In this document: one piece after another, positions 1 to 37,603 of the stretch
Layout of the letters: every line of letters begins with the position of its first letter
Position numbering within the stretch: position 1 is the first letter of the stretch
Assembly: GCA_031264885.1 (NCBI GenBank)
Contig: JAISDM010000081.1
Span: 1-37,603, forward strand
Direction of reading: 5' to 3'
From: Peptococcaceae bacterium
Lineage (GTDB): Bacteria > Bacillota > Peptococcia > DRI-13 > UBA5745
DNA: 37,603 nt
Notes under the pieces: generated by a model
What the model saw: only the letters and a program-made list of their open reading frames with translations
What the model was told of the DNA's origin: nothing
Database searches by the model: none
Program-made: the position numbers and the translations under genes

Positions 1-1
1 G

Positions 2-2953
2 ATTGTGATCCCATCCGGTTTACGCCGGCTTGAGGCGCGCGCATTCTACGGCTGCCGGTTCGAGCGTGTTGTTTTCGAGGAGGGATCGCAGCTTGAATAT
101 ATCGGCGACTCCGCGTTCATGGCCTGCGTAAACCTGAAGCAGATCGACATCCCAGCGGGCGTGGCCAGTATCGGAGACAACGTGTTCAGCGGCTGCGGCG
201 CGCTGGAGAGGGTGAGCTTCGCGGCCGGATCGGTACTCGCGTCTATTGGGAACAGCGCGTTTGCAGGCTGCGGCTCGCTGGAAAGCGTGAATTTTGCGCC
301 GCCTGACATGGAACTGATTTCCATCGGAGACAGCGCGTTCAAATATTGCGAAGCGCTTGCGAGTTTCCCCTTTCCCGCCGGCCTTCAGAGCATCGGCGAG
401 TTCGCTTTCGAGGGGAGCGGCCTTTTGTCCGTGGAGTTCCCCGCCGATTCTGAACTGAATTTATTAAGCGGAGGCGCCTTCCAATATTGCGCCGGTCTCA
501 CCACCGTTGTGCTGCCGGGAGGTTTTTTGACGGATATCTCCACCGAAGCGTTCCGCGGCTGCGAGATGCTGTCGGATGTCCGCGTCACGAATGAGCCCTT
601 GCTGTATATGGACGGCATAGCCCTTGAACAAATACATCCCTACGCCTTCGGCGACTGCCCCGAGCTTCGCGCCGTCATATTGCCGCCCTCCGTGTATTAC
701 ATCGACGACGGCGCTTTTGCCTTTGACACTCCATCCGCGCCTCCGCCGCCGACCGCGATCCACGGTTACTACGACTCCTACGCCCTGTGGTGGGCGAGAC
801 AGAAAGGATATCCGTTCTACGTCGCCCCCAGCAGCGGCGAACTCAAGGCCAACCCGCCTGGCGTCATGTACAAGTATATCCCTTATGAGTTTGTGGCCAA
901 AACCCGTGTGCCGGACAACGAAGGTCTGCGCTTCTGGCTGGAAGACGCCGCCGGTCATCCGCTGACGCTGCCCGAAGGGCTGTATCTCGTGGACGGCGTG
1001 AACGAACCCCGCGCGGATGCCCCGGAGGCTGCCATTCCCGGCACGATTTACGGATCGCCTTTGGATTACACAGACTTTGAGGCCGGCGTCAGCTTTACAA
1101 TGAAAGCGCGGAATATCGGCGCGACCGGCGAGAACGACGCCTTCACCGCCGCGGCGGAGTTCACCGTCAGACTCGCGCCTACGCCGGACAACGCCTGGCT
1201 GGAGGCTTATCTCAACGCCTATCCTTTTTCCGCTGATCCGCTCTACGGCGGCGACGGCAGACTTCCCGCGGAAATAAGCGGGCTTTATGAGGATGTCGGA
1301 GACTTTGTCACGCATATGGAGGGTCCTTTCCCACTGTTCGACAGTTTCTGGATCGACGGACTAAAGAAAGCGGCCAGCGTCCATTATAACGCCGAGGATG
1401 GCAGCACCCGCGTAACGGTTTTGGCCCAAACCGTTCAGGATCTGAATAACGGGGAGCATACGGCGGCGGCGGCTTTCCGCCGGGCGGACGCAAACGCGGA
1501 CACTTACGCGGACTGGTACGCCGGCGGACTTGACGATAAATTGGATGTTGTGGCACAGAATTTCACTGTGAATCTGACGGCGCGCCCCACTGCCGCCGCT
1601 GATCCGGGCGGATCGGGCGGAGACGCGGGCGGATCGGGTGATGCTGGGGGTTCCGGCGGCGCCGGCGATACGGGGAACACCGGAGGTACGGGCGGATCCG
1701 GCGACACCGGTGACTCGGGCGGTACAGACGCGGGCAACACAGGCGATCCCAGCGGCACAGACGGAGCGGGCGGCGCCGGCAATTCCGCGAGTCCGACCAA
1801 TCCCACGAGCCCGACGAATCCGCCGACACCAACGAATCCGGCCAATCCCACGAGCCCGACGAATCCGGCCAGTCCAACAGGTTCGGCAAACCCCACGAAT
1901 TCGCCAAGTCCGACGAATCCGGCCAATCCCACGAATTCGCCGAATCCCACAAATTCGCCGACGCCAACGAATCCGCCAAGTCCGACGGCTCCGGCCAGTC
2001 CAACGAATCCCGCCAGTCCCACAAGTCCGCCGACGCCAACCAGTCCCGCCAATCCCACAAATTCACCGAATCCCAGCAATCCGGCAAATTCGCCGGATCC
2101 CGCCAATCCGACGAATCCGGCCAGTCCAACAAATCCGCCGAATCCGAACGATTCCAGCGACGCCGACAGCGCGGGCGATCCGGGTAATTCCGGCGAAACG
2201 GGCGGCTTAGGCGGCACAGGCGACTCCGGTAATTCCGGTAACTCCGGTAATTTCGGCGGGACGGGCGATCCCGGCGGCGTGGGTAATGCCGGCGGCGCGA
2301 ACAACGCTGGCGACGCGAGCAATATCGGCAACACCGGCAATATTGGCGGCGCGGGCAATATTGAAAATATCGACAGACCGGCCGGTACAAGCAATACCGC
2401 TGTTTCAGCCGGCGCGGGCAACGTAAACAACCCAACCGGCGCGGGCGGAACCGACGGCGCCGACGTAGTTGTTACCGCCGCGAACAATACAGCCGCCGAA
2501 ACCGGCGGCGGAACCACAGTCAGCGGCTTACCCGTGAACGAAAACGGACAGTTCTATTTCGCCATCGACGGCAGCGGCGCCCCGTTTGAAATACGGATAG
2601 ACATACCCCTCGAAGAATTTGAAAACCTGTATTTTGACGGCGCCCTCTGGTCGGCGGGCGGCGACTACGCCCTCCGTTCCGGCAGCACCGTGCTGACGGT
2701 CACGGCGGAACGGCTGGAACGTTATGACGCGGGAGCGCATACCTTCAGCGCGGATTTCCGGTCCGAAACCGTGGAAATCGCGTTCGACCTTATAAAGAGC
2801 GCAGTCTTGCCGGAAGCATTGCCGGCGGTCCTCCCCGCCGGTGAAAAAAACAGCGTCCCGGCAGCGGTAATCGCGGCCGGGAGCCTAGTTGTTCTGTTTG
2901 CCGCTTGCGGCGCGGCCATGTTGAACGCGAAAGCGCGCAGAGCGGCAAAGTAG
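2..2953 (+). CDS. Cell-surface leucine-rich-repeat protein (BspA-type LRR), 5'-truncated by the window edge, with a low-complexity stalk and a C-terminal transmembrane anchor
   Basis: The frame is open to the window edge and no signal peptide is visible. The N-terminal 230 aa carry repeated ~23-aa units of the form 'IGDSAFxGCxxLxxVxFPxGLxSIG'. The centre is Gly-rich and Pro/Thr/Asn-rich. The C-terminus has a hydrophobic helix (VPAAVIAAGSLVVLFAACGAAML) followed by a basic tail (KARRAAK). Confidence 0.8.
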   Translation: MVIPSGLRRLEARAFYGCRFERVVFEEGSQLEYIGDSAFMACVNLKQIDIPAGVASIGDNVFSGCGALERVSFAAGSVLASIGNSAFAGCGSLESVNFAPPDMELISIGDSAFKYCEALASFPFPAGLQSIGEFAFEGSGLLSVEFPADSELNLLSGGAFQYCAGLTTVVLPGGFLTDISTEAFRGCEMLSDVRVTNEPLLYMDGIALEQIHPYAFGDCPELRAVILPPSVYYIDDGAFAFDTPSAPPPPTAIHGYYDSYALWWARQKGYPFYVAPSSGELKANPPGVMYKYIPYEFVAKTRVPDNEGLRFWLEDAAGHPLTLPEGLYLVDGVNEPRADAPEAAIPGTIYGSPLDYTDFEAGVSFTMKARNIGATGENDAFTAAAEFTVRLAPTPDNAWLEAYLNAYPFSADPLYGGDGRLPAEISGLYEDVGDFVTHMEGPFPLFDSFWIDGLKKAASVHYNAEDGSTRVTVLAQTVQDLNNGEHTAAAAFRRADANADTYADWYAGGLDDKLDVVAQNFTVNLTARPTAAADPGGSGGDAGGSGDAGGSGGAGDTGNTGGTGGSGDTGDSGGTDAGNTGDPSGTDGAGGAGNSASPTNPTSPTNPPTPTNPANPTSPTNPASPTGSANPTNSPSPTNPANPTNSPNPTNSPTPTNPPSPTAPASPTNPASPTSPPTPTSPANPTNSPNPSNPANSPDPANPTNPASPTNPPNPNDSSDADSAGDPGNSGETGGLGGTGDSGNSGNSGNFGGTGDPGGVGNAGGANNAGDASNIGNTGNIGGAGNIENIDRPAGTSNTAVSAGAGNVNNPTGAGGTDGADVVVTAANNTAAETGGGTTVSGLPVNENGQFYFAIDGSGAPFEIRIDIPLEEFENLYFDGALWSAGGDYALRSGSTVLTVTAERLERYDAGAHTFSADFRSETVEIAFDLIKSAVLPEALPAVLPAGEKNSVPAAVIAAGSLVVLFAACGAAMLNAKARRAAK
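1603..2480 (+). repeat. Coding low-complexity repeat tract: GGSGD-type Gly-rich flanks around degenerate PTNP/SPTNP 3-codon repeats (about 1785-2150)
   Basis: Reiterated 'ccgacgaatcc / cccacgaattcgcc' units are visible in the DNA. The protein reads PTNPTSPTNPPTPTNPANPTSPTNP... All three opposite-frame ORFs across this tract are repeat shadows. Confidence 0.85.
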
Positions 2954-2967
2954 CGGCGAGTTTGTCT

Positions 2968-3357
2968 CTACCACAGCAAATGAACATCGTATTTCGGCGC
3001 GTTTTTATCGGCTGACAGAAAAGTCATATCCTCAACAGTCGCCGCAGCGATAAGCAGTCTGTCGAAGGGGTCGCGGTGATGATACGGTAATGTTTCGATT
3101 TGACGGATGTGGCGCGGTTCGAGAGCGAGCAACTCGAATCCGCTTGCGGCAACCTTGTCAAAGAACTCGGTGACGCCGCAAAGCGGTGCTTTTTCTCGGC
3201 CAAGGCTGTGCTTGATGGCAATCTCCCAAGCTGAAACAATGCTGACGAATATTTCGTTACCGCTATCCTCTATCGCCGCTTTCGCCTTTGCCGAGAGTTC
3301 GGGACTGCCTTCGAAATACCAAAACGCGGTATGCGTGTCAAGTAAGCACCGCATCAC
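2968..3357 (-). CDS. vapC: Type II toxin, PIN-domain ribonuclease (VapC family)
   Basis: 129 aa. PIN acidic signature: N-terminal LLDTH, central SAWEIAIK, C-terminal HHRDPFDRLLIAAA. It overlaps the upstream antitoxin gene by 4 bp (ATGA). Confidence 0.85.
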   Translation of the reverse strand: MMRCLLDTHTAFWYFEGSPELSAKAKAAIEDSGNEIFVSIVSAWEIAIKHSLGREKAPLCGVTEFFDKVAASGFELLALEPRHIRQIETLPYHHRDPFDRLLIAAATVEDMTFLSADKNAPKYDVHLLW

Positions 3358-3626
3358 ATATACTCTTTAAAGTCGTCAAGTGGTTCATCAAAGTCTTTTG
3401 GCAAAGAATACTTGCCTTTCCAAACGCCATAGTGTGAAGCGCGTTTGGCGGTAATATTTTCCTCTGTGTGTACTCCTACCACAAACGGCAAATTATTAGC
3501 TTTCACCGTTTGCCTGAGAAAAAGATTGACTGCCGTAGACAAATCCAATCCGATCGACTCAAAAATTTGTTGAGCCTGCGCCTTTATTGCCGCGTCTGTT
3601 CTGACGTTTATGTTAGCGGTTGCCAT
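3354..3626 (-). CDS. Type II antitoxin with a RelB/DinJ-like RHH N-terminus and a PIN-neutralising C-terminal tail
   Basis: 90 aa. The N-terminus INVRTDAAIKAQAQQIFESIGLDLSTAVNLFLRQ matches the DinJ/RelB ribbon-helix-helix pattern. The C-terminal WKGKYSLPKDFDEPLDDF tail is typical of VapB-like partners. It is translationally coupled to the PIN gene. Confidence 0.75.
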   Translation of the reverse strand: MATANINVRTDAAIKAQAQQIFESIGLDLSTAVNLFLRQTVKANNLPFVVGVHTEENITAKRASHYGVWKGKYSLPKDFDEPLDDFKEYM

Positions 3627-3651
3627 AGCGTCACCTCCTGTTATGTATGCT

Positions 3652-3680
3652 AGTATATCGCAAATTAATCACGTTGTCAA
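3652..3680 (-). promoter_or_regulatory. Sigma-A type promoter for the antitoxin-toxin operon (TTGACA-17-TATACT)
   Basis: The minus strand reads TTGACA (3680-3675), a 17-nt spacer, then TATACT (3657-3652), about 25 nt upstream of the antitoxin ATG. The spacer contains a GCAAATTAAT half-site that is also found in the nearby palindrome. Confidence 0.6.
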
Positions 3681-3730
3681 CATATTTTGATTACGACACG
3701 TGATTCACAGTTTACACACAGTTTAGCATA

Positions 3731-3768
3731 AATATATAAAACGCAAATTAATTTGCGTTTTATATATT
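3731..3768. repeat. Perfect 38-bp AT-rich palindrome, AATATATAAAACGCAAATT|AATTTGCGTTTTATATATT
   Basis: Base-by-base pairing checked from 3749/3750 out to 3731/3768. It lies between the two divergent promoters, so it does not follow any gene end. Confidence 0.9.
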
Positions 3769-3784
3769 AAAAAAGCAAATCATA

Positions 3785-3813
3785 TTGACATATACGGCAT
3801 TTTATTATATAGT
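3785..3813 (+). promoter_or_regulatory. Sigma-A type promoter for the AAA ATPase gene (TTGACA-17-TATAGT)
   Basis: TTGACA at 3785-3790, a 17-nt spacer, TATAGT at 3808-3813. The TTG used as the ORF-track start (3785) is the first base of this -35 box. Confidence 0.6.
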
Positions 3814-3844
3814 TCAGCCATCAGTTCTTAAAGGAGCGAAACGC

Positions 3845-5155
3845 GTGGAACGGATTTTGCTGAACGCGCTTTCCTTATGGAAAGACAATCCGAAGAAAAA
3901 ACCGCTGATCGTCAAAGGGGTGCGGCAATGCGGCAAGACTTGGCTGCTGCGCGAGTTTGGCGAACGGTATTATCGTGATGTGGCTTATTTCAATTTCGAG
4001 GGCAACGACGCCCTGCAAGCCCGGTTCGACGGTGATTTGGACGTGAGGCGGATCATTGCCGAGTTGGGGATACTGCGGCAAAAACTCATTGCGCCGCAAA
4101 CGACGCTGATTATTCTGGATGAAATTCAGTTTTGTAATCGCGCGCTCACCGCGCTCAAGTATTTCTGCGAGAACGCGCCGGAATACCACATTGTCAGCGC
4201 CGGATCCCTGCTGGGCGTCGCGTTGTCCAAGCCGCTTTCTTTCCCTGTGGGTAAAGTAGACTTTTTGACGCTGTATCCCATGAATTTTTATGAATTTTTG
4301 ACGGCCAACGGAGAGCGGCTGCTGTGCGAGTATCTGGAAGAACTGCCTGCGGGCCGGCGAGTATCGGAACTGTTCGCCGACAAGTTGGAGGCTTATCTGC
4401 GCACGTATTATATCACCGGCGGTATGCCGGAAGCGGTGTCCGTATGGCTGGAAAGCCAGGATATCGAAAAATTGGAAGAGACCCAGCAAAAGATACTGGA
4501 CAGTTATGAATTGGATTTTGCCAAGCACGCGCCTTCCAAAGATTTCCCGAAGCTCACGGCTATCTGGCGGTCCATCCCGGAACAGCTTGCCAAGGAAAAC
4601 ACCAAATTTATATTCAGTCAAGTCCGCAAAGGTTTGCGTGCCAAGGATCTGGAAGACGCGCTGGAATGGCTTCTGAACGCGGGACTGGCGTATAAGGCCG
4701 CTAAGATTGAAAAACCCTTCCTGCCGCTCTCCAGCTATGCCGATCAGTCCTGTTTCAAGCTGTATATGGCGGACGTGGGATTGCTTCGCAGGATGTCCCG
4801 TCTGCCTGCCGCCGCCCTGCTGGAAAAAAGCCATGTCTTCCGGGAGTTCAGGGGCGCGCTGACCGAAAACTACGTGCTGTGCGAGTTGGTCAGCCTGTAT
4901 GACGGCGATACGCCGTTTTACTGGAAGTCGGGCAATTCGGCGGAAGTGGATTTTGTGATTCAAAACGGGATGGACATTGTTCCGATCGAGGTCAAAGCGG
5001 AACGCAATGAACGCGCCCGTTCCCTCGCCGAATATCGAAAAAAATATGAACCCCGGATATCGCTCACCGTTTCCATGAACAACGCCGGCAGAAACCACGC
5101 GCCGCTTTATTTGTTATGGAAACTCAAAAAACTGCTCGGCGCCGATCAGTTTTGA
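3845..5155 (+). CDS. AAA+ ATPase of the AAA_14/DUF4143 family (COG1373-like)
   Basis: Walker A GVRQCGKTWLL and Walker B LIILDEIQ, with a C-terminal DUF4143-like region. I chose the GTG start at 3845 because AAAGGAG (3831-3837) lies 7 nt upstream and the upstream ORF extension covers a promoter. Confidence 0.75.
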   Translation: MERILLNALSLWKDNPKKKPLIVKGVRQCGKTWLLREFGERYYRDVAYFNFEGNDALQARFDGDLDVRRIIAELGILRQKLIAPQTTLIILDEIQFCNRALTALKYFCENAPEYHIVSAGSLLGVALSKPLSFPVGKVDFLTLYPMNFYEFLTANGERLLCEYLEELPAGRRVSELFADKLEAYLRTYYITGGMPEAVSVWLESQDIEKLEETQQKILDSYELDFAKHAPSKDFPKLTAIWRSIPEQLAKENTKFIFSQVRKGLRAKDLEDALEWLLNAGLAYKAAKIEKPFLPLSSYADQSCFKLYMADVGLLRRMSRLPAAALLEKSHVFREFRGALTENYVLCELVSLYDGDTPFYWKSGNSAEVDFVIQNGMDIVPIEVKAERNERARSLAEYRKKYEPRISLTVSMNNAGRNHAPLYLLWKLKKLLGADQF

Positions 5156-5224
5156 TTATGACATATCAGCGGTCGTGGAATGTAAACATCCTGTATCGCA
5201 TATGACGCTGGGATAATATAAGAA

Positions 5225-6517
5225 TCACCCATGTGAAAAGGTTTCCATCGCGCGGCCTTTGTATAGCTGGTCCGCGAAATCGGATTCGCCGGGGATGCCG
5301 CAGGCGTCGGCGCGGCAGTGGGCGCAGTGCAGGAACTGTTGGATGTACGGGGCGGCGGCGGCGCGCGCCGCTTCGATTTGTTCGCAGGTGGGCGCGGGGG
5401 TGTCCGCGAATTCATACTGCGGGAGCAGCGGGATGATGTTGTGCTTGGACGCTCCGGCCTCCGATACGGCGCGGGCTATGTCCGCGATGTGACCGTCGTT
5501 GATTCCGGGGATCAGCACCGTGTTGACTTTCACTGTGATTCCCGCCGCCGCGGCTTCGCGTATGCCTGTCAATTGACTGCGGATGAGTATGGTTCCGGCT
5601 TCTTCGCCGCTGACGGCCTTCCCGCCGGTGAGGACGCGGGATACGATTCGGGCTGTGATCTCCGGATCCACCGCGTTCACTGTAACCGTCAGTGTCAGGA
5701 CGCCCACGCCGCGCAGGGCCTCCGCCTTCCCCGGCAGGGCCAGGCCGTTGGTGCTGACGCATTTAATCAGCGTGGGGTAGGATTTGTGGACCAAATGGAA
5801 GGTTTCCATCGCGTGGGGCGACGCGAACGCGTCTCCCGGCCCGGCGATGCCTACCACCGAGAGATCCGGGCATAGCTCCAGCGCCTGCCGGACGGTCTCC
5901 ACGGCATCTTTTGGGGCAAGGATTCCGGACGATACCCCCGGGCGGTTTTCCGTTGGATTGCAGCTTCTGACGCAGAACCGGCACTGTATGTTGCAGGCCG
6001 CGCTGACGGGCAGATGCAGCCGGGCCTTTCGCCTGTTCAGGTGATCGGAGAAGCAGGGATGGGAACGGATATCTGTGACGTTTGAATGGGCAGCCGCGGC
6101 ATTCGAACGGATATCGCCGGCGTTAGAACGGCCGCCGGTGGTACTAGGGCGGGCGTCGGCGCCGGCGGCGTTTGCCCGTCTCCTTGTTTTTTTTAGAAAA
6201 GCCGCGTATCCGTCCAGCAGATCCGCCACAAGGCCGCCGCGCTCCACGACCAATATATTCCTCAGATTCAGTTCCCGCCGCGCGAAATTCCCGATCCGCA
6301 TGGCGATCACCGTTTGGCAGTCCTCGATCAGTTTGAGGGTCTCCGCGAAGGAGACGGCGTTGTGACCGCCTCCTTCGCAGATGGGCGTGTTCTCACGTCT
6401 TTCGACGATTTGCCAGGTATAAGAATCCTCATCGACGTCCGCGATGACGAACTCCGGGCTGCGCCCGAAATGTACGGACACCATCGTGCCGAATTCCGCC
6501 GCTAACGCCACACGCAT
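5225..6517 (-). CDS. NifB-like radical-SAM metallocluster maturase with an N-terminal NifX/NifB-C-type (dinitrogenase FeMo-cofactor-binding) domain
   Basis: The N-terminal ~110 aa (VHFGRSPEFVIADV...IAMRIGNFARREL) resemble the NifX/NafY/NifB-C fold family. Next comes the NifB hallmark HPCFSDHLNRRKARLHLPVSAACNIQCRFCVRS (CxxxCxxC). The C-terminus carries HCAHCRADACG. I chose the ATG at 6517 (AGGAG 8 nt upstream) over the GTG at 6526. Confidence 0.8.
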   Translation of the reverse strand: MRVALAAEFGTMVSVHFGRSPEFVIADVDEDSYTWQIVERRENTPICEGGGHNAVSFAETLKLIEDCQTVIAMRIGNFARRELNLRNILVVERGGLVADLLDGYAAFLKKTRRRANAAGADARPSTTGGRSNAGDIRSNAAAAHSNVTDIRSHPCFSDHLNRRKARLHLPVSAACNIQCRFCVRSCNPTENRPGVSSGILAPKDAVETVRQALELCPDLSVVGIAGPGDAFASPHAMETFHLVHKSYPTLIKCVSTNGLALPGKAEALRGVGVLTLTVTVNAVDPEITARIVSRVLTGGKAVSGEEAGTILIRSQLTGIREAAAAGITVKVNTVLIPGINDGHIADIARAVSEAGASKHNIIPLLPQYEFADTPAPTCEQIEAARAAAAPYIQQFLHCAHCRADACGIPGESDFADQLYKGRAMETFSHG

Positions 6518-6556
6518 AATATTCACTCCTTTGATGTTTCGGCGAGTCCTTAACCC

Positions 6557-7438
6557 TTATATGGCCATAGCCTCGCCGCGCACGTCTCCGCTTTCGATGG
6601 CCAGGATCTGATCCGACCATTCCGCCGCCCAGGCGCGTAAATCCTGGAGGCTCAGGGGATTGGGCGTCTTGGACTCCGTATGGCCGCCGACGCGTTCGGC
6701 CAGCTGCCTGTAGACCTTCGCCTGAGCGGAATCCGGCTGCGCCTCAATGGTGGTTTTGCCGTTCAGCTCGCTTTGGGTCACCGTAATGGAACGCGGGATA
6801 TACTGCATGACCTGAGTATCCGTGCGCGCCGCGAAATCGTCGATGATCGCCTTCTGATAAGTGGAATCCGGAGCCACCGAATTGGCGATGACGCCGCCCA
6901 GAAGCGCGCCGCCTGAGTTTGAGTATTTCTGGATGCCTTTGAACAGGTTGTTCGCGGCGTAAATCGCCATGAAATCCGAGGACGACACGGTGAACACGTG
7001 CTGGGCTATGCCCTCGCGGATGGGTACCGCGAAGCCGCCGCACACCACGTCCCCCAGTACGTCGTAAATCACATAGTCCAAATCCAGTTCCTCAAAGATT
7101 TTTTGCTGCTTCAAAAGCTGCACAGCCGTGATGATGCCCCGGCCCGCGCAGCCCACGCCCGGGGCGGGACCGCCCGCCTCCACGCAGTAGATGCCGTTAT
7201 AGCCGGTAAAAATCGCCTCGTGGGCGTTGAACTTGCCCTTGTCGCGCAGCAGCTCCAGCACCGTCGGGATGTAACTGCCGTCCCGCAGGGTGTTGGTGGA
7301 GTCCGCCTTGGGGTCGCAGCCGAATTGCATCACCTTATAGCCCATATCCGATAGGGCGGCGCTCAGGTTGGACGTGGTGGTGGATTTGCCGATTCCTCCT
7401 TTGCCGTAGATCGCGATTTGCTTGATTTCTTTTGCCAT
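6557..7438 (-). CDS. NifH-family Fe protein (nitrogenase-like reductase component, ATPase)
   Basis: 293 aa. Walker [17 protein letters not shown]. The [4Fe-4S] ligand motifs GVGCAGRGI and [18 protein letters not shown] are present. GCDPKADST is present. RBS GGAGGA lies upstream. Confidence 0.9.
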
Positions 7439-7468
7439 GTGTTTATCCTCCGGTTCCTTTGTTTGATT

Positions 7469-9058
7469 TTAAACGGACATTTCCGCGGTTTTGTCCACGA
7501 TGTAGTGGTCGTAGTCTTTTTGGTACCACTCGTCCGCATAGGGCAATTCAATGTTCCGGCTGAGGTTCTTCGAGTAATTCCGGTTGGCCAGGGTGCGGTC
7601 GATGCGCCGGGCCAGTTCGTAGGCGCCCTTATACCCGAAAAATGTGAAACGCTGTGAAAACAGGGCGATGGAAGGAACGCCCAGCTTATTCATCCAGATG
7701 CCCACCCCCGGATGGGAGATGGCGATGTCGGGCTCCAGTTTTTTCACCATATTGACCAATTCCGAACTCTGATTGGAGATCGCGGTGGGAACGTCGCCTA
7801 ATTTATCCTCGATTTCCTGGAAGAGGGCATTCCCGTAGGTGTCATAATTGAAGTTCCGCATGCCCACCACCTTCATGCCGATTTCATCCGCCAGAAGCGC
7901 CGCCGTTCCCACGCGCATGTAGCCGCCGCCGATGATGACCTTCTTGCCTTTGACCCGCTCCTTGATGGGTTCGAGGGCCTCTTTCAGCTTCCGCTCTTCT
8001 TTGTCCAAAATCGCTTCCGCCTCTTTTTCGAGCCCGAAGAATTGGGCGATTTCCATGACGAACTGCTTGGTGGAGCTGCTGCCCACGGGAATGGTGGGCA
8101 ATATATACGGCATGTCGAACCGCCGCTTCAGATATTCCAGGAAGTACAGATCATGCACATGGCACATGGCCACGTTCAGCGCGGCTTCCGTGATCATCCG
8201 CCAATCGTCCGGATGACTGAATTCGACAAAGAATCTCACGTTGAGCCCTATGGCCTCCAGCAGCCTGCGCATCTCCGCCTCGTCCTGTGCGCCGATGGAA
8301 ACCGCGTTGTACAGATTGACCGTGTGATTCTTGCGGTATTTGTATTCCGCCACTTTCAGATCATAGTCCTTGTCGTTCTCATCGATGGGCGTATAATCCA
8401 CGTAGGGGATCGGCTCGAAAGCAAATCCGGCGCGCTGTATGCCGTGATAAACCACATCATAAGCCGATGAAAAAACCCTCGCCTTGAATCCGGGACAGTG
8501 GAGGGGCACCAGGGGCGCGGTGACCTCCGAACGCAAATCGTCCAGCACGCCGTCTATGTCGTCCCCTATGATGGAGGGGGTGCATGTCATCAGCACGAAA
8601 ATCGCGCTGGGGCGGAATCTCTTGTCGGCCTCCAGAATACACCGCCGCAGTTTGTCCTCACCGCCGTTGATGACCTCGGATTCGGAGAGATTCGTGCTGA
8701 ACCAGCGCGCGTTGGACATCTGTTTGCCGCGCTGGGCGCCGTAAAGCCGGATCGTGAAGTCCATGGTGTGGCTCTGGGAACCGCAGCCGATGGGTCCGTG
8801 CATGATAACAACGGAATCTTTCACCGAGAAACCGATCAAGGTCGCCACGCCCATCTGACAGAAGGTGCTCTGCGCGAATGTGCGCTCGCAGTTGGCGAGG
8901 CAGCCCGCGCAGGCGTTGTCAACCATATCGTCGATATGGCCGCCGTAAGAATGCCCCGTGCGCCGGGTGATCTCCCTTTTTTCGGGAAATTTGGTATCAA
9001 AGTTGATCTCAAGGATCCGGGTGTCTCTGCCGGTTTTTTTATCGTTTGATTCTGTCAT
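7469..9058 (-). CDS. Nitrogenase component-1 alpha-like subunit (NifD/NifE-like)
   Basis: 529 aa. D/E-type motifs: FCQMG, MHGPIGCG, LSESEVINGGEDKL, MTCTPSIIGDDI, LHCPGFKA and NVAMCHVHD. An extra N-terminal CAGCLANC motif is present. Confidence 0.8.
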   Translation of the reverse strand: MTESNDKKTGRDTRILEINFDTKFPEKREITRRTGHSYGGHIDDMVDNACAGCLANCERTFAQSTFCQMGVATLIGFSVKDSVVIMHGPIGCGSQSHTMDFTIRLYGAQRGKQMSNARWFSTNLSESEVINGGEDKLRRCILEADKRFRPSAIFVLMTCTPSIIGDDIDGVLDDLRSEVTAPLVPLHCPGFKARVFSSAYDVVYHGIQRAGFAFEPIPYVDYTPIDENDKDYDLKVAEYKYRKNHTVNLYNAVSIGAQDEAEMRRLLEAIGLNVRFFVEFSHPDDWRMITEAALNVAMCHVHDLYFLEYLKRRFDMPYILPTIPVGSSSTKQFVMEIAQFFGLEKEAEAILDKEERKLKEALEPIKERVKGKKVIIGGGYMRVGTAALLADEIGMKVVGMRNFNYDTYGNALFQEIEDKLGDVPTAISNQSSELVNMVKKLEPDIAISHPGVGIWMNKLGVPSIALFSQRFTFFGYKGAYELARRIDRTLANRNYSKNLSRNIELPYADEWYQKDYDHYIVDKTAEMSV

Positions 9059-9062
9059 TTTT

Positions 9063-10409
9063 TTATCTCCCCGCTAACTGTGTGCCGATCAGGTCTTCCA
9101 GCAGATTCAATCCGCCGCGAAAACCCGCGTAGCCTTTTGAAATGATAATTCGGTTGATGATGGGATAGCTGACCGACAGGAAGTTTCCTTTCAAAACCTC
9201 CGCCAGCCGGCGTTCGATGGTGCTGCCCAGGACGAAGGCCGGCGATATGGTGGGATAGTATTCGTCGGCCAGGAACTGCGGCGTGTTCTGCTCAATGTAT
9301 TGTTGGATCTTGAATGTGTCCGTCTCAAACACCAAATCGGGCCGCGTCTCAAATTCGATCTCGCCGAAGGCGCTCCGTATCGCCGCTTCCTGATCCTCAT
9401 CCAGGTCGTCCGTGATAAAAATGTGCGTCGGTATCCATCCGATCTCGTTGTCCAAGTACCTCGCGTAAGGCAGCGCCTGGGTGGCGTTCGCGACGACGAC
9501 GGCGTAATTCTGGAAATCCGTGTCGGCGATGACGTCCGTGGCCCGGTCTATGAAGCTGTAATAATTCTTGATTTCCGCGGCCAGCAATGGATCGACCACG
9601 TTTTTGCTGATCTCAAGCCTGTCGGCGATGAGCCGCGCGAAATTCTCCGTCGCCTTTGCGCCGATGGGCAGATCCGTCACAAGATAATCGATATCGTGGC
9701 TTTCTTTAATGGTCTTTGCGGCTTCCACGCCGTAAACCCGGGAAAGTATAATATTCAGCGAAGCCTCGCCGGCTTTCAGAAGGTTCTCCTGGGTTTGATC
9801 GCTGGTGACGAAGGTGTTGACCTCGATTCCCAATAAGTTCAAAATCCGCTTGAGTTCGGCCAAGTCGCCGCGGAAAAACGGGTCGTAGGCGGGAACCAGG
9901 CCGAGAAGGTTCACCGCTTTCAGGTTTTTTTTCGTTGAAATAGGGATATACTGCAAGAACAATTCTTCAATGAGACGACCGTATCCGTAATAGGAATTCC
10001 CTTTGAACCCGCCGGATTCCAAAAAAATCACCGGTTTGGGCAGCGGCCGCAGGGAATCGACGACGGCCTTGGCGTCGTCTCCGATGATGTCGGTCATACA
10101 TGCCGTGGAAACAACGAATAGGTCGCCTTGCATCACCTCAAAAACGCCCTTGATCTCTTCGCGCAGTTTTTCCTCTCCGCCGAAGATGACCTCGGATTCG
10201 GAAATGTTTGTGCTTGGCATACCGCCGCTGCCGGCATAGCCGGTACCGTAGTACCCGCCCAGCAAGATGCCTTGGGCGAGGGAGCCTCCGCAGCCCTGCG
10301 CTCCGTGAATGATCGGCACCGTCCTGGGCAAAGCGCCTGTGGTGGCGAGCACGCCGCCCAGCATGCAGGAAAAACGGGGCCGCTCAATGGGTTTGTCACA
10401 TATTGCCAT
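9063..10409 (-). CDS. Nitrogenase component-1 beta-like subunit (NifK/NifN-like)
   Basis: 448 aa. K-type motifs: FSCMLGG, IHGAQGCG, ISESEVIFGGEEKL and STACMTDIIGDD. The stop lies 4 nt before the D-like start. Confidence 0.8.
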   Translation of the reverse strand: MAICDKPIERPRFSCMLGGVLATTGALPRTVPIIHGAQGCGGSLAQGILLGGYYGTGYAGSGGMPSTNISESEVIFGGEEKLREEIKGVFEVMQGDLFVVSTACMTDIIGDDAKAVVDSLRPLPKPVIFLESGGFKGNSYYGYGRLIEELFLQYIPISTKKNLKAVNLLGLVPAYDPFFRGDLAELKRILNLLGIEVNTFVTSDQTQENLLKAGEASLNIILSRVYGVEAAKTIKESHDIDYLVTDLPIGAKATENFARLIADRLEISKNVVDPLLAAEIKNYYSFIDRATDVIADTDFQNYAVVVANATQALPYARYLDNEIGWIPTHIFITDDLDEDQEAAIRSAFGEIEFETRPDLVFETDTFKIQQYIEQNTPQFLADEYYPTISPAFVLGSTIERRLAEVLKGNFLSVSYPIINRIIISKGYAGFRGGLNLLEDLIGTQLAGR

Positions 10410-10429
10410 AAAAGATCAGTCTCCTCTCG

Positions 10430-10552
10430 AACGGGATGGATTCCGGGACAAGCCCGGAATGACAGGATGATGGGGTGACGGGATGGAATGACGGGGCGAG
10501 TCTGGCCGCAGTCTGACCCGGAATGACGGAATGATGGAATGACGGGATGGAT
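10430..10552. repeat. Intra-operon repeat spacer with reiterated GGAATGAC / ACGGGATGGA motifs and a TTCCGGG-N5-CCCGGAA hairpin
   Basis: GGAATGAC occurs at 10456, 10485, 10520 and 10536, with GGAATGAT at 10528. ACGGGATGGA occurs at 10431, 10478 and 10542. The hairpin spans 10441-10459. The spacer lies between the cysK stop (10553) and the K-like start (10409). Confidence 0.85.
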
Positions 10553-11485
10553 TTATTCCGGGAAGAGCGCGGTGGATAAATAGCGCTCCCCTGTATCCGG
10601 GAGAATCACCACGATGTTTTGCCCCGCGTATTCCTTCCGCGCGGCGATCTTCGTGGCCGCGAACAGCGCCGCGCCGGAAGAAATGCCCACCAGGAGCCCT
10701 TCGGAGCGCGCGGCCTCTCTGGAAACCTCGAAGGCTTCCTGGTTTTTCACTCGAAAAATTTCATCCACATATTTGCGGCGGAACACTTTGGGAATAAATC
10801 CGGCGCCGATCCCTTGAATCGCGTGGGAACCGGACGGTTCTCCCGACAGCACGGAAGAATCGTAGGGTTCGACGGCGACGACGTGAATGGCGGGATTGCC
10901 TTTTTTCAGCGCCTCCCCGACGCCGGTGACCGTTCCGCCTGTGCCGACGCCGGATATGAAAACGGCCAGGTTTCCGCCGGTGTCCTCCAGTATTTCGGCC
11001 GCCGTGGTGGTCCGATGGATGGCGGGATTCACCGGATTTTCAAATTGCTGCGGTATGAAGGAGTTTTTGATTCGCGCGCTCAGTTCCTCCGCTTTGCGGA
11101 TCGCGCCTCTCATCCCGTCCGCGCCCGGGGTGAGAACCAGTTCGGCGCCCAGCGCTTTCAAAAGCCGCCTCCTTTCCAAGCTCATGGTCTCCGGCATGAC
11201 GAGAATGATTTTGTATCCCTTGGCCGCCGCCACAAACGCGAGCCCGATTCCCGTATTGCCGCTGGTCGGCTCGATGATCGTCGTTTCGCTGTCGATCCGG
11301 CCTTGCTTCTCTCCGTCTTCGACCATGGCGAGGGCGATGCGGTCTTTCACACTGCCGAGGGGGTTGAAATACTCCAATTTCGCGAGGATTTCGCCGGACA
11401 GGTTTTTGCCTGCCGAATATCGGTTCAAATGTAAGAGTGGCGTTTTGCCGATCAATTCGGTCAAGCTTTCCGCGATTTTTGACAT
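10553..11485 (-). CDS. cysK: Cysteine synthase / O-acetylserine sulfhydrylase family PLP enzyme (CysK/CysM type)
   Basis: LIGKTPLL, the PLP-lysine motif [11 protein letters not shown], the [10 protein letters not shown] loop and [10 protein letters not shown] are present. I chose the ATG at 11485 (AAGGAAGGGA 7 nt upstream) over the GTG at 11506. Confidence 0.85.
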
Positions 11486-11545
11486 TCGGATTTCCCTTCC
11501 TTTCACATTTTGTTTCAGAGACTTGTGTGGTCTTAGGCGGTGTTC

Positions 11546-11572
11546 CTTAGGACTTGTTTAACGAGTCCTAAG
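11546..11572 (-). other. Intercistronic 9-bp perfect hairpin (CTTAGGACT-N9-AGTCCTAAG) straddling the permease stop codon
   Basis: Positions 11546-11554 pair with 11564-11572. The permease TAG occupies 11570-11568 inside the stem. No U-tract follows on the minus strand. Confidence 0.5.
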
Positions 11573-12395
11573 CCGTTCCGGACTCGTCCCGCCAGCGGAA
11601 GCTGCGTTTTTCCACCGATTCCAGCACGAAGTTGATCGCGGTGCCGAATATGGCCATGACCACGATATAAGCGTACATTTCCGGGATTTTGAAGTTGGCC
11701 TGATAAAAGAACATGGCGTATCCGAGACCGCTGTTGGCGCCCATCATCTCCGCCGCGATGAGGATCAAAATGGAGAAGGTGGCGGACATGCGCACGCCGG
11801 TGAAGATGAACGGCAGGGCGGCCGGCAGTACCACGGAGCCAAACAGCCTGAGGGATCCCGTTCCCATAGCTCTGGCCGCTTTGACAAGCTGCGGGTCCAC
11901 GCTTCTTACGCCGGCGATGGTATTCAGCAGCGTGGTCCACAGCGCGCCCCACATAATGACGATGATCTTGGACGTTTCCCCGATGCCGAAGAACATCACG
12001 AACACGGGGAGCAGCGCCAGCGTGGGCATGTTGCGGAAGACCTGCAATAATGGATTGACCAGATTCCCGAAGCCCTTGAACCAGCCGATGGCAAGCCCGA
12101 GGGGGATGGCCACCGCGAGGCCCAGAAGGAATCCGAAGAAGGAACGCGTCAGGCTGATCGCGATGTTTATCCATAATTTGCCGCCGGCGGCTTCCCGAAC
12201 CAGCGCGAAAAAAACCCTGGATACGGGAGGGAAGAAGGCCGGCGTCGAGACCAACTCCAGGCGGGCGGCGAGTTCCCACAGGGCGGCGAATATAAAAATC
12301 GCGGCGGTGCTGGTGAAGATTTTTTTGAGCGCCGCGGCGGAAGCGCTTTGTTTGCCGGCCTGTTCAATGATAACGATATCTTTGTTTCTTTTCAT
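11568..12395 (-). CDS. ABC transporter permease, NitT/TauT (sulfonate/taurine/nitrate) family
   Basis: 275 aa from the ATG at 12395 (MKRNKDIVI...). It has multiple hydrophobic helices and a BPD-type EAA-like loop (AARAMGTGSLRLFGSVVLPAALP). The upstream part of the ORF-track ORF is Arg/Pro-rich non-coding read-through. Confidence 0.8.
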   Translation of the reverse strand: MKRNKDIVIIEQAGKQSASAAALKKIFTSTAAIFIFAALWELAARLELVSTPAFFPPVSRVFFALVREAAGGKLWINIAISLTRSFFGFLLGLAVAIPLGLAIGWFKGFGNLVNPLLQVFRNMPTLALLPVFVMFFGIGETSKIIVIMWGALWTTLLNTIAGVRSVDPQLVKAARAMGTGSLRLFGSVVLPAALPFIFTGVRMSATFSILILIAAEMMGANSGLGYAMFFYQANFKIPEMYAYIVVMAIFGTAINFVLESVEKRSFRWRDESGTA

Positions 12396-12441
12396 CTTAT
12401 CCTGCCTGTTGTTTGCTCGTATTAGGCGCCGCGGCGAATCC

Positions 12442-13332
12442 TTACAGCACTGCGGAGGGCGTGATTTCGTCCGCGAGGCTTCGGGGGGCGCCTTCCGGCC
12501 CGGAGCCGGTCTCCGGCGATTCTGTGTCATGCAGCAATTCCCATATCCGGTGTACGATGACGCCGTAATCGGCGGAGGCGCGCGCGTCGGCGTTAAACCG
12601 GGGGCGCGGCAGACGGATATCAACGATGTCTTTGATGCGCCCCGGGCGCGGTGTCATCACGACGACCCTGTCGGCCAGGAGTACCGCCTCCTCAATGCTG
12701 TGCGTGACGAAGATCACGGTTTTTTTTGTTTTGCCCCAGATCTTCAGAAGCTCATCCTGGAGGGTTTCTCTCGTCTGGGCGTCCACAGCGGCAAAGGGTT
12801 CGTCCATCAGAAGCACTTTAGGATCATAAGCCAGGGACCGGGCGATGGCGACCCGCTGCCGCATACCGCCCGACAGCTCGTTGGGATAGCGTTCCTCGAA
12901 GCCGTTCAGATCCACCAGGTCGATGTATGTCCGCGCGATCTCGGTTCGTTCTTTCTTGGGAATCCGCTTGACTTCAAGCCCGTACTCCACGTTGCGCAGC
13001 ACGGTGCGCCATGGAAAAAGAGCGTAGCCCTGCATAATAAAGCCTCTGTCCAGATTCGGCCCGGCGACTTCGCGGCCGTCGATGGTGATGCTTCCGCCCT
13101 TGGATTTGGTCAGCCCCGCGATAATATCCAACAGTGTGGATTTGCCGCATCCCGAAGGCCCGACGATGGAGACGAAGGCGCCGTCTTCTATGGAAAGGCT
13201 GAAACTCTCCAGGGCGACAAACTCTTCAAGCTGTTTCTTCCCCGGATTTCTTATATAATAGACTTGCTTCAGATTGTTGAGGATAATCTTCGCGTTACCG
13301 GCGCTTCCCAAAGCCGCTTCCATCAATGTCAT
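12442..13332 (-). CDS. ABC transporter ATP-binding protein, NitT/TauT family
   Basis: Walker A GPSGCGKSTLL, signature LSGGMRQRVAIARSL, Walker B LLMDEPFAAVD. The start is ambiguous. The ATG at 13332 overlaps the binding-protein stop (TAATG). The ATG at 13323 sits 11 nt from GGGAGG. Confidence 0.8.
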   Translation of the reverse strand: MTLMEAALGSAGNAKIILNNLKQVYYIRNPGKKQLEEFVALESFSLSIEDGAFVSIVGPSGCGKSTLLDIIAGLTKSKGGSITIDGREVAGPNLDRGFIMQGYALFPWRTVLRNVEYGLEVKRIPKKERTEIARTYIDLVDLNGFEERYPNELSGGMRQRVAIARSLAYDPKVLLMDEPFAAVDAQTRETLQDELLKIWGKTKKTVIFVTHSIEEAVLLADRVVVMTPRPGRIKDIVDIRLPRPRFNADARASADYGVIVHRIWELLHDTESPETGSGPEGAPRSLADEITPSAVL

Positions 13333-14414
13333 TACCTCCCGATTTCCGCGTCGGAGGCGGGCGGGTCGTTCGGCACGAATTGGTTGGTGTAACTCTCTTC
13401 GGGCGCAATGTCGCCAGGCGCCCAATAGCCCAATTCCTCGGACAGATCGAACCATAACTGTCCCCATTCCGGACGAATGTTTTTTTCCTGGCAATAGGAG
13501 TTGGAGCTGACCTCATCCGGTTCCAATCCCAGGTATTCCGCGCCTACCACCCTTGAATAGTCCGGGTTGGCTTCCATAAAAATCCTGGCCCGGTATGTGG
13601 CGTTGACGAAGCCCTGCACAATATCCGGATGTTCTTCGATAAAGGCGTCGCTGAACCCGCGCACAGCCAGGCCGCCTGCCGGCGTACCGACGACATCGTA
13701 GCTTTTGGCCGCCATGCGAACCCCTCCGGCCGCCAGGGCCACGCCGGCAAAGGGCGTATGAGAAGTTGTGGCGTCGATCTGTCCGTTGACGAGGGCCTGC
13801 TCAATCTGGCCGGCCTGGGGCATGACGACGTATTCCACCGATGCGGGATCGAGGCCTCTTTCGGATAAATACTTCGTGATAAATCCGTCAGTACAGACGG
13901 CCAGACCGCTAATCCCAACCTTCTTGCCGGCAAAGTCCTCGATGGATTGGATATCGCTGTCTTCCCGCACCAAGTATGTGATATGGGGATTGTCGGGATC
14001 ATCCACGAATCCGGGCGCCACAGCCAACGGACTCAGTCCCGCCAGCCGGGCCATCGCCACCTCCGTCAGATGCCCCTGAGTAAAAACGTCGATATCGCCT
14101 TGCTCCAGCGCCTGAAACTGTGTGATGCCCTGACCCAGCGTGCCGATATAGTCGATTTGGATGCCCTCATCCTCGAAGAACCCCAGTTTGTCGGCGATGA
14201 TGGTTTCACTGAAGGTGGTTTGGGTCACCGCGCGCAAGGTAAAAAGTTCACTGCCGCCGGTTCCGGCGCTGCCGGCGCCTGAATCGCCGTTCCCGTTCGC
14301 CGCCGCGGCGCCGGAACCCGAACCGCCGCAGCCCGCCGCCGCCAAAACAAACAGCAAGGTCACCGCAGCCGTTAATAATCTCTTTGGACGAATCATTGAT
14401 TTAGAATATTTCAT
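13332..14414 (-). CDS. Lipoprotein substrate-binding protein, NMT1/SsuA/TauA-like (NitT/TauT family)
   Basis: Lipobox LAAAGC follows a hydrophobic signal, then a Gly/Ser/Ala linker. The fold-family assignment rests on gene context and on length and pattern. It is the first gene of the operon. Confidence 0.7.
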   Translation of the reverse strand: MKYSKSMIRPKRLLTAAVTLLFVLAAAGCGGSGSGAAAANGNGDSGAGSAGTGGSELFTLRAVTQTTFSETIIADKLGFFEDEGIQIDYIGTLGQGITQFQALEQGDIDVFTQGHLTEVAMARLAGLSPLAVAPGFVDDPDNPHITYLVREDSDIQSIEDFAGKKVGISGLAVCTDGFITKYLSERGLDPASVEYVVMPQAGQIEQALVNGQIDATTSHTPFAGVALAAGGVRMAAKSYDVVGTPAGGLAVRGFSDAFIEEHPDIVQGFVNATYRARIFMEANPDYSRVVGAEYLGLEPDEVSSNSYCQEKNIRPEWGQLWFDLSEELGYWAPGDIAPEESYTNQFVPNDPPASDAEIGR

Positions 14415-14601
14415 AATGAGCGACTCCTTTCATAAGGACTTGTTGAATGATTCCCAAGCCCTGTACAAATAGATACAGTAAAGCCGCCGGATTCAACAGT
14501 CGCCCATACCGCCCTTGCCGCACATCGCGAGATATTTCGACGTTCTCAACATAACCACGACCCCCAGTAAATTTATAATACATATAAAATTAGTATGATT
14601 T

Positions 14602-14630
14602 ATTATAATACCGGCATTTTGATTTGTCAA
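14602..14630 (-). promoter_or_regulatory. Consensus sigma-A promoter for the ABC-cysK-nitrogenase-like operon (TTGACA-17-TATAAT)
   Basis: The minus strand reads TTGACA (14630-14625), a 17-nt spacer, then TATAAT (14607-14602). This predicts a leader of about 180 nt before the ATG at 14414. Confidence 0.65.
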
Positions 14631-14769
14631 GCGTCAAAATTGCGGGGCGTCGTTCTGTTCCGTGTCCATATATGGTGTTGACGATGCGATTTTTGACGTT
14701 TTCGGATGGTCTGGCCCGTCTTTGACGGACGCGAATTTCCGGGCTGTGAAAAAATCCTTGAAAAAAGCA

Positions 14770-14797
14770 TTGACTTTTTATTTACATATGATATAGT
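14770..14797 (+). promoter_or_regulatory. Sigma-A promoter for the patB-Mo-enzyme-peptide operon (TTGACT-16-TGaTATAGT, extended -10)
   Basis: TTGACT at 14770-14775, TG at 14789-14790, TATAGT at 14792-14797. RBS GGGAGG at 14862-14867 precedes the ATG at 14875. Confidence 0.55.
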
Positions 14798-14874
14798 ATT
14801 ATTATATAACATATCAAACATATATATAATATGGTTAAAACTGTACAGACGTTTTAATATAGGGAGGCGAGAAA

Positions 14875-16053
14875 ATGCGCGATGATCAAAATAAAAGCGA
14901 CCGATATGATTTTGACGCCGGACTTGATCGCCGCGGAACCAACTGCGTGAAATGGGATACCATTGAAGAAGGATATATTCCGATGTCTATCGCGGATATG
15001 GATTTTGGGACGCCGGCGCCGATTATAGAAGCGATCCGGCGCAGACTGGATCACCCCGCGTTCGGGTATGGCATCCGGAATACGGAGATGGTTGACGCGG
15101 TGATCGCGTGGTTTGGGCGTACATACGACTTTGAGCTGGACCGTTCCTGGATTGTTCCGCTGACCGGCATTTATTCCGCGCTCGCTTTCTTCTCCAGTCT
15201 GACGGACGGCGATGTGCTGACCGCGACGCCTAACTATCCGCCGATCCTCAGAGGGCCGGAACGTGTCGACCGCGCTTGCGTCTTTTCTCCTATGAAGAAG
15301 GCGGCGGAGACAAGGCTGGCGCGTTATGAGCTGGATTTCGAGGATCTTGAGCGTAAAGCCGCGGCGGATGTGGGCATGTATTCCATGTGCAGTCCGCATA
15401 ATCCCATCGGCCGGGTGTATACAAAAGAAGAACTGGAACGTTTGAGCGATTTTGCGCGCAAGCGGAAACTGGTTGTTCTGTCAGATGAAATACATAACGA
15501 ACTGATTTATGATCATCCGCATACGCCGTATTTGACGGTTGAGGGCGGGCTTGAATCCTCGGTGACGCTGATTTCCGCCGGGAAAACATGTAATATTCCC
15601 GGAATCCCCGCCGCGCTGGCCATTGTTCCGGACGAGGCGTTACGCGGGCGGGTCATCGCCGCCGCGTCCGGATTTGGCGGCGCCGGCGCGCTGAACACAG
15701 AGGCGCTGCGCGCGGCGTACGCGGAATGCGACGATTGGAAAAAGGCGCTTGTTTCCTATTTAAAAGAGAACCGAGATTATTTAGAAACCGAATTTCTGAG
15801 GCGCTTCCCAAAAATCCGGCTGACCCATACGGAAGGAACTTACTTGCAATGGGTGGATTTCAGCGGCTATGGCATTTCAAACGCCGCTCAATGGTTATTG
15901 GATCATCCAAAAATCGTGGCTCACGGCGGCAAAATGTTCGGCGGCGCGGAAAGCGAGGCGCGGATTAATTTTGGGTGTCCGCGTTCGCTCATTAAAGAAG
16001 CGCTGGACAGAATGGAGACGTCGCTGACGAGTTCTGAATTGAACGCGGTGTGA
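14875..16053 (+). CDS. patB: PatB/MalY-family PLP-dependent C-S lyase (cystathionine beta-lyase type, aminotransferase class I/II fold)
   Basis: The N-terminus YDFDAGLDRRGTNCVKWD is typical of MalY/PatB. The PLP-lysine motif is ISAGKTCNIPG. 392 aa. Confidence 0.8.
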   Translation: MRDDQNKSDRYDFDAGLDRRGTNCVKWDTIEEGYIPMSIADMDFGTPAPIIEAIRRRLDHPAFGYGIRNTEMVDAVIAWFGRTYDFELDRSWIVPLTGIYSALAFFSSLTDGDVLTATPNYPPILRGPERVDRACVFSPMKKAAETRLARYELDFEDLERKAAADVGMYSMCSPHNPIGRVYTKEELERLSDFARKRKLVVLSDEIHNELIYDHPHTPYLTVEGGLESSVTLISAGKTCNIPGIPAALAIVPDEALRGRVIAAASGFGGAGALNTEALRAAYAECDDWKKALVSYLKENRDYLETEFLRRFPKIRLTHTEGTYLQWVDFSGYGISNAAQWLLDHPKIVAHGGKMFGGAESEARINFGCPRSLIKEALDRMETSLTSSELNAV

Positions 16054-16081
16054 AAAAAGAAAAACCGGGAGGAGACTGACA

Positions 16082-18322
16082 ATGAGCGCGACAGATCAGC
16101 GTAATACGGCGGAGTTCCAGACATATAAGACCGGCGTGGTCGTGCCGGGTATCTGCGGAATTTGCGCGTCCAGCTGCCCGGTGGATCTGACCATACAGAA
16201 TCAGAAGATTGTGCGTGTGGAAGCGTCCAAAATACAGGGCGGAAGCGGGTATCTCTGCGCCAAAGGCGCGGCGGGGCGCGGCTATGTCTATCGCGAGGAT
16301 CGGCTCAAGACTCCGCTGAGACGCGTTGGAGCGCGTGGCGGGAACGCCTTTGAGCCCATCACATGGGACGAGGCTTACGCTGAGATCGCGGCAAAAACAG
16401 GCGCCATAAAATCAGCTTACGGCCCGGACAGTGTGGCTTTTTACACGGGTTATTCCAAATGGTACCGGCCTTTGCTGCACCGGCTGGCGCACAGCTTTGG
16501 CACGCTCAATTACGGCACCGAGTCCTCTAGCTGTCACCAGGCGTCTGTCATGGCTAACCTGGTCAGCGCGGGCGTCTATTGCCGGCCGGATGTGGCGAAC
16601 GCGGAGCTTTTGATCGCCTGGGGCGTAAATCCCTTCCACAGTGGGAATTTTTCCGGTGAGATGATGGAAATTCAGAAGGAAAAAGGGCTGCGCGTGCTGT
16701 GTGTGGATCCGCGGGTGACGCCGTATACGCAGCAGTACGCTGATATTCATCTGCGCCCGAAGCCTGGAACGGACGGCGCGCTGGCTCATTTTTTCGCGAA
16801 ATATTTGATCCGCGCGAAAAAAACCGACGCTGAATTTATTGAGAGGTACGTTCACGGTTATCCGCAATACGCGGAATATGTCGAAGCTTTTGACATTGCT
16901 TCCGTGTCCCGCGTTACGGGCATATCCGAGAAGGAACTGCGGGCCGCCGCTCAGCTTATCGCCAGACACAGCCGGCGCTTTACGATACAGGTGAGCCAGG
17001 CCGCGATCACGCATCATATCAACGGGTTTCAATCCTATCGCGCGATCATCGCCTTATGCGCCATTACGGGAAATGTGGATCGGGAAGGCGGGCTGATTCC
17101 GATGGAGTATCCCGGGAAGGACGACCGGCTGAACAAGCCGCGCCTTTTAACAGAGGAATTTATTCAGCAAACCCGGCCCGATCACGCCAAACCGAAGATC
17201 GGTTCCGAGCGGTTCCCCCTTTGGTCGGAACTGATCGATGAATTTCAGGCGATGGATCTTTGGCGCAATATTTTGGAAGGAACACCCTATCCCATTAAGG
17301 CGGTCATCGCCTTTGGAATGAACGTTCACATGTTTCCGGGAAACGCCAAACTCTTTGAAGCCTTGAGCGCGTTGGACTTCTATGTGGATGTGGATATTTT
17401 TGACACGGATTCGGCAAAATACGCGGATATCATTCTGCCCGCGTGTTCTCCCTATGAGCGCACCGAGCTTATCGGCGCCATGGGCGGCGGCATACGTTAT
17501 TCCCAGCCCGCGATTCCTCCGCTGTACGAATCCCGTTCGGACGCGGACATCATCAGTCAGTTGGCGGCGGCGTTCGATTTGGACGATCCTTTGCTGAGAA
17601 GAGGCTATGACGCTTGCAGCCGTTCTATGCTGCGGGAAATCGGACTTACAATGGACGATTTGAAGGAATCTCCCGCCGCGCGGCGGATTCCGGGTAAACT
17701 GCCATATTTCACGGGTCATTGCCTGCGGAACGGGTTTGATACGCCGACCGGCAAGTACGAGTTGTATTCGGAACGTATCGCGAAATATCAGGATCGGTAT
17801 CCGTATGATCCGCTGCCGGTATTTGTGCCGCCGATTGAGGCGGAGGACGAAGGGGATGAACGGTTTCCGCTGACGCTGACAGTGGGCGGCAGGCTGCCTC
17901 ACGCGTTCCACTCCCGTTTCCACAATGTACGCTGGGCAAGAGCGCTGCGACCGGACGCAGCCGCGGATATTCATCCGGGCGACGCCGGAAGAATGGGGAT
18001 CCAACAGGGCGATTCTATCGCCATAGCCACAGCAAACGGGGAGATTACCGCCAAAGCCAATCTGACATGGATGGTTCCGGAAGGGTCTGTCTTTATGTTC
18101 CAGGGTTATGTGGAGGCGGACGCCAACGCGATTCTGGGAGCGGAACATCTGGATCCTTATTCCGGATTCCCGGGATACCGTTCCAACAAGTGCGCGGTCA
18201 GAAAGATAAACGCCGTGGCGCCGGTCAAAATTACAAAGGCCGCGAAACCGGTCAAGTTGGCCAAAGCGGCCGGAATCGCAAAGGAGCCGCGAAAGGAATT
18301 GGAGGTGAGCGTCCGAAAATGA
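16082..18322 (+). CDS. Molybdopterin (Mo/W-bisPGD, DMSO-reductase superfamily) oxidoreductase catalytic subunit, cytoplasmic
   Basis: 746 aa. The N-terminal FS0 cluster motif is CGICASSCPV...YLCAKG. There is no twin-arginine or signal sequence. The domain order is typical of the family. The C-terminus is a Lys/Ala-rich tail. Confidence 0.8.
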   Translation: MSATDQRNTAEFQTYKTGVVVPGICGICASSCPVDLTIQNQKIVRVEASKIQGGSGYLCAKGAAGRGYVYREDRLKTPLRRVGARGGNAFEPITWDEAYAEIAAKTGAIKSAYGPDSVAFYTGYSKWYRPLLHRLAHSFGTLNYGTESSSCHQASVMANLVSAGVYCRPDVANAELLIAWGVNPFHSGNFSGEMMEIQKEKGLRVLCVDPRVTPYTQQYADIHLRPKPGTDGALAHFFAKYLIRAKKTDAEFIERYVHGYPQYAEYVEAFDIASVSRVTGISEKELRAAAQLIARHSRRFTIQVSQAAITHHINGFQSYRAIIALCAITGNVDREGGLIPMEYPGKDDRLNKPRLLTEEFIQQTRPDHAKPKIGSERFPLWSELIDEFQAMDLWRNILEGTPYPIKAVIAFGMNVHMFPGNAKLFEALSALDFYVDVDIFDTDSAKYADIILPACSPYERTELIGAMGGGIRYSQPAIPPLYESRSDADIISQLAAAFDLDDPLLRRGYDACSRSMLREIGLTMDDLKESPAARRIPGKLPYFTGHCLRNGFDTPTGKYELYSERIAKYQDRYPYDPLPVFVPPIEAEDEGDERFPLTLTVGGRLPHAFHSRFHNVRWARALRPDAAADIHPGDAGRMGIQQGDSIAIATANGEITAKANLTWMVPEGSVFMFQGYVEADANAILGAEHLDPYSGFPGYRSNKCAVRKINAVAPVKITKAAKPVKLAKAAGIAKEPRKELEVSVRK

Positions 18323-18828
18323 GTGAAAGAGTCATAGCGTTTAATTTTCATCCTGAATTGTGCGTTGGCTGCGGGCGATGTATCACCACTTGTCTGGATG
18401 TCAATGATATTGACCTGGACAAGTTTTTGCCGCTTCGAACATTGACTGTCAAGGAGTCCATACGTGACGGCGGTAAGATCCGGATTGAATACTACACCGC
18501 GGCGTGTATGCACTGTGAAGATATGCCCTGTGCCAAAGCGTGCCCTCAAGGCTGTTACCGAAAAGACGCGCGGACGGGACTTGTGATTCTTGATAATTCG
18601 GAATGCGCCGGATGCGGCAAATGCGCCGCCGTCTGCCCTTTTTCCGCCATTAAGTTTTGTGAGCGCAAGGCGGTCAAGTGTACGGGCTGTATTGACCGGG
18701 TGCGGGAGAACTTACTCCCGGCTTGTGTCGCGTGCTGCTCCAGAAAGGCCATTACCGTGGACGAACGGAATCTGGTACTGCGGAAAGGCCGCAGACAATT
18801 GAAACAGGCTTTAAGAGCCAGGGCTTAG
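18319..18828 (+). CDS. 4Fe-4S ferredoxin-type electron-transfer subunit (DmsB/PsrB-like)
   Basis: The ATG at 18319 overlaps the upstream TGA (ATGA), and GGAGGTGAG lies at 18301. Four Cys groups are present: CVGCGRCITTC, CMHCEDMPCAKAC, CAGCGKCAAVC and CTGC...CVACC. The ORF-track start at 18067 lies inside the previous gene. Confidence 0.85.
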   Translation: MSERVIAFNFHPELCVGCGRCITTCLDVNDIDLDKFLPLRTLTVKESIRDGGKIRIEYYTAACMHCEDMPCAKACPQGCYRKDARTGLVILDNSECAGCGKCAAVCPFSAIKFCERKAVKCTGCIDRVRENLLPACVACCSRKAITVDERNLVLRKGRRQLKQALRARA

Positions 18829-18862
18829 GAGAACAAGAAAAAACCAGGAAGGATTTGTAAAT

Positions 18863-20563
18863 ATGAAAAAAATATTTTATAATAGGAAATCATTATCATT
18901 AACGCTTATAACCTTTTTATTTTTCAGCCTTGCGGCTGCTTGCGGCGGAAGAGCCGCAGAACCGGCGGATTCTCAGGGAAGTACGGCGGCGTCGGGCGAA
19001 CCGGCGTCCGGCATAGACGAAGTTTCGGATAATGAAGAAGTGGTTTTGAATGTAAACGTAACGGCAGAACCCACCAGCTTTGACCCGAACGCGGGTATCG
19101 GAGACACGCTGATGTTTACGAACGGGCATTTATATGAAGCGGTGACACGCCTTGATGATAACGATAATCCCGTCCCCGGCATGGCTCTGGACTGGACGGT
19201 TTCCGACGACGGACTGACCTATGAGTTCACCATTCGCGGCGACAACGGCTGGTCGAATGGGGCTAAAGCGACAGCCGCCGACTTTGAGTATGGCATAAAG
19301 CGTATTTTATCTCATCAGATCGGCGAAAATTGGGCGTTCCTTGTTTTTGATATTAAGAACGCGGCGGCCGCTTTTTCGGGTGATGTCCCTCTTGACGAAG
19401 TGGGGATTAAAGCCGACGGAAACAAGCTGACAATCACACTTGAGCATCCCGAAGCGTATTTCCCGAGATTATTGACATTCGCGCCTTATTTCGGCGTGAA
19501 TCAGGAGTTTGTGGAAAGCACAAATGGCAGATACGGAACGGAGGCGGCGTTAACCATTTCCAGCGGTCCGTATTATGTTGATTCCTGGGAGCATGATAAT
19601 CTGATCGTTCTCCGCAAAAATCCCTATTATTGGAACAAGGACAACATCAAAATCGATAAAATTAATATCTATGTCATCGGCGACGAAAATACGGCAATTA
19701 ATCTGTTCCAGACAGGCGAGCTGGACATCATTGATTTTTCAGGCGAGAAAAAAAATATAGTCGAGGCTAACGGCGGCAATGTTCAGACTTATCAGAACGG
19801 CAGAAGCGTGTACTTGCAGGCTAATTTAAGAAACGCTGTAAGCGGCAACAAGAAAATACGTCAGGCGATTTCCTCCGCGATTGACCGCGAGTTGTTCGTG
19901 ACGGGCGTTTTGAAAGACGCGTCATCGCCCGCGGAAGGCTTGGTTGCCGGAGGGATCGCGTCAGGCGTGCCAAGCAGAACGTTCCGCGATTTGACAGGCA
20001 AGACGCTCGTATATGATTATGACCCTGACAGGGCTCAGGCGTTATTCGGCGAAGGATTGGCGGAGCTGGGAATAACCGCGGCGGACATTGAGTTAAGATT
20101 GATCTCCCGCAATTCGGAACCTTATATGAAGGCGACGGCCGCTTTACAGGAAATGCTTCAGAATACCTTCGGCATTAAAATAAACGCCGAATCGCTGGAA
20201 TCGACCTCTTACACAGCGACGAGAAGCGACATGAATTATGATTTCTGTCTCGTGAGCTGGGGCGCGGATTGGGATGATCCTACGACATTCCTGTATGAAG
20301 GCGTTTTAGGCGATTATGTTAACCCGCAATATGCCGACAGTTCCGCTTATTTAAAAGCGCTTCACGATGCGGAAACGATCCGCGATCCGCTGGAGCGGGC
20401 CGAATCTCTCGCCGACGCGGAAAGAGCGATACTCGAGGATACCCCTTTGATTCCGATTTGGTCGGAAGCGAGATTCTACGCCGTCGCGGACAAAGTGAGA
20501 GGTACACACAGAAGGGCAATCGTACCATATCTTGATATTGTGAAAGCGGAAATAGTCAAATGA
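18863..20563 (+). CDS. ABC transporter substrate-binding lipoprotein, family 5 (peptide/nickel/glutathione type, OppA/DppA/GsiB-like)
   Basis: Lipobox LAAAC. 566 aa. Family-5 pattern (LDWTVSDDGLTYEFTIR, NPYYW). Confidence 0.85.
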   Translation: MKKIFYNRKSLSLTLITFLFFSLAAACGGRAAEPADSQGSTAASGEPASGIDEVSDNEEVVLNVNVTAEPTSFDPNAGIGDTLMFTNGHLYEAVTRLDDNDNPVPGMALDWTVSDDGLTYEFTIRGDNGWSNGAKATAADFEYGIKRILSHQIGENWAFLVFDIKNAAAAFSGDVPLDEVGIKADGNKLTITLEHPEAYFPRLLTFAPYFGVNQEFVESTNGRYGTEAALTISSGPYYVDSWEHDNLIVLRKNPYYWNKDNIKIDKINIYVIGDENTAINLFQTGELDIIDFSGEKKNIVEANGGNVQTYQNGRSVYLQANLRNAVSGNKKIRQAISSAIDRELFVTGVLKDASSPAEGLVAGGIASGVPSRTFRDLTGKTLVYDYDPDRAQALFGEGLAELGITAADIELRLISRNSEPYMKATAALQEMLQNTFGIKINAESLESTSYTATRSDMNYDFCLVSWGADWDDPTTFLYEGVLGDYVNPQYADSSAYLKALHDAETIRDPLERAESLADAERAILEDTPLIPIWSEARFYAVADKVRGTHRRAIVPYLDIVKAEIVK

Positions 20564-21528
20564 TGCTCAATTATGTCATAAGGCGTGTGGGGATTTCTCT
20601 GCTCACAATTTTTGTCATAATAACTGTGACGTTTTTCCTGATGTACATGCTGCCCGGCACGCCCTTCCTCGGCGACAGACCCTTGCCGGAGGCCGTAGTC
20701 GCCGCAGCGAACGCGAAATATGGTTTGGATAAGCCGATCGCGGAGCGTTACATCATATATTTGTCCAATATAATCCACGGGGATTTCGGAACCTCAACCG
20801 TATACACAAACAGGGATGTGACAAGCATTATCAAGACCGCTTTCCCCGTTTCCGCGAGTCTCGGAATACGCGCGTTAATTTTCGGAGTGACCGGAGGAAT
20901 ACTCTTAGGTATATACAGCGCGCTTCACCATAATAAATTAGGGGACAGCGTATCTACAGTAGTCGCCATTATCGGCGTATCAATACCGAGCTTTATTTTG
21001 GGGACGATGCTGCAATACGCTCTGGGCGTAAAAGTCAGCGGTCTTTTTAAAGATATTTTCAACACTGATTACCAGCTTTTTCCCTTAGCGCGGTGGGAAA
21101 GTTTCCGCTACACGCTCATTCCTACCTTTGTGTTGGGTTTGGGTTCGCTGGCGGGCGTCATGCGAATGATGCGTTCCTCCATGCTGGAGGTCGTAAATCA
21201 GGATTATATTAAAACAGCGAAGTCCAAAGGGCTGGGCGGAACCGCGATCACATGGCGGCATATGGCGCGCAACGCGATCATGCCCGTATACACTGTCGTC
21301 GGTACGATGACGGGTGTGATACTAACCGGCTCTTTTGTTATCGAAAACATTTTTAGTATTCCCGGACTCGGCAAGTATTTTGTCAATAGCGTCAGTTCCC
21401 GGGATTACCCGATGACAATAGGGCTTACCCTGTTTTTCGCGATTTTCATAGTTTTCGTCAATATGTTCATCGACTTGGGCTACGGTCTGATCGACCCCCG
21501 GATTCGCATAGCAAAGGGAGAAAAATAA
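20560..21528 (+). CDS. Peptide ABC transporter permease (OppB/DppB-like)
   Basis: The N-terminus MLNYVIRR and the EAA loop (YIKTAKSKGL) match the family. It overlaps the upstream stop (ATGA). Confidence 0.85.
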   Translation: MMLNYVIRRVGISLLTIFVIITVTFFLMYMLPGTPFLGDRPLPEAVVAAANAKYGLDKPIAERYIIYLSNIIHGDFGTSTVYTNRDVTSIIKTAFPVSASLGIRALIFGVTGGILLGIYSALHHNKLGDSVSTVVAIIGVSIPSFILGTMLQYALGVKVSGLFKDIFNTDYQLFPLARWESFRYTLIPTFVLGLGSLAGVMRMMRSSMLEVVNQDYIKTAKSKGLGGTAITWRHMARNAIMPVYTVVGTMTGVILTGSFVIENIFSIPGLGKYFVNSVSSRDYPMTIGLTLFFAIFIVFVNMFIDLGYGLIDPRIRIAKGEK

Positions 21529-21529
21529 T

Positions 21530-22432
21530 ATGGCGGATTTTACCCCTATCCCGAAAAATATTGAAGAGTCCAACCGGTCCGTGAGAGTGTTCGTCAGCTA
21601 TGGCAAAGACGCGTGGAATCGTCTGAAAAAAAATAAGGTCGCCGTCGCGTCTCTCGTGTTTATTATTTTTGTAATATTGTTCGGTTTCGCGGGTTCGGTT
21701 TTTTTCCCGAATTACACCAAACAAAATTTATTGAACACCTTCGCGCCTCCGGGTTCTCCCGGCGCGCCTTTAGGTACCGATGAGCTCGGGCGCGACCTTC
21801 TGTCGCGGCTCGTGAGAGGAACCAAAATATCCATTTCCATAGGGCTTACTGTGGCTACGATCAATATTATTATCGGTTCGGTATACGGCGGGATTGCCGG
21901 TTATTTTGGCGGGGCGGCCGACATGATCATGATGCGTATTGTCGATATCGTTATATCCATACCTGAAATGATTATTTTAATTTTATTGCTTACCATAATT
22001 TCAAAAGGGATGCCGACACTTATTTTAGCGTTATGTCTTACGGGTTGGACAGGAACGGCGAGGTTGGTGCGGGGTCAGGTACTCCAACTGCGGGAGCAGG
22101 AATATATACTGTCGGCGCGAGTGCTGGGCGCGGGTAAATTCTTTATTATTTTAAGACATCTGCTTCCGAACGCGATAGATCCCATAATCGTGCGTTTCGC
22201 GATGAGTATCCCGGGCGTGATTTTTGCCGAGGCGTTCTTGAGTTATATTGGTCTTGGCGTATCGATACCCGACGCGAGCTGGGGAAATTTGGCTCAGGTC
22301 GGCTCGAATCAATTCCCGAATTATTTATGGCTGTTTTTCATGCCCGCGACACTGTTCAGTTTAACGATGCTCGCTTTTAATCTTTTGGGCGACGGTCTGC
22401 GCGACGCGCTTGACCCTAAGCAGAGGTGGTAA
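21530..22432 (+). CDS. Peptide ABC transporter permease (OppC/DppC-like)
   Basis: PLGTDELGRDLLSRL motif and the EAA loop EYILSARVLGAG. 300 aa. Confidence 0.85.
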   Translation: MADFTPIPKNIEESNRSVRVFVSYGKDAWNRLKKNKVAVASLVFIIFVILFGFAGSVFFPNYTKQNLLNTFAPPGSPGAPLGTDELGRDLLSRLVRGTKISISIGLTVATINIIIGSVYGGIAGYFGGAADMIMMRIVDIVISIPEMIILILLLTIISKGMPTLILALCLTGWTGTARLVRGQVLQLREQEYILSARVLGAGKFFIILRHLLPNAIDPIIVRFAMSIPGVIFAEAFLSYIGLGVSIPDASWGNLAQVGSNQFPNYLWLFFMPATLFSLTMLAFNLLGDGLRDALDPKQRW

Positions 22433-22436
22433 CACG

Positions 22437-23480
22437 ATGGGCGATCATATGCTCGAAATTAAAGATTTACGCGTCTCCTTCCATACATATGCCGGGGAGG
22501 TTCAAGCTCTCGGCGGCATAAATTTCACCGTTGGGCAAAGTGAGATTCTTGCCGTCGTCGGTGAGTCAGGCTGCGGAAAATCCGTGACCGCTCAAAGTAT
22601 TTTGCGGCTGCACAATAAAGATACCATTGATTATAAACAAGGGGAAATCCTGTACAAGGGCCGTGATCTTCTCGCCCTTTCCGAAAAAGAGATGCAAAAA
22701 ATACGCGGACGGGAAATAAGCATGATTTTTCAGGATCCTATGACTTCGCTTAACCCGACGCTGACAATCGGCAAACAGATCACGGAAGCAATTTTGAAAC
22801 ATAGCGATAAAGAAGGAAATTCAACGAACCAAAGAGAAGCAAATAAACAAGCTGCCGGGTTAATCCGTTCCGTCGGTATAGCGAACCCAGATTTGCGGTT
22901 AAAACAATATCCCCATGAATTGTCGGGAGGTATGCGTCAGCGAATCATGATCGCTATAGCTATGTCATGCTCACCTGAAATTTTAATCGCCGACGAGCCG
23001 ACTACGGCTCTTGACGTGACGGTGCAGGCGCAGATTTTGGATTTGATGAAAGCATTGCAGATAAAAAGCGGCGCGTCCATTGTCATTATTACGCATAACA
23101 TGGGTGTCGTCGCTAATATCGCCCAAAAGGTGATCATAATGTATGGCGGCGTTGTTGTTGAAAAAGGAACGTCGGGGGACATTTTCTACCGCCCGAAGCA
23201 CCCATATACATGGGGATTGTTAAAGTCTATTTTCCGGCTAAACAAGGACAAAAACGAACCGCTTATTCCGATTGACGGGATACCGCCCGATTTGCTCGCG
23301 CCGCCAAAGGGATGCCCGTTCGCGCCGCGGTGCGATTACGCGATGAAAGTTTGCCGCGAACAAATGCCCCGGGAATATAGTTTCGGATCGGCTCATACTT
23401 GCGACTGCTGGTTATCCGACGAGAATTGTCCGCTTGAGGTAAAGGATTGGAGGAATGGTGATGTCAAATATAAACAGTAA
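22437..23480 (+). CDS. Peptide ABC transporter ATPase (OppD/DppD-like)
   Basis: Walker A GESGCGKS, signature LSGGMRQR, and a C-terminal oligopeptide-type Cys motif. I chose the ATG at 22437 (GAGGTGG 6 nt upstream) over the ORF start at 22410. Confidence 0.85.
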   Translation: MGDHMLEIKDLRVSFHTYAGEVQALGGINFTVGQSEILAVVGESGCGKSVTAQSILRLHNKDTIDYKQGEILYKGRDLLALSEKEMQKIRGREISMIFQDPMTSLNPTLTIGKQITEAILKHSDKEGNSTNQREANKQAAGLIRSVGIANPDLRLKQYPHELSGGMRQRIMIAIAMSCSPEILIADEPTTALDVTVQAQILDLMKALQIKSGASIVIITHNMGVVANIAQKVIIMYGGVVVEKGTSGDIFYRPKHPYTWGLLKSIFRLNKDKNEPLIPIDGIPPDLLAPPKGCPFAPRCDYAMKVCREQMPREYSFGSAHTCDCWLSDENCPLEVKDWRNGDVKYKQ

Positions 23481-24477
23481 TACGGACGTTAACCATTCCA
23501 ACCCGCTGCTTGAAGTCCGCAGCTTAAAAAAGTATTTCAAGGTCGGCAGACGCCAATTCCTTAAAGCTGTCGACGGTATTACATTTCATATTTATCAGGG
23601 CGAAACGTTCGGGCTTGTCGGCGAGTCAGGCTGCGGAAAAAGCACAACCGGCCGCGCTATCGCGAGGCTTTACAGTTTAACCGGCGGTGAAATTCTTTAT
23701 GACGGCATGGATATAAGCAAATTTAAGGGCAAGGCGGCGACGCGATACGCGTTCGACGTACAGATGGTTTTTCAAGACCCTTACGCGTCGCTTGATCCGC
23801 GTATGACGGTTGAAAGTATTGTCGCGGAGGGGATGAAGATTCACCGCATGTATAACAGCGAACAAACCCGCGCTAAAGTTTATGAGCTTTTGGAAAAAGT
23901 CGGGTTAAACAAGGAACACGCCGCGCGCTTTCCCCATGAGTTCTCCGGCGGGCAGCGCCAGCGTATCGGGATTGCGCGGGCTTTAGCGGTTAATCCGAAA
24001 TTTTTGGTTTGTGACGAGCCCGTTTCCGCTCTCGATGTTTCGATACAAGCGCAGATTATTAATCTTTTGCGCGATTTACAAAGGGAATTTAATCTTACTT
24101 ATCTGTTTATCGCGCATGATTTGTCGCTTGTCAAGTATCTTTCCGACAGAATCGGCGTGATGTACCTTGGCTCGCTCCTGGAAGTCGCGCCGGCGGAGGA
24201 ATTGTATAAAAACCCGCTTCATCCATATACCCGCGCTCTTCTTTCGGCGATTCCTGTTCCCGATCCGGCTGAAGAGAGCGAACGAACACGTATTTTGTTA
24301 CAAGGTGATGTACAAAGCCCGATAAACACACCTGAGCAATGTAAATTTTACTCCCGATGCAAATACGCCGAAGCCCGCTGCCGTGAACGCATTCCGCCGC
24401 TTGTGGAAACGACTGAAGGACATTGGATCGCGTGCGCTTTGAATAAAGAATTAAATACGGACGCTTACGCAATATAA
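23455..24477 (+). CDS. Peptide ABC transporter ATPase (OppF/DppF-like)
   Basis: Walker A GESGCGKST, signature FSGGQRQR, Walker B LVCDEPVSALD. The start is either ATG 23455 or ATG 23461. Confidence 0.85.
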   Translation: MVMSNINSNTDVNHSNPLLEVRSLKKYFKVGRRQFLKAVDGITFHIYQGETFGLVGESGCGKSTTGRAIARLYSLTGGEILYDGMDISKFKGKAATRYAFDVQMVFQDPYASLDPRMTVESIVAEGMKIHRMYNSEQTRAKVYELLEKVGLNKEHAARFPHEFSGGQRQRIGIARALAVNPKFLVCDEPVSALDVSIQAQIINLLRDLQREFNLTYLFIAHDLSLVKYLSDRIGVMYLGSLLEVAPAEELYKNPLHPYTRALLSAIPVPDPAEESERTRILLQGDVQSPINTPEQCKFYSRCKYAEARCRERIPPLVETTEGHWIACALNKELNTDAYAI

Positions 24478-24505
24478 AGTGTCCTGACGGAAAGGCGGAT
24501 AAATT

Positions 24506-25960
24506 ATGTCTGTTGTGTATTCTTTTGAAATTGAATCTCCGTTTGACACACTGATTGTCGATGTGCGCGAAGATGGAACGGTTAGCGCGAAATGCCCCGA
24601 TATTCAAAAAATCTTCGCGAGCCTTAACGAGAACGAAAAAGAAAATCAGTCGTTCGGAACCCGGGTTTTTGGAATCACATTTAACGGGCAGAGTTATGAC
24701 AAAATCGTTTTTGTACGCAGATCGGACAAACTGACACCGCGAAAGGTTCGCCAGCGGTATGGCGCGGCAGCCAAACTCACCGGCAATCTCCACGGGGAAA
24801 ACGCCGTATATATTCCCGACGAAACGACGCCGAAAGAATGGTTCACGACGATTACGGAAGGCTTTTTGCTCGGGCAGTATAAATTCGGCAAATACGCGAA
24901 AAAGCCGCCGAAAGCGCCGGCAAAAATCGTTATAGCATTCGCGGAAAATATCCGCGCGGAAATTGAAGAAGGCAATTGGCTCGCGGAAGCGGCATATTTG
25001 GCGCGGGATTTATCTTTCGAGCCGGCGAATGTGGCGACGCCTGAGGAAATAGCCCGTCAGGCCGAATCCATCGCGGAAATTCCAGGCGTAAAAGCAGAAG
25101 TTTTTGGCAAAAATGAAATACAAGCTTTAAGGCTCGGCGCGTTTCTCGCCGTTTCGCGGGGGAGCGCGCGGGAACCAAAATTAATTACAATTGATTATGA
25201 CGGCGCGCCGCAAAGCGCGGAACGGCTCGCGCTTATCGGGAAAGGCATTTGTTTTGATTCGGGCGGTTACTGCATAAAACAATATGAAGGTATCACGTCG
25301 ATGAAAAGCGATATGGAAGGAGCGGCAGTCGTACTCGGTGCTGTTTCCGCGATTGCGAAGGCTAAACTCAAGTTTAACATTACTGTTATCGTCGCCGCTT
25401 GTGAAAATTTGATTTCGGGCGAAGCGGTTTTACCCGGCGATATCATTGAATCACGCAGCGGAACGCAAATAGAGATTGTGAACACCGACGCGGAAGGACG
25501 GCTTACGCTTGCCGACGCTTTAACTTACGCGATAGAAGAAAAAAAAGCGACGCGTCTTTTGGACATAGCTACTCTGACAGGAGCCTGCGCAATGGCGTTA
25601 GGCAGTCAATATATCGGGACATTCTCAAGTGACGAGGATTTTTATAAACTTATTGAGGAAAGTTCCCGCCTTTCGGGAGAAGATATTTGGCGTCTTCCTT
25701 TATCGGAGGAATATAAAATACTGAACCGCTCGGAAGTCGCTCATATTAAAAATGTTGGCGAGCGCGCCGCCGGCGCGATAAGCGCGGCGCTGTTCCTTCA
25801 GGAATTTACAGGCGGCTTGCCGTGGATACATCTTGATATAGCAGGCGCGTCGAGAAGCGGCAAAGACAAGGAAATTTTTGCCGTCGGCCCCACCGGCGCC
25901 GGTACGGCGCTGCTTTATAATTTAGTTAAAAATTTGGCTGAGGAGGGAACCTCGAAGTGA
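24506..25960 (+). CDS. pepA: Leucyl aminopeptidase, M17 family
   Basis: Signature VNTDAEGRL, MKSDMEGAA and GKGICFDSGG. Confidence 0.9.
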   Translation: MSVVYSFEIESPFDTLIVDVREDGTVSAKCPDIQKIFASLNENEKENQSFGTRVFGITFNGQSYDKIVFVRRSDKLTPRKVRQRYGAAAKLTGNLHGENAVYIPDETTPKEWFTTITEGFLLGQYKFGKYAKKPPKAPAKIVIAFAENIRAEIEEGNWLAEAAYLARDLSFEPANVATPEEIARQAESIAEIPGVKAEVFGKNEIQALRLGAFLAVSRGSAREPKLITIDYDGAPQSAERLALIGKGICFDSGGYCIKQYEGITSMKSDMEGAAVVLGAVSAIAKAKLKFNITVIVAACENLISGEAVLPGDIIESRSGTQIEIVNTDAEGRLTLADALTYAIEEKKATRLLDIATLTGACAMALGSQYIGTFSSDEDFYKLIEESSRLSGEDIWRLPLSEEYKILNRSEVAHIKNVGERAAGAISAALFLQEFTGGLPWIHLDIAGASRSGKDKEIFAVGPTGAGTALLYNLVKNLAEEGTSK

Positions 25961-27027
25961 GCAACACCCGAATCCAAAATGTCATGGATAACCTGCAAAA
26001 AATGGGCTTGACGCAACTATTGATTTCCGACATGACCGCTATTTATTATTTAACGGGACAGCGGTTTTTCCCCGGGGAACGTCTTGTCCTCCTGCATATC
26101 AGCACAGGCGGAAACACACTGTATTTGAACGAACTCAGTCAGGAAACGGAACCGATAAAAGATGTGGAAACCATTCGTTTTTCGCTTGGCGACGACGGTC
26201 TCTCCCGCGTAATAAAGGGAATCGGGAAGGGTGCTCTCGGCGTGGATAAAAATCTGCCTGCCCGGTATCTTATTCCCTTACTTCACGAAAGCGGCGCCGG
26301 CGACGTCATTGTCGCGTCCGAGGCGGTCGATCGGGCGCGGGCCCGAAAAGACATTCAGGAACAGGCGTACATGGCCGAAAGTTCCGAAATTAACGACCGC
26401 GCTATGGAACAGTTTGAAAAACTTATTCAGGAAGGCGTTACGGAACGGGGCGTTCAAGAACAGATGCGCGGGATTTATAAAGAATTAGGCGCGGACGATA
26501 TAGGATTTGGCTTCTCCGCCTTTGGAGCGAACGCCGCGGAACCGCATCACGCGAGCGACGATACGGTTCTCAAAGAAGGTGACTGCGTCGTCCTTGATGT
26601 GGGGTGTATCAAGTATGGATATTTTTCAGATATGACGCGGACTTTTTTCTATAAAAGCGTATCGGGCCGGCATCGCGAAATTTACGAAATTGTCAAGCTG
26701 GCAAACGAAACGGCCCAAAAAATCGTTCGCCCAGGAGTGCGTTTTTCCGATATAGACAGGACGGCGCGGGATATAATCGCGGCGGCGGGTTACGGCGAAT
26801 ATTTTATTCACCGGCTCGGCCATTCCATCGGATTGCAAATGCATGAATACGGTGATGTTTCGGCTTATAACGATGATCTCGTCGAGGAAGGCATGATTTT
26901 TTCCATTGAGCCGGGCATTTATCTGCCGGGGGATTTCGGCGTGAGGATAGAGGATTTGGTCTTGGCGACAGAGAACGGGGTTCGTTCGCTGAATGGGTAT
27001 TCGAAAGAATTGAAAGTGATTGATTGA
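25957..27027 (+). CDS. M24-family Xaa-Pro dipeptidase / aminopeptidase P-like
   Basis: Metal-ligand pattern VLDVGCIKYGYFSDMTRT, HRLGHSIGLQMHE, FSIEPGIY and RIEDLV. The GTG start overlaps the pepA stop (GTGA). Confidence 0.85.
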   Translation: MSNTRIQNVMDNLQKMGLTQLLISDMTAIYYLTGQRFFPGERLVLLHISTGGNTLYLNELSQETEPIKDVETIRFSLGDDGLSRVIKGIGKGALGVDKNLPARYLIPLLHESGAGDVIVASEAVDRARARKDIQEQAYMAESSEINDRAMEQFEKLIQEGVTERGVQEQMRGIYKELGADDIGFGFSAFGANAAEPHHASDDTVLKEGDCVVLDVGCIKYGYFSDMTRTFFYKSVSGRHREIYEIVKLANETAQKIVRPGVRFSDIDRTARDIIAAAGYGEYFIHRLGHSIGLQMHEYGDVSAYNDDLVEEGMIFSIEPGIYLPGDFGVRIEDLVLATENGVRSLNGYSKELKVID

Positions 27028-27059
27028 CGATGCGGTTTTTGTCGTTCCCGGACGGTTTC

Positions 27060-27208
27060 GGGCGGCAGGATGCCGCCCCTACGGTAGTATGAATGATGCG
27101 TCTGTGTGGGACGGCGTTCTGTCACCGGGCTATGGATGACGCGTCTGTGTGGGACGGCGTTCTGCCGCGGATGACGCGTCCGTCCGTAGGGGCGGCATTC
27201 TGCCGCCC
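27060..27208. repeat. REP-like repeat cluster: an inverted pair of the 25-nt hairpin unit GGGCGGCAG(G/A)ATGCCGCCCCTACGG flanking degenerate ~40-bp direct repeats
   Basis: The unit lies at 27060-27084 (+) and 27184-27208 (inverted). Direct repeats GATG(A)CGCGTCTGTGTGGGACGGCGTTCTG lie at about 27094 and about 27135. The same unit occurs at 29083 and 37523. Confidence 0.85.
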
Positions 27209-27293
27209 GGTTTTGACAGACGCGGCGGCAGAAGATTGACGGCTGCGCGTTATTGTGGCATACTCTTTTTAGGGGTCATAAGGAGGGTTGAGG

Positions 27294-27875
27294 ATGGACA
27301 ATGAGATTATCATGGGAGAGACTTTGACTGTGGATGAATTTTTGAGGATTCAAGAGTGCGCGGACTTGCATATTGAGTATGATGAGGGGTTGGTGTATAC
27401 TGTGGTACCTGTGCTCGGAGATCACGCGGATGTTCATTCGAATTTGATGTTTCTGTTCAGATTGACCGTCGGAGACCGTGGATTTAAGATTGCGTCCGAG
27501 CCCTATGGATTGAAAATAGGGGACAGTAAATATCTGCTTCCGGATATTCAGGTCATAGAAGATACGGGAGCGCTGCCTGATCTGTATTTTGACGGGACGC
27601 CCAGGATTGTGGCCGAGATACTGTCGCCGTCTACCGCGAGGAGGGATCTAAGGGATAAGCGGAACAGTTATTTGGCGTTGGGCGTGCCTGAATACTGGGT
27701 CGTGGATCCCAGGAAGAGAATTCTGGACATTCATTTATTGCAAGAGGGCAAGTATACCGTTCACAGGTTTATGGAAAGCGACGTGATTGATTGCGGCTTG
27801 ATCGGCGCGTTCGATATTCTTACAAATTATATATATACGGGTATAAAAGTAAAATGGGGTCTGGCGGACGACTGA
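27294..27875 (+). CDS. Uma2-family (DUF820) putative endonuclease
   Basis: Pattern ...EYDEG...PDIQV...P.IVAEILSPSTARRDLRDKRNSYLALGVPEYWVVDP. I chose the ATG at 27294 (AAGGAGGG 6 nt upstream) over the TTG at 27288. Confidence 0.8.
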   Translation: MDNEIIMGETLTVDEFLRIQECADLHIEYDEGLVYTVVPVLGDHADVHSNLMFLFRLTVGDRGFKIASEPYGLKIGDSKYLLPDIQVIEDTGALPDLYFDGTPRIVAEILSPSTARRDLRDKRNSYLALGVPEYWVVDPRKRILDIHLLQEGKYTVHRFMESDVIDCGLIGAFDILTNYIYTGIKVKWGLADD

Positions 27876-27897
27876 CGCGGCGAATCAAATTTGGTTA

Positions 27898-27926
27898 TTG
27901 CAATCGCCTCCATCATTTGATAAAAT
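27898..27926 (+). promoter_or_regulatory. Sigma-A promoter for rpmB (TTGCAA-17-TAAAAT with TG extension)
   Basis: TTGCAA at 27898-27903, TG at 27918-27919, TAAAAT at 27921-27926. Confidence 0.55.
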
Positions 27927-27959
27927 GATTTGGTAATTAACCGATAGGAGGTGGAGCTT

Positions 27960-28151
27960 TTGTCCTTCAAATGTGATATTTGCGGAAAAGGGAAATCGGT
28001 GGGCATGCAGGTCAGCCATTCTCATATTCGAACCAAGAAGGTCTGGAAGCCTAATTTGCAGCCTGTTCACGCAATCGTCAACGGTACTCCCGTGAAGCTT
28101 CGTGTTTGTACCAGGTGTCTCCGTTCCGGCAAGGTTCAAAGGGCGGTATAG
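27960..28151 (+). CDS. rpmB: 50S ribosomal protein L28
   Basis: MSFKCDICGKGKSVGMQVSHSHIRTKKVWKPNLQ matches the L28 pattern. I chose the TTG at 27960 (AGGAGG 8 nt upstream). The GTG at 27951 overlaps the RBS. Confidence 0.9.
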   Translation: MSFKCDICGKGKSVGMQVSHSHIRTKKVWKPNLQPVHAIVNGTPVKLRVCTRCLRSGKVQRAV

Positions 28152-28167
28152 CAAGATGAGAATCAGG

Positions 28168-28205
28168 ACAGAGATATGAGGAACTCATGTCTCTGTTTTG
28201 GTTTT
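28168..28205 (+). terminator. Rho-independent terminator after rpmB
   Basis: The 13-bp stem ACAGAGATATGAG / CTCATGTCTCTGT (one G-U pair) has a GAA loop and is followed by TTTGGTTTT. Checked base by base for 28168-28196. Confidence 0.75.
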
Positions 28206-29035
28206 ATACTCGCGAGTATGACGGGATTGGGGACGGAACCGTGGATCAATGGACGGAAGAAAGTGTAATCCGGGGCTTGAACACGCGGAAAATAGGGGTG
28301 AAATGTCTGGTTCTGGAGGAGACCGGCTCTACCAATGACCAGGCCCGGCGCCTGGCTGAGGCGGGGGCGGAGGAAGGCACGGTGGTTCTGGCGGAGAGAC
28401 AGCTTCAGGGCAGGGGACGGCTGGGGCGGCGGTGGGCCTCCCCCCAAGGGTCGGGGCTGTGGTTTTCCGTGATTCTGCGACCTGAAATTCGGCCTGAAGA
28501 AGCCGCGGGGGTCGTGTTTTTGTCGGCGGCGGCCGTTTGCGGCGCTCTGAAAGAGTTCACAAAACTTCCTTGCTTTTTGAAATGGCCTAATGATATATTA
28601 TTGGAAGGCAAAAAGATATGCGGCATTCTGGCCGAGATGAACGGAACCTCTGAGAGGATCAACCATATTGTTGTGGGTGTTGGGATCAATGTGAACCAAC
28701 GGCAGCCGGATTTCCCGGAGGAGCTTCGCGGGAAGGCCGGATCTTTGGCTATGGCGTCGGGTGTGGAATGGGATCGGATCGCCTTGCTGCGGGAGGTTCT
28801 GAGGTCCCTGGACAGAGAATATGAGGACTTCCTGAAATTTGGATTTGCCTGCGCGCTGAGCCGCTGGAGATCCCTGTGCGGGATGTTTGGGCAACAGGTG
28901 CGGATCGACTGTCAGGGAACCGTTGTCTCGGGAACCGCGCTGGATGTGGACGGTCAGGGGCGCCTGCTGGTGGAGACGCCCAACGGTGTGGAGCGGATCA
29001 GCGCCGGGGATGTATCGCTCGTAAAAGAGGCGTGA
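28187..29035 (+). CDS. birA: Biotin--[acetyl-CoA-carboxylase] ligase (group I BirA, no HTH domain evident)
   Basis: GSTNDQA and the GRGRLGRRWASPQGSGLWFS signature are present, as is KWPNDILLEGKKICGIL. The start is uncertain. The ATG at 28187 lies inside the rpmB terminator stem, and an in-frame GTG at 28241 is the alternative. Confidence 0.85.
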   Translation: MSLFWFYTREYDGIGDGTVDQWTEESVIRGLNTRKIGVKCLVLEETGSTNDQARRLAEAGAEEGTVVLAERQLQGRGRLGRRWASPQGSGLWFSVILRPEIRPEEAAGVVFLSAAAVCGALKEFTKLPCFLKWPNDILLEGKKICGILAEMNGTSERINHIVVGVGINVNQRQPDFPEELRGKAGSLAMASGVEWDRIALLREVLRSLDREYEDFLKFGFACALSRWRSLCGMFGQQVRIDCQGTVVSGTALDVDGQGRLLVETPNGVERISAGDVSLVKEA

Positions 29036-29082
29036 TATAAGAGCCGCGATGCGTAATTCGGAGATTCGCGCCTGTCAGGGAC

Positions 29083-29225
29083 GGGCGGCAGAATGCCGCC
29101 CCTACGGAAATATGCAGAATGCCGCCCCTACCCCATCCGGGTCGGGACACGGGTTCAGCCGGCGCGTATTCCGCCGCGCATCACGTGCCCGCCCCTACGG
29201 AAATATGCCGCCCCTGCGGAAATAT
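29083..29225. repeat. REP-like repeat cluster: one full hairpin unit plus three GCCGCCCCT(A/G)CGGAAATAT half-units
   Basis: Full unit at 29083-29107. CAGAATGCCGCCCCTAC at 29115-29131. GCCGCCCCTACGGAAATAT-type units at 29095, 29188 and 29207. Confidence 0.85.
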
Positions 29226-29243
29226 AATGAGAGGATTGAAATC

Positions 29244-30794
29244 ATGGGGGAAATCTCAAAAATTGAGATGTTGAAACAGAAGACTCAGAGGATTCAGATG
29301 GGCGGCGGCCAAGGCGCCGCCGACAGACAGCGCGCGCAAGGCAAAATGACGGCCCGGGAACGGGTGGCGAAGCTGCTGGATCCTTTGTCGTTTACGGAGT
29401 TGGATCAGTTTGTGGCGCACCGCTGCGACCGTTTTGACATGGCGGGCAAGGAGGCGCCCGGGGAAGGGGTCGTCACGGGATATGGAACCGTCGGGGGCCG
29501 TTTGGTGTTTGTTTACGCGCAGGATTTCACGGTGATCGGCGGTTCATTAGGCGAGATGCACGCCGCCAAAATCGTAAAGGTGCAGCAGATGGCTTTGAAG
29601 GCGGGCGCGCCGGTGATCGGGCTGAATGATTCCGGGGGCGCCAGAATCCAGGAGGGCGTGGACGCCTTATCCGGTTATGGCAAGATTTTTTTCAACAACA
29701 CCGTCGCTTCGGGGGTCATACCGCAGATTTCGGCGATTATGGGACCCAGCGCCGGCGGCGCGGTGTATTCGCCGGGGATCACCGATTTTATTTTTATGGT
29801 TCAAAACACATCGCGGATGTTTATCACCGGGCCCCAGGTCATCAAGGAAGCCACCGGGGAGGAAGTGACGCCGGAGGCGCTGGGGGGTTCCGGCGCTCAT
29901 TGCGCCAGAAGCGGGGTGGCGCATTTCGAGGCTCGGAACGATATGGACTGTCTGGATAAAATCAGGGAACTGCTGAGCTACCTGCCGTCCAATAATATGG
30001 AGGATCCCCCCGCGGCCGTCTGTACGGACGACAGGGCCCGGATGGATGAGGCGCTGAATACGCTTGTTCCAAATAACCCGAACAGTTCTTATGATATGCT
30101 GGAGATCATCCGGCGCGTGGCCGACGGGGGTGTTTTTTTTCAGGTACACGCTTTGTTCGCGAAAAATATACTGACGGGATTCATTCGCCTGGGGGGAAGA
30201 TCGGTGGGCGTGGTGGCCAATCAGCCGAAGCACCTGGCCGGGTGCATGGATATCGATGCCTCGGATAAGGCGGCCCGGTTTATCCGTTTCTGCGACGCCT
30301 TCAACATACCCTTGCTGACACTGGTGGATGTGCCGGGGTTTTTGCCGGGAACTCATCAGGAATACGGGGGGATCATCCGTCATGGGGCGAAGGTGCTGTA
30401 CGCCTTCTCGGAGGCGACGGTGCCCAAGGTGACCGTGGAGATCCGGAAGGCTTACGGAGGCGCTTATATTGCCATGTGCTGCAAGGAATTGGGCGCGGAT
30501 CAGGTTATGGCCTGGCCTGGCGCGGAGATTGCGGTGATGGGGGCGGAGGGCGCTTCTAAGATTATCTTCCGGAAAGAGATTGAGGCGTCGGAGGATCCGG
30601 ACAAGACCCGGGAAGCGCTGGTGGCGGATTATCATAGCCGTTTCGCCACGCCTTACGCGGCGGCTGAACGGGGTTATGTGGATATGGTGGTGGAACCTAA
30701 GGAAACCAGGCCGAGGCTCATCAACGCTTTTGAGATGCTGGCCGGCAAACGGGAGACGCGGCCCGCGAAGAAACACGGCAATATGCCGGTGTAG
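29244..30794 (+). CDS. mmdA: Methylmalonyl-CoA decarboxylase alpha subunit / carboxyltransferase (PccB/MmdA family)
   Basis: The family N-terminus is KMTARERVAKLLDP, and both carboxyltransferase halves are present. I chose the ATG at 29244 (GAGAGGA upstream). The ORF-track start at 29049 would translate the REP-like repeats. Confidence 0.85.
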   Translation: MGEISKIEMLKQKTQRIQMGGGQGAADRQRAQGKMTARERVAKLLDPLSFTELDQFVAHRCDRFDMAGKEAPGEGVVTGYGTVGGRLVFVYAQDFTVIGGSLGEMHAAKIVKVQQMALKAGAPVIGLNDSGGARIQEGVDALSGYGKIFFNNTVASGVIPQISAIMGPSAGGAVYSPGITDFIFMVQNTSRMFITGPQVIKEATGEEVTPEALGGSGAHCARSGVAHFEARNDMDCLDKIRELLSYLPSNNMEDPPAAVCTDDRARMDEALNTLVPNNPNSSYDMLEIIRRVADGGVFFQVHALFAKNILTGFIRLGGRSVGVVANQPKHLAGCMDIDASDKAARFIRFCDAFNIPLLTLVDVPGFLPGTHQEYGGIIRHGAKVLYAFSEATVPKVTVEIRKAYGGAYIAMCCKELGADQVMAWPGAEIAVMGAEGASKIIFRKEIEASEDPDKTREALVADYHSRFATPYAAAERGYVDMVVEPKETRPRLINAFEMLAGKRETRPAKKHGNMPV

Positions 30795-30841
30795 AGGGAG
30801 GAACAGCCATGATTGCCGCGCAAGCGAGGGAGGAAAACGTC

Positions 30842-30985
30842 ATGACGGATTATCAGTTCAAGCAGGTGATCGTTATGATTTATCGAATCTTAGAGGCAAA
30901 TGTTCAGGCTGGGAAAAGCCCGGAAGAATTACTGAAAGTCGTTGCTCAGCTCTTAAAAGAGCCGAAGTTTGAGGAGACGGACTAA
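30842..30985 (+). CDS. Small conserved-position ORF (47 aa, or 58 aa from the ATG at 30809), a candidate epsilon-type small subunit of the decarboxylase
   Basis: It is absent from the ORF track because it is under 60 aa. GAGGGAGGA lies 7-8 nt upstream of the ATG at 30842. The predicted protein is MTDYQFKQVIVMIYRILEANVQAGKSPEELLKVVAQLLKEPKFEETD. It fills the mmdA-mmdD gap exactly. Confidence 0.5.
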   Translation: MTDYQFKQVIVMIYRILEANVQAGKSPEELLKVVAQLLKEPKFEETD

Positions 30986-30994
30986 AAAGGGCCG

Positions 30995-31438
30995 ATGCGT
31001 AAGGGGGAAATGAACGTGGTCGATGTGTTGGGGGTAGGCGGAACTCTGCAGTATGGATTCCAGGTGGCGGTGATCGGCATGGTCGTCGTGTTTGTCGGGC
31101 TGATTATTTTGATCGCGATGATCTATGTGATGGGCGCGGTATTGAAGTTGTTCGCCTCCGGCGATCAAGACGGGGAGACGGGCAGGGAGACGGAGCCGGC
31201 CGCCGCGGATCAGGAGCCCGGCCGGGATCCGGACGAATTGGTGGCTGTGATCGCCGCCGCGGTGGCGGCGTCGGGACCCGAGAGCGAGGATGAGACCGTG
31301 GCGGCCATCGCGGCGGTGCTGGCCGTGCTGGAGCAGGAGGGGCAGTCCCAGGTTCCCGTGATGTCCCGCGCGGGCGGCGACGCGTCTTCCGCGTGGAGCG
31401 TGATAGGCCGTATTGAAACCCAAGGGATTCGTTCATAA
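30995..31438 (+). CDS. mmdD: OadG/MmdD-family membrane anchor (delta/gamma-type) subunit of the Na+-translocating decarboxylase
   Basis: A single N-terminal TM helix (VAVIGMVVVFVGLIILIAMIYVMGAVL) is followed by an acidic, Ala-rich linker. The start is uncertain (ATG 30995, ATG 31010 or GTG 31016). Confidence 0.7.
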   Translation: MRKGEMNVVDVLGVGGTLQYGFQVAVIGMVVVFVGLIILIAMIYVMGAVLKLFASGDQDGETGRETEPAAADQEPGRDPDELVAVIAAAVAASGPESEDETVAAIAAVLAVLEQEGQSQVPVMSRAGGDASSAWSVIGRIETQGIRS

Positions 31439-31463
31439 AAAAAACCAATAAAAAAAGGAGCGT

Positions 31464-31874
31464 ATGAAAATGAGAAAATTTCAGGTAACCGTTAATGGGA
31501 AGCTTTATGACGTAGGCGTTTTGGAGGTAGGCGAAACGGCGCCCGCACAGATAGTGGTCCCGGCGCCCGCCCAGGCGGCTCCGGCCCCGGCGCCCGCGCC
31601 GCAGGCAGCGGCTGCTCCCGCTCCCGCGCAGCAGACCGCGTCCGCCGCGCCTATTGACGCCAAAGAGGTCATCAGCGCCCCTATGCCCGGCAAGATCCTT
31701 TCCATCAAGGTGAAGGTGGGCCAGACGGTGAAATCGGGGGATTTGATATTGATTCTGGAAGCGATGAAGATGGAAAACGAGATCTTTTGCGGAGAAAGCG
31801 GAGTCGTTAAAGAAATCAGGATCAAGGAAAGCGATTCGGTGAATCCGGGAGATGTGCTGGTGGCCATCGGCTGA
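31464..31874 (+). CDS. mmdC: Biotin carboxyl carrier subunit of the decarboxylase
   Basis: An Ala/Pro linker (PAPAQAAPAPAPAPQ) and the biotinyl-lysine motif LEAMKMENEI are present. The ATG at 31470 is an alternative start. Confidence 0.85.
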   Translation: MKMRKFQVTVNGKLYDVGVLEVGETAPAQIVVPAPAQAAPAPAPAPQAAAAPAPAQQTASAAPIDAKEVISAPMPGKILSIKVKVGQTVKSGDLILILEAMKMENEIFCGESGVVKEIRIKESDSVNPGDVLVAIG

Positions 31875-31892
31875 TAAGAGAGGAAGTCGTTT

Positions 31893-33140
31893 ATGGATAT
31901 CAATTTTGTCGAGGCGCTGAAAGGACTGGCCTTGAGCACCGGATTTGCCATGATCACATGGCAGCAGCTGGTGATGCTGGGGATTTCTTTTATATTGCTG
32001 TACTTGGCGCTCGTGAAACAGTTTGAGCCCCTTCTGCTTTTGCCCATTGCTTTCGGGATGCTGTTGGTGAATCTGCCCATGGCCATGGGCAGCGGTCTGA
32101 TGGATGGGCCCGTGAGCACCCTGCGGATGATGAACAGTCCTTTGGAACTGGCCAACGGAGAGCATCTGTTTGAGTTGACGGACGGGCTGAATTCCCTGTA
32201 TTTAGGGTTAAAAACCCAGGTCGGGGGGCTGTTCTATTATCTGTACCAAGGGGTCAAGCTGGGCATCTATCCGCCTTTGATCTTCATGGGCGTGGGCGCC
32301 ATGACGGATTTCGGGCCGCTGATCGCGAATCCAAAGACATTCCTGCTGGGCGCGGCGGCGCAATTGGGCATTTTTTTCGTATTCATCGTGGCGCTGCTCT
32401 TGGACTTTGACGTGAGGGAAGCGGCTTCCACCGCCATCATCGGAGGGGCGGACGGCCCTACGGCGCTCTACCTGACGGCCAAACTGGCGCCGCATCTTCT
32501 GGGGCCCATCGCCATCGCGGCTTATTCCTATATGGCCCTGGTGCCCATCATCCAGCCGCCCATCATGCGGCTTCTGACCACTAAGGAAATGCGCATGGTG
32601 CAGATGGATCAGATGCGTGAGGTCAGCAAAACGGAAAAGATCATCTTCCCCATCGCGGTAACCGTCATCGTGGTGCTGCTGCTGCCGGACGCCGCGCCTT
32701 TGATCGGGATGCTGATGCTGGGCAATCTGTTCAGGGAATCCGGGGTGGTCGCCCGTTTGTCGGACACGGTCCAAAACGCGCTGATCAATATTATAACCAT
32801 CTTCCTGGGTGTGACTGTGGGCGCCACAGCTTCGGCGGAAACATTTCTGGATCCGAAGACGCTGAAAATCATCATCATGGGTTTGGTGGCCTTCGGCGTA
32901 GGCACGGCCGGGGGCGTTCTGCTGGGCGTGGCGATGTATTACGCCACAGGCAAAAAGGTCAATCCCTTGATCGGATCCGCGGGTGTGTCGGCGGTTCCTA
33001 TGGCGGCGCGGGTTTCGCAGATCGTGGGACAGAAAGACAATCCGAAGAACTTTCTTCTGATGCACGCCATGGGGCCCAATGTAGCCGGGGTGATCGGATC
33101 GGCGGTGGCGGCCGGCGTTTTGTTGAATTTGTTTAAATAA
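31893..33140 (+). CDS. mmdB: Na+-translocating decarboxylase beta subunit (OadB/MmdB/GcdB family)
   Basis: 415 aa, polytopic. Family motifs: GAMTDFGPLIANP, IIGGADGPTA and GSAGVSAVPMAARV. Confidence 0.85.
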   Translation: MDINFVEALKGLALSTGFAMITWQQLVMLGISFILLYLALVKQFEPLLLLPIAFGMLLVNLPMAMGSGLMDGPVSTLRMMNSPLELANGEHLFELTDGLNSLYLGLKTQVGGLFYYLYQGVKLGIYPPLIFMGVGAMTDFGPLIANPKTFLLGAAAQLGIFFVFIVALLLDFDVREAASTAIIGGADGPTALYLTAKLAPHLLGPIAIAAYSYMALVPIIQPPIMRLLTTKEMRMVQMDQMREVSKTEKIIFPIAVTVIVVLLLPDAAPLIGMLMLGNLFRESGVVARLSDTVQNALINIITIFLGVTVGATASAETFLDPKTLKIIIMGLVAFGVGTAGGVLLGVAMYYATGKKVNPLIGSAGVSAVPMAARVSQIVGQKDNPKNFLLMHAMGPNVAGVIGSAVAAGVLLNLFK

Positions 33141-33151
33141 GGTGATGCGTC

Positions 33152-35191
33152 TTGGAACTCCAGTATATCAAAGGCATCGGCCCCAAAAGACTGAAGCTGC
33201 TGAACAGGCTGGGTGTTTTTAGTGATACGGATCTGCTGAATTATTTCCCGAGACGTTATGAGGATCGCTCTCAGATCGTACCGCTGGCGTTTTTGACGGA
33301 TGGACAGACGGCTACGGTGAAGGTGTTTGTGAAGGATGTGCGGGAACAGACGCCTAAGAAAGGGATGACTGTCCTCAAAGCCTATGTGGGGGATGAATCC
33401 GGGAACGGAACGGCGGTCTGGTTTAACCAGCCGTTCCTCAAGAAACAGATTCTGCCGGGATCGCAGATGCTTTTGACCGGGAAGGCTCAGTGCCGTTTCG
33501 GTCAAAGGGAGATCGTGGCCGCGGACTATCAGGCGGCGAACGATCCGGACGAGCTCTTGGAGGGCGCCCGGATTATCCCTGTCTATCCCTTGACGGAAGG
33601 CTTGTCGCAGAGGTTCTTCAGGGAAGTCATCCGTCAATTGCTGAGCCGGCCGCGGGATAAGGAAGAAGACCTGTATCCGGAGGAATTTCGGGAGCGATAT
33701 GGGCTGATTCCGCGGGCGGAGGCGGCGCGCTCCATTCACTTTCCGGAAGATGAGGACAGTTTCCATAAAGCCCGGAAGCGGCTGGTTTTTGACGAACTTT
33801 TTTTGGTTCAGCTGGCCTTGATCATTTCCAGAAATCAGATGAAGCGGGAGGACGGAGGCGTCGCCCATACCCGGAACGGCGATTTGGTTCCCAGGTGGCT
33901 TGAGGCCCTCCCCTTCGCTCTGACCGCCGCTCAAAGGCGGGTAATGGAGGAGGTTCGCCGGGATATGGAATCCCTCTCGTCCATGCAAAGATTGGTTCAG
34001 GGGGACGTGGGTTCGGGCAAAACGGCGGTGGCGGCTTTCGCTCTGTTAAAAGCGGTGGAGAATGGCTGCCAGAGCGCGCTGATGGCGCCTACGGAAATAT
34101 TGGCCAGGCAGCATTTCGAGACGTTGTTCAAGTGGTTCGCGCCTTTGGGCGTCCGGATCGGGCTTTTGACGGGCGCCTTGAGTTCGGGCGGCAAGAAGGC
34201 TGAGATGGAAAGCGTCTCTTCCGGGGAGACTCAGGTGGTGGTGGGAACGCACGCTTTGTTCCAGGAGAACATTCGCTTCCGCCATTTAACCTTGCTGGTC
34301 ATTGATGAGCAGCACCGGTTTGGCGTGAAACAGCGGGCGTTGATGGAAGAAAAAGGGTTTACCGCGGATGTGCTGGTGATGTCGGCTACGCCCATACCGA
34401 GGACGCTGGCGCTTACTTTGTATGGGGATTTGGATATATCTTCGCTGGACGAGCTTCCTCCGGGGCGCAAGCCTGTGGAGACCTTCTGCGTTTTGGAACG
34501 CGCCAGGGGCAAGCTGCAGCGTTTTATCGGGGAATGCTTAGGCAAGGGGCGCCAGGTCTATGTCGTGTGTCCTTTGATCGAGGAATCGGAGACTCTGGAT
34601 CTCAAGAACGCGAAGGAGGTTCGGGAGAGTTACGCGCGGATTTTTTCCGGATATTCCGTCGGTCTCCTCCATGGCCGGATGAAGCCGGCGGAGAAGGCTG
34701 AGGTCATGGAGGGCTTTGTTCAGGGGCGCATCCATGTGCTGGTGACCACCACGGTCATTGAGGTGGGTGTGAATGTGCCTCAGGCGACGGTTATGGTGGT
34801 CGAGAGCGCCGAGCGATTCGGACTGGCTCAGCTGCATCAGTTGAGGGGCCGGGTGGGCAGGGGCGAAGATCAGTCCCACTGTATCTTGGTGACGGAAACA
34901 AAGAATCCGGTGGCCTTAAAGCGGATGAAGCTGATGACTCAAACCAACGACGGCTTTAAACTGGCCGAGGAGGATATGGTGCTGCGCGGGCCGGGCGAGT
35001 TCTTCGGATCCAGGCAGCACGGTCTGCCGGATTTCAAACTGGCCAAGATGCCGGAAGACGCGCCTTTATTGGAGAGCGCCCGGCAGGCCGCGGTTCAGTT
35101 GCTGGAGGAGGATCCGTTATTGCGTTCGGCGGAGCACCGGCGGATTGGCCGGGAGGTGGGCAGTTTGATGGACGCTATGGTAACCATTTGA
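33152..35191 (+). CDS. recG: ATP-dependent DNA helicase RecG
   Basis: The N-terminus is IKGIGPKRLKLLNRLGV...YFPRRYEDRS (wedge domain). Helicase motifs: GDVGSGKT, DEQHRFGV, SATPIPRT and QLRGRVGRG. TTG start at 33152. Confidence 0.9.
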   Translation: MELQYIKGIGPKRLKLLNRLGVFSDTDLLNYFPRRYEDRSQIVPLAFLTDGQTATVKVFVKDVREQTPKKGMTVLKAYVGDESGNGTAVWFNQPFLKKQILPGSQMLLTGKAQCRFGQREIVAADYQAANDPDELLEGARIIPVYPLTEGLSQRFFREVIRQLLSRPRDKEEDLYPEEFRERYGLIPRAEAARSIHFPEDEDSFHKARKRLVFDELFLVQLALIISRNQMKREDGGVAHTRNGDLVPRWLEALPFALTAAQRRVMEEVRRDMESLSSMQRLVQGDVGSGKTAVAAFALLKAVENGCQSALMAPTEILARQHFETLFKWFAPLGVRIGLLTGALSSGGKKAEMESVSSGETQVVVGTHALFQENIRFRHLTLLVIDEQHRFGVKQRALMEEKGFTADVLVMSATPIPRTLALTLYGDLDISSLDELPPGRKPVETFCVLERARGKLQRFIGECLGKGRQVYVVCPLIEESETLDLKNAKEVRESYARIFSGYSVGLLHGRMKPAEKAEVMEGFVQGRIHVLVTTTVIEVGVNVPQATVMVVESAERFGLAQLHQLRGRVGRGEDQSHCILVTETKNPVALKRMKLMTQTNDGFKLAEEDMVLRGPGEFFGSRQHGLPDFKLAKMPEDAPLLESARQAAVQLLEEDPLLRSAEHRRIGREVGSLMDAMVTI

Positions 35192-36149
35192 GGTGTTCCG
35201 GATTCACGCCGGAATGCAGGGCGGTTGTTATGGCGCCGGATATAATATGGACCAAATTGCCGATTTGTTCGTCCACATCCTTGGGGGTGACGGTGAGATG
35301 GCCGTCAAACGGCTCCAGCACCCGGTCGATGATGGTTTTGATGTTTGGCGGCTGCAAGTCGCGGTAAGCCTGAGATGAGGACGAGACTTCCTCTAAGTGC
35401 CCGGTGAGTATTTCCATGGCTTGATGAACGATCACGCCGGCGTGAACCACGGTGGGAACGCCCAGGGCCAGCACGGGGACGCCCATGGTTTGGCGGTCGA
35501 TGGGTTTGCGCCGGCTGCCGACTCCGGAGCCGGGAAAGATGCCTGTGTCCGCCAGTTGTATGGTGGCGCTCAGCCGGCTGAGGCTGCCGGCGGCCAGGGC
35601 GTCCACGCAGATTAAGCAGTCGGGTTTGATTCTGTCGATGAGGCTTTCCAGAATCTCGGCGGTTTCGATGCCGGTGACGCCGGAGACGCCTGGAGCGATG
35701 ACGGAGACCTCCCGCAATCCTTCCCGCATCTCGGGGGCGATTTCAAACAGGCTTCGGGTGGCTGTCAGCCGGTTGGCCGTCATGGGGCCCAGGGCGTCTG
35801 AGATCACATTGGGGTTGCCGATGCCGCAGCACAGAACGGAGGCGGTATCGGGCAAGTCCAGCATGTTTTTTATGGTATCGCTTAAAATGGCAATCAAGGA
35901 GGCGTGGGCTGTGCGGTCTACGGTTCGCAGGGCTTCGGATTCCAGGGTGACATAGGTTCCCCGGGGCTTGCCCATAGCGGATTCGCCCCGCTCGTCGAGT
36001 ACCCGGATCGTGGAGATGACGCCGTGTTCGAATGTGGTTTTTTCCAGGGATACGCCGGGAATTTCCCCTTCTCCGGACAAAATCTCGTGGACCTCCAGGG
36101 CCAGATCCAGCGGAACGCCCATGAGCTGATACAGCGGGTATGGGTTCAT
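35175..36149 (-). CDS. gpr: Germination protease (GPR endopeptidase, A25 family)
   Basis: The pattern DLALE...GKPRGTYVTLE...GIGNPNVISDALGP...DALA is typical of GPR. I chose the ATG at 36149 (GGAGGA 7 nt upstream). The ORF-track start at 36275 extends into the intergenic region. Confidence 0.85.
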   Translation of the reverse strand: MNPYPLYQLMGVPLDLALEVHEILSGEGEIPGVSLEKTTFEHGVISTIRVLDERGESAMGKPRGTYVTLESEALRTVDRTAHASLIAILSDTIKNMLDLPDTASVLCCGIGNPNVISDALGPMTANRLTATRSLFEIAPEMREGLREVSVIAPGVSGVTGIETAEILESLIDRIKPDCLICVDALAAGSLSRLSATIQLADTGIFPGSGVGSRRKPIDRQTMGVPVLALGVPTVVHAGVIVHQAMEILTGHLEEVSSSSQAYRDLQPPNIKTIIDRVLEPFDGHLTVTPKDVDEQIGNLVHIISGAITTALHSGVNPEHLKWLP

Positions 36150-36176
36150 TGTATTTCCTCCTTGCGGTTGTAACCC

Positions 36177-36206
36177 TAGTATGGCTTTTTGGAAAAAAAA
36201 TATGTC
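36177..36206 (-). promoter_or_regulatory. Possible forespore (sigma-G/F-like) promoter for gpr
   Basis: The minus strand reads GACATA, a 17-nt spacer, then CATACTA (36183-36177). CATACTA matches the sigma-G -10 consensus as I recall it. The -35 match is only partial. Confidence 0.35.
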
Positions 36207-36298
36207 GCTGTAGTTTCGCAAAAACGCTCCGCCTAATCGGGCAATATCTCCTCCTTCACCGGGAAACTGCGGCAAACTGAGTTCTGCAAGAAGGGATT

Positions 36299-36862
36299 TT
36301 GACTTTGAGAATTATTGCCGGATCGGCGAAGGGTCGCCGGATCGAATGTTTAAAGGGGCTGGAAACCCGGCCTACGCGGGATCGGGTCCGGGAGGCCGTT
36401 TTCAGCAGCTTGGGCGGGCAGACGGAAGGCGTCCGCGGGCTGGATCTCTTTGCCGGCGCCGGGGCGATGGGCATCGAGGCTTTGAGCAGAGGGGCGGCGG
36501 AAGTGGTCTTTGTGGAGCGGAACCCGGAGGCGGCGGCGCTGATACGGTCGAACCTGCGCCATTGCCGCCTGGAGAAAATGGGCCAGGTACGGGCCGCGGA
36601 TGTTTTTCGTTATTTGGAGGGCTTTCGGCAAAGCGGGCAGAAGGGTTTTGACCTGATTTTTTGCGATCCGCCTTACGGCCGCGAAGATTATGGGACTTTG
36701 ATGGCGCTGGCCGGCCGGGGAAATTTATTGAACCCGGGCGGGATTTTCGTTCTGGAGGGGTTGAAATCTTTGGAGCCGGACGGATACGGGGAGGGTTTGA
36801 CTCTGTTTAAGACGCGTTCTTACGGGAAAACCGGGATTTTTTATTTTAAAAAGGGACCGTGA
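36299..36862 (+). CDS. rsmD: 16S rRNA (guanine966-N2)-methyltransferase RsmD
   Basis: RIIAGSAKGRR, TRPTRDRVREAVFS, the SAM motif DLFAGAGAMGIEALSRGA and the catalytic FCDPPY are present. The TTG at 36305 (giving MRIIAG...) is probably the true start. Confidence 0.85.
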   Translation: MTLRIIAGSAKGRRIECLKGLETRPTRDRVREAVFSSLGGQTEGVRGLDLFAGAGAMGIEALSRGAAEVVFVERNPEAAALIRSNLRHCRLEKMGQVRAADVFRYLEGFRQSGQKGFDLIFCDPPYGREDYGTLMALAGRGNLLNPGGIFVLEGLKSLEPDGYGEGLTLFKTRSYGKTGIFYFKKGP

Positions 36863-36915
36863 AATTTCTGTATTTGATTACCGGCGCTCTCGGTGTTACA
36901 ATAGGAGTGGCTTAT

Positions 36916-36960
36916 CAGAAAACAAGCGTATAAAAGGACGCGTTACGCGCTTGTTTTCTG
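36916..36960. other. 13-bp perfect inverted repeat hairpin (CAGAAAACAAGCG-N19-CGCTTGTTTTCTG), a possible terminator or regulatory element
   Basis: Positions 36916-36928 pair with 36948-36960. No separate U-tract follows, though the 3' arm itself is U-rich. Confidence 0.45.
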
Positions 36961-36999
36961 GTAAACCTTGAAAAGCGGATGAGGTGGGGGAGGTTTCGT

Positions 37000-37455
37000 A
37001 TGGAAATTCTGGATGTGTTGGAGGAATTCGAAAAAATAATTGAAGAAAGCGGACGCATACCCATGACCAGCCGGGTCATTATAAATGAGGACATTTTATA
37101 CAATTTTGTGGATAAATTCAGAGCCATGCTGCCCGGGTCGGTGAGAGAGGCGGAGCGTGTGCTGCGCGAGAAGGAGCGGATACTGGAGGACGCCGAACAG
37201 GAACGGGGCAGCATCATAGAATCCGCCAAGACGAAATTGGAGCGGATCACCGGCGAGAGCGAGATTGTGAAGATGGCCATAACCCAGGGGGAGGGCATCA
37301 TCGAAGAATCCAAGACCAACGCTAAGAAGCTGACTTCAGGCGCGTATACTTACGCGGACGACGTGATGAACGCGCTCCAGGCGGAGCTGGAAAAAATTCT
37401 CCAGACGGTTCGGTCCGGCCGGGATGAAATCCGGAATGTGCTGGATCAGAAATAG
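37000..37455 (+). CDS. Coiled-coil protein of unknown function (ATP-synthase b/H-subunit-like heptad pattern)
   Basis: 151 aa from the ATG at 37000 (GGGGGAGG 6 nt upstream). It is highly charged and helical (EAERVLREKERILEDAEQERGSIIESAKTKLE). I recognised no catalytic motif. Confidence 0.6.
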   Translation: MEILDVLEEFEKIIEESGRIPMTSRVIINEDILYNFVDKFRAMLPGSVREAERVLREKERILEDAEQERGSIIESAKTKLERITGESEIVKMAITQGEGIIEESKTNAKKLTSGAYTYADDVMNALQAELEKILQTVRSGRDEIRNVLDQK

Positions 37456-37522
37456 GGGCGGGGAGCCCGTCTGCTTGACTGGGAACGGAAGCGGCGGATA
37501 AAATAAACAAATCTGGATTTTT

Positions 37523-37589
37523 GGGCGGCAGAATGCCGCCCCTGCGGTACCGTGTATGCTGCGTTTGCAGGGGCGGCATCCTGCCGTCC
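37523..37589. repeat. REP-like inverted pair of the GGGCGGCAGAATGCCGCCCCTGCGG unit
   Basis: The unit lies at 37523-37547 (+), with a degenerate inverted copy at 37565-37589. TTGACAGA follows, as at the 27.2-kb locus. Confidence 0.8.
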
Positions 37590-37603
37590 GTCCTTGACAG
37601 ATA

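Follow-up and report, generated by a model that had tools for sequence, protein, structure and literature searches.

The eight minus-strand genes that follow a single promoter in the window (the whole 37,603-nt stretch of DNA analysed) probably form a sulfur-scavenging unit (probability roughly 0.6), in which an uncharacterised Group IV nitrogenase-like (NFL) reductase would cleave a C-S bond and CysK would fix the product. The DNA belongs to a gut Clostridia genome, and the most likely role of the operon is to obtain sulfur from an organosulfur compound in the absence of oxygen.

Organisation and control region of the operon

Gene content was assigned by Pfam and NCBIfam profiles, and both agreed with the order given in a previous sequence-only reading of this DNA. 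The genes encode a lipoprotein SBP, an ATPase and a permease, followed by CysK, NflK, NflD, NflH and a NifX-NifB fusion (Table 1). The same reading had placed one consensus promoter before the eight genes, and a promoter scan did recover a perfect TTGACA-17-TATAAT site only once between positions 3000 and 15500, at 14630-14602 on the minus strand. L008, L010 and L014, three related loci, have promoters at a matching relative position. With refined starts, the intergenic gaps in operon order are -1, 46, 82, 143, 4, 30 and 39 nt, so that the genes can fairly be called tightly packed, apart from the 143-nt spacer between cysK and nflK. The eight genes constitute a real operon, which would be read as a single transcript. 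The open reading frame of the ATPase spans 12442-13494 and its true start is likely ATG 13332, which comes after GGGAGG and shares 1 nt with the stop codon of the SBP gene.

Table 1. Features of the NFL operon and of its surroundings (positions in the window).
Feature	Position	Strand	Details
Divergent neighbour operon	14875..27027	+	outside the NFL unit proper; possibly co-regulated
Promoter, sigma-70-type, TTGACA-17-TATAAT	14602..14630	-	12/12 consensus matches
Candidate operator	14566..14589	.	just 3' of the -10; second copy 14795-14818 at the divergent patB promoter
5' leader, ~188 nt	14415..14601	-	19-codon upstream ORF 14493-14552; hairpin
Lipoprotein SBP, NitT/TauT-family ABC importer	13332..14414	-	NMT1 4e-24; lipobox LAAAGC
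ABC transporter ATPase	12442..13332	-	ABC_tran 1e-30
ABC transporter permease	11568..12395	-	BPD_transp_1 3.6e-27; SsuC/TauC-like, under cutoff; start refined
CysK, O-acetylserine sulfhydrylase A	10553..11485	-	TIGR01139 433 bits (cutoff 351)
Five CCGTCATTCC copies (<=1 mismatch)	10456..10545	-	within the 143-nt cysK-nflK spacer
NflK, beta-type subunit of catalytic component	9063..10409	-	PF00148 1.7e-61
NflD, alpha-type catalytic subunit	7469..9058	-	PF00148; predicted P-cluster and [Fe8S9C] sites
NflH, ATP-dependent Fe-protein reductase	6557..7438	-	TIGR01287 398 bits (cutoff 394)
NifX-NifB fusion	5225..6517	-	Nitro_FeMo-Co residues 14-107; Radical_SAM 173-352

The leader folds into a hairpin which pairs the ribosome-binding site of the SBP gene (MFE -53.4 kcal/mol, z = -2.4, 1 of 200 shuffles equally stable), and terminator-like hairpins are present in the leaders of the relatives, suggesting a regulatory role. 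The leader matched no Rfam family, and neither a known sulfur riboswitch nor a regulator gene was found in the window. The two copies of the candidate operator form a 24-nt direct repeat (75% identical) common to the promoters of the NFL operon and of the divergent patB operon. Its exact 10-mer ATAACATATA is found in L008, L010 and L014 only at the candidate-operator position relative to the promoter, as an inverted pair in L010, and may be bound by a regulator. A second repeat, CCGTCATTCC, has five of its six window matches clustered in the cysK-nflK spacer, which measures just 20-90 nt in relatives as compared with 143 nt here. The operon may be controlled by sulfur status.

The divergent operon, possibly co-regulated with the NFL operon, starts with a PatB-family C-S lyase and also encodes a cytoplasmic molybdopterin oxidoreductase with its Fe-S subunit, a five-gene Opp-type ABC importer, PepA (M17) and PepQ (M24), a gene content which suggests that it may scavenge sulfur as well.

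Cluster ligands and clade of the NFL proteins

The best solved matches of both catalytic subunits belong to the methylthio-alkane reductase Mar. NflK matched MarK (9d9u_C / 9fmg) with E = 6e-66 versus about 1e-18 for nitrogenases, and NflD matched MarD (9fmg_A) with E = 5e-61 versus about 1e-32 for true nitrogenases, 9FMG being the MarDK2H2 structure (PMC12552129). NflH, which has the P-loop GKGGIGKST and cluster cysteines at C97 and C133, matched MarH (9fmg_D) with E = 2.8e-146 and the best NifH with 6e-83. C15, C40 and C104 of NflK align with C32, C56 and C121 of MarK, while C67, C92, C159, C299 and H449 of NflD align with MarD C66, C91, C158, C270 and H429. NflKD thus retains the full set of six P-cluster cysteines together with the two [Fe8S9C] ligands of MarD (C299, H449), and these residues are invariant in the 22 full-length family sequences examined, a subset of the 24 placed in the NflD clade. 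The loop-II histidine of nitrogenase is replaced by F467, and the equivalents of Q191 and H195 are F196 and Y200. As had been noticed by eye, the NifD motif is missing from the D protein: the SQSxGHHIA region reads FKARVFSSAYDVVYHG.

In the product of the last gene, a NifX-like domain at the N-terminus precedes a NifB-type radical-SAM domain, which carries the CNIQCRFC motif and matched archaeal NifB structures (7jma, 7bi7) with E = 1e-81. An identical domain order was found in L015 and L017 (48-52% identity over the full length). This fusion is predicted to make the [Fe8S9C] cluster. The reported absence of nifE and nifN from the window was borne out by tblastn, which recovered NflK and NflD as the only PF00148 genes.

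A neighbour-joining tree (Kimura distances, 100 bootstraps) was built from 130 D-type sequences, with reference sequences that are partial and transcribed from HMMER alignments, and is to be read as such rather than as a curated maximum-likelihood phylogeny. The NflD family was monophyletic in 97 of 100 bootstraps and the Mar core in 91, and the two were joined in none. The sister of the NflD family (70/100) was a large clade, Isr-like by its ligand pattern, in which only the middle P-cluster cysteine is present and the Cys275 equivalent is absent. Judged by this tree, the NflD family is a separate, well-supported paralogous clade of Group IV, related to Mar and Isr yet distinct from them. The earlier assignment to a Group IV NFL system, as opposed to a nitrogenase, CfbD or BchN/B type, was upheld. 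Residues specific to and invariant in the family include Y200 and H302.

Conservation of cysK, nflK and nflD across phyla

The sequence of the operon CysK marks it as a true cysteine synthase A; among solved structures it is best matched by M. tuberculosis CysK1 (2q3b, E = 3e-113), and the motifs SVKDR, TSGNTG and GTGGT are present. The order SBP-ATPase-permease-cysK-K-D is repeated in three related MAG contigs (L008, L010, L014) and is thus not due to chance; D is followed in L010 by nflH and a weaker NifB-like match, and the two other contigs stop at D or within it. The cysK-K-D triad was found in all family loci read except three, namely C. polysaccharolyticum, with a K-D pair and no cysK within 10 kb, and the short contigs L007 and L011, which start just upstream of K. 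L013 has the order D-cysK-K, and Clostridium sp. DJ247 has its linked PALP gene some 3 kb upstream of the K-D pair. Loci where cysK adjoins K/D encode D proteins 40-91% identical to the window NflD, and the cysK adjoining K/D in most family loci shows 64-88% identity. The conserved core is therefore cysK-nflK-nflD, present in several phyla (Clostridia, Paenibacillus, Ruminococcus albus, Fusobacteriaceae and termite-gut Treponema). The R. albus and Gottschalkia acidurici loci are surrounded by sulfur genes, in agreement with the sulfur-acquisition context first proposed for the module.

The link between NFL genes and cysteine synthase has been known since Dos Santos et al. 2012 (PMC3464626) reported that NFL sequences with a Cys275 equivalent adjoin cysteine synthase or O-acetylhomoserine sulfhydrylase, and a cysteine synthase in operon with nifK/nifD was described in a 2026 termite-spirochete paper (PMC13067680). 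The arrangement that the sequence-only reading presented as uncharacterised in a spore-former had thus been noticed before, and the module occurs in several phyla; in the experimental sense it is still uncharacterised, as that reading held.

What is conserved in the cysK-K-D system does not include the importer. The window SBP scored 99.9 bits against SsuA_fam, under the 163.5 cutoff, with only remote similarity to the SsuA and TauA structures (E about 1e-7), and the nearest NCBIfam families of the ATPase, SaoA and taurine ATPases, were both under cutoff. Among the SBPs found beside family K/D genes there are at least three unrelated NMT1 groups, and in Treponema the locus has an Opp-type importer instead, with an amidohydrolase. 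The label "sulfonate/taurine-type" consequently says little about the substrate, and the imported compound may vary by host or be no direct substrate. The sequence-only reading had rightly stated that the sequence does not reveal the substrate.

In three cultured Firmicutes (G. acidurici, C. polysaccharolyticum and Clostridium sp. DJ247), a pair of the window type lies beside a true Mar-type D/K pair, 39-58% identical to MarD. Within the stretch read, a single NifB-type gene was found in G. acidurici and Clostridium sp. DJ247, and a single nifH in G. acidurici. At the G. acidurici locus, the Mar-type pair is followed by O-acetylhomoserine sulfhydrylase (MetY) and MetNIQ, and the window-type pair is preceded by cysK and an ABC importer.

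Proposed reaction and competing explanations

An organosulfur compound would be imported by the adjacent NitT/TauT-family importer. NflH, as a MarH-type Fe protein, would deliver electrons in an ATP-dependent manner to the NflK/NflD complex, with a P-cluster at the K/D interface and, in NflD, a NifB-made [Fe8S9C] (L-type) cluster held by Cys299 and His449 (Mar-type loop I), which the NifX-NifB fusion would build and hand over, making NifEN unnecessary. Reductive C-S cleavage by NflKD may then release sulfide, or possibly a small thiol, to be combined by CysK with O-acetylserine into cysteine. This capture would parallel that of methanethiol, the Mar product, by O-acetylhomoserine sulfhydrylase, and sulfide release is plausible given that R. 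palustris Mar2 removes sulfur groups from ethanedithiol. Three findings speak against this reading: the non-orthologous importers of the family, the K-D pair of C. polysaccharolyticum with no cysK nearby, and the failure to find a known sulfur riboswitch or regulator gene in the window.

CysK might also act first, joining an imported or internally generated thiol to O-acetylserine, with NflKD cleaving the alkyl-sulfur bond of the resulting S-substituted cysteine into cysteine and a hydrocarbon. CysK-type enzymes can use a thiol as the nucleophile, and S-methylcysteine counts formally as a methylthio-alkane; moreover, a shared cysteinyl-containing substrate would fit a constant cysK-K-D core next to variable importers. 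We consider this order of events unlikely, since the two NflD subclades have different pocket residues, which is less expected with a substrate common to all, and since the Mar-type pair followed by MetY in G. acidurici favours capture after cleavage.

It is quite doubtful that the window pair is a Mar orthologue converting dimethyl sulfide or methylthioethanol into methanethiol, with CysK turning the methanethiol into S-methylcysteine, or with methanethiol feeding methionine synthesis elsewhere. MarDK is indeed the closest solved structure for D and K, the NflH-MarH match (E = 3e-146) is far above any NifH, the cluster ligands are identical, and Mar systems are likely in Clostridia according to reviews (PMC13474568). 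However, NflD shares just 29% identity with MarD of R. rubrum, whereas Mar1, Mar2 and NflDK3 are mutually 52-65% identical, and of six pocket residues that Mar, Mar1 and Mar2 have in common (bioRxiv 10.64898/2026.08.20.746119), four are replaced in NflD, H194/W195/F199/H375 of Mar becoming V/F/Y/N. In addition, the partner is CysK and not MetY, and volatile thioethers need no ABC importer. Clade separation, pocket changes and co-occurrence with Mar-type pairs at the same loci suggest a function distinct from that of Mar, and the former description as a Firmicute counterpart of Mar and Isr does not hold.

An Isr-like reduction of isethionate, taurine or a similar sulfonate to sulfite, or to sulfide at the large cluster, appears just as improbable, despite the NitT/TauT-family importer and the Isr-like sister clade. 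IsrD lacks both ligands of the cofactor and has just one P-cluster cysteine out of three, whereas NflKD retains all of them, and IsrB resembles BciD rather than NifB, whereas a true NifB-type protein is encoded here. Sulfite is unusable by CysK, no sulfite reductase gene was seen in the clusters read, and the SBPs are of varying types, that of the window being remote from SsuA/TauA. By these hallmarks, the operon is not Isr-type.

A minimal nitrogenase (Nfa-like, Group IV-A) or a NifEN-like assembly scaffold with sulfur genes as chance neighbours is very improbable, even with NflH just over the NifH equivalog cutoff, NifB present and a MAG probably of termite-gut origin as judged by its closest relatives, given F467, F196 and Y200 at the nitrogenase positions, the synteny across phyla, by which the sulfur genes are not chance neighbours, and the Paenibacillus carriers, which we take to be diazotrophs with canonical nif genes. 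Nitrogen fixation with a Group IV-A enzyme is known in the termite-gut Endomicrobium proavitum (PMC13474568).

The Cys+Met content of CysK, NflK, the SBP and the ATPase is low, a weak indication of a sulfur context.

Gene content and predicted clusters of the reductase

The window takes in an entire contig, 37,603 bp long, from the metagenome-assembled 'Peptococcaceae bacterium' (protein MDR1204738.1), and its closest relatives are termite-gut Clostridia MAGs. The sequence-only reading was accurate as to the limits of the operon (5225-14414), and the eight minus-strand genes follow one another in the order it had claimed. The first gene starts about 188 nt downstream of a perfect TTGACA-17-TATAAT promoter, the sole 12/12 match within 3000-15500. 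After four start codons had been refined, the intergenic gaps were -1, 46, 82, 143, 4, 30 and 39 nt. The H/B/K/D set and the importer are all on one strand and apparently constitute one unit, and the eight genes are probably carried by a single transcript. The claimed lack of nifE and nifN was confirmed by tblastn, which found no PF00148 gene beyond K and D in the 37.6-kb window.

The paired PF00148 D/K proteins are accompanied by an ATPase of NifH type and a radical-SAM protein of NifB type, the combination expected of a Group IV nitrogenase-like (NFL) enzyme with nitrogenase-type clusters. The best solved-structure matches were R. rubrum MarD for NflD (E = 5e-61) and MarK for NflK (E = 6e-66; PDB 9FMG and 9D9U), versus about 1e-32 and 1e-18, respectively, for the best true-nitrogenase subunits. 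The matches to 9FMG, which is the MarDK2H2 complex (PMC12552129), are decisive for the predicted fold of NflKD. Using the cluster-ligand residues from the same paper, 6/6 P-cluster cysteines were recognized, C67/C92/C159 of D aligning with MarD C66/C91/C158 and C15/C40/C104 of K with MarK C32/C56/C121. NflD C299 and H449, which are invariant throughout the window family (the clade of D proteins that includes NflD), align with the [Fe8S9C] ligands of MarD, Cys270 and the loop-I His429. Where nitrogenase has its loop-II histidine (Av NifD His442; VnfD His423 in the alignment), NflD has F467, and F196/Y200 stand in place of the catalytic Gln191/His195. The alignment also confirmed that D is devoid of the nitrogenase 'SQSxGHH' segment.

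NflH matched MarH with an E-value of 3e-146 and the best NifH with one of 6e-83, and its P-loop and both cluster cysteines are present. The radical-SAM part of B (residues 154-418) matched archaeal NifB structures (E = 1e-81), and B scored 292 bits on the TIGR01290 nifB model. Its NifX-like domain is N-terminal, which reverses the canonical NifB order; the same fusion was found in two related, distant clusters (L015, 5435-6613; L017, 13603-14823). The radical-SAM and NifX parts are separate genes in Gottschalkia acidurici, and the canonical NifB order is seen in Clostridium sp. DJ247. Given the cluster ligands, the MarH-like H and the NifB-type B, the machinery is therefore best described as a Mar-type NFL with nitrogenase-type clusters, and its assignment to nitrogenase, CfbD or DPOR/COR was rejected. 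The nifD, vnfD, anfD and nifE NCBIfam models remained far below cutoff, and a neighbour-joining (NJ) tree, with two partial references only for these enzymes, placed NflD away from VnfD and AnfD; by both results it falls outside Groups I-III.

In many MAGs, NCBI names the NflD family 'oxalate:formate antiporter' (homologues P0001, P0004, P0006-P0008, P0029, P0063 and the P0026 cluster). This name is a propagated annotation error, the protein being a PF00148 nitrogenase-component-1.

Features of the window and of related loci
Feature	Position	Strand	Remarks
Sigma-70-type promoter	14630-14602	-	TTGACA-17-TATAAT, 12/12 consensus matches
Structured leader, ~188 nt	14415-14601	-	folds better than 199/200 shuffles, z = -2.4
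Lipoprotein NMT1-family binding protein (SBP)	13332-14414	-	
ABC ATPase	12442-13332	-	
Permease	11568-12395	-	
CysK	10553-11485	-	
K-type PF00148 protein (NflK)	9063-10409	-	
D-type PF00148 protein (NflD)	7469-9058	-	
NifH-type protein (NflH)	6557-7438	-	
NifB-type protein (NifX-NifB fusion)	5225-6517	-	
24-nt repeat (candidate operator), related to ATAACATATA	14566-14589, 14795-14818		at both divergent promoters; one copy contains ATAACATATC
Divergent operon	14875-27027	+	PatB C-S lyase, molybdopterin oxidoreductase and Fe-S subunit, Opp importer, PepA, PepQ
Housekeeping genes	28187-35191		biotin ligase; Na+-translocating decarboxylase set (carboxyltransferase, gamma, biotin carrier, beta); RecG
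Germination protease Gpr	35175-36275	-	
ATAACATATA sites in related MAG contigs	L008 48-57; L010 4646-4655 and 4663-4672; L014 2111-2120		the two sites of L010 form an inverted pair
Mixed Mar-type and window-type loci	L004 (G. acidurici) 4266-20746; L003; L016		

Linkage to cysteine synthase and the proposed reaction

The neighbourhoods of nine homologues (D 40-69% identical) were read, and nine close MAG loci, all from termite gut and the only ones recovered by a genome-collection scan with the D protein, were mapped too. This survey revealed a near-constant core, cysK-nflK-nflD, present in Ruminococcus albus, a Treponema MAG, Paenibacillus zanthoxyli, a Fusobacteriaceae MAG, another metagenomic contig and most of the termite-gut Clostridia MAGs. 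The core is also found in G. acidurici, where the importer genes separate cysK from K; in Clostridium sp. DJ247 a PALP gene is linked at a distance of about 3 kb upstream, after the Mar-type pair. Two short contigs stop before any cysK could show, and among the loci read only that of [Clostridium] polysaccharolyticum has K-D without a nearby cysK. The nflH and NifB genes adjoin the core in part of the loci and lie apart from it in the rest, and the full SBP-ATPase-permease-cysK-K-D order is common to the window and three MAG contigs. The clade is widespread in anaerobes of rumen, termite gut and soil (R. albus, Treponema, Fusobacteriaceae, Paenibacillus). A small DUF2292 gene heads three related clusters (L004, L015 and L017); tblastn found no homologue of it in the window.

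The linked CysK scored 433 bits on TIGR01139 (cutoff 351), its best solved match was M. tuberculosis CysK1 (E = 3e-113), and its motifs for the PLP lysine and the substrate loop (SVKDR, TSGNTG, GTGGT) align with those of that protein; judged by these matches, it is an ordinary-looking cysteine synthase A and a clear clue to the product of the reductase. The binding protein was below cutoff for both SsuA_fam (99.9 bits versus 163.5) and TauA (35 versus 304) and had remote matches only among solved structures, so that its predicted membership is confined to the broader NMT1 (NitT/TauT) superfamily. SaoX, SaoA and SaoP were the top or near-top NCBIfam matches of the importer parts, all far below cutoff, and a Sao system was rejected. 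The importer is not conserved across the window family: the binding proteins encoded beside K/D make up at least three NMT1 groups that are not related to one another (20-32% identity from group to group), and a Treponema locus carries an Opp-type importer and an amidohydrolase in place of the NMT1 importer.

We propose, with a probability of roughly 0.6, that NflH, NflKD and NifX-NifB would constitute an ATP-dependent reductase cleaving the C-S bond of an organosulfur compound taken up by the importer. The product would be sulfide, or less likely a small thiol, which CysK would fix onto O-acetylserine. Release of sulfide by such enzymes is plausible because R. palustris Mar2 strips sulfur groups from ethanedithiol. 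The two enzymes might also act in the reverse order, CysK first and NflKD then cleaving an S-substituted cysteine; this would account for cysK, and not the importer, being the invariant partner, and we hold it to be unlikely.

The sequence-only reading regarded the arrangement as apparently uncharacterized. Experimentally this holds, but the gene association had been noticed before: Dos Santos et al. (2012; PMC3464626) recorded Cys275-containing NFLs adjoining cysteine synthase, and nifK/nifD with cysteine synthase were reported from the termite spirochete Pillotina corrugata in 2026 (PMC13067680). These NFLs, together with R. rubrum NflDK and R. palustris NflDK3, resemble the window by gene association, their D/K genes being found with cysteine synthase or sulfonate-type ABC genes. 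NflDK and NflDK3 of these two purple bacteria are induced by sulfate limitation, and NflDK3 is 52-56% identical to Mar1, making it Mar-like and not window-like. What sets the window apart from the pairs seen earlier is the full H/B/K/D set with an importer on a single strand. Our literature search found no specific experiments on cysK-linked NFLs in Clostridia; Mar-like systems are expected in this class by reviews (PMC13474568).

Comparison with Mar, Isr and Nfa

Mar (methylthio-alkane reductase; R. rubrum MarBHDK, Group IV-C, PDB 9FMG; R. palustris Mar1 and Mar2) and the window system share a two-component H + D/K organization, a NifB-type maturase without NifEN, the six P-cluster cysteines, the equivalents of Cys270 and loop-I His429, and a sulfur-assimilation context with an adjoining PLP sulfhydrylase. 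They differ in gene order (K-D in the window, D-K in Mar) and in the sulfhydrylase partner (CysK versus MetY), and the window has, unlike Mar, an ABC importer within the operon and an N-terminal NifX domain on B. Identity to R. rubrum Mar is 29% for D (MarD) and 32% for K (MarK), and Mar1, Mar2 and NflDK3 are mutually 52-65% identical.

For phylogeny, 130 D sequences were aligned. A search of 1.84 billion proteins supplied the top representatives of clusters at 50% identity; to these were added a selection of named homologues, second D copies from related loci, and MarD, VnfD and AnfD references, which were partial and transcribed from HMMER alignments. In the distance-based NJ tree (100 bootstraps), the window family was recovered in 97/100 replicates, its inner subclade in 100/100 and the Mar core clade in 91/100; the window family was joined with Mar, as core or broad clade, in 0/100. 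The predicted pocket points the same way, NflD keeping 2/6 of the residues conserved in Mar, Mar1 and Mar2 (bioRxiv 10.64898/2026.08.20.746119): H194, W195, S196, F199, F374 and H375 correspond to V195, F196, S197, Y200, F403 and N404. In addition, MarD C73/Q74 are replaced by L74/I75 and, in the pairwise HMMER alignment, R428 by S. Conversely, residues including Y200 and H302, three residues past the cluster cysteine, are invariant in the window family and absent from the Mar clade.

Mar-type D/K genes (39-58% identical to MarD) lie beside window-type K/D in G. acidurici, C. polysaccharolyticum and Clostridium sp. DJ247. The stretch read contains a single NifB-type gene in G. acidurici and sp. 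DJ247, and a single nifH in G. acidurici. Because both types coexist in these three Firmicutes, they are paralogues and presumably have different jobs. The G. acidurici order is cysK, importer, K, D, NifB, NifX, NifH, Mar-type D-K, O-acetylhomoserine sulfhydrylase and MetNIQ, so that the latter sulfhydrylase adjoins the Mar-type pair and not the window-type pair; thus, for both reductase types, the sulfhydrylase nearby is the one expected to take up the product. A bifunctional glutathione synthetase gene and MetNIQ flank this locus. Mar converts DMS, EMS or MT-EtOH into methanethiol, captured by O-acetylhomoserine sulfhydrylase. The low D identity, the separate clade and the altered pocket do not bear out a Firmicute counterpart of Mar, and Mar-like methanethiol chemistry in the window seems quite improbable despite the common machinery.

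Isr (isethionate reductase; Rhodobacter capsulatus IsrBHDK, Group IV-F) is likewise nitrogenase-like and serves to assimilate organosulfur anaerobically; genes for cysteine synthesis and for an importer of TauABC type lie nearby. Of the ligands, IsrD has just the Cys88 equivalent and is without those of Cys275 and His442, and IsrB is a BciD-like radical-SAM protein that has nothing but the radical-SAM motif in common with NifB (PMC11423573). NflD retains the P-cluster and cofactor ligands in full, with three cysteines at the P-cluster positions and one at that of Cys275, whereas IsrD has one cysteine and neither cofactor ligand; B of the window is a true NifB. A counterpart of Isr is therefore excluded on Isr's own defining features, ligand loss and a non-NifB IsrB, and we give little credence to Isr-like sulfonate chemistry. 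The window family is sister (70/100, NJ) to a large clade with an Isr-like ligand-poor pattern, in a tree that had MarD, VnfD and AnfD as references. North et al. 2020 (Science) reportedly defined clades IV-C to IV-F.

NfaBHDK of Endomicrobium proavitum (Group IV-A) also combines BHDK without NifEN, a MarH-like Fe protein and a termite-gut origin. Nfa is reported to keep the N2-reduction ligands, whereas NflD is without the loop-II histidine and the Q191/H195 equivalents, and only the window system is embedded among sulfur genes. With these three residues replaced and nifE and nifN missing from the 37.6-kb window, nitrogenases of Groups I-III and Nfa were rejected, and a true nitrogenase or a scaffold is very unlikely.

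To our knowledge, Mar and Isr are the only nitrogenase-like C-S reductases characterized, and routes of anaerobic organic-sulfur extraction are poorly known. A 2026 review considers the many uncharacterized NFL clades a main open problem of the field. Taken together, the sequence comparisons show the cysK-nflK-nflD clade to be distinct from both characterized enzymes. More tentatively, its reaction may be new for NFLs, at an [Fe8S9C] cluster feeding cysteine synthesis directly, either by ATP-driven hydrogenolysis of thiols or S-substituted cysteines or by complete reduction of a sulfonate directly to sulfide. If so, C-S-cleaving NFL enzymes would comprise three functional classes, this clade being the third, and it would possibly be an unrecognized non-methanogen source of methane, ethane and ethylene. 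Should both substrate and products prove to be other than in Mar, the range of reactions known for the [Fe8S9C] cluster would be widened and the way pocket residues set specificity in the superfamily revealed, with a new microbial hydrocarbon source and a gut sulfur-acquisition route as possible consequences.

The general idea that nitrogenase-like enzymes take part in anaerobic organosulfur assimilation is established, and the gene content would not surprise a specialist; the operon is a clean, testable entry to an uncharacterized NFL clade. It is a compact and complete candidate, with importer, Fe protein, catalytic pair carrying the cluster ligands, maturase and cysteine synthase, and relatives exist in organisms that can be cultivated, among them R. 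albus, G. acidurici and Paenibacillus durus, which makes the hypothesis directly testable.

Upstream region and remainder of the window

The operon would be controlled by sulfur status. No known riboswitch or leader RNA of Rfam was matched at gathering threshold in the whole window or at E <= 1 in 14350-14900; the regions preceding the operon in eight related loci gave none either. In the predicted fold of the structured leader, the ribosome-binding site of the SBP gene is paired, and a 19-codon upstream ORF (MLRTSKYLAMCGKGGMGDC, 14493-14552, minus strand), with two Cys and three Met codons, has its stop codon overlapping a stem. Terminator-like hairpins were found in the leaders of relatives. 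In the 17 loci retrieved, exact copies of the 10-mer ATAACATATA are confined to the three orthologous SBP-first operons, immediately past the -10, and a related repeat at both divergent promoters of the window suggests that one regulator may act on the NFL operon and the divergent operon. Depletion of sulfur amino acids in the encoded proteins was a weak trend only. The 143-nt cysK-nflK spacer, which measures just 20-90 nt in related loci, holds five copies of CCGTCATTCC (<=1 mismatch; 10456-10545, minus strand) and a CCGGG...CCCGG hairpin.

The divergent operon encodes a PatB-family C-S lyase (314 bits versus a cutoff of 340), a signal-less PhsA/DmsA-like molybdopterin oxidoreductase with a DmsB-like Fe-S subunit, a five-gene Opp-type ABC importer, PepA (M17) and PepQ (M24). 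By its appearance this is another unit for scavenging sulfur, for instance from cysteine-containing or S-conjugated peptides or sulfoxides.

On the other side, a BspA-type leucine-rich-repeat protein of 982 aa (5-2953, plus strand) is encoded about 2 kb from the operon end; such proteins are common in gut bacteria, so this nearness may be coincidence. The stretch in between (2968-5155) is low in GC (0.45 versus ~0.58) and may be an inserted segment; within it lie a PIN/RelB toxin-antitoxin pair and, convergent with nifB, a gene for an AAA_14/DUF4143 ATPase. At the far end of the window, the gpr gene fits with a spore-former.

Follow-up and report, generated by a model that had tools for sequence, protein, structure and literature searches.

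The window analysed here is the whole 37,603-nucleotide stretch of contig JAISDM010000081.1 from a Peptococcaceae bacterium (assembly GCA_031264885.1). It carries on its minus strand a set of nitrogenase-like genes preceded by genes for an ABC importer and a cysteine synthase. In the direction of transcription, the locus contains the following features:

14602-14630, minus strand: putative sigma-70-type promoter (TTGACA, 17 nt, TATAAT), by consensus match
13332-14414, minus strand: SsuA/NMT1-family substrate-binding lipoprotein of an ABC importer (TIGR01728 SsuA_fam 1.5e-28; PF09084 NMT1 4e-24)
12442-13494, minus strand: ABC ATPase of the sulfonate/taurine/nitrate type (SaoA 1.9e-76; taurine ABC ATPase 7e-72; PF00005)
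11568-12623, minus strand: ABC permease, SsuC/TauC-like (SaoP 3.6e-46; SsuC 4.8e-38; TauC 1.6e-37; PF00528)
10553-11506, minus strand: cysK, O-acetylserine sulfhydrylase (cysteine synthase A; TIGR01139 433 bits, cut-off 351)
10410-10552, minus strand: cysK/nflK spacer of 143 nt, read from the sequence
9063-10409, minus strand: nflK, beta-type subunit (448 aa; open reading frame, MarK match, PF00148 1.7e-61)
7469-9058, minus strand: nflD, alpha-type subunit (529 aa; open reading frame, MarD match)
6557-7438, minus strand: nflH (293 aa; open reading frame)
5225-6526, minus strand: nflXB (433 aa; open reading frame)

The permease and ATPase coordinates are those of the longest open reading frames, whose true starts probably lie further downstream, and the SaoA and taurine ABC ATPase scores of the ATPase are both under the curated NCBIfam cut-offs. 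The putative promoter (14630-14602) agrees with the consensus at 12 of 12 positions, is the top site of a 10-kb scan and lies about 190 nt upstream of the ssuA-like gene, the first of the operon. The K stop codon TAA (9063-9065) is followed by AAAA and then by the D start ATG at 9058, which leaves a K/D spacer of 4 nt, and the nflD ribosome-binding site GGAGA sits within the final codons of nflK. Both nflH and nflXB are set off from the gene before them by 30 nt. Given the promoter, the K/D gap with its internal ribosome-binding site, the common strand and the short gaps, nflK-D-H-XB is predicted to form the distal half of a single eight-gene operon (ssuABC-like transporter, cysK, nflK, nflD, nflH, nflXB). 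The cysK/nflK spacer, for which no match was found in Rfam, carries copies of a short repeat dispersed through the genome (CGTCATTCC / GTCATTCCGGG; 318 occurrences of GTCATTCCGGG vs about 1.6 expected). In close relatives, this junction measures 15-89 nt or the genes overlap.

The coordinates confirm the K-D-H-B order reported in the initial annotation: a beta/K-like protein of 448 aa, an alpha/D-like protein of 529 aa, a MarH-type Fe protein and a NifX-NifB fusion are transcribed in succession from the minus strand. The motifs on which the naming of K and D had been based are indeed present in the translations: the 448-aa protein contains HGAQGC and TACMTDIIGDD, and the 529-aa protein contains HGPIGC, TCTPSIIGDDI and HCPGFKA. 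Solved structures uphold the naming itself. The 448-aa protein has its best match in 9d9u_C/9fmg (E 6.1e-66, residues 7-445), with 8.5e-10 for the alpha chain of the same entries, and the 529-aa protein in 9fmg_A/9d9u_A (E 5e-61), with 3.3e-18 for the beta chain. These chains were taken as the MarK and MarD of Rhodospirillum rubrum methylthio-alkane reductase (MAR), since the published ligand numbers (MarD Cys66/91/158/270 and His429; MarK Cys32/56/121; PMC12552129) land exactly on Cys or His residues in the alignments.

Both proteins match PF00148 (Oxidored_nitro; 1.7e-61 for the 448-aa and 6.5e-76 for the 529-aa protein), as an adjacent alpha/beta pair. Profile searches against NCBIfam, a check proposed in the initial annotation, class the 529-aa protein clearly as alpha-type (TIGR01862, N2-ase-I alpha, 1.6e-54 vs 2e-8 for NifK) and are less decisive for the 448-aa protein (BchB 3.7e-29; NifE 4.8e-22; NifK 1.4e-21; alpha 1.9e-21). 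The near-equality of these last three scores is what could suggest that the subunits are swapped, the shorter protein being alpha and the longer beta, hence a canonical D-K order. Such a swap is scarcely credible: the NifK model spans the full length of the 448-aa protein while the alpha model matches only residues 22-283, the MarK and MarD matches settle the assignment for both proteins, the cofactor Cys/His pair resides in the 529-aa protein, and the tree of D agrees with that of K.

All six P-cluster cysteines are kept in the alignments, three in nflD (Cys67, Cys92 and Cys159, equivalent to MarD Cys66/91/158) and three in nflK (Cys15, Cys40 and Cys104, equivalent to MarK Cys32/56/121), with spacings of 25/67/140 for the cysteines of D. 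The cofactor ligands are found on the 529-aa protein as Cys299 and His449, the counterparts of MarD Cys270 and His429. The six cysteines would thereby bind a P-type [8Fe-7S] cluster where K and D meet, and Cys299/His449 would anchor an [Fe8S9C] L-type cluster, as in MarD. The residue before the cofactor histidine is Ser448 where MarD has Arg428, and a 28-aa insert relative to MarD separates the third P-cluster cysteine from the cofactor cysteine. Of note, the Arg428-His429 pair has been proposed as a hallmark of MAR (PMC12552129).

The nflH product matches Fer4_NifH and is far closer to MarH (9fmg_D, 489.5 bits, 2.8e-146) than to any NifH (at most 282 bits); its TIGR01287 score of 398.2 bits is just above the cut-off of 394.35. 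In nflXB, a NifX-like domain (PF02579, residues 14-107) is joined by a low-complexity linker of about 45 aa to a NifB-type radical-SAM maturase (PF04055, residues 173-352) that scores 291.7 bits on TIGR01290, under the cut-off of 343.65. The same fused architecture is found in locus L028, aligned over residues 4-433; only some clusters of related D proteins have a B with NifX at its N terminus. The host genome, a 96 %-complete draft of 308 contigs, holds 12 Oxidored_nitro open reading frames, none of them scoring as NifE/N, and no canonical nitrogenase was found in it. Its only MarH-like H protein and only NifB homologue are those of the operon. Another contig of the same genome (C84) carries the arrangement D'-K'-K''-D''-cysK, with a second K-D pair and a separate MarDK-like pair (365/388 bits to MarD/MarK), and the single H and B of the operon probably serve these two further D/K pairs as well.

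The order of the subunit genes was surveyed with 58 Group-IV-type D proteins, 57 of which have a scored neighbour. In a genome sample biased to one GTDB phylum and to termite-gut MAGs, K precedes D in 26 of 57 pairs and follows it in 31. Carriers of K-D include Ruminococcus albus, Gottschalkia acidurici 9a, Paenibacillus zanthoxyli, [Clostridium] polysaccharolyticum and Treponema and Adiutrix MAGs. The initial annotation was correct, as far as checked, that the characterised nif/vnf/anf and R. rubrum mar clusters run H-D-K, but its view of K-D as a distinct, new architecture is not supported, given the 26 pairs, which include public genomes of cultured species and a second such pair in the same genome. 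Nor is there support for the altered stoichiometry and translational coupling expected from the nearly abutting genes: pairs abut or overlap in both orders, the median gap being +14 nt where K comes first and -8 nt where D does.

Around the K-D pair, the arrangement is variable. In the sub-lineage of the window it is most often cysK-K-D, while H, B and X change places; cysK immediately precedes nflK in the window and in at least 10 more K-D loci, of which 9 belong to sub-lineage IIc (see below). It is found so in R. albus, P. zanthoxyli and the Treponema and Adiutrix MAGs, near but not adjacent in G. acidurici and Clostridium sp. DJ247, and was not seen beside the pair of [C.] polysaccharolyticum. 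An SsuABC-type transporter adjoins the pair in most related clusters, and the string ssuABC-cysK-K-D occurs in L003, L005, L009 and L066, each with an SsuA/NMT1 gene upstream. In the Adiutrix MAG and in GCA_026000815, H, B and X precede the pair; Gottschalkia has them after it, in the order B-X-H, and R. albus and the Treponema MAG have none of the three within 9 kb of K-D. K-D-H is restricted to the window and its nearest relatives; it was seen in L001, L002 and L005. In the comparison of synteny that the initial annotation had put forward as a test, K-D recurs in relatives, while the K-D-H-B string is not conserved even at 83-91 % identity, where one relative has H-B-ssuABC-cysK-K-D-X and another K-D-H-X. 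The full K-D-H-B string is one local variant.

This variability, together with the REP-like repeat that only this genome has between cysK and K, the draft state of the 308-contig assembly and a radical-SAM part of B that is nearest to the B of a same-family genome and not to that of the nearest D relatives, could be taken as signs of a recent private rearrangement or a mis-assembly. We consider this very improbable for the order at issue, as K and D are adjacent in 26 independently assembled loci, among them the complete genome of G. acidurici 9a and the R. albus and P. zanthoxyli isolates, K-D-H recurs in three other loci, and the K/D junction is clean, with its 4-nt spacer and ribosome-binding site.

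Inheritance accounts better for the distribution of the order. In a D tree, for which partial VnfD/AnfD sequences taken from alignments served as the root, gene order changes 3 times, compared with a mean of about 20 after shuffling, and in the K tree, where 4 changes are counted (minimum 3), almost the same four groups appear. The window D belongs to a 37-member clade (Clade II, SH-aLRT 97) in which neither R. rubrum MarD nor any sampled MarD-like protein is found, MarD being in a separate 21-member clade; the sister relation to MarD is drawn from one solved-structure reference and quick trees with SH-aLRT support only. All 21 proteins of the MarD-containing clade are D-K, and K-D is confined to two sub-lineages of Clade II, IIa (9/9) and IIc (17/19, window included). 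On these trees, K-before-D is an inherited layout of two sub-lineages of this nitrogenase-like (NFL) clade. By itself, gene order is weak evidence of lineage, because it flips within the sub-clade of the window (L008 is D-cysK-K).

Sequence similarity and the cofactor loop follow the same division. The window D scores 208 bits to MarD, for which MarD-like proteins reach 365-622 bits, and 346-485 bits (phmmer) to members of its own clade with only 39-44 % identity. Its Clade II relatives in R. albus, [C.] polysaccharolyticum, G. acidurici 9a, P. zanthoxyli, Clostridium sp. DJ247 and termite-gut Treponema and Adiutrix MAGs share the K-before-D order, with D identities of 40-69 %, or 83-91 % for termite MAGs. 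Throughout Clade II, the cofactor histidine is preceded by Gly, Ser, Ala or Cys and never by arginine, the D proteins carry a 20-30-aa insert, and 127-150 residues separate the third P-cluster cysteine from the cofactor cysteine, vs 110-117 in the MarD clade. The well-supported clade without MarD, the retained cofactor ligands and the missing Arg428 equivalent bear out the suggestion of a separate lineage rather than a recent transfer of a proteobacterial mar or isr cluster. The initial annotation thus stands in its subunit assignment and separate lineage, and is not supported on the novelty of the order and on stoichiometry.

The closest known system is MarBHDK of R. rubrum (Group IV-C; 9fmg, 9d9u), with which the window shares a two-component architecture, a MarH-type Fe protein, six P-cluster cysteines, Cys270/His429-type cofactor ligands, a NifB-type maturase without NifEN and a sulfur-acquisition context. 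Since MAR enzymes have also been reported in Clostridia (PMC13753814), the locus could be an ordinary Group IV-C MAR with shuffled genes (B-H-D-K in MarBHDK, K-D-H-B here) that converts DMS, EMS or methylthioethanol to methanethiol and a hydrocarbon. The nflH score to MarH and the conservation of every MarDK metal ligand are in line with this. It is however unlikely: the window D falls outside the MarD clade, with serine in place of the proposed hallmark arginine and its insert before the cofactor cysteine; the partners are CysK and an SsuABC-like importer and not the O-acetylhomoserine sulfhydrylase of MAR; a separate MarDK-like pair exists elsewhere in the genome, on C84; and non-IV-C groups tested in published screens showed no MAR activity (PMC13753814).

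IsrBHDK of Rhodobacter capsulatus (Group IV-F) is likewise nitrogenase-like, co-expressed with an SsuABC-type sulfonate importer and involved in anaerobic sulfur assimilation (PMC11423573; PMC13474568). According to PMC13474568, the D subunit of this isethionate reductase (ISR) does not have the Cys270/His429 ligands of MarD and departs from it at the P-cluster cysteines. The window D, compared with IsrD by description, keeps all of these residues, and an isethionate reductase was rejected for this reason. In addition, ISR is proposed to release sulfite, and PF01077 (NIR_SIR sulfite reductase) has no match in the 96 %-complete host draft, while the same search matches 11 of 14 control genomes.

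Nif, Vnf and Anf nitrogenases (NifHDK, VnfHDGK, AnfHDGK) resemble the window in superfamily, P-cluster, ATP-dependent Fe protein and NifB-derived cofactor. They differ from it in gene order and in its MAR-type loop cofactor histidine, lack of NifEN and sulfur context. A true nitrogenase was rejected, D and K scoring far under the curated NCBIfam cut-offs (best alpha 185 bits vs 486; NifK 77 bits vs 427) with no NifEN. Another dinitrogen-reducing enzyme, Nfa-like (Group IV-A) or cryptic, might be considered in a termite-gut bacterium, as the closest relatives are termite-gut MAGs, the host has no canonical nitrogenase and H is narrowly above the nifH cut-off. This is highly improbable in view of the D and K scores and of the sulfur genes around the locus, where PII, amt and nifEN genes are absent. 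Moreover, the cysteine pattern of NfaD (Cys50/53/60/78/81/146/257, spacings 25/68/111, extra Cys at P1-3, P1+7 and P2+3; PMC13474568) is absent from the window D, which has no Cys at these three extra positions. Of the sampled proteins, another branch (L045/L052/L053) carries the NfaD pattern.

Altogether, the locus is likely to encode a Group IV NFL two-component reductase, related to MAR but outside the MarD clade, within a sulfur-acquisition operon and with an inherited K-D order. In the mechanism that we propose, the SsuABC-like importer would bring in an organosulfur compound and ATP-driven electrons would pass from H to the P-cluster and then to the cofactor, where the enzyme would reductively cleave a C-S bond of this compound. 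The sulfide or small thiol so freed would be captured by CysK. NflX-NflB, being adjacent and the sole NifB homologue of the genome, is the expected maker of the L-type cluster. Sulfite is disfavoured as a useful product because no sulfite reductase was found in the genome, and this and the adjacency of CysK are circumstantial pointers to the product. Genes of Group IV NFL enzymes are, as a rule, found together with genes for cysteine or methionine synthases (PMC13753814).

More tentatively, and with a chance that we put at somewhat under even, the cysK-nflK-nflD module, marked by K-D order, an arginine-less cofactor histidine and the 20-30-aa D insert, would be a functionally distinct enzyme, neither MAR nor ISR, that strips imported organosulfur to sulfide or to a thiol usable by CysK. 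It may work as a catalytic plug-in, relying on a shared reductase of the MarH type and on a NifB maturase, and it appears to have spread among phyla in gut communities (Bacillota, Spirochaetota and Desulfobacterota). The beta-before-alpha order is to be seen as the normal layout of a widespread branch of nitrogenase-like, probably sulfur-scavenging enzymes, a mark of lineage rather than of a new kind of system.

In the initial annotation, four nitrogenase-like genes were read in the order K-D-H-B, and this order was borne out: they are successive minus-strand open reading frames whose subunits could be assigned by means of solved structures.

Nitrogenase-like genes of the window
9063-10409, minus strand: nflK, open reading frame of 448 aa
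7469-9058, minus strand: nflD, open reading frame of 529 aa
6557-7438, minus strand: nflH, open reading frame of 293 aa
5225-6526, minus strand: nflX-nflB fusion, open reading frame of 433 aa

All the motifs on which K and D had been told apart were found in the translations. With Pfam, Oxidored_nitro was detected in both the 448-aa and the 529-aa proteins and Fer4_NifH in the 293-aa protein, which scored 489.5 bits against MarH and at most 282 bits against any NifH. The 433-aa protein contains a NifX-like domain (residues 14-107) and a radical-SAM domain (residues 173-352). The former is the N-terminus of the NifB-like protein, and the two are joined by a low-complexity linker of about 45 aa rich in Ala, Ser and Arg. 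The profile search that had been proposed to distinguish alpha-type from beta-type subunits gave a clear answer for the 529-aa protein, which is alpha-type (NCBIfam alpha model 1.6e-54, NifE 1.8e-49, NifK just 2e-8), and an ambiguous one for the 448-aa protein (BchB 3.7e-29, NifE 4.8e-22, NifK 1.4e-21 over the full length). It is the solved structure of the methylthio-alkane reductase (MAR) MarDK that decides, and the original assignment was right: the 448-aa protein matched chain C of 9d9u/9fmg at 6.1e-66 (residues 7-445) against 8.5e-10 for chain A, and the 529-aa protein matched chain A at about 5e-61 against 3.3e-18 for chain C. These chains are labelled merely "Nitrogenase" in the database; they were taken as Rhodospirillum rubrum MarD and MarK because the published ligand numbers (MarD Cys66, 91, 158, 270 and His429; MarK Cys32, 56 and 121) land exactly on those residues in the alignments (PMC12552129). 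By alignment to MarD, the P-cluster ligands of the window D are Cys67, Cys92 and Cys159 and its cofactor ligands Cys299 and His449. The aligned cysteines of K are Cys15, Cys40 and Cys104.

The genes are tightly packed. The C-terminus of nflK (...QLAGR) is followed by the stop codon TAA, four A and the nflD ATG, and the ribosome-binding site of nflD, GGAGA, sits within the final nflK codons. The D/H and H/B spacers are of 30 nt apiece. A longer spacer lies upstream of nflK.

10410-10552, minus strand: cysK/nflK spacer of 143 nt, made of short-repeat copies (CGTCATTCC / GTCATTCCGGG)

GTCATTCCGGG is present in 318 copies genome-wide, against about 1.6 expected, and is therefore a dispersed element of intergenic DNA, REP-like in kind. 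The same junction in close relatives measures 15-89 nt or is an overlap, without long spacer. Rfam returned no match over the whole window at gathering thresholds, nothing at E<=1 on the leader (14380-14900) and a chance lncRNA match only on the spacer, and no known riboswitch or T-box was found in these scans of window and leader.

The order of K and D was surveyed in close relatives from species-representative genomes (9 loci, 71-91 % identity, 8 from termite-gut MAGs), in a 400-genome sample of the phylum together with family relatives, in additional paralogues from termite-gut MAGs and in the contigs on which named homologues of the protein collection are encoded. Each ORF was classed by the phmmer scores it obtained with two reference pairs, the window D and K and R. 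rubrum MarDK. Among 57 D genes of Group IV type whose neighbour was scored, K precedes D in 26 and follows it in 31. The proposal that K-before-D is a distinct architecture therefore does not hold, as the K-D pairs include public genomes of cultured species.

Examples of loci with K before D
Ruminococcus albus: X-cysK-K-D-ssuABC (61 % D identity)
[Clostridium] polysaccharolyticum: MarD-MarK-lysR-K-D-ssuABC
Gottschalkia acidurici 9a, complete genome: ssuABC-K-D-B-X-H-MarD-MarK-metY
Paenibacillus zanthoxyli: cysK-K-D
Clostridium sp. DJ247: K-D
Treponema MAG: K-D
Adiutrix MAG: B-X-H-cysK-K-D

With the longest ORFs, the median K/D gap is +14 nt in K-D pairs and -8 nt in D-K pairs. Both orders abut or overlap, so translational coupling is plausible whichever gene comes first, and the expectation that the order would alter coupling was not confirmed; nor does anything point to a change in subunit stoichiometry. 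Several public records of alpha-type NflD (proteins P0004, P0006-P0008, P0011, P0029 and P0063) are named "oxalate:formate antiporter", evidently an annotation error that has spread among termite-gut MAGs.

The D tree, rooted on VnfD/AnfD, splits into two clades. Clade I contains 21 D proteins including MarD, and its order is D-K without exception. Clade II (37 D proteins, SH-aLRT 97) is made of three sub-lineages: K precedes D in 9/9 pairs of IIa and in 17 of the 19 of IIc, to which the window belongs, and D precedes K in all 9 of IIb. The order requires only 3 changes on this tree against a mean of about 20 after shuffling, a number as low being reached in none of 200 shuffles. Nearly the same four groups were recovered in the K tree, so K and D evolved as pairs.

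The suggestion of a separate lineage stands, the window D lying in Clade II apart from MarD and being set apart from isethionate reductase by its ligands. The residue before the cofactor histidine is never Arg in Clade II (Ser448 in the window); in MarD, Arg428 at this position has been proposed as a MAR hallmark (PMC12552129). The third P-cluster Cys is separated from the cofactor Cys by 127-150 residues in Clade II (140 in the window, which has a 28-aa insert here relative to MarD) versus 110-117 in Clade I. One Clade I branch (loci L045, L052 and L053) fits the NfaD cysteine pattern of Endomicrobium proavitum, which the window does not. By elimination, Clade II is likely the published sub-group IV-D or IV-E. 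In two MarD-clade relatives (L055:8900-11766 and L056:6459-9395), the cofactor histidine is replaced by Ala and the P-cluster and cofactor cysteines are kept.

Within IIc, the gene immediately before K is cysK in at least 10 of the 17 K-D loci, mostly with an SsuABC-type importer alongside, and several of the others end at contig ends. This cysK-K-D unit is the commonest in the sub-lineage and has exceptions: in [C.] polysaccharolyticum the pair comes after lysR, and a locus with 71 % identity (L008:1877-5802) is arranged D-cysK-K, the single exception to K-D inside the sub-clade of the window. The full K-D-H-B string is not a lineage layout, as the placement of H, B and X differs even in relatives of 83-91 % identity. 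K-D-H-(X)B is shared by the window and one other locus (L005). The 91 % relative (L001) has K-D-H-X, where X stands as its own gene behind H and the vicinity lacks a radical-SAM gene, the 83 % relative (L066) has H-B-ssuABC-cysK-K-D-X, with X after D and B upstream, and the sister branch has H-B-cysK-K-D. The radical-SAM part of the window B is 63 % identical to that of a same-family genome versus 39-52 % to the B proteins of those relatives that are nearest in D, which suggests a mosaic history. The pair itself has no close copy within its own family (best 43 %), and copies of 59-91 % identity were found in MAGs whose names place them in several families of Bacillota and in Spirochaetota, Planctomycetota and Desulfobacterota. 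Going by these NCBI/database names alone, the distribution fits horizontal spread among gut communities.

The same strand also carries, upstream of nflK, the cysK gene (433 bits, above cut-off) and the genes of an importer: a binding protein of the SsuA/NMT1 family, an ABC ATPase and a permease. From the intergenic region in front of these genes a second operon is transcribed in the opposite direction.

14630-14602, minus strand: predicted promoter, 12/12 consensus match
14875-27027, plus strand: divergent operon

Importer, cysK, K, D, H and B together form a compact, self-contained predicted operon of eight genes behind a single consensus promoter. In the divergent operon are genes for a C-S lyase of the PatB family, a cytoplasmic molybdopterin oxidoreductase resembling PhsA/DmsA and its DmsB-like Fe-S subunit, a peptide importer of the Opp type, leucyl aminopeptidase and Xaa-Pro dipeptidase. 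The gene content of both flanks therefore indicates a sulfur-scavenging neighbourhood, of which the divergent operon may be the second arm of the regulon.

The genome that carries the window (96 % complete, 308 contigs) contains 12 Oxidored_nitro ORFs. Its only NifB homologue and its only H of the MarH type both lie inside the window operon. Canonical nitrogenase was not found in this 96 % complete genome.

Other nitrogenase-family loci of the same genome
C84:8635-15431 (L070:636-7432), one strand: D'-K'-K''-D''-cysK, four Oxidored_nitro genes in a row, with no H or B nearby
C91:6419-10010 (L067:620-4211): 777-aa fusion of a CfbC/NifH-like ATPase (4-262) and an alpha-like Oxidored_nitro domain (358-720)
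C114:17042-20320 (L068): a third set of the nitrogenase family, separate from the others, with a CfbC-like H of 259 aa, then two divergent Oxidored_nitro proteins of 429 and 412 aa

On contig C84, the D'K' pair is MarDK-like (365 bits to MarD, 388 to MarK), and K''D'', which belongs to Clade IIa and also has K before D, is the nearest paralogue of the window pair. The C91 fusion is followed by a 402-aa BchB-like partner, every score being under curated cut-offs, and the C114 set adjoins ABC transporter genes. The single H and B of the window probably also serve the two C84 pairs; such sharing has been put forward for organisms that possess several D/K pairs (PMC9147875).

Judged from its sequence, the operon provides a reductase of the MarH type, a NifB-type maturase and a K/D pair in which all the P-cluster and L-cluster ligands are present. 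Electrons would pass in an ATP-dependent manner from H to the P-cluster and on to an L-type cofactor on D, where the C-S bond of a compound brought in by the SsuABC-like importer would be cleaved, and the sulfur product would be captured by CysK. Sulfide or a thiol is favoured over sulfite as this product because no NIR_SIR sulfite reductase domain was found in the genome, the same search being positive in 11 of 14 control genomes. In published screens, MAR activity was not found in tested groups outside Group IV-C (PMC13753814).

A literature search found no paper that explicitly treats the K-before-D order, and neither nflKD nor nfaKD turned up in it. The names "marKD2" and "marHB2" in an R. 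palustris preprint were considered as a precedent and rejected, as the described neighbours fit a minus-strand X-B-H...D-K arrangement; the names probably just follow locus-tag order. Finally, the gene-id order of heliobacterial NflDK1-5 hints at mixed orders in one locus, these ids carrying no strands (PMC9147875).

K-D is how these genes are normally arranged in a large part of Group IV that is publicly sequenced and functionally uncharacterised. Gene order is of small importance in itself and is useful as a cheap and phylogenetically stable marker (3 changes over 57 pairs), which distinguishes the Group IV branch that includes MAR, where the order is always D-K, from two large uncharacterised branches where it is K-D. 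The latter are reported to lack MAR activity, and their chemistry is of interest for the anaerobic sulfur cycle of guts and soils. The order draws attention to cysK-nflK-nflD as a module for functional study, with the window operon as a candidate for expression and the cultured carriers Ruminococcus albus, Gottschalkia acidurici and Paenibacillus zanthoxyli as native hosts.

Follow-up and report, generated by a model that had tools for sequence, protein, structure and literature searches.

A NifX-first, NifB-like maturase encoded with nitrogenase-like genes in a Peptococcaceae genome

The locus and its genes

The stretch of DNA analysed here (the window) comprises 37,603 nucleotides of contig JAISDM010000081.1 from a Peptococcaceae bacterium (assembly GCA_031264885.1). 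It harbours a sulfur-scavenging operon in which the genes of an ABC importer are followed by cysK, nflK, nflD, nflH and, in last position, the maturase gene nflXB (Table 1). The nifH-like product finds its best PDB match in Rhodospirillum (R.) rubrum MarH (9FMG_D, E 2.8e-146, 489 bits) and the NflK-like subunit in MarK (9D9U_C, E 6e-66), while the NflD-like subunit is closest to MarD (9FMG_A, 210 bits, ~31% identity). The latter possesses three P-cluster-type cysteines together with Cys299 and His449, which align with Cys270 and His429 of R. rubrum MarD, the ligands of the L-like mar2 cluster (PMC13753814). A need for a large carbide-type cluster, as proposed in a preliminary description of this DNA, is plausible in view of this conserved Cys/His pair, and such a cluster has already been established for the related methylthio-alkane reductase (MAR) enzyme (PMC12552129, PMC13753814). 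Parts of this arrangement recur elsewhere: of 36 related loci, 23 have a nifH-like gene as the immediate upstream neighbour of the fused gene, and 23 of 36 loci of the fused type contain cysK.

Table 1. Features of the maturase gene and its neighbours (positions in the window)
Feature	Position	Strand	Basis or remark
C-terminal tail ...LYxxRxMETFSHG and stop codon	5225..5272	-	conserved in relatives
NifB-type radical-SAM core, residues 151-415	5273..6067	-	phmmer, Foldseek, TIGR01290
Two decayed 42-nt (14-codon) units, PSTTGGRSNAGDIR / SNAAAAHSNVTDIR	6064..6147	-	28/42 identity in best register
Flexible Ala/Arg/Asn/Ser-rich linker, residues 118-150	6068..6166	-	AlphaFold2, homologue comparison
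NifX/NafY-type cofactor-carrier domain, residues 1-117	6167..6517	-	PF02579, alignment, AlphaFold2
Shine-Dalgarno motif AAGGAG	6526..6531	-	8 nt 5' of the ATG at 6517; read from the sequence
nifH-like (MarH-like) Fe-protein gene, directly upstream of the maturase gene	6557..7438	-	PF00142, E 1e-97
NflD-like catalytic subunit, 529 aa	7469..9058	-	PF00148
NflK-like subunit, 448 aa; its gene precedes that of D	9063..10409	-	PF00148
cysK (O-acetylserine sulfhydrylase)	10553..11506	-	TIGR01139, 433 bits, above cut-off
ABC importer genes (NMT1/SsuA-type binding protein, ATPase, permease)	11568..14414	-	Pfam NMT1, ABC_tran, BPD_transp_1; starts unrefined

The maturase gene is an uninterrupted reading frame on the reverse strand (6517..5225) that starts with ATG at 6517 and encodes 430 residues in three parts. 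An alternative GTG at 6526 is the less likely start, because it overlaps the AAGGAG motif. Public annotation cuts this gene down to its radical-SAM part, so that the fusion is easily overlooked: the protein database entry from the same contig (P0004) is a call of 295 residues that begins at residue 136. Such a call would be expected if the locus gave rise to two separate products, with the radical-SAM part translated from a downstream start and the NifX-like part either separate or an untranslated remnant. However, codon 136 is an ATC without a Shine-Dalgarno motif, and residues 102 to 155 include neither an in-frame ATG, GTG or TTG nor a stop, whereas at 6517 an ATG is preceded by AAGGAG at -8. 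Furthermore, homologue alignments contain co-linear proteins at full length, and the N-terminal domain retains its invariant residues across 96 full-length homologues. We therefore consider two products extremely improbable, in agreement with the preliminary description, which had seen neither an in-frame stop nor a ribosome-binding site in favour of a downstream start.

Domain architecture

Pfam models place Nitro_FeMo-Co (PF02579) at residues 11-104 (E 5.8e-17; 62.2 bits vs a gathering cut-off of 26.3) and Radical_SAM at residues 170-349. The NifX-first order is therefore real, and the preliminary description, which had located a NifX-like domain at residues ~1-110 and a radical-SAM core behind it, was correct on both points; its core motifs HPCFS, LPVSAACNIQCRFCVRS and HCAHCRADACG are all present. 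Similarly, the canonical NifB model TIGR01290 aligns in two parts, residues 147-413 with model positions 6-280 and the N-terminal ~96 residues, out of order, with positions 328-425. As these parts stand in reversed order, the halves of the maturase are swapped relative to the canonical model, and the score of 291.1 bits lies below the equivalog cut-off of 343.65. An AlphaFold2 model shows two confident domains joined by a disordered linker, with a pTM of 0.66 at which the placement of the domains relative to each other is not confident. The protein is best called NflX::NflB (MarB-like) and would serve a nitrogenase-like (NFL) system as a cofactor maturase with two domains.

The radical-SAM core and C-terminal tail

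NifB-type enzymes build the carbide-centred iron-sulfur core of nitrogenase cofactors. The NifB structures 7JMA, 7BI7 and 6Y1X match residues 151-415 of the maturase at E ~1e-81 (phmmer), and the predicted structure agrees with NifB in its core fold (Foldseek TM 0.85-0.97, 46-51% identity), although the whole-chain search matched the radical-SAM core only and says nothing on the N-terminal fold or on domain docking. All six NifB fingerprint motifs, as defined in PMC5715403, are present, namely HPC (153-155), CX3CX2C (C175, C179, C182), ExRP (E190-x-R192-P193), AGPG (225-228), TxTxN (TVTVN, 277-281) and Cx2CRxDAxG (C398-x2-C401-RADACG). The K-cluster ligands C18, H31, C115, C260 and C263 of holo-NifB 7BI7 (PMC10114646) correspond, in an alignment with 7JMA and 7BI7, to C155, H168, C253, C398 and C401, which are invariant in 96 homologues. 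By homology, the C-terminal two-thirds of the protein form a complete radical-SAM enzyme of the NifB type, which would fuse two [4Fe-4S] clusters and a SAM-derived carbide into an L-cluster or NifB-co-type [8Fe-9S-C] cluster.

The family of the NifX-first maturase shows peculiarities of its own. The position of the plug-loop cysteine that follows CX3CX2C (C62 in 6Y1X) is not conserved. An additional cysteine, Cys406, is invariant and the tail ETFSHG is conserved, and because of these two features the product could differ from NifB-co. Within the tail, L418, Y419, F427 and G430 are conserved in fused and unfused relatives alike.

The N-terminal NifX-type domain

The N-terminal domain is modelled with a pLDDT above 90 and a beta-alpha pattern. 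His16 sits in its HFG motif and aligns with His35 of Azotobacter (A.) vinelandii NifX (9IAN_E), a ligand of NifB-co (PMC13128457), and with the HFG histidine of 1P90; in NafY, the cofactor-binding histidine is His121. An equivalent of His16 is kept in all 79 NflX domains examined, both fused and stand-alone. Likewise, Cys47, His52 and Asp66-Cys67 vary little or not at all across 96 homologues. From homology, this His16-bearing third of the protein would act as a carrier, the counterpart of NifX, which, tethered by the linker, could take over the product where it is made, at the cluster cavity, and hand it straight to apo-NflDK, without a NifEN scaffold.

Alternatively, the N-terminal domain could donate or store precursor [Fe-S] clusters, or regulate or protectively cap the radical-SAM site, with the finished cluster leaving by another route, for example through a separate NifX-like protein encoded on another contig of the genome (C84). 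There, indeed, a stand-alone NifX-like gene precedes MarD-like genes, and in Klebsiella (K.) oxytoca NifB the NifX-like domain is dispensable and has been proposed as a regulator of NifB-co flux (PMC5715403). Moreover, Cys47, His52 and Cys67 are conserved extras of NflX domains that A. vinelandii NifX lacks in the alignment, and through these residues the domain could have a ligand different from the finished L-cluster. Yet the histidine corresponding to the NifB-co-binding residue of NifX does not vary, and the literature ties NifX-type domains to the binding of L-cluster or FeMo-co (PMC13128457, PMC13753814), so that a role other than that of a carrier appears unlikely to us. For a carrier, the NflX-specific Cys47/His52 loop may provide a second ligand for cluster capture.

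The linker and its repeat

The disordered linker comprises ~35 residues. Between the two domain models lies a gap of ~38 residues, compared with 11 residues typical of the family, and this linker is the second longest among 37 fused proteins; the AlphaFold2 pLDDT falls below 50 for residues 123-147. Linkers are hypervariable in length and sequence even among the closest homologues. The preliminary description reported a 42-nt direct duplication here, and GAACGGATATC does occur at both 6063 and 6105, with a spacing of 42 nt, encoding GDIRSN and TDIRSH. Each 42-nt unit ends in the exact 11-mer GATATCCGTTC (coding strand). As a duplication of the full length, however, the repeat is decayed, with 28 of 42 positions identical, and neither Tandem Repeats Finder nor a second repeat finder called it. 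Codon shuffles yielded an in-frame exact 11-mer within 60 nt in 29 of 1000 cases (p ~0.03, marginal support). Most likely, the repeat is a neutral remnant of slippage in a hypervariable spacer.

Origin of the domain order

In the 80 best GTDB loci, 37 carry the fused X::B form, 11 have X followed by B as separate genes, 14 have B followed by X, and 18 have B only; a B::X fusion occurs in none of the 80. The NifX-first architecture is thus not rare, and it usually accompanies a nifH-like gene and cysK-K-D; the family is widespread and little described. A 512-aa frame in a related genome, which at first resembled a canonical NifB, was rejected as a stop-to-stop artefact overlapping nifH.

On a tree built from the radical-SAM part, all fused forms and three split X_B rows fall on one side of a branch (SH-aLRT 98%), and fused forms interleave with split nflX-then-nflB pairs. 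At the junctions of close relatives, fused and split forms differ by a stop codon and a ribosome-binding site, and in one genome of the same family, where the order is cysK-D-K-X-B-H, X and B are not fused. Phylogeny and junction comparison thus show that the domain order arose by fusion of an upstream nflX to nflB, separately from canonical NifB, and not by permutation of the latter.

The preliminary description had instead assumed a circularly permuted canonical NifB, whose new order would force it to pass the cluster to the D/K proteins in a different geometry. The halves are indeed swapped relative to TIGR01290, and the X domain shares 25-35% identity with the NifX-like domains at the C-terminus of canonical NifBs; about the same identity is found to stand-alone NflX, and because the domain is short its own origin is not resolvable from such values, for which reason the argument rests on the radical-SAM tree. 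Against permutation stand the interleaving of fused and split X-then-B forms, which group together, and the lack of any B::X fusion among the 80 nearest loci. The supposed change of geometry fares no better. In holo-NifB, a single cluster cavity is covered from both ends of the protein, by a stretch at the N-terminus (Cys18) and a strap at the C-terminus (Cys260/263) (PMC10114646), so that a tether at either end can reach the cluster, and with a long, disordered linker no fixed geometry is implied. A permuted NifB with its own mode of hand-over is therefore very unlikely, and we retain the fusion of nflX to nflB as the origin of this order.

Probable role of the maturase in the genome

The genome, which is 96% complete, contains one NifB-like gene and twelve Oxidored_nitro matches, and none of ten scanned proteins reaches the nifD, nifK, nifE or nifN cut-off. 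A true nitrogenase NifB was rejected as an identity of the maturase, since the genome, judged by the ten proteins scanned, has no nitrogenase. Exactly three D proteins in the genome keep the Cys/His pair for an L-cluster-type cofactor, and NflX::NflB probably matures all three of the corresponding D/K pairs. Another D protein, encoded on contig C84, which carries two D/K pairs, scores 372 bits against MarD, compared with 210 bits for the D of the window; being much closer to MarD, it excludes the D/K pair of the window as the MAR orthologue of this genome.

We consider it highly probable that this explanation holds as a whole, i.e. that the protein is an NflX::NflB maturase which originated by fusion with an upstream nflX, serves several enzymes of the genome and carries a neutral repeat in its linker. 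Beyond this, the NifX-first fusion may have evolved together with a nitrogenase-like clade of Group IV (cysK-nflK-nflD) that is uncharacterised and separate from methylthio-alkane reductase, and a single NflX::NflB together with the adjacent NifH-like protein may form a hub that supplies carbide-type clusters to three D/K enzymes. That the maturase represents a fourth independent NifB architecture, co-evolved with a non-MAR clade, serves as a three-enzyme hub and uses Cys47/His52 as a second ligand, all at once, is a tentative proposition that we would rather doubt than expect to hold in full.

The C-S bond chemistry of nitrogenase-like enzymes with carbide-containing clusters is a new and active field, and which maturase and carrier each NFL enzyme needs is a practical issue for heterologous expression. 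Separate lineages have joined a NifX-type carrier to one or the other end of NifB, which argues that selection favours proximity and not a particular geometry. Finally, the NifX-first form goes together with a single D/K clade, as yet uncharacterised, and thus offers a simple genomic marker for it, as well as a compact candidate cassette (H and XB) to mature several NFL enzymes.

Comparison with known systems

Stand-alone archaeal NifB (Methanothermobacter (M.) thermautotrophicus 7BI7/7JMA; Methanothrix thermoacetophila 6Y1X) shares a 46-51% identical core with the maturase and has identical RS and K1/K2 ligands. By contrast, the archaeal proteins possess no carrier domain, and the plug-loop cysteine is not at the corresponding position in the maturase. 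[quoted passage not shown] Here, however, the NifX-like domain comes first, the TIGR01290 score stays under the equivalog cut-off, the ETFSHG tail and Cys406 are present, the host genome has neither nitrogenase nor nifEN, and the fusion has an origin of its own in an upstream nflX.

The NifX/NafY chaperones (A. vinelandii NifX 9IAN; PF02579) resemble the N-terminal domain in the HFG histidine, size and beta-alpha pattern. In the maturase, by contrast, the domain is covalently tethered to the synthase, bears an extra conserved PxCxxGxH loop (Cys47/His52) and is devoid of the NifE-binding C-terminal tail of NifX. The phrase 'N-terminal NifX' was not found in the literature searched.

MarB, the maturase of Group IV-C methylthio-alkane reductase, and the NflX/MarB fusions share with the maturase a NifB homologue whose gene accompanies nifH/D/K-like genes of organosulfur use (PMC13753814, PMC12552129). 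The fusions, of which proteins from Propionispora and Pararhodospirillum oryzae were tested, agree with the maturase in domain content, a NifX-like and a NifB-like domain being joined in one polypeptide of an NFL cluster; PMC13753814 writes both 'MarB-NflX' and 'NflX-MarB' without comment on the order. Unlike those systems, the window has the gene order K-D-H-XB. Its D/K pair shows ~31% identity to R. rubrum MarD and appears to belong to another D clade than the closer MarD homologue of the same genome. MAR activity requires MarB or NifB, while NifEN is dispensable, and in 2026 both fused and split NflX/MarB versions were reported to be functional (PMC13753814).

Domain order and integrity of the maturase gene

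The maturase of the window comprises 430 residues, with the Nitro_FeMo-Co domain of Pfam (the NifX/NafY/NifB-C domain) at residues 11-104 (E 5.8e-17) and Radical_SAM at residues 170-349, which confirms the NifX-first order proposed in the preliminary description. Compared with canonical NifB the two halves have exchanged places, since residues 147-413 align to positions 6-280 of the TIGR01290 model and the N-terminal part to positions 328-425; the total score of 291 bits lies below the equivalog cut-off (343.65 bits). Residues 151-415 match solved NifB structures (E ~1e-81, about 50% identity). Likewise, an AlphaFold2 model built on 96 homologues (mean pLDDT 84.6) displays two confident domains and a disordered segment (123-147), and the structures closest to it are those of NifB (7BI7, 6Y1X, 7JMB and 7JMA; target TM 0.85-0.97). 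The domain order is real.

The arrangement is also that of one gene and not two. No stop codon was found within the frame, residues 102 to 155 contain no in-frame ATG, GTG or TTG, and AAGGAG stands 8 nt ahead of the ATG at 6517. A spacer of 39 nt separates the gene from the nifH-like gene before it. In the public protein collection the gene is represented only by a 295-aa product from the same contig (P0004), an annotation that leaves out the NifX-like domain. This call begins at an ATC codon (residue 136) inside the linker, has no ribosome-binding site upstream and is regarded as an annotation artefact; detection of such a truncated call is a useful by-product of the analysis.

Coordinates of the maturase gene, its elements and related loci in the same genome
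Feature	Position	Strand	Remarks
NifX-first maturase ORF	6526/6517 to 5225	-	single open frame
Public call P0004	5225-6112
NflX domain, with the loop motif and Asp66-Cys67 at residues 41-67	6167-6517
Linker repeat copies	6063 and 6105
Plug-loop region (residues 184-188)	5964-5978
Internal AMETF (residues 236-240)	5799-5813
C-terminal tail	5225-5272
Second nitrogenase-like locus, contig C84 (L012)	8170-15431		NifX-like - D''-K'' - K'-D' - cysK
Locus with fused ATPase/D-like frame, contig C91 (L013)	6419-10010		777-aa frame: NifH/CfbC-like ATPase (residues 4-262), NifD/NifE-like domain (358-720)

The 42-nt linker duplication described earlier stood only in part and is marginal: GAACGGATATC does occur twice, 42 nt apart, encoding GDIRSN and TDIRSH, but the two 14-codon units are identical at only 28/42 positions, an exact in-frame 11-mer within 60 nt arose in 29/1000 codon shuffles, and neither of two repeat tools reported the repeat. 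The linker spans ~38 residues between the domain models, versus a family mode of 11, and diverges even from the homologues P0002 (82% identical) and P0003 (78% identical). The simplest explanation is that slippage once duplicated part of this hypervariable spacer and that the copies have since decayed.

Catalytic and cofactor residues

The protein carries the complete set of six NifB fingerprint motifs from Arragain et al. (PMC5715403), namely HPC, CX3CX2C, ExRP, AGPG, TxTxN and Cx2CRxDAxG. In holo-NifB the fused K-cluster is bound by C18, H31, C115, C260 and C263 (PMC10114646), whose counterparts in the alignment are C155, H168, C253, C398 and C401. Across 96 aligned full-length homologues neither these five residues nor the radical-SAM cysteines (C175, C179 and C182) vary. 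The HFG motif of the N-terminal domain contains His16, which aligns with His35 of Azotobacter vinelandii NifX, the NifB-co ligand in the NifEN-NifX hand-over complex (PMC13128457); His16 is kept in 79/79 fused and stand-alone NflX domains compared. Judged by these residues, the enzyme looks fully competent.

The NflX domain further carries a loop motif, R-x-N-x-P-x-C-x2-G-x-H (Cys47, His52), and Asp66-Cys67. In the 38 fused proteins the motif never varies, and 33-37 of 41 stand-alone NflX (loci L016-L091) possess it. When A. vinelandii NifX is aligned, nothing in it corresponds to Cys47 and His52, which could provide a second cluster ligand. The NflB clade, fused or unfused, shares a conserved C-terminal tail, ...LYxxRxMETFSHG, and one extra invariant Cys within CxxCRADACG; in the maturase gene of the window, the AMETF of the tail and the internal AMETF share an identical 15 nt, CGCGATGGAAACCTT. 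The position of the plug-loop Cys that follows CX3CX2C (C62 in NifB 6Y1X) is not conserved among the homologues, many of which possess no plug-loop Cys; the window has Cys186, three residues before that of Methanothermobacter thermautotrophicus NifB (7JMA/7BI7).

Occurrence and origin of the NifX-first form

The NifX-first form is a minority, yet well populated, as counts from three surveys indicate. A word-indexed protein search returned ~90 full-length co-linear homologues among the best 120 matches, from Synergistaceae, Oscillospiraceae, Lachnospiraceae, Clostridium, Treponema and Fusobacteriaceae MAGs, annotated as 'nitrogen fixation protein NifB' or 'radical SAM protein'. Among GTDB contigs (one genome per species), 347 stretches encode relatives; in the best 80 loci, X::B forms one ORF 37 times, X is a gene of its own just ahead of B 11 times, X lies just behind B 14 times, and B occurs alone 18 times; no B::X fusion is among them. 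Finally, 297 representatives of 50%-identity clusters are NifB-like at E <= 1e-30; of the best 150 inspected, three are NifX-first (P0003, P0122, P0199) and roughly fifty have the NifX-like domain C-terminally. Pfam scans found P0122 and P0199 NifX-first, and P0128 and P0132 in canonical order. The nearest homologues of the maturase come from termite-gut-type MAGs of other phyla.

A circular permutation of NifB, as originally proposed, is contradicted by the radical-SAM tree and the junctions, by which the arrangement is a widespread gene fusion. When the radical-SAM domains are placed in a maximum-likelihood tree, a branch with an SH-aLRT of 98% sets apart the fused rows (37, from 36 loci and the window) together with three split X-then-B rows, and the row label requires only three changes versus a shuffled mean of 26.8. 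Within one tight subclade, the fused L030 and L035 adjoin the split pairs L033, L050 and L051; in split pairs the X gene stops soon after a shared ...KVHYFEK helix, followed by a short spacer with a ribosome-binding site and a new ATG. Moreover, X and B are separate genes in a genome of the window's taxonomic family, where the order is cysK-D-K-X-B-H. The NifX-first order therefore results from a fusion, with occasional fission, of neighbouring nflX and nflB, and is not a derivative of canonical NifB. The suggested 'different geometry' of cluster hand-over found no support.

Among 88 species genomes of the window's class, 9 possess a NifB-like gene and only the window's genome the fusion; this and the mixed phyla in the fused clade suggest lateral acquisition of the fusion, or of the module of nifH-like and maturase genes.

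Operon and partner proteins

The minus-strand operon encodes an NMT1/SsuA-type binding protein, an ABC ATPase, a permease, cysK, K-like, D-like and NifH-like proteins and, last, the maturase. Among solved structures, H, D and K come closest to the methylthio-alkane reductase (MAR) subunits MarH (E 2.8e-146), MarD (E 5e-61) and MarK (E 6e-66) of Rhodospirillum rubrum. Window D, only about 31% identical to MarD, keeps three P-cluster-type cysteines, and its Cys299 and His449 align with Cys270 and His429, by which MarD binds the L-like mar2 cluster (PMC13753814).

Association with nitrogenase-like (NFL) clusters, which the preliminary description had proposed to survey, is frequent: D/K genes lie within 7 kb of the fused gene in 28/36 related loci, a nifH-like gene directly upstream in 23/36, and cysK is present in 23/36. 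Next to fused genes, D belongs to the window's type in 23 cases and to a paralogous type in 4, whereas D next to unfused B genes is MarD-like in 33/39. The NifX-first maturase hence marks one particular NFL clade, other than the best-studied MAR clade, and this link to an uncharacterised D/K clade is a useful by-product. MAR activity was not observed in clades other than Group IV-C (PMC13753814).

The assembly (3.26 Mb, 96% complete) contains a single NifB-like gene, three NifH-like ones and twelve matches to Oxidored_nitro. None of the Oxidored_nitro proteins tested reaches the nifD, nifK, nifE or nifN cut-offs, and the genome thus lacks a nitrogenase. The 18.7-kb contig of the second NFL locus carries neither a nifH-like nor a nifB-like gene. 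Against MarD, D'' reaches 372 bits, window D 210 and D', a paralogue of window D (38% identical), 188. Cys/His cofactor ligands are kept only in these three and are lacking in three other D-like proteins. The fused frame on contig C91, followed by a K-like gene, has a D part without these ligands.

Comparison with known systems

In canonical NifB the NifX-like domain is C-terminal, whereas here it is N-terminal, an order that is not one of the three architectures of the 2017 NifB survey, which include radical-SAM alone and NifN-B-X (PMC5715403). The phrase 'N-terminal NifX' was not found in the literature searched. A 2026 study (PMC13753814) describes MarB 'with a fused NflX domain' as well as systems in which nflX is a gene of its own, both functional in R. 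rubrum lacking nifB, and MarB as replaceable by NifB; it spells both 'MarB-NflX' and 'NflX-MarB' and leaves domain order undiscussed. As every NFL-associated fusion in our surveys is NifX-first, the published ones probably are as well.

Given the sole NifB-like gene and exactly three D proteins with Cys/His ligands, the fused protein is likely the maturase for three D/K enzymes, all of which the adjacent H probably also serves. This single-maturase, three-client layout, a further useful by-product, resembles the situation described for Rhodopseudomonas palustris, whose Mar components are shared and multiple (bioRxiv 10.64898/2026.08.20.746119).

Follow-up and report, generated by a model that had tools for sequence, protein, structure and literature searches.

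The K and D genes at positions 7,469 to 10,409 of the window (the whole 37,603-nucleotide stretch of Peptococcaceae DNA analysed here) probably encode the catalytic α2β2 component of a Group IV nitrogenase-like (NFL) enzyme, which would have the metal-site architecture of methylthio-alkane reductase (MAR) and belong to a sulfur-linked clade. Judging from the protein sequences, we put the probability of this reading as a whole at about 0.7. A preliminary description of the DNA had proposed a P-cluster-type site together with a second, active-site cluster, and this remains the best reading of the six P-cluster cysteines and of Cys299 and His449 of the D-like subunit, from which both sites are predicted.

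A compact operon behind cysK and an importer

All genes considered here lie on the minus strand. The gene for the K-like (β) subunit (448 aa, 9063..10409; Pfam PF00148, E 1.7e-61) is followed 4 nt downstream by the start of the gene for the D-like (α) subunit (529 aa, 7469..9058; PF00148, E 6.5e-76), and these two open reading frames contain all of the motif strings quoted in the preliminary description. Using phmmer, the top PDB matches are MarK for the K-like protein (9d9u_C, E 6e-66) and MarD for the D-like protein (9fmg_A/9d9u_A, E about 5e-61). The AF2 model of the D-like protein (pLDDT 90.8) likewise has 9fmg_A as its top Foldseek match, with a TM score of 0.89 by target length, and NifD scores lower (0.72–0.75).

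Further along the operon, a NifH-like reductase of 293 aa (6557..7438; TIGR01287, 398 bits; PF00142, E 1e-97) contains the P-loop GKGGIGKST and the cluster ligands Cys97 and Cys133, which have the same numbering in MarH (PMC12552129). It is followed by a NifB-like radical-SAM maturase (5225..6526; TIGR01290, E 8.6e-87; match to PF04055) which combines an N-terminal NifX-type domain (PF02579, residues 14–107) with all of the NifB motifs (HPCF, CNIQCRFC and HCAHCRADACG). Directly upstream of the K gene lies cysK, encoding O-acetylserine sulfhydrylase (10553..11506; TIGR01139, 433 bits, above cut-off), preceded by the three genes of a NitT/TauT-type ABC importer (11568..14414), that is a permease (11568–12623; Pfam BPD_transp_1), an ATPase (12442–13494; ABC_tran) and an NMT1-type binding protein (13332–14414; NMT1). 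The operon order is therefore K-D-H-B, behind cysK and the importer. Six DK-like pairs are encoded in the same genome, among them a D-K-K-D array of four genes on contig C84; neither NifEN nor a canonical nif cluster was found in this genome.

The P-cluster cysteines

Ligand equivalences were derived from pairwise phmmer alignments to PDB chains, a profile HMM, hhalign and an L-INS-i multiple alignment, and the four kinds of alignment agree. In the D-like protein, Cys67 (FCQMG, 8858..8860), the first P-cluster ligand, corresponds to MarD Cys66 and NifD Cys62, Cys92 (GPIGCG, 8783–8785) to MarD Cys91 and NifD Cys88, and Cys159 (MTCTPS, 8582–8584) to MarD Cys158 and NifD Cys154. In the K-like protein, the counterparts of Cys15 (FSCMLG, 10365–10367) are MarK Cys32 and NifK Cys70, those of Cys40 (GAQGCG, 10290–10292) are MarK Cys56 and NifK Cys95, and those of Cys104 (TACMTD, 10098–10100) are MarK Cys121 and NifK Cys153. 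The ligand roles of MarD Cys66/91/158 and MarK Cys32/56/121 are known from PDB 9FMG (PMC12552129; PMC13474568). The preliminary description had assigned these motifs by eye to α-62, 88 and 154 and to β-70, 95 and 153 and had called for a structure-guided comparison; alignment to the structure-verified ligands of MarDK and to NifDK bears out both sets.

Conservation is complete: Cys67, Cys92 and Cys159 are invariant in 103/103 database homologs and in 95/95 D homologs from genome loci, as are Cys15, Cys40 and Cys104 in 82/82 K homologs, and all six, with D Cys299, are kept in homologs down to 37% identity. Because the residues are invariant across the 103 and 95 D and the 82 K homologs, the ligand match is not a matter of chance.

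The cofactor pocket

A seventh cysteine, D Cys299 (NVAMCHVHD, 8162..8164), is a putative ligand of cofactor Fe1. It aligns with NifD Cys275, as had been proposed, as well as with MarD Cys270 and NifE Cys250, is invariant in D homologs, and is followed by the family-invariant pair His302-Asp303. The preliminary description was also right that no counterpart of NifD His442 exists, since the window D family has a two-residue gap where NifD has His442-Ser443 (hhalign); IALFSQRF, residues 464–471 of the D-like protein, contains no histidine. Two further NifD residues, Gln191 and His195, have no counterparts either and are replaced by Phe196 and Tyr200 (L-INS-i).

A conserved histidine is found on a different loop. 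His449 (DIAISHPGVG, 7712..7714), the loop-I histidine, aligns with MarD His429 in the phmmer pairwise, profile HMM and L-INS-i alignments, and is invariant in 103/103 database homologs and present in 94/95 genome-locus homologs. The MarD residue is a loop-I ligand of the [Fe8S9C] cluster, where it binds Fe8 (PDB 9FMG; PMC12552129; PMC13474568), and both the C270A and the H429L/F variants lose activity (PMC13474568). Cys299 and His449 are thus the two positions that in MarD (Cys270 and His429) anchor the [Fe8S9C] L-type cluster. The residue before the histidine differs, being Ser448 here and Arg428 in MarD. His449 had been overlooked in the first reading of the sequence.

This result qualifies the earlier suggestion that the second cluster is differently anchored, which is true relative to NifD; relative to MarD, the same cysteine and the same loop-I histidine are present. 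The preliminary description had held a conserved histidine at the 442-equivalent position to speak against its reading. That position is a gap, and since an invariant histidine ligand exists on another loop, the histidine is there in spirit if not in place.

A conserved cysteine-rich segment at the N-terminus of D

The N-terminus of the D-like protein contains CAGCLANC (8888..8911; Cys50, Cys53 and Cys57), a CxxCxxxC motif that had been noted from the start. It had been placed in an N-terminal extension, a term which the numbering does not support, the first P-cluster cysteine being residue 62 in NifD, 66 in MarD and 67 here. Of 103 homologs, 15 (about 15%) have CxxCxxxC in full; Cys53 is kept in 102 of the 103, Cys50 in 18 and Cys57 in 31. 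What is common to the family is a segment rather than a motif: 99/103 homologs have at least three cysteines in the 35 residues preceding Cys67, with a mean of 3.3 in the N-terminal segment compared to 0.66 expected (five times expectation), and their spacing varies by subclade (−24/−19/−14, −17/−14/−10 or −26/−19/−14/−10 relative to Cys67). CAGCLANC is the local form of this three-to-four-cysteine element. Residues 21–60 are ordered in the AF2 model (pLDDT 86–92).

Gly52-Cys53 aligns with Gly24-Cys25 of NifE (hhalign and L-INS-i), where Cys25 is a transient ligand of the surface-bound L-cluster (PMC13031127); Cys53 is also aligned to NifD Cys45. The MarD family has a conserved N-terminal triad of its own (Cys42/46/54), and its pairing with Cys50/53/57 is ambiguous because HMMER and L-INS-i disagree, the partner of Cys53 being Cys42 by HMMER and Cys54 by spacing and L-INS-i. 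None of the papers on MAR and NFL enzymes cited here discusses the conserved N-terminal cysteine segment that Group IV D subunits have.

The preliminary description had raised a possible additional Fe-S site on CxxCxxxC. In such a case Cys50, Cys53 and Cys57, perhaps with a nearby histidine or a fourth ligand, would permanently bind a metal ion or one more Fe-S cluster as a third redox or structural site. The abundance of cysteines in nearly all homologs and the ordered model are consistent with this idea, and a cysteine number that is conserved while the positions shift suggests selection for a binding site. However, Cys53 is the sole fixed position and the spacing differs between subclades, the NifE homologue of Cys53, Cys25, holds the cofactor only transiently, and despite the analogous triad of MarD, the iron of MarDK (about 32 Fe per tetramer) corresponds to two P-clusters and two L-clusters only (PMC13474568). 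We consider an extra cluster unlikely: the motif is present as described, and its clade-specific occurrence, the transient role of NifE Cys25 and the iron content of MarDK speak against the site built on it. We infer that the N-terminal cysteines form no separate permanent Fe-S site and are the local version of the conserved segment.

Alternative cluster types and functions

As sequence alone cannot tell [8Fe-7S] from two [4Fe-4S], a [4Fe-4S] pair or some P-like variant could sit on the six interface cysteines instead. Taken further, the interface would carry [4Fe-4S]-type clusters and D would lack an L-cluster, as predicted for IsrDK or DPOR-like enzymes. This is very improbable: of the three α cysteines IsrD has just one, equivalent to Cys88, and counterparts of Cys275 and of the histidine ligand are missing from it (PMC11423573), while here all of these are invariant, the operon contains a NifB-like gene with all NifB motifs, and an invariant Cys299 and His449 are hard to explain if there is no cofactor.

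The region could also encode a genuine MAR (Group IV-C), with dimethyl sulfide, ethyl methyl sulfide or methylthio-ethanol as a substrate that yields methanethiol. Among solved structures, MarD and MarK come nearest, the set of cluster ligands is identical and the genomic context is sulfur-related. Nevertheless, the D-like protein is about 28% identical to MarD, whereas each of the best 120 MarD relatives listed, some of them from heliobacteria, Pelosinus, Clostridium and Thermoanaerobacterium, reaches an identity of 73% or more with R. rubrum MarD. In the tree, it falls in an 83-row clade (SH-aLRT 97) that is sister to the 14-row clade containing MarD (SH-aLRT 100). Arg428, His429 and Trp195 of MarD are invariant in 120/120 MarD-family sequences listed, but arginine never occurs at the Ser448 column in the window D family, and Trp195, which lies near belt sulfide S2B and is mutationally essential (PMC13474568), is replaced by Phe196, His194 by Val195 and His375 by Asn404. 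Furthermore, the family has a specific insertion of 20–28 residues between Cys159 and Cys299, and its linked gene is cysK rather than that for O-acetylhomoserine sulfhydrylase. Finally, Group IV-A, D, E and F enzymes expressed in R. rubrum, the window D not being among them, showed no MAR activity (PMC13753814), which could also reflect failed maturation. A MAR function is thus very improbable, and we infer that the enzyme is not a MAR orthologue and instead belongs to the sister clade.

Least probable of all is a role as scaffold or maturase in the manner of NifEN, in which the pair would build the cofactor for, or pass it to, another NFL pair of the genome: the alignment of Cys53 with the NifE surface ligand Cys25, the six DK-like pairs with their D-K-K-D array and the scaffold roles proposed for such arrays by Dos Santos et al. 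(PMC3464626) point in that direction, but the β subunit has all three P-cluster cysteines where NifN has one, His449 is a strong second ligand compared to the weak Gln419 of NifE (PMC13031127), H and B genes, cysK and a transporter are all part of the operon itself, and cysK-K-D is a self-contained module across many genomes.

The sulfur context and a proposed mechanism

The reading of the pair as a catalytic Group IV enzyme also takes in its neighbourhood. Roughly 50 of 80 related loci have the order cysK-K-D, and K-D also has NMT1-type binding proteins beside it in R. albus, Gorillibacterium and a Bacillota MAG. A link to cysK and a NitT/TauT-type importer appears to be nearly universal in the sister clade, although the importer does not pinpoint the substrate, because NMT1-type binding proteins take many ligands. 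Neither siroheme sulfite reductase (PF01077) nor a PAPS-reductase-family protein (PF01507) was found in the window's own genome, a MAG that is 96% complete, and the absence of the former may reflect that incompleteness. Among 20 carrier genomes, PF01077 is absent from 7, including both R. albus isolates, and present in 13, including the two closest relatives, so that this test of a sulfite against a sulfide product is only suggestive. The likely reaction is a reductive cleavage, driven by ATP, of a C-S bond in an imported organosulfur compound.

In the mechanism that we propose, the reductase NflH would pass electrons to the [8Fe-7S] P-cluster and from there to a homocitrate-free, all-iron L-type cofactor, which NflB would make and insert without NifEN. 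The N-terminal cysteine segment, in which Cys53 corresponds to NifE Cys25, would probably capture or latch the incoming L-cluster, or else the lid that covers it. Sulfur would then leave at the sulfide or thiol level, and CysK would fix it onto O-acetylserine. A more specific version is tentative: the segment may be a built-in capture site that hands the L-cluster from the NifX-NifB fusion to the Cys299/His449 pocket, and the cysK-linked clade may represent a new catalytic type, an L-cluster enzyme which frees sulfide-level sulfur from an imported organosulfur compound and delivers it directly to CysK. A capture site of this kind would explain how Group IV enzymes mature without NifEN.

The ligand signature itself is already known. 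NFL proteins next to cysteine synthase, with 3+3 P-cluster cysteines and a counterpart of Cys275 but not of His442, were reported in 2012 (PMC3464626), and the MAR structures of 2025 located the missing histidine on loop I (PMC12552129; PMC13474568). Because MAR already has the same full set, there is nothing unusual about the inventory within this enzyme group, and it adds nothing new. The value of the locus lies in its placement: importer, cysK and K-D-H-B make up a compact and complete operon, and the non-MAR Group IV clade to which it belongs is large and widespread, with more than 586 genome matches among those listed; uncharacterised NFL clades have been named the main open problem of the field (PMC13474568). 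The lack of Arg428 and Trp195, the invariant His302-Asp303, the extra insertion, the near-obligatory linkage to cysK and the conserved N-terminal segment, aligned to an L-cluster ligand of NifE, offer handles both for a substrate search and for work on NifEN-independent cofactor insertion.

Comparison with known systems

The Mo-nitrogenase NifDK of A. vinelandii shares the fold, and its Cys62/88/154, Cys70/95/153 and Cys275 all have invariant counterparts in the window pair. The long N-terminal extension of NifK is missing from the K-like protein, and a bona fide nitrogenase (Nif, Vnf or Anf DK) is rejected in the absence of His442, Gln191 and His195.

NifEN resembles the pair in its α-subunit cysteines, the Cys250 equivalent and the N-terminal Gly-Cys. 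On the β side, only Cys44 of NifN contributed to the O-cluster (PMC13031127), and Gly400 of NifE occupies the His449 column. A pure NifEN-type scaffold had been judged less likely in the preliminary description, and we concur, since the K-like protein retains all three cysteines; NifEN membership is rejected on these and on His449.

IsrDK (Group IV-F) and NfaDK (Group IV-A) likewise belong to the Group IV NFL systems and come with B, H, D and K genes; Isr, too, has links to sulfur assimilation and to an ABC importer, in its case of the Ssu type. Compared by its published description, IsrD lacks ligands that the window D has in full, and IsrDK is rejected. In E. proavitum NfaD, the spacing from Cys146 to Cys257 (numbering of PMC13474568) is 111, like that of MarD, whereas it is 127–140 in the window family. 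The labels IV-C and IV-F are thus excluded for the window clade, and the cysteine spacing argues against IV-A of the E. proavitum type.

Closest is MarDK of Rhodospirillum rubrum (Group IV-C NFL; PDB 9FMG and 9D9U), which shares the fold (Foldseek TM 0.89), the six P-cluster cysteines, the cofactor cysteine, the loop-I histidine that replaces NifD His442, the lack of homocitrate-related residues, the H and B partner genes, the cysteine-rich conserved N-terminus and a genomic context of sulfur assimilation. MAR membership is rejected all the same, as the D-like protein lies outside the IV-C clade with Ser448-His449 in place of Arg-His and Phe196 in place of Trp195. MarDK has neither the insertion nor the His302-Asp303 of the window family, and Cys52 of MarK is absent from the K-like protein. 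Its gene order is B-H-D-K compared to K-D-H-B here, and MAR is linked to metY-type sulfhydrylases (O-acetylhomoserine sulfhydrylase) while the window module is linked to cysK.

Organization of the K-D-H-B locus

The minus strand of the window carries one closely packed gene row that runs from an importer through cysK to K, D, H and B. More specifically, an ABC importer with an NMT1-type binding protein (13332-14414), an ATPase (12442-13494) and a permease (11568-12623) is followed by cysK (10553-11506), a K-like PF00148 protein of 448 aa (9063-10409), a D-like PF00148 protein of 529 aa (7469-9058) located 4 nt past the K gene, a NifH-like protein (6557-7438) and a NifB-like radical-SAM protein (5225-6526), all on the same strand. 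Because the top-scoring models are alpha-type for the 529-aa protein and beta-type for the 448-aa protein (hereafter window D and window K), the gene order is K-D-H-B. The spacer between cysK and the K gene (10410-10552) measures 143 nt, against 4-30 nt at the other K-D-H-B junctions.

The NifX-type domain of the NifB-like maturase is N-terminal (residues 14-107), whereas that of canonical NifB is C-terminal. The Ruminococcus albus module has a separate 114-aa NifX-like ORF directly upstream of cysK (locus L015, 6330-6674), and NflX/MarB is reported to be functional in both fused and split forms (PMC13753814).

Close to the operon lies a large BspA-type leucine-rich-repeat protein (2-2953); in a 2026 paper on termite spirochetes, leucine-rich-repeat proteins and cysteine synthase are reported to share an operon with Group IV nifK/nifD (PMC13067680). 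Termite-gut MAGs hold the nearest relatives of the window genes. A divergent operon occupies the plus strand (14875-18828). Its first gene has a class I/II aminotransferase fold and is C-S lyase-like; the genes after it encode a cytoplasmic molybdopterin oxidoreductase, a ferredoxin-like subunit of that enzyme and a peptide-binding protein. Overall, this neighbourhood resembles a sulfur-scavenging island.

Cluster ligands of the D- and K-like subunits

The closest solved structures to window D and K are MarD (E about 5e-61) and MarK (6e-66) of the Rhodospirillum rubrum methylthio-alkane reductase (MAR), whose cluster ligands are established in PDB 9FMG (PMC12552129). The motifs quoted in the preliminary description were all found in the window ORFs, with their codons checked. 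Ligand equivalences were reproduced by pairwise phmmer, a 36-sequence profile against PDB, hhalign with verified Azotobacter vinelandii NifD and NifE sequences as references, and an L-INS-i alignment. In these alignments, Cys67, Cys92 and Cys159 of window D correspond to MarD Cys66/91/158, NifD Cys62/88/154 and NifE Cys37/62/124, while window K Cys15, Cys40 and Cys104 correspond to MarK Cys32/56/121 and NifK Cys70/95/153. The cofactor cysteine, Cys299 of window D, matches MarD Cys270, NifD Cys275 and NifE Cys250. Invariance of these residues holds across 103 database homologs with identities as low as 38%, 95 D homologs taken from named genomes and 82 K homologs. The proposed cysteine inventory is right and does not reflect a chance match.

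The absence of a His442 counterpart was also borne out: hhalign places NifD His442-Ser443 opposite a two-residue gap of the window D family, and the NifD-type His442 loop holds no conserved histidine among the 95 named-genome D homologs. In the 2025 MAR structure, MarD His429 is a ligand to Fe8 of the [Fe8S9C] cluster and sits on a separate loop ('loop I'), which is why earlier sequence analyses overlooked it (PMC12552129). The MarD variants H429L/F and C270A are inactive, and His450, on the NifD-type loop, is dispensable (PMC13474568). His449 of window D (DIAISHPGVG) is paired with MarD His429 by phmmer, profile and L-INS-i alike, and it is conserved in 103/103 database homologs and 94/95 named-genome D homologs. 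The active-site cluster, earlier described as differently anchored, is thus so only relative to NifD; its predicted anchoring is that of MarD. An AlphaFold2 model of window D (mean pLDDT 90.8) has MarD (9fmg_A) as its top match, with a TM-score of 0.89 by target length, NifD scoring lower (0.72-0.75).

The N-terminal cysteine segment

The CxxCxxxC motif of window D (CAGCLANC, Cys50/53/57) had been placed in an N-terminal extension. Compared with NifD and MarD there is none, the first P-cluster cysteine lying at residue 62, 66 and 67 in NifD, MarD and window D, respectively. The exact motif occurs in only 15/103 homologs, where Cys53 is conserved in 102, Cys57 in 31 and Cys50 in 18. In 99 of the 103, the 35-residue stretch leading up to the first P-cluster ligand contains at least three cysteines (mean 3.3 versus 0.66 expected from overall cysteine content); their spacing patterns differ, with a single fixed position at -14 from that ligand. 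Gly52-Cys53 aligns with NifE Gly24-Cys25 in hhalign, and L-INS-i puts NifE Cys25 and NifD Cys45 in one column with Cys53. In holo-NifEN(out), a surface-bound L-cluster is ligated by NifE Cys25.

MarD proteins have such cysteines as well: in the best 120 MarD relatives listed, Cys42 is present in 115, Cys46 in 90 and Cys54 in all 120. The MarD counterpart of Cys53 depends on the alignment, being Cys42 by profile and Cys54 by spacing and L-INS-i. In MarD, the cofactor is covered by a flexible N-terminal region (PMC12552129); the MAR structure paper, its supplement and a 2026 review make no mention of its cysteines. The earlier suggestion of an additional Fe-S site, taken as a third permanent cluster on CxxCxxxC, is unlikely and not favoured: despite the conserved N-terminal cysteines of MarD, the roughly 32 Fe per MarDK tetramer correspond to exactly two P-clusters and two L-clusters, leaving none for another site (PMC13474568). 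Given this iron balance, the cysteine enrichment of the segment and the alignment with NifE Cys25, we read CxxCxxxC as this protein's putative version of a conserved element that captures the cofactor or serves as a lid.

Genomic distribution and sulfur context

Across 80 related loci from named genomes, cysK lies directly upstream of K-D in roughly 50, and in most cases H, B and ABC-transporter genes lie close by; the transporters that were checked likewise belong to the NMT1 (NitT/TauT) type. Among the carriers are MAGs of Family XIII and Treponema from termite guts, R. albus, [Clostridium] fimetarium, Ruminiclostridium cellobioparum, Paenibacillus and Gorillibacterium; R. albus 8, Gorillibacterium timonense and Paenibacillus sinensis are cultured strains or species with this cysK-K-D-importer module.

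The window's own genome, a 3.26-Mb MAG that is 96% complete, encodes six nitrogenase-like (NFL) D/K pairs in five loci, the further loci being on contigs C84, C91, C114 and C37; a search of it for canonical nifDK/nifEN found none. C84 carries a four-gene D-K-K-D array, with a MarD-like pair bearing the Arg-His motif first and a K-D pair from the window's superclade second, and on C91 a K-like gene comes after a 777-aa NifH-D fusion. Neither the siroheme sulfite/nitrite reductase domain (PF01077) nor the PAPS-reductase/CysD/CysH family (PF01507) was found in this 96%-complete MAG. The host is probably unable to assimilate sulfate or sulfite and would rely on sulfur in reduced or organic form, in keeping with its many NFL systems. 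Of 20 carrier genomes, 7 likewise lack the sulfite-reductase domain, both R. albus isolates among them; as it is present in the other 13, this argument is suggestive only.

In the best-supported mechanism, an organosulfur compound would be imported, the NifH-like protein would deliver ATP-driven electrons via the P-cluster to an all-iron L-type cofactor, a C-S bond would be reductively cleaved, and CysK would capture the sulfide-level sulfur. The metal-site part draws on sequence and on homology to a solved structure, and the reaction is one we infer from genomic context.

Comparison with known nitrogenase-like systems

Orthology to MAR was rejected on identity, tree, active-site residues and an insertion. 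Identity to R. rubrum MarD is about 28% for window D but 73% or higher for all of the best 120 MarD relatives listed, some of which come from heliobacteria, Pelosinus, Clostridium and Thermoanaerobacterium. The maximum-likelihood tree places window D inside an 83-row clade (SH-aLRT 97) whose sister, a 14-row clade (SH-aLRT 100), contains MarD together with a MarD-like paralog from the window's own genome. The Arg preceding the loop-I histidine of MarD never occurs in the window clade, where the position is taken by Gly, Ser, Ala or Thr; Trp195, essential in MarD, varies across the clade (Phe196 in window D), and MarD His194 and His375 are replaced by Val195 and Asn404 in window D. From the third P-cluster cysteine to the cofactor cysteine, the spacing is 127-140 in the window clade but 110-112 in the MarD clade and, from published numbering, likewise 111 in E. 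proavitum NfaD (PMC13474568). This reflects an insertion of 20-28 residues (window D residues ~212-243, window ~8330-8425), confidently predicted by AlphaFold2 (pLDDT 95-97, helix 232-244) and missing in MarD, NifD and, judged from published numbering, NfaD. His302 (8153-8155) and Asp303 (8150-8152), three and four residues past Cys299, are invariant in the clade, where MarD has Leu-Ser and NifD has Ser278; they may form a clade-specific catalytic or proton-relay pair beside cofactor Fe1. Isr was rejected too, since IsrD, as described in the literature, keeps a single alpha cysteine and has neither of the cofactor ligands (PMC11423573), the Cys and His that are present in window D.

The published subgroup of window D is probably IV-D or IV-E, neither of which showed MAR activity upon expression in R. 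rubrum (PMC13753814). NFL pairs with three plus three P-cluster cysteines, a Cys275 equivalent and no His442, adjoining cysteine synthase or O-acetylhomoserine sulfhydrylase, were already reported by Dos Santos et al., 2012 (PMC3464626), so the ligand inventory is a correct re-discovery and the window pair is a new member, from an uncharacterised clade, with a known signature. Three features go modestly beyond the MAR and NFL literature consulted: the clade-wide absence of Arg428, which contrasts with a review's claim that it is near-universal in Group IV; the invariant His302-Asp303 together with the insertion; and the N-terminal cysteine segment, which is conserved and aligns with NifE Cys25.

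Follow-up and report, generated by a model that had tools for sequence, protein, structure and literature searches.

A mosaic ten-gene operon with a C-S lyase, a predicted cytoplasmic molybdoenzyme and a peptide importer, and its possible role in sulfur salvage

The window, i.e. the whole stretch of 37,603 nucleotides that was analysed, comes from a contig of a Peptococcaceae bacterium (JAISDM010000081.1) and carries ten genes on the + strand at 14875-27027 (Table 1). Their coordinates, families and tight spacing are as described in an earlier note made from the letters of this DNA. The successive intergenic gaps, computed from the coordinates, are 28, -4, 34, -4, 1, 4, -26, 28 and -4 nt, all ten genes are preceded by a GGAGG-like ribosome-binding site, and the FeS start codon overlaps the MoA stop codon (ATGA). 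For FeS and OppD the longest-ORF start lies too early and was corrected. A single promoter is predicted for the ten genes. Terminator-like matches are absent from every intergenic gap of the unit; those on its + strand (21886-21899 and 25894-25912) both fall within coding sequence, and their count is below that in shuffles. Past the last stop codon, a stretch of 220 nt forms a hairpin (-115 kcal/mol, z = -5), which is likely the 3' end of the transcription unit. A scan of the window for riboswitches or T-boxes found none. We infer that the ten genes are co-transcribed. That they make up one transcription unit built from three modules is a tentative reading, held jointly with the whole sulfur pathway proposed below at slightly less than even chances.

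Table 1. Features of the operon, of its borders and of the divergent Nfl operon
Feature	Position	Strand	Remarks
Nfl operon	5225..14414	-	SsuA-like SBP, ABC ATPase, permease, CysK, NflK, NflD, NifH-like, NifB-like
AT-rich operator-like element	14575..14611	-	overlaps Nfl -10/+1; CATAC-N7-ATATG
Promoter-like site, Nfl operon	14602..14630	-	TTGACA-17-TATAAT, 12/12 (perfect)
33-nt direct repeat bracketing the + operon, copy 1	14678..14710	+
Promoter-like site, ten-gene operon	14770..14797	+	TTGACT-16-TATAGT with TG (TGnTATAGT); sigma-70-like
AT-rich operator-like element	14796..14832	+	just downstream of ten-gene -10 box; CATAT..ATATG palindromes
PatB/MalY-family PLP-dependent C-S beta-lyase	14875..16053	+	392 aa
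MoA, catalytic Mo/W-bisPGD oxidoreductase subunit	16082..18322	+	746 aa; Fe4S4, Molybdopterin, Molydop_binding domains
FeS, DmsB-like poly-ferredoxin subunit	18319..18828	+	169 aa; four Cys groups
SBP_bac_5 family-5 solute-binding lipoprotein	18863..20563	+	DppE/OppA type; lipobox LAAAC
OppB-type permease	20560..21528	+
OppC-type permease	21530..22432	+
OppD-type ATPase	22437..23480	+
OppF-type ATPase	23455..24477	+
M17 leucyl aminopeptidase	24506..25960	+	NTDAEGRL motif present
M24B PepQ-like Xaa-Pro dipeptidase/aminopeptidase	25957..27027	+
33-nt direct repeat, copy 2	27024..27056	+	begins inside M24 stop codon
Long, very stable hairpin of REP-like palindromes	27033..27238	+

The operon is a mosaic of a PatB-family C-S lyase, the molybdoenzyme MoA-FeS, and an Opp-type importer with an M24 prolidase and an extra M17. 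The lyase has its PLP lysine within the motif SAGKTCN, finds a cysteine-S-conjugate beta-lyase as its top PDB match (E 2e-75), scores 168 bits to cystalysin (1c7n) and, with 314 bits, lies slightly below the 340 cut-off of TIGR04350. The binding protein has B. subtilis DppE as its nearest structure and OppA as its top NCBIfam model. An identity as the glutathione importer GsiB, which the earlier note had named as a member of the family, is not supported (65 bits for a cut-off of 594).

The Opp-M24 module is generic, since orthologs with 61-78% identity stand alone beside housekeeping genes (tig/clpPX, sugar genes); M24 orthologs with 61-63% identity come after OppF in two loci (L088, L089). 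M17 is absent from the orthologous modules and is therefore an insertion specific to the window operon. It lies near MoA in none of the other loci among the 86 MoA loci compared. GC3 is about 0.60-0.64 in PatB and MoA, 0.57 in FeS and 0.50-0.59 in the Opp and peptidase genes, with 0.66-0.79 in the genes flanking the operon. This drop, and the higher values of the flanks, suggest from composition a recent fusion or acquisition.

Hence, one might think of an accident: a nutrition module of Opp, M17 and M24 that feeds on ordinary peptides, fused behind an unrelated PatB-MoA-FeS set with which it shares no substrate. The solitary Opp-M24 modules, the DppE/OppA-like binding protein, the unique linkage of M17 and the step in GC3 at the FeS/SBP5 junction all fit such an event. 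So does the 33-nt direct repeat, whose 23-nt core occurs twice in the window for zero expected copies, because its bracketing of the operon suggests recombination. Yet, the order MoA-FeS-SBP5 is kept in the closest relative, a second MAG (L082; MoA 71%, SBP5 72% identity), and orthologous Opp genes (61-76%) adjoin the MoA locus in L081. Moreover, in an independent distant clade of four loci (L020, L029, L034, L060) the order is PatB-flavoprotein-MoA-FeS-M24, with M24 directly after FeS and Opp genes nearby in all but L034, and the 34-nt FeS-SBP5 gap of the window is too short to house a separate promoter clear of the coding sequence. We thus regard accidental fusion as unlikely, if a serious contender. 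The link with peptide genes drawn by the earlier note recurs in these six loci, but is loosened by the orthologs of 62-63% identity in which Opp and M24 stand alone.

MoA-FeS belongs to a widespread, uncharacterised Clostridial clade that is about equidistant from acetylene hydratase, formate dehydrogenase (FDH), Psr, Arr and Nap; the literature searched held no characterised member. MoA has the FS0 cysteines C25, C28, C32 and C59 and a disordered C-terminal tail (712-746), and C151 is its predicted metal ligand. We call the enzyme putatively cytoplasmic because MoA has no twin-arginine (Tat) leader and the operon no membrane-anchor gene of any kind. The known S-/N-oxide reductases (DmsA, DorA, BisC, TorA) have a serine as metal ligand; the predicted cysteine thus speaks against the earlier idea of an S-oxide reductase, and acetylene hydratase, FDH, Arr and Nap all rank above these enzymes in the structure search.

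Two other chemistries must be weighed here. In the first, the enzyme would have nothing to do with sulfur and be a formate dehydrogenase, an assimilatory nitrate reductase or a hydratase akin to acetylene hydratase. The top NCBIfam model of MoA is indeed Fdh-alpha (287 bits), acetylene hydratase leads its fold matches (TM 0.78), and the pair C151-H152 mimics the Sec-His pair of FDH. But the Fdh-alpha score is far under the cut-off of 666, the position of FDH Arg333 is not conserved, His152 is found in some members only, and no nitrite reductase or formate genes lie nearby. The aspartate that follows the second FS0 cysteine in acetylene hydratase, where it has a known role, is an alanine in MoA. 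We give this possibility very little credence. The second chemistry keeps the pathway logic and replaces S=O by S-S bonds, MoA-FeS being a cytoplasmic enzyme related to the reductases of polysulfide, thiosulfate or tetrathionate. It would act either on organic disulfides or on what PatB-type lyases set free from cystine, S-sulfocysteine or cysteine sulfoxides (persulfides, polysulfides, thiosulfate or thiosulfinates), and would yield sulfide or thiol for CysK. C151 aligns with Cys173 of PsrA, and PhsA is the second NCBIfam model (268 bits); against this, the PhsA cut-off is 694, all family scores being far too low, PsrA comes only 16th in the structure search, and both Tat signal and NrfD-type anchor are missing.

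The neighbourhoods of MoA bear on both chemistries. Among the 86 loci, window included, the FeS partner adjoins MoA in 84 and a PatB-family gene lies within 8 kb in 33, for a chance rate of about 1% (a rough estimate rather than a computed figure). Seven of the eight PatB-family neighbours that were tested score 370-420 bits with TIGR04350, above the cut-off of 340, and the eighth, in L081, scores 336.7. The coupling of PatB with MoA-FeS claimed by the earlier note is thus real and conserved, and recurs in many gut Clostridia. In the closest clade (20 loci with at least 50% identity), an SsuA-like binding protein is found in 10 loci, CysK in 4 and an SBP_bac_3 ABC importer in 3, some ABC importer being present in about 16 by our tally. 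Close relatives commonly have the order SBP-(CysK)-ATPase-permease-MoA-FeS; elsewhere MoA-FeS is joined to interchangeable importers (SsuA-like ABC, cystine/S-methylcysteine-type ABC, amino-acid permease or Opp) and has cysteine and methionine genes as neighbours.

TcyK (YtmK) is among the PDB matches of the SBP_bac_3 partner, whose second NCBIfam model is a cystine binder; together with the CysK that is adjacent in several loci, this favours S-S chemistry. In contrast, methyl-sulfur or methionine, rather than sulfide or cysteine, is indicated by a SAM riboswitch (86.8 bits) that, together with a terminator hairpin, precedes SBP3-permease-ATPase-PatB-MoA-FeS in Clostridium sp. OS1-26, the only such riboswitch found in a scan of 35 related loci, and by URO-D and corrinoid genes. 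A MoA-FeS homolog heads an ABC-URO-D-corrinoid-URO-D-RACo cluster in C. difficile (L032), another lies in or beside a URO-D methyltransferase cluster in A. tundrae, and on a metagenome contig (L084) a corrinoid-protein gene is directly upstream of MoA, with a URO-D gene in the convergent set. We therefore consider S-S chemistry rather improbable. The proposed role of URO-D/corrinoid clusters is in methyl-sulfur or methyl-selenium metabolism, most of them being assigned to methyl-selenium (bioRxiv 10.1101/2023.07.31.551370). These homologs, including the two with corrinoid proteins (L032 and L084), might then suggest that MoA reduces selenoxides, selenite or methylseleninate in methyl-selenium salvage, with the sulfur genes as bystanders. 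This is highly improbable, for Sel, URO-D and corrinoid genes are absent from the window and the closest loci, and the partners that prevail are CysK, SsuA-like importers, PatB and the SAM riboswitch. The sulfur context that the earlier note saw in the molybdoenzyme is thus borne out in its relatives, and a sulfur-related role of the operon is fairly well supported. Since the PatB-MoA pairing recurs beside sulfur-metabolism genes in many gut Clostridia, PatB and MoA-FeS probably recover sulfur from oxidised or S-substituted amino acids or peptides.

The operon on the other strand, divergent from the ten genes, is nitrogenase-like (Nfl) and of Mar-like type; its NflD and NflK match methylthio-alkane reductase structures (9fmg/9d9u) with 210 and 227 bits. 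The AT-rich element at the Nfl promoter is an inverted copy of the one at the ten-gene promoter, with 27 of 37 positions identical, a value reached by 2 of 1000 dinucleotide shuffles. A CATAT-N7-ATATG-like palindrome is common to the promoters of Mo and Nfl operons, in the window and in other loci, and this hints that the two may be co-regulated. The earlier note had joined both operons into one organosulfur island. Checked at the level of gene neighbourhoods, their linkage is confined to this contig: none of the remaining 85 Mo loci has it, nor do the three closest Nfl loci. In relatives, MoA-FeS holds the position in the SBP-(CysK)-ATPase-permease cassette that NflKDHB holds in the window. 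The organosulfur interpretation is thus partly supported: its sulfur link, its PatB coupling and the recurring tie to peptide genes are borne out, and GsiB and, at the level of gene neighbourhoods, the co-occurrence with Nfl are not.

Taken as a salvage pathway, the mosaic would have PatB and the soluble two-subunit Mo/W-bisPGD reductase as its core, served here by an ordinary Opp oligopeptide system and M24 prolidase that M17 supplements. Opp would take up peptides with oxidised or S-substituted sulfur amino acids, and M17 and M24 would trim them to free amino acids. MoA-FeS would then reduce the oxidised sulfur group by two electrons, drawn at low potential through the Fe-S chain; candidates are a sulfoxide (Met-SO, S-alkyl-cysteine sulfoxide) or an S-S or S-oxide product. 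PatB would eliminate thiol or sulfide, leaving pyruvate and ammonium, and the sulfur would be assimilated, CysK being encoded next door. We hold this import, trimming, reduction and cleavage to be possible at nearly even chances. The order of steps, the substrate (S-oxide or S-S) and the special nature of the imported peptides, hence a peptide-specific route, are our suppositions.

Several observations run counter to the pathway: the Cys ligand, the generic Opp-M24, the GC3 drop, the lack of riboswitch or T-box in the window, the uncharacterised clade, the single SAM riboswitch in 35 loci, and the closest relative L082, which has no PatB upstream of MoA.

Among known systems, E. coli BisC and DmsABC and H. 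influenzae MtsZ share with MoA the Mo-bisPGD superfamily and the fold (TM 0.73-0.74), at 18-19% sequence identity. All three rescue sulfur amino acids by sulfoxide reduction, and BisC is cytoplasmic. They use a Ser ligand, and BisC and MtsZ are not known to have FS0 or an Fe-S partner; in MoA the ligand is Cys151, FS0 is present and the partner carries four clusters. PsrABC and PhsABC resemble MoA-FeS in their Cys-ligated Mo subunit and four-cluster ferredoxin subunit, and act on sulfur substrates, as we propose for MoA. Yet, they are periplasmic (Tat-exported) and have an NrfD-type quinol-oxidising anchor, and MoA-FeS lacks both traits. Treponema denticola turns glutathione into H2S with GGT, an M17 cysteinylglycinase and the PatB/MalY-family cystalysin, releasing sulfide from a Cys-containing peptide. 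The window likewise pairs an M17 aminopeptidase with a PatB/MalY-family lyase, but GGT is missing, the importer resembles Opp/DppE and is not glutathione-specific, and the window adds MoA-FeS to a route that in T. denticola is not known to include a molybdoenzyme.

The Type 1 mlp clusters of Kountz and Balskus are likened to the window through C. difficile L032, with its MoA-FeS homolog at the cluster head; the window lacks corrinoid and URO-D genes, and the main text of bioRxiv 10.1101/2023.07.31.551370 contains no word starting with "molybd" and no "oxidoreductase". MarBHDK and IsrBHDK perform anaerobic sulfur salvage and are tied to SsuA/TauA-like ABC importers and CysK (PMC13474568), with catalytic machinery entirely different from MoA-FeS. 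In C. ljungdahlii, an operon of a transporter and PatB (CLJU_RS13650-13635) is induced under conditions inferred to be sulfur-limiting (PMC5640608). Operons of this type lack MoA-FeS, Opp and peptidases and have an SBP_bac_3 amino-acid importer, but they keep importer and PatB-like lyase together as in the window, and their layout sits ahead of MoA-FeS in two loci (L012 and L085).

The ten open reading frames under study run head to tail on the + strand at 14875-27027 of the window, which is a complete 37.6-kb contig of a MAG, and their identities were assigned by Pfam, NCBIfam and PDB comparison. Intergenic gaps measure between -26 and +34 nt, and a Shine-Dalgarno sequence precedes every gene. 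A promoter-like TTGACT-16-TGnTATAGT is predicted 78 nt 5' of the first ATG, and a predicted perfect consensus promoter on the opposite strand faces away from the operon. A terminator scan of the operon found none in any intergenic gap; two + strand terminator-like matches (21886-21899 and 25894-25912) lie inside coding sequence, in a scan whose total was below that of the shuffles. Directly 3' of the last stop, a stretch of 220 nt is predicted to form a hairpin (-115 kcal/mol, z = -5). A single transcription unit is very probable, and coordinates, gaps and family assignments all agree with the ten-gene operon described in the earlier note.

Genes of the ten-gene operon and the evidence for their assignment
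Feature	Coordinates	Strand	Evidence
PatB/MalY-type C-S lyase (PatB)	14875-16053	+	TIGR04350 314 bits (cut-off 340); best structure cysteine-S-conjugate beta-lyase, E 2e-75
Mo/W-bisPGD catalytic subunit, 746 aa (MoA)	16082-18322	+	Fe4S4, Molybdopterin, Molydop_binding domains
DmsB-like ferredoxin, 169 aa (FeS)	18319-18828	+	four cysteine groups
Family-5 binding lipoprotein (SBP5)	18863-20563	+	nearest structure B. subtilis DppE; top NCBIfam model OppA
Two OppB/C-type permeases	20560-22432	+	Pfam, NCBIfam comparison
Two OppD/F-type ATPases	22437-24477	+	Pfam, NCBIfam comparison
M17 aminopeptidase	24506-25960	+	NTDAEGRL motif
M24B PepQ-like peptidase	25957-27027	+	Pfam, NCBIfam, PDB comparison

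Elsewhere in the window, REP-like palindromic repeats (GGGCGGCAGAATGCCGCCCC) occupy intergenic regions at 27059-27209, 29067-29225 and 37519-37601. The copies at 29067-29225 lie within the longest ORF of a carboxyltransferase gene, whose real start codon is probably further 3'. A BspA-type leucine-rich-repeat protein (5-2953) runs off the contig start, and its gene contains, especially at 1763-2200, a long degenerate tandem repeat of 9 nt (3 aa).

MoA matches PF00384 (150 bits), PF01568 (72 bits) and PF04879, and its AF2 model (pLDDT 85) reaches TM 0.72-0.78 to many members of the Mo/W-bisPGD (DMSO reductase) superfamily, of which MoA is a member by its domains and its predicted four-domain fold. 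The FS0 motif Cx2Cx3Cx(n)C is present, with C25, C28, C32 and C59 invariant in 18 homologs. Cys151, equally invariant in these, aligns with FdhH Sec140 and PsrA Cys173 and is hence the predicted metal ligand. The likeness of the model is about equal to acetylene hydratase, formate dehydrogenases, ArrA, Nap and PsrA (TM 0.73-0.78, 20-24% identity), with acetylene hydratase 2e7z as the top match; DorA, TorA and MtsZ are slightly less similar. Every NCBIfam score is far under its cut-off, with 287 against a cut-off of 666 for Fdh-alpha (TIGR01591), 268 against 694 for PhsA, 233 against 778 for dmsA_ynfE and 145 against 1018 for bisC_fam.

Known functions of the superfamily can be weighed against these residues. 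The S- and N-oxide reductases DmsA, DorA, BisC and TorA use serine as protein ligand to Mo; an S-oxide reductase of the DmsA/BisC type was rejected given an invariant Cys151 and no Ser at the ligand position, and scores far under the cut-offs. The hallmark of formate dehydrogenases is a Sec/Cys-His pair plus a catalytic Arg (FdhH Arg333). The window MoA has C151-H152, most homologs carry F, M or Q in place of the His, which only some keep, and the Arg333 position aligns with ...PMEY... and is not conserved; together with the low TIGR01591 score this speaks against an FdhF-type enzyme. Acetylene hydratase has an Asp (Asp13) directly after the second FS0 cysteine, where the window reads C28-A29 and the family consensus has Ser, and we discarded this function despite the top fold match. 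PsrA/PhsA, a type that has a Tat leader and an NrfD-type membrane subunit, was likewise dismissed, there being no RR motif in the N-terminus (MSATDQRNTAEF...) and no membrane-anchor gene in the operon. The lack of a twin-arginine leader and of an anchor gene indicates that the MoA-FeS pair would be a soluble cytoplasmic heterodimer. Within the Cys-ligated branch of the superfamily, MoA is part of an orphan clade, and in the literature we found neither a characterised member of this clade nor a described PatB-molybdoenzyme operon. MoA residues 712-746 (window 18196-18322) form a Lys/Ala-rich C-terminal tail with predicted disorder. The homologs listed mostly have only about 690-720 aa, with the exception of P0003 (61% identity, 759 aa).

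The family is large: 1,610 proteins matched among 8,000 scored candidates, and at least 563 stretches in a collection with one genome per species encode a MoA relative. Carriers, several of them cultured isolates, include Acetobacterium tundrae, Clostridium sp. OS1-26, some C. difficile, Faecalibacterium, Anaerotruncus, Enterocloster, Lawsonibacter and Flavonifractor. We counted by tblastn the genes within 8 kb of MoA in 86 loci, split into a near clade (at least 50% identity) and a distant clade (41-49% identity).

Genes within 8 kb of MoA in related loci
Gene	All loci	Near clade	Distant clade
FeS subunit	84/86	20/20	64/66
PatB family	33/86	6/20	27/66
Pyr_redox_2 flavoprotein	54/86	0/20	54/66
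SsuA-like SBP	11/86	10/20	1/66
CysK	6/86	4/20	2/66
SBP_bac_3	3/86	3/20	0/66

The usual order in the distant clade is GntR-PatB-amino-acid permease-flavoprotein-MoA-FeS, the flavoprotein being presumably the electron donor on the NAD(P)H side. The near clade has a recurring SBP-(CysK)-ATPase-permease-MoA-FeS operon, and two loci show an SBP3-permease-ATPase-PatB-MoA-FeS operon, preceded in Clostridium sp. OS1-26 by a SAM riboswitch (86.8 bits) and a terminator hairpin. The analogous transporter-PatB operon of C. ljungdahlii is reported to be induced when sulfur was inferred to be limiting (PMC5640608). MoA-FeS of the sampled C. difficile genome stands at the head of an ABC-URO-D-corrinoid-URO-D-RACo cluster; this is a cluster of the 'type 1 mlp' kind, for which a role in the turnover of methyl-sulfur or methyl-selenium compounds has been proposed (bioRxiv 10.1101/2023.07.31.551370). 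A. tundrae and locus L084 have related layouts, the latter also with an Rrf2 regulator. Judged from these neighbourhoods, MoA-FeS is a conserved core joined to interchangeable importers and placed among cysteine and methionine genes, and the most economical explanation is a role related to sulfur. The comparative evidence supports such a sulfur role, and the interpretation given in the earlier note is thereby borne out in part.

Some of these loci have further features of their own. The A. tundrae locus (L004) encodes tandem MoA paralogs, MoA-FeS-MoA2, at 9977-14811, 3' of URO-D, an SsuA-like ABC importer and a response regulator. Moco/Wco riboswitches flank three MoA clusters (L006:12626-12741, L030:13058-13174 and L084:2534-2670), the last lying 5' of a FocA/NirC-type channel gene. 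Clostridiales-1 RNA (RF01699) is found inside two clusters, between CysK and the ABC ATPase (L025:7952-8115, 127 bits) and between GntR and PatB (L041:5809-5981, 146 bits).

The window PatB, a predicted C-S lyase, has cysteine-S-conjugate beta-lyases and PatB as its best PDB matches, and its PLP lysine is found in SAGKTCN. Among the PatB neighbours of MoA in other loci, seven of the eight tested score 370-420 bits on TIGR04350 (cut-off 340); that of L081, a near MoA relative, scores 336.7. Coupling of a C-S lyase with the molybdoenzyme, as first suggested from the window, gains comparative support from the PatB-family genes near MoA in 33 of the 86 loci.

The peptide genes have a different background. 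The importer, with SBP_bac_5, OppB/C-type permeases and two ATPases with an oligo_HPY domain, is of Opp/Dpp type, and all its components score under the NCBIfam equivalog cut-offs. Glutathione was among the possible substrates put forward in the earlier note, and this element is not supported: SBP5 scores 65.5 bits on the GsiB equivalog against a cut-off of 594, and OppA and DppE match better. M17 matches PF00883 at 371 bits, scores 466.7 on NF002083 (cut-off 468) and has the NTDAEGRL signature; the M24B peptidase has Creatinase_N and Peptidase_M24 domains, reaches no equivalog cut-off and is closest in structure to archaeal and bacterial prolidases. Orthologs of SBP5 (62-63%; OppB 77-78%, M24 61-63%) reside in self-contained SBP5-OppBCDF-M24 operons that adjoin trigger factor/ClpPX or sugar genes and lack PatB, MoA and M17. 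The 10 kb upstream of a 77% SBP5 ortholog contain no MoA, and that contig ends just past the gene. These stand-alone operons and the non-GsiB character of the binding protein show that the Opp-M24 module is generic in origin, and M17 is an addition specific to the operon in the window.

Base composition and repeats bear on the same question. GC3 is 0.60-0.64 in PatB and MoA, 0.57 in FeS and 0.50-0.59 from SBP5 through M24, against 0.66-0.79 in the divergent nitrogenase-like (Nfl) operon and the housekeeping flank. Values of 0.50-0.64 extend over 14875-27875, i.e. the operon plus a Uma2 gene, and by this measure the block is compositionally foreign. A 33-nt direct repeat (14678-14710 and 27024-27056, 85% identical) encloses exactly the promoter and all ten genes, its second copy starting in the M24 stop codon; its 23-nt core occurs twice in the window where none is expected. 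As the repeat was found in none of the 92 fetched related loci, it is not a family-wide element, and is perhaps a scar left by recombination or insertion. The generic origin of Opp-M24, the added M17, the drop in GC3 and the bracketing repeat together indicate a mosaic operon, recently assembled or acquired, and as a whole the ten-gene arrangement is idiosyncratic. The main rival reading is that a generic peptide-nutrition module was fused by accident onto a sulfur module. This seems to us less likely than not. Linkage to peptide genes recurs in separate lineages. The closest MoA relative (L082, 71%) keeps the order MoA-FeS-SBP5 (SBP5 72%), L081 (59%) has PatB-MoA-FeS beside convergent orthologous Opp genes (61-76%), and in the distant clade M24 lies directly 3' of FeS in four loci, three of which (L020, L029 and L060) also have Opp genes close by. 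Such recurrence argues for some functional coupling of MoA-FeS and peptide genes.

The Nfl operon encodes an SsuA-like SBP, an ABC ATPase, a permease, CysK, NflK, NflD, a NifH-like and a NifB-like protein. Its CysK is bona fide (433 bits against a cut-off of 351), and the best matches of NflD and NflK are the methylthio-alkane reductase structures 9fmg/9d9u (210 and 227 bits). The two operons had been proposed to form an organosulfur island, and we looked for the combination in other genomes. In the 85 other Mo loci, the 8-10 kb around MoA contain no homolog of NifH/D/K. A metagenome scan with NflD retrieved no close relatives; the three closest Nfl loci, obtained by protein-cluster look-ups (NflD 83-90%), keep SBP-ATPase-permease-CysK-NflK-NflD, with NifH-like and NifB-type genes nearby at varying positions, and have no PatB, MoA or Opp genes. 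Physical co-occurrence is thus not conserved at the level of neighbourhoods (0/85 and 0/3), and the idea of a conserved island linked to Nfl is not supported. The MoA-FeS of relatives follows an SsuA-like importer(+CysK) cassette of the same kind as precedes NflKDHB in the window, and MoA-FeS and NflKDHB appear to be alternative catalytic payloads. In L082, the gene divergent from MoA was considered as an Nfl-operon SBP and rejected, its sequence resembling a sortase fragment. Several NCBI records call homologs of NflD (7469-9058; PF00148, nitrogenase-component-1) 'oxalate:formate antiporter', apparently a misannotation that has spread between records. NflK and CysK are separated by a 143-nt gap with a 35-nt direct repeat (10453-10487 and 10517-10551, 89% identical).

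A link between the two operons may exist in their control. Rfam searches of the whole window and a more permissive intergenic scan gave no riboswitch, T-box or other sulfur-responsive cis-regulator; the ortholog operon of Clostridium sp. OS1-26 (L012) has its SAM riboswitch. Both divergent promoters have a similar 37-nt AT-rich element over -10/+1 (14575-14611 and 14796-14832), with 27 of the 37 positions alike; only 2 of 1000 dinucleotide shuffles match as well. CATAT-N(x)-ATATG palindromes, mostly N7, lie 4-14 nt 3' of -10 boxes at several operons, both of Mo (L001:558, L004:4689, L004:8857, L081:234) and of Nfl type (L090:354, L091:4683, L091:12666, L092:1809). A related palindrome, ACATATATGT, is at L082:317 in front of a MoA operon, and TATAATAAATCATA is common to this promoter and the Nfl promoter of the window. 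In L025 the palindrome is 5' of the operon and no -10 box was identified there. Over the 26 loci scanned, 11 of 12 intergenic matches were just 3' of -10 boxes. These positions are suggestive of candidate operators for a repressor common to Mo and Nfl operons. The palindrome-bearing promoters belong to several Firmicutes.

In the mechanism that we consider the most likely, the Opp-type system would bring in peptides, M17 and M24 would cut them to free amino acids, MoA-FeS would use low-potential electrons to reduce an oxidised sulfur group by two electrons, and PatB would release by beta-elimination thiol or sulfide, pyruvate and ammonium, the sulfur then being assimilated. That PatB-MoA-FeS serves sulfur metabolism seems to us reasonably probable. 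It is rather doubtful that peptides are its dedicated carriers. The neighbours (SAM riboswitch, S-methylcysteine-type transporters, URO-D/corrinoid methyltransferases) have a methionine and methyl-sulfur character that speaks for sulfoxides, for instance Met-SO or S-methylcysteine sulfoxide. The Cys ligand and the likeness to Psr/Phs speak for S-S or S-oxide products, among them persulfides, thiosulfate and thiosulfinates. A sulfoxide as substrate is a tentative proposal, and one we would not bet on.

The value of the finding as a lead lies in the orphan MoA-FeS clade and in a regulon that it possibly shares with nitrogenase-like sulfur enzymes. Several carriers of MoA are in culture, making the sulfur hypothesis directly testable. 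Should dietary sulfoxides or S-conjugates be substrates of MoA-FeS, the enzyme would matter for the production of H2S and methanethiol in the gut, and the DMSO-reductase superfamily would gain a new reaction type in its Cys-ligated branch. How strict anaerobes obtain sulfur from organic compounds without oxygenases is understood only in part, the nitrogenase-like Mar and Isr enzymes being the recent answers. MoA-FeS is a second candidate for anaerobic organosulfur use, habitually paired with a C-S lyase. One might speculate, as a rather improbable reading, that it is a new cytoplasmic Cys-ligated Mo/W class, co-controlled with Nfl by one putative CATAT-N7-ATATG repressor, with both branches of the regulon co-localised in the window. 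If true, MoA-FeS would be an alternative for anaerobes to Mar and Isr for freeing assimilable sulfur from oxidised or substituted organosulfur, served by the same importer-CysK/PatB cassettes.
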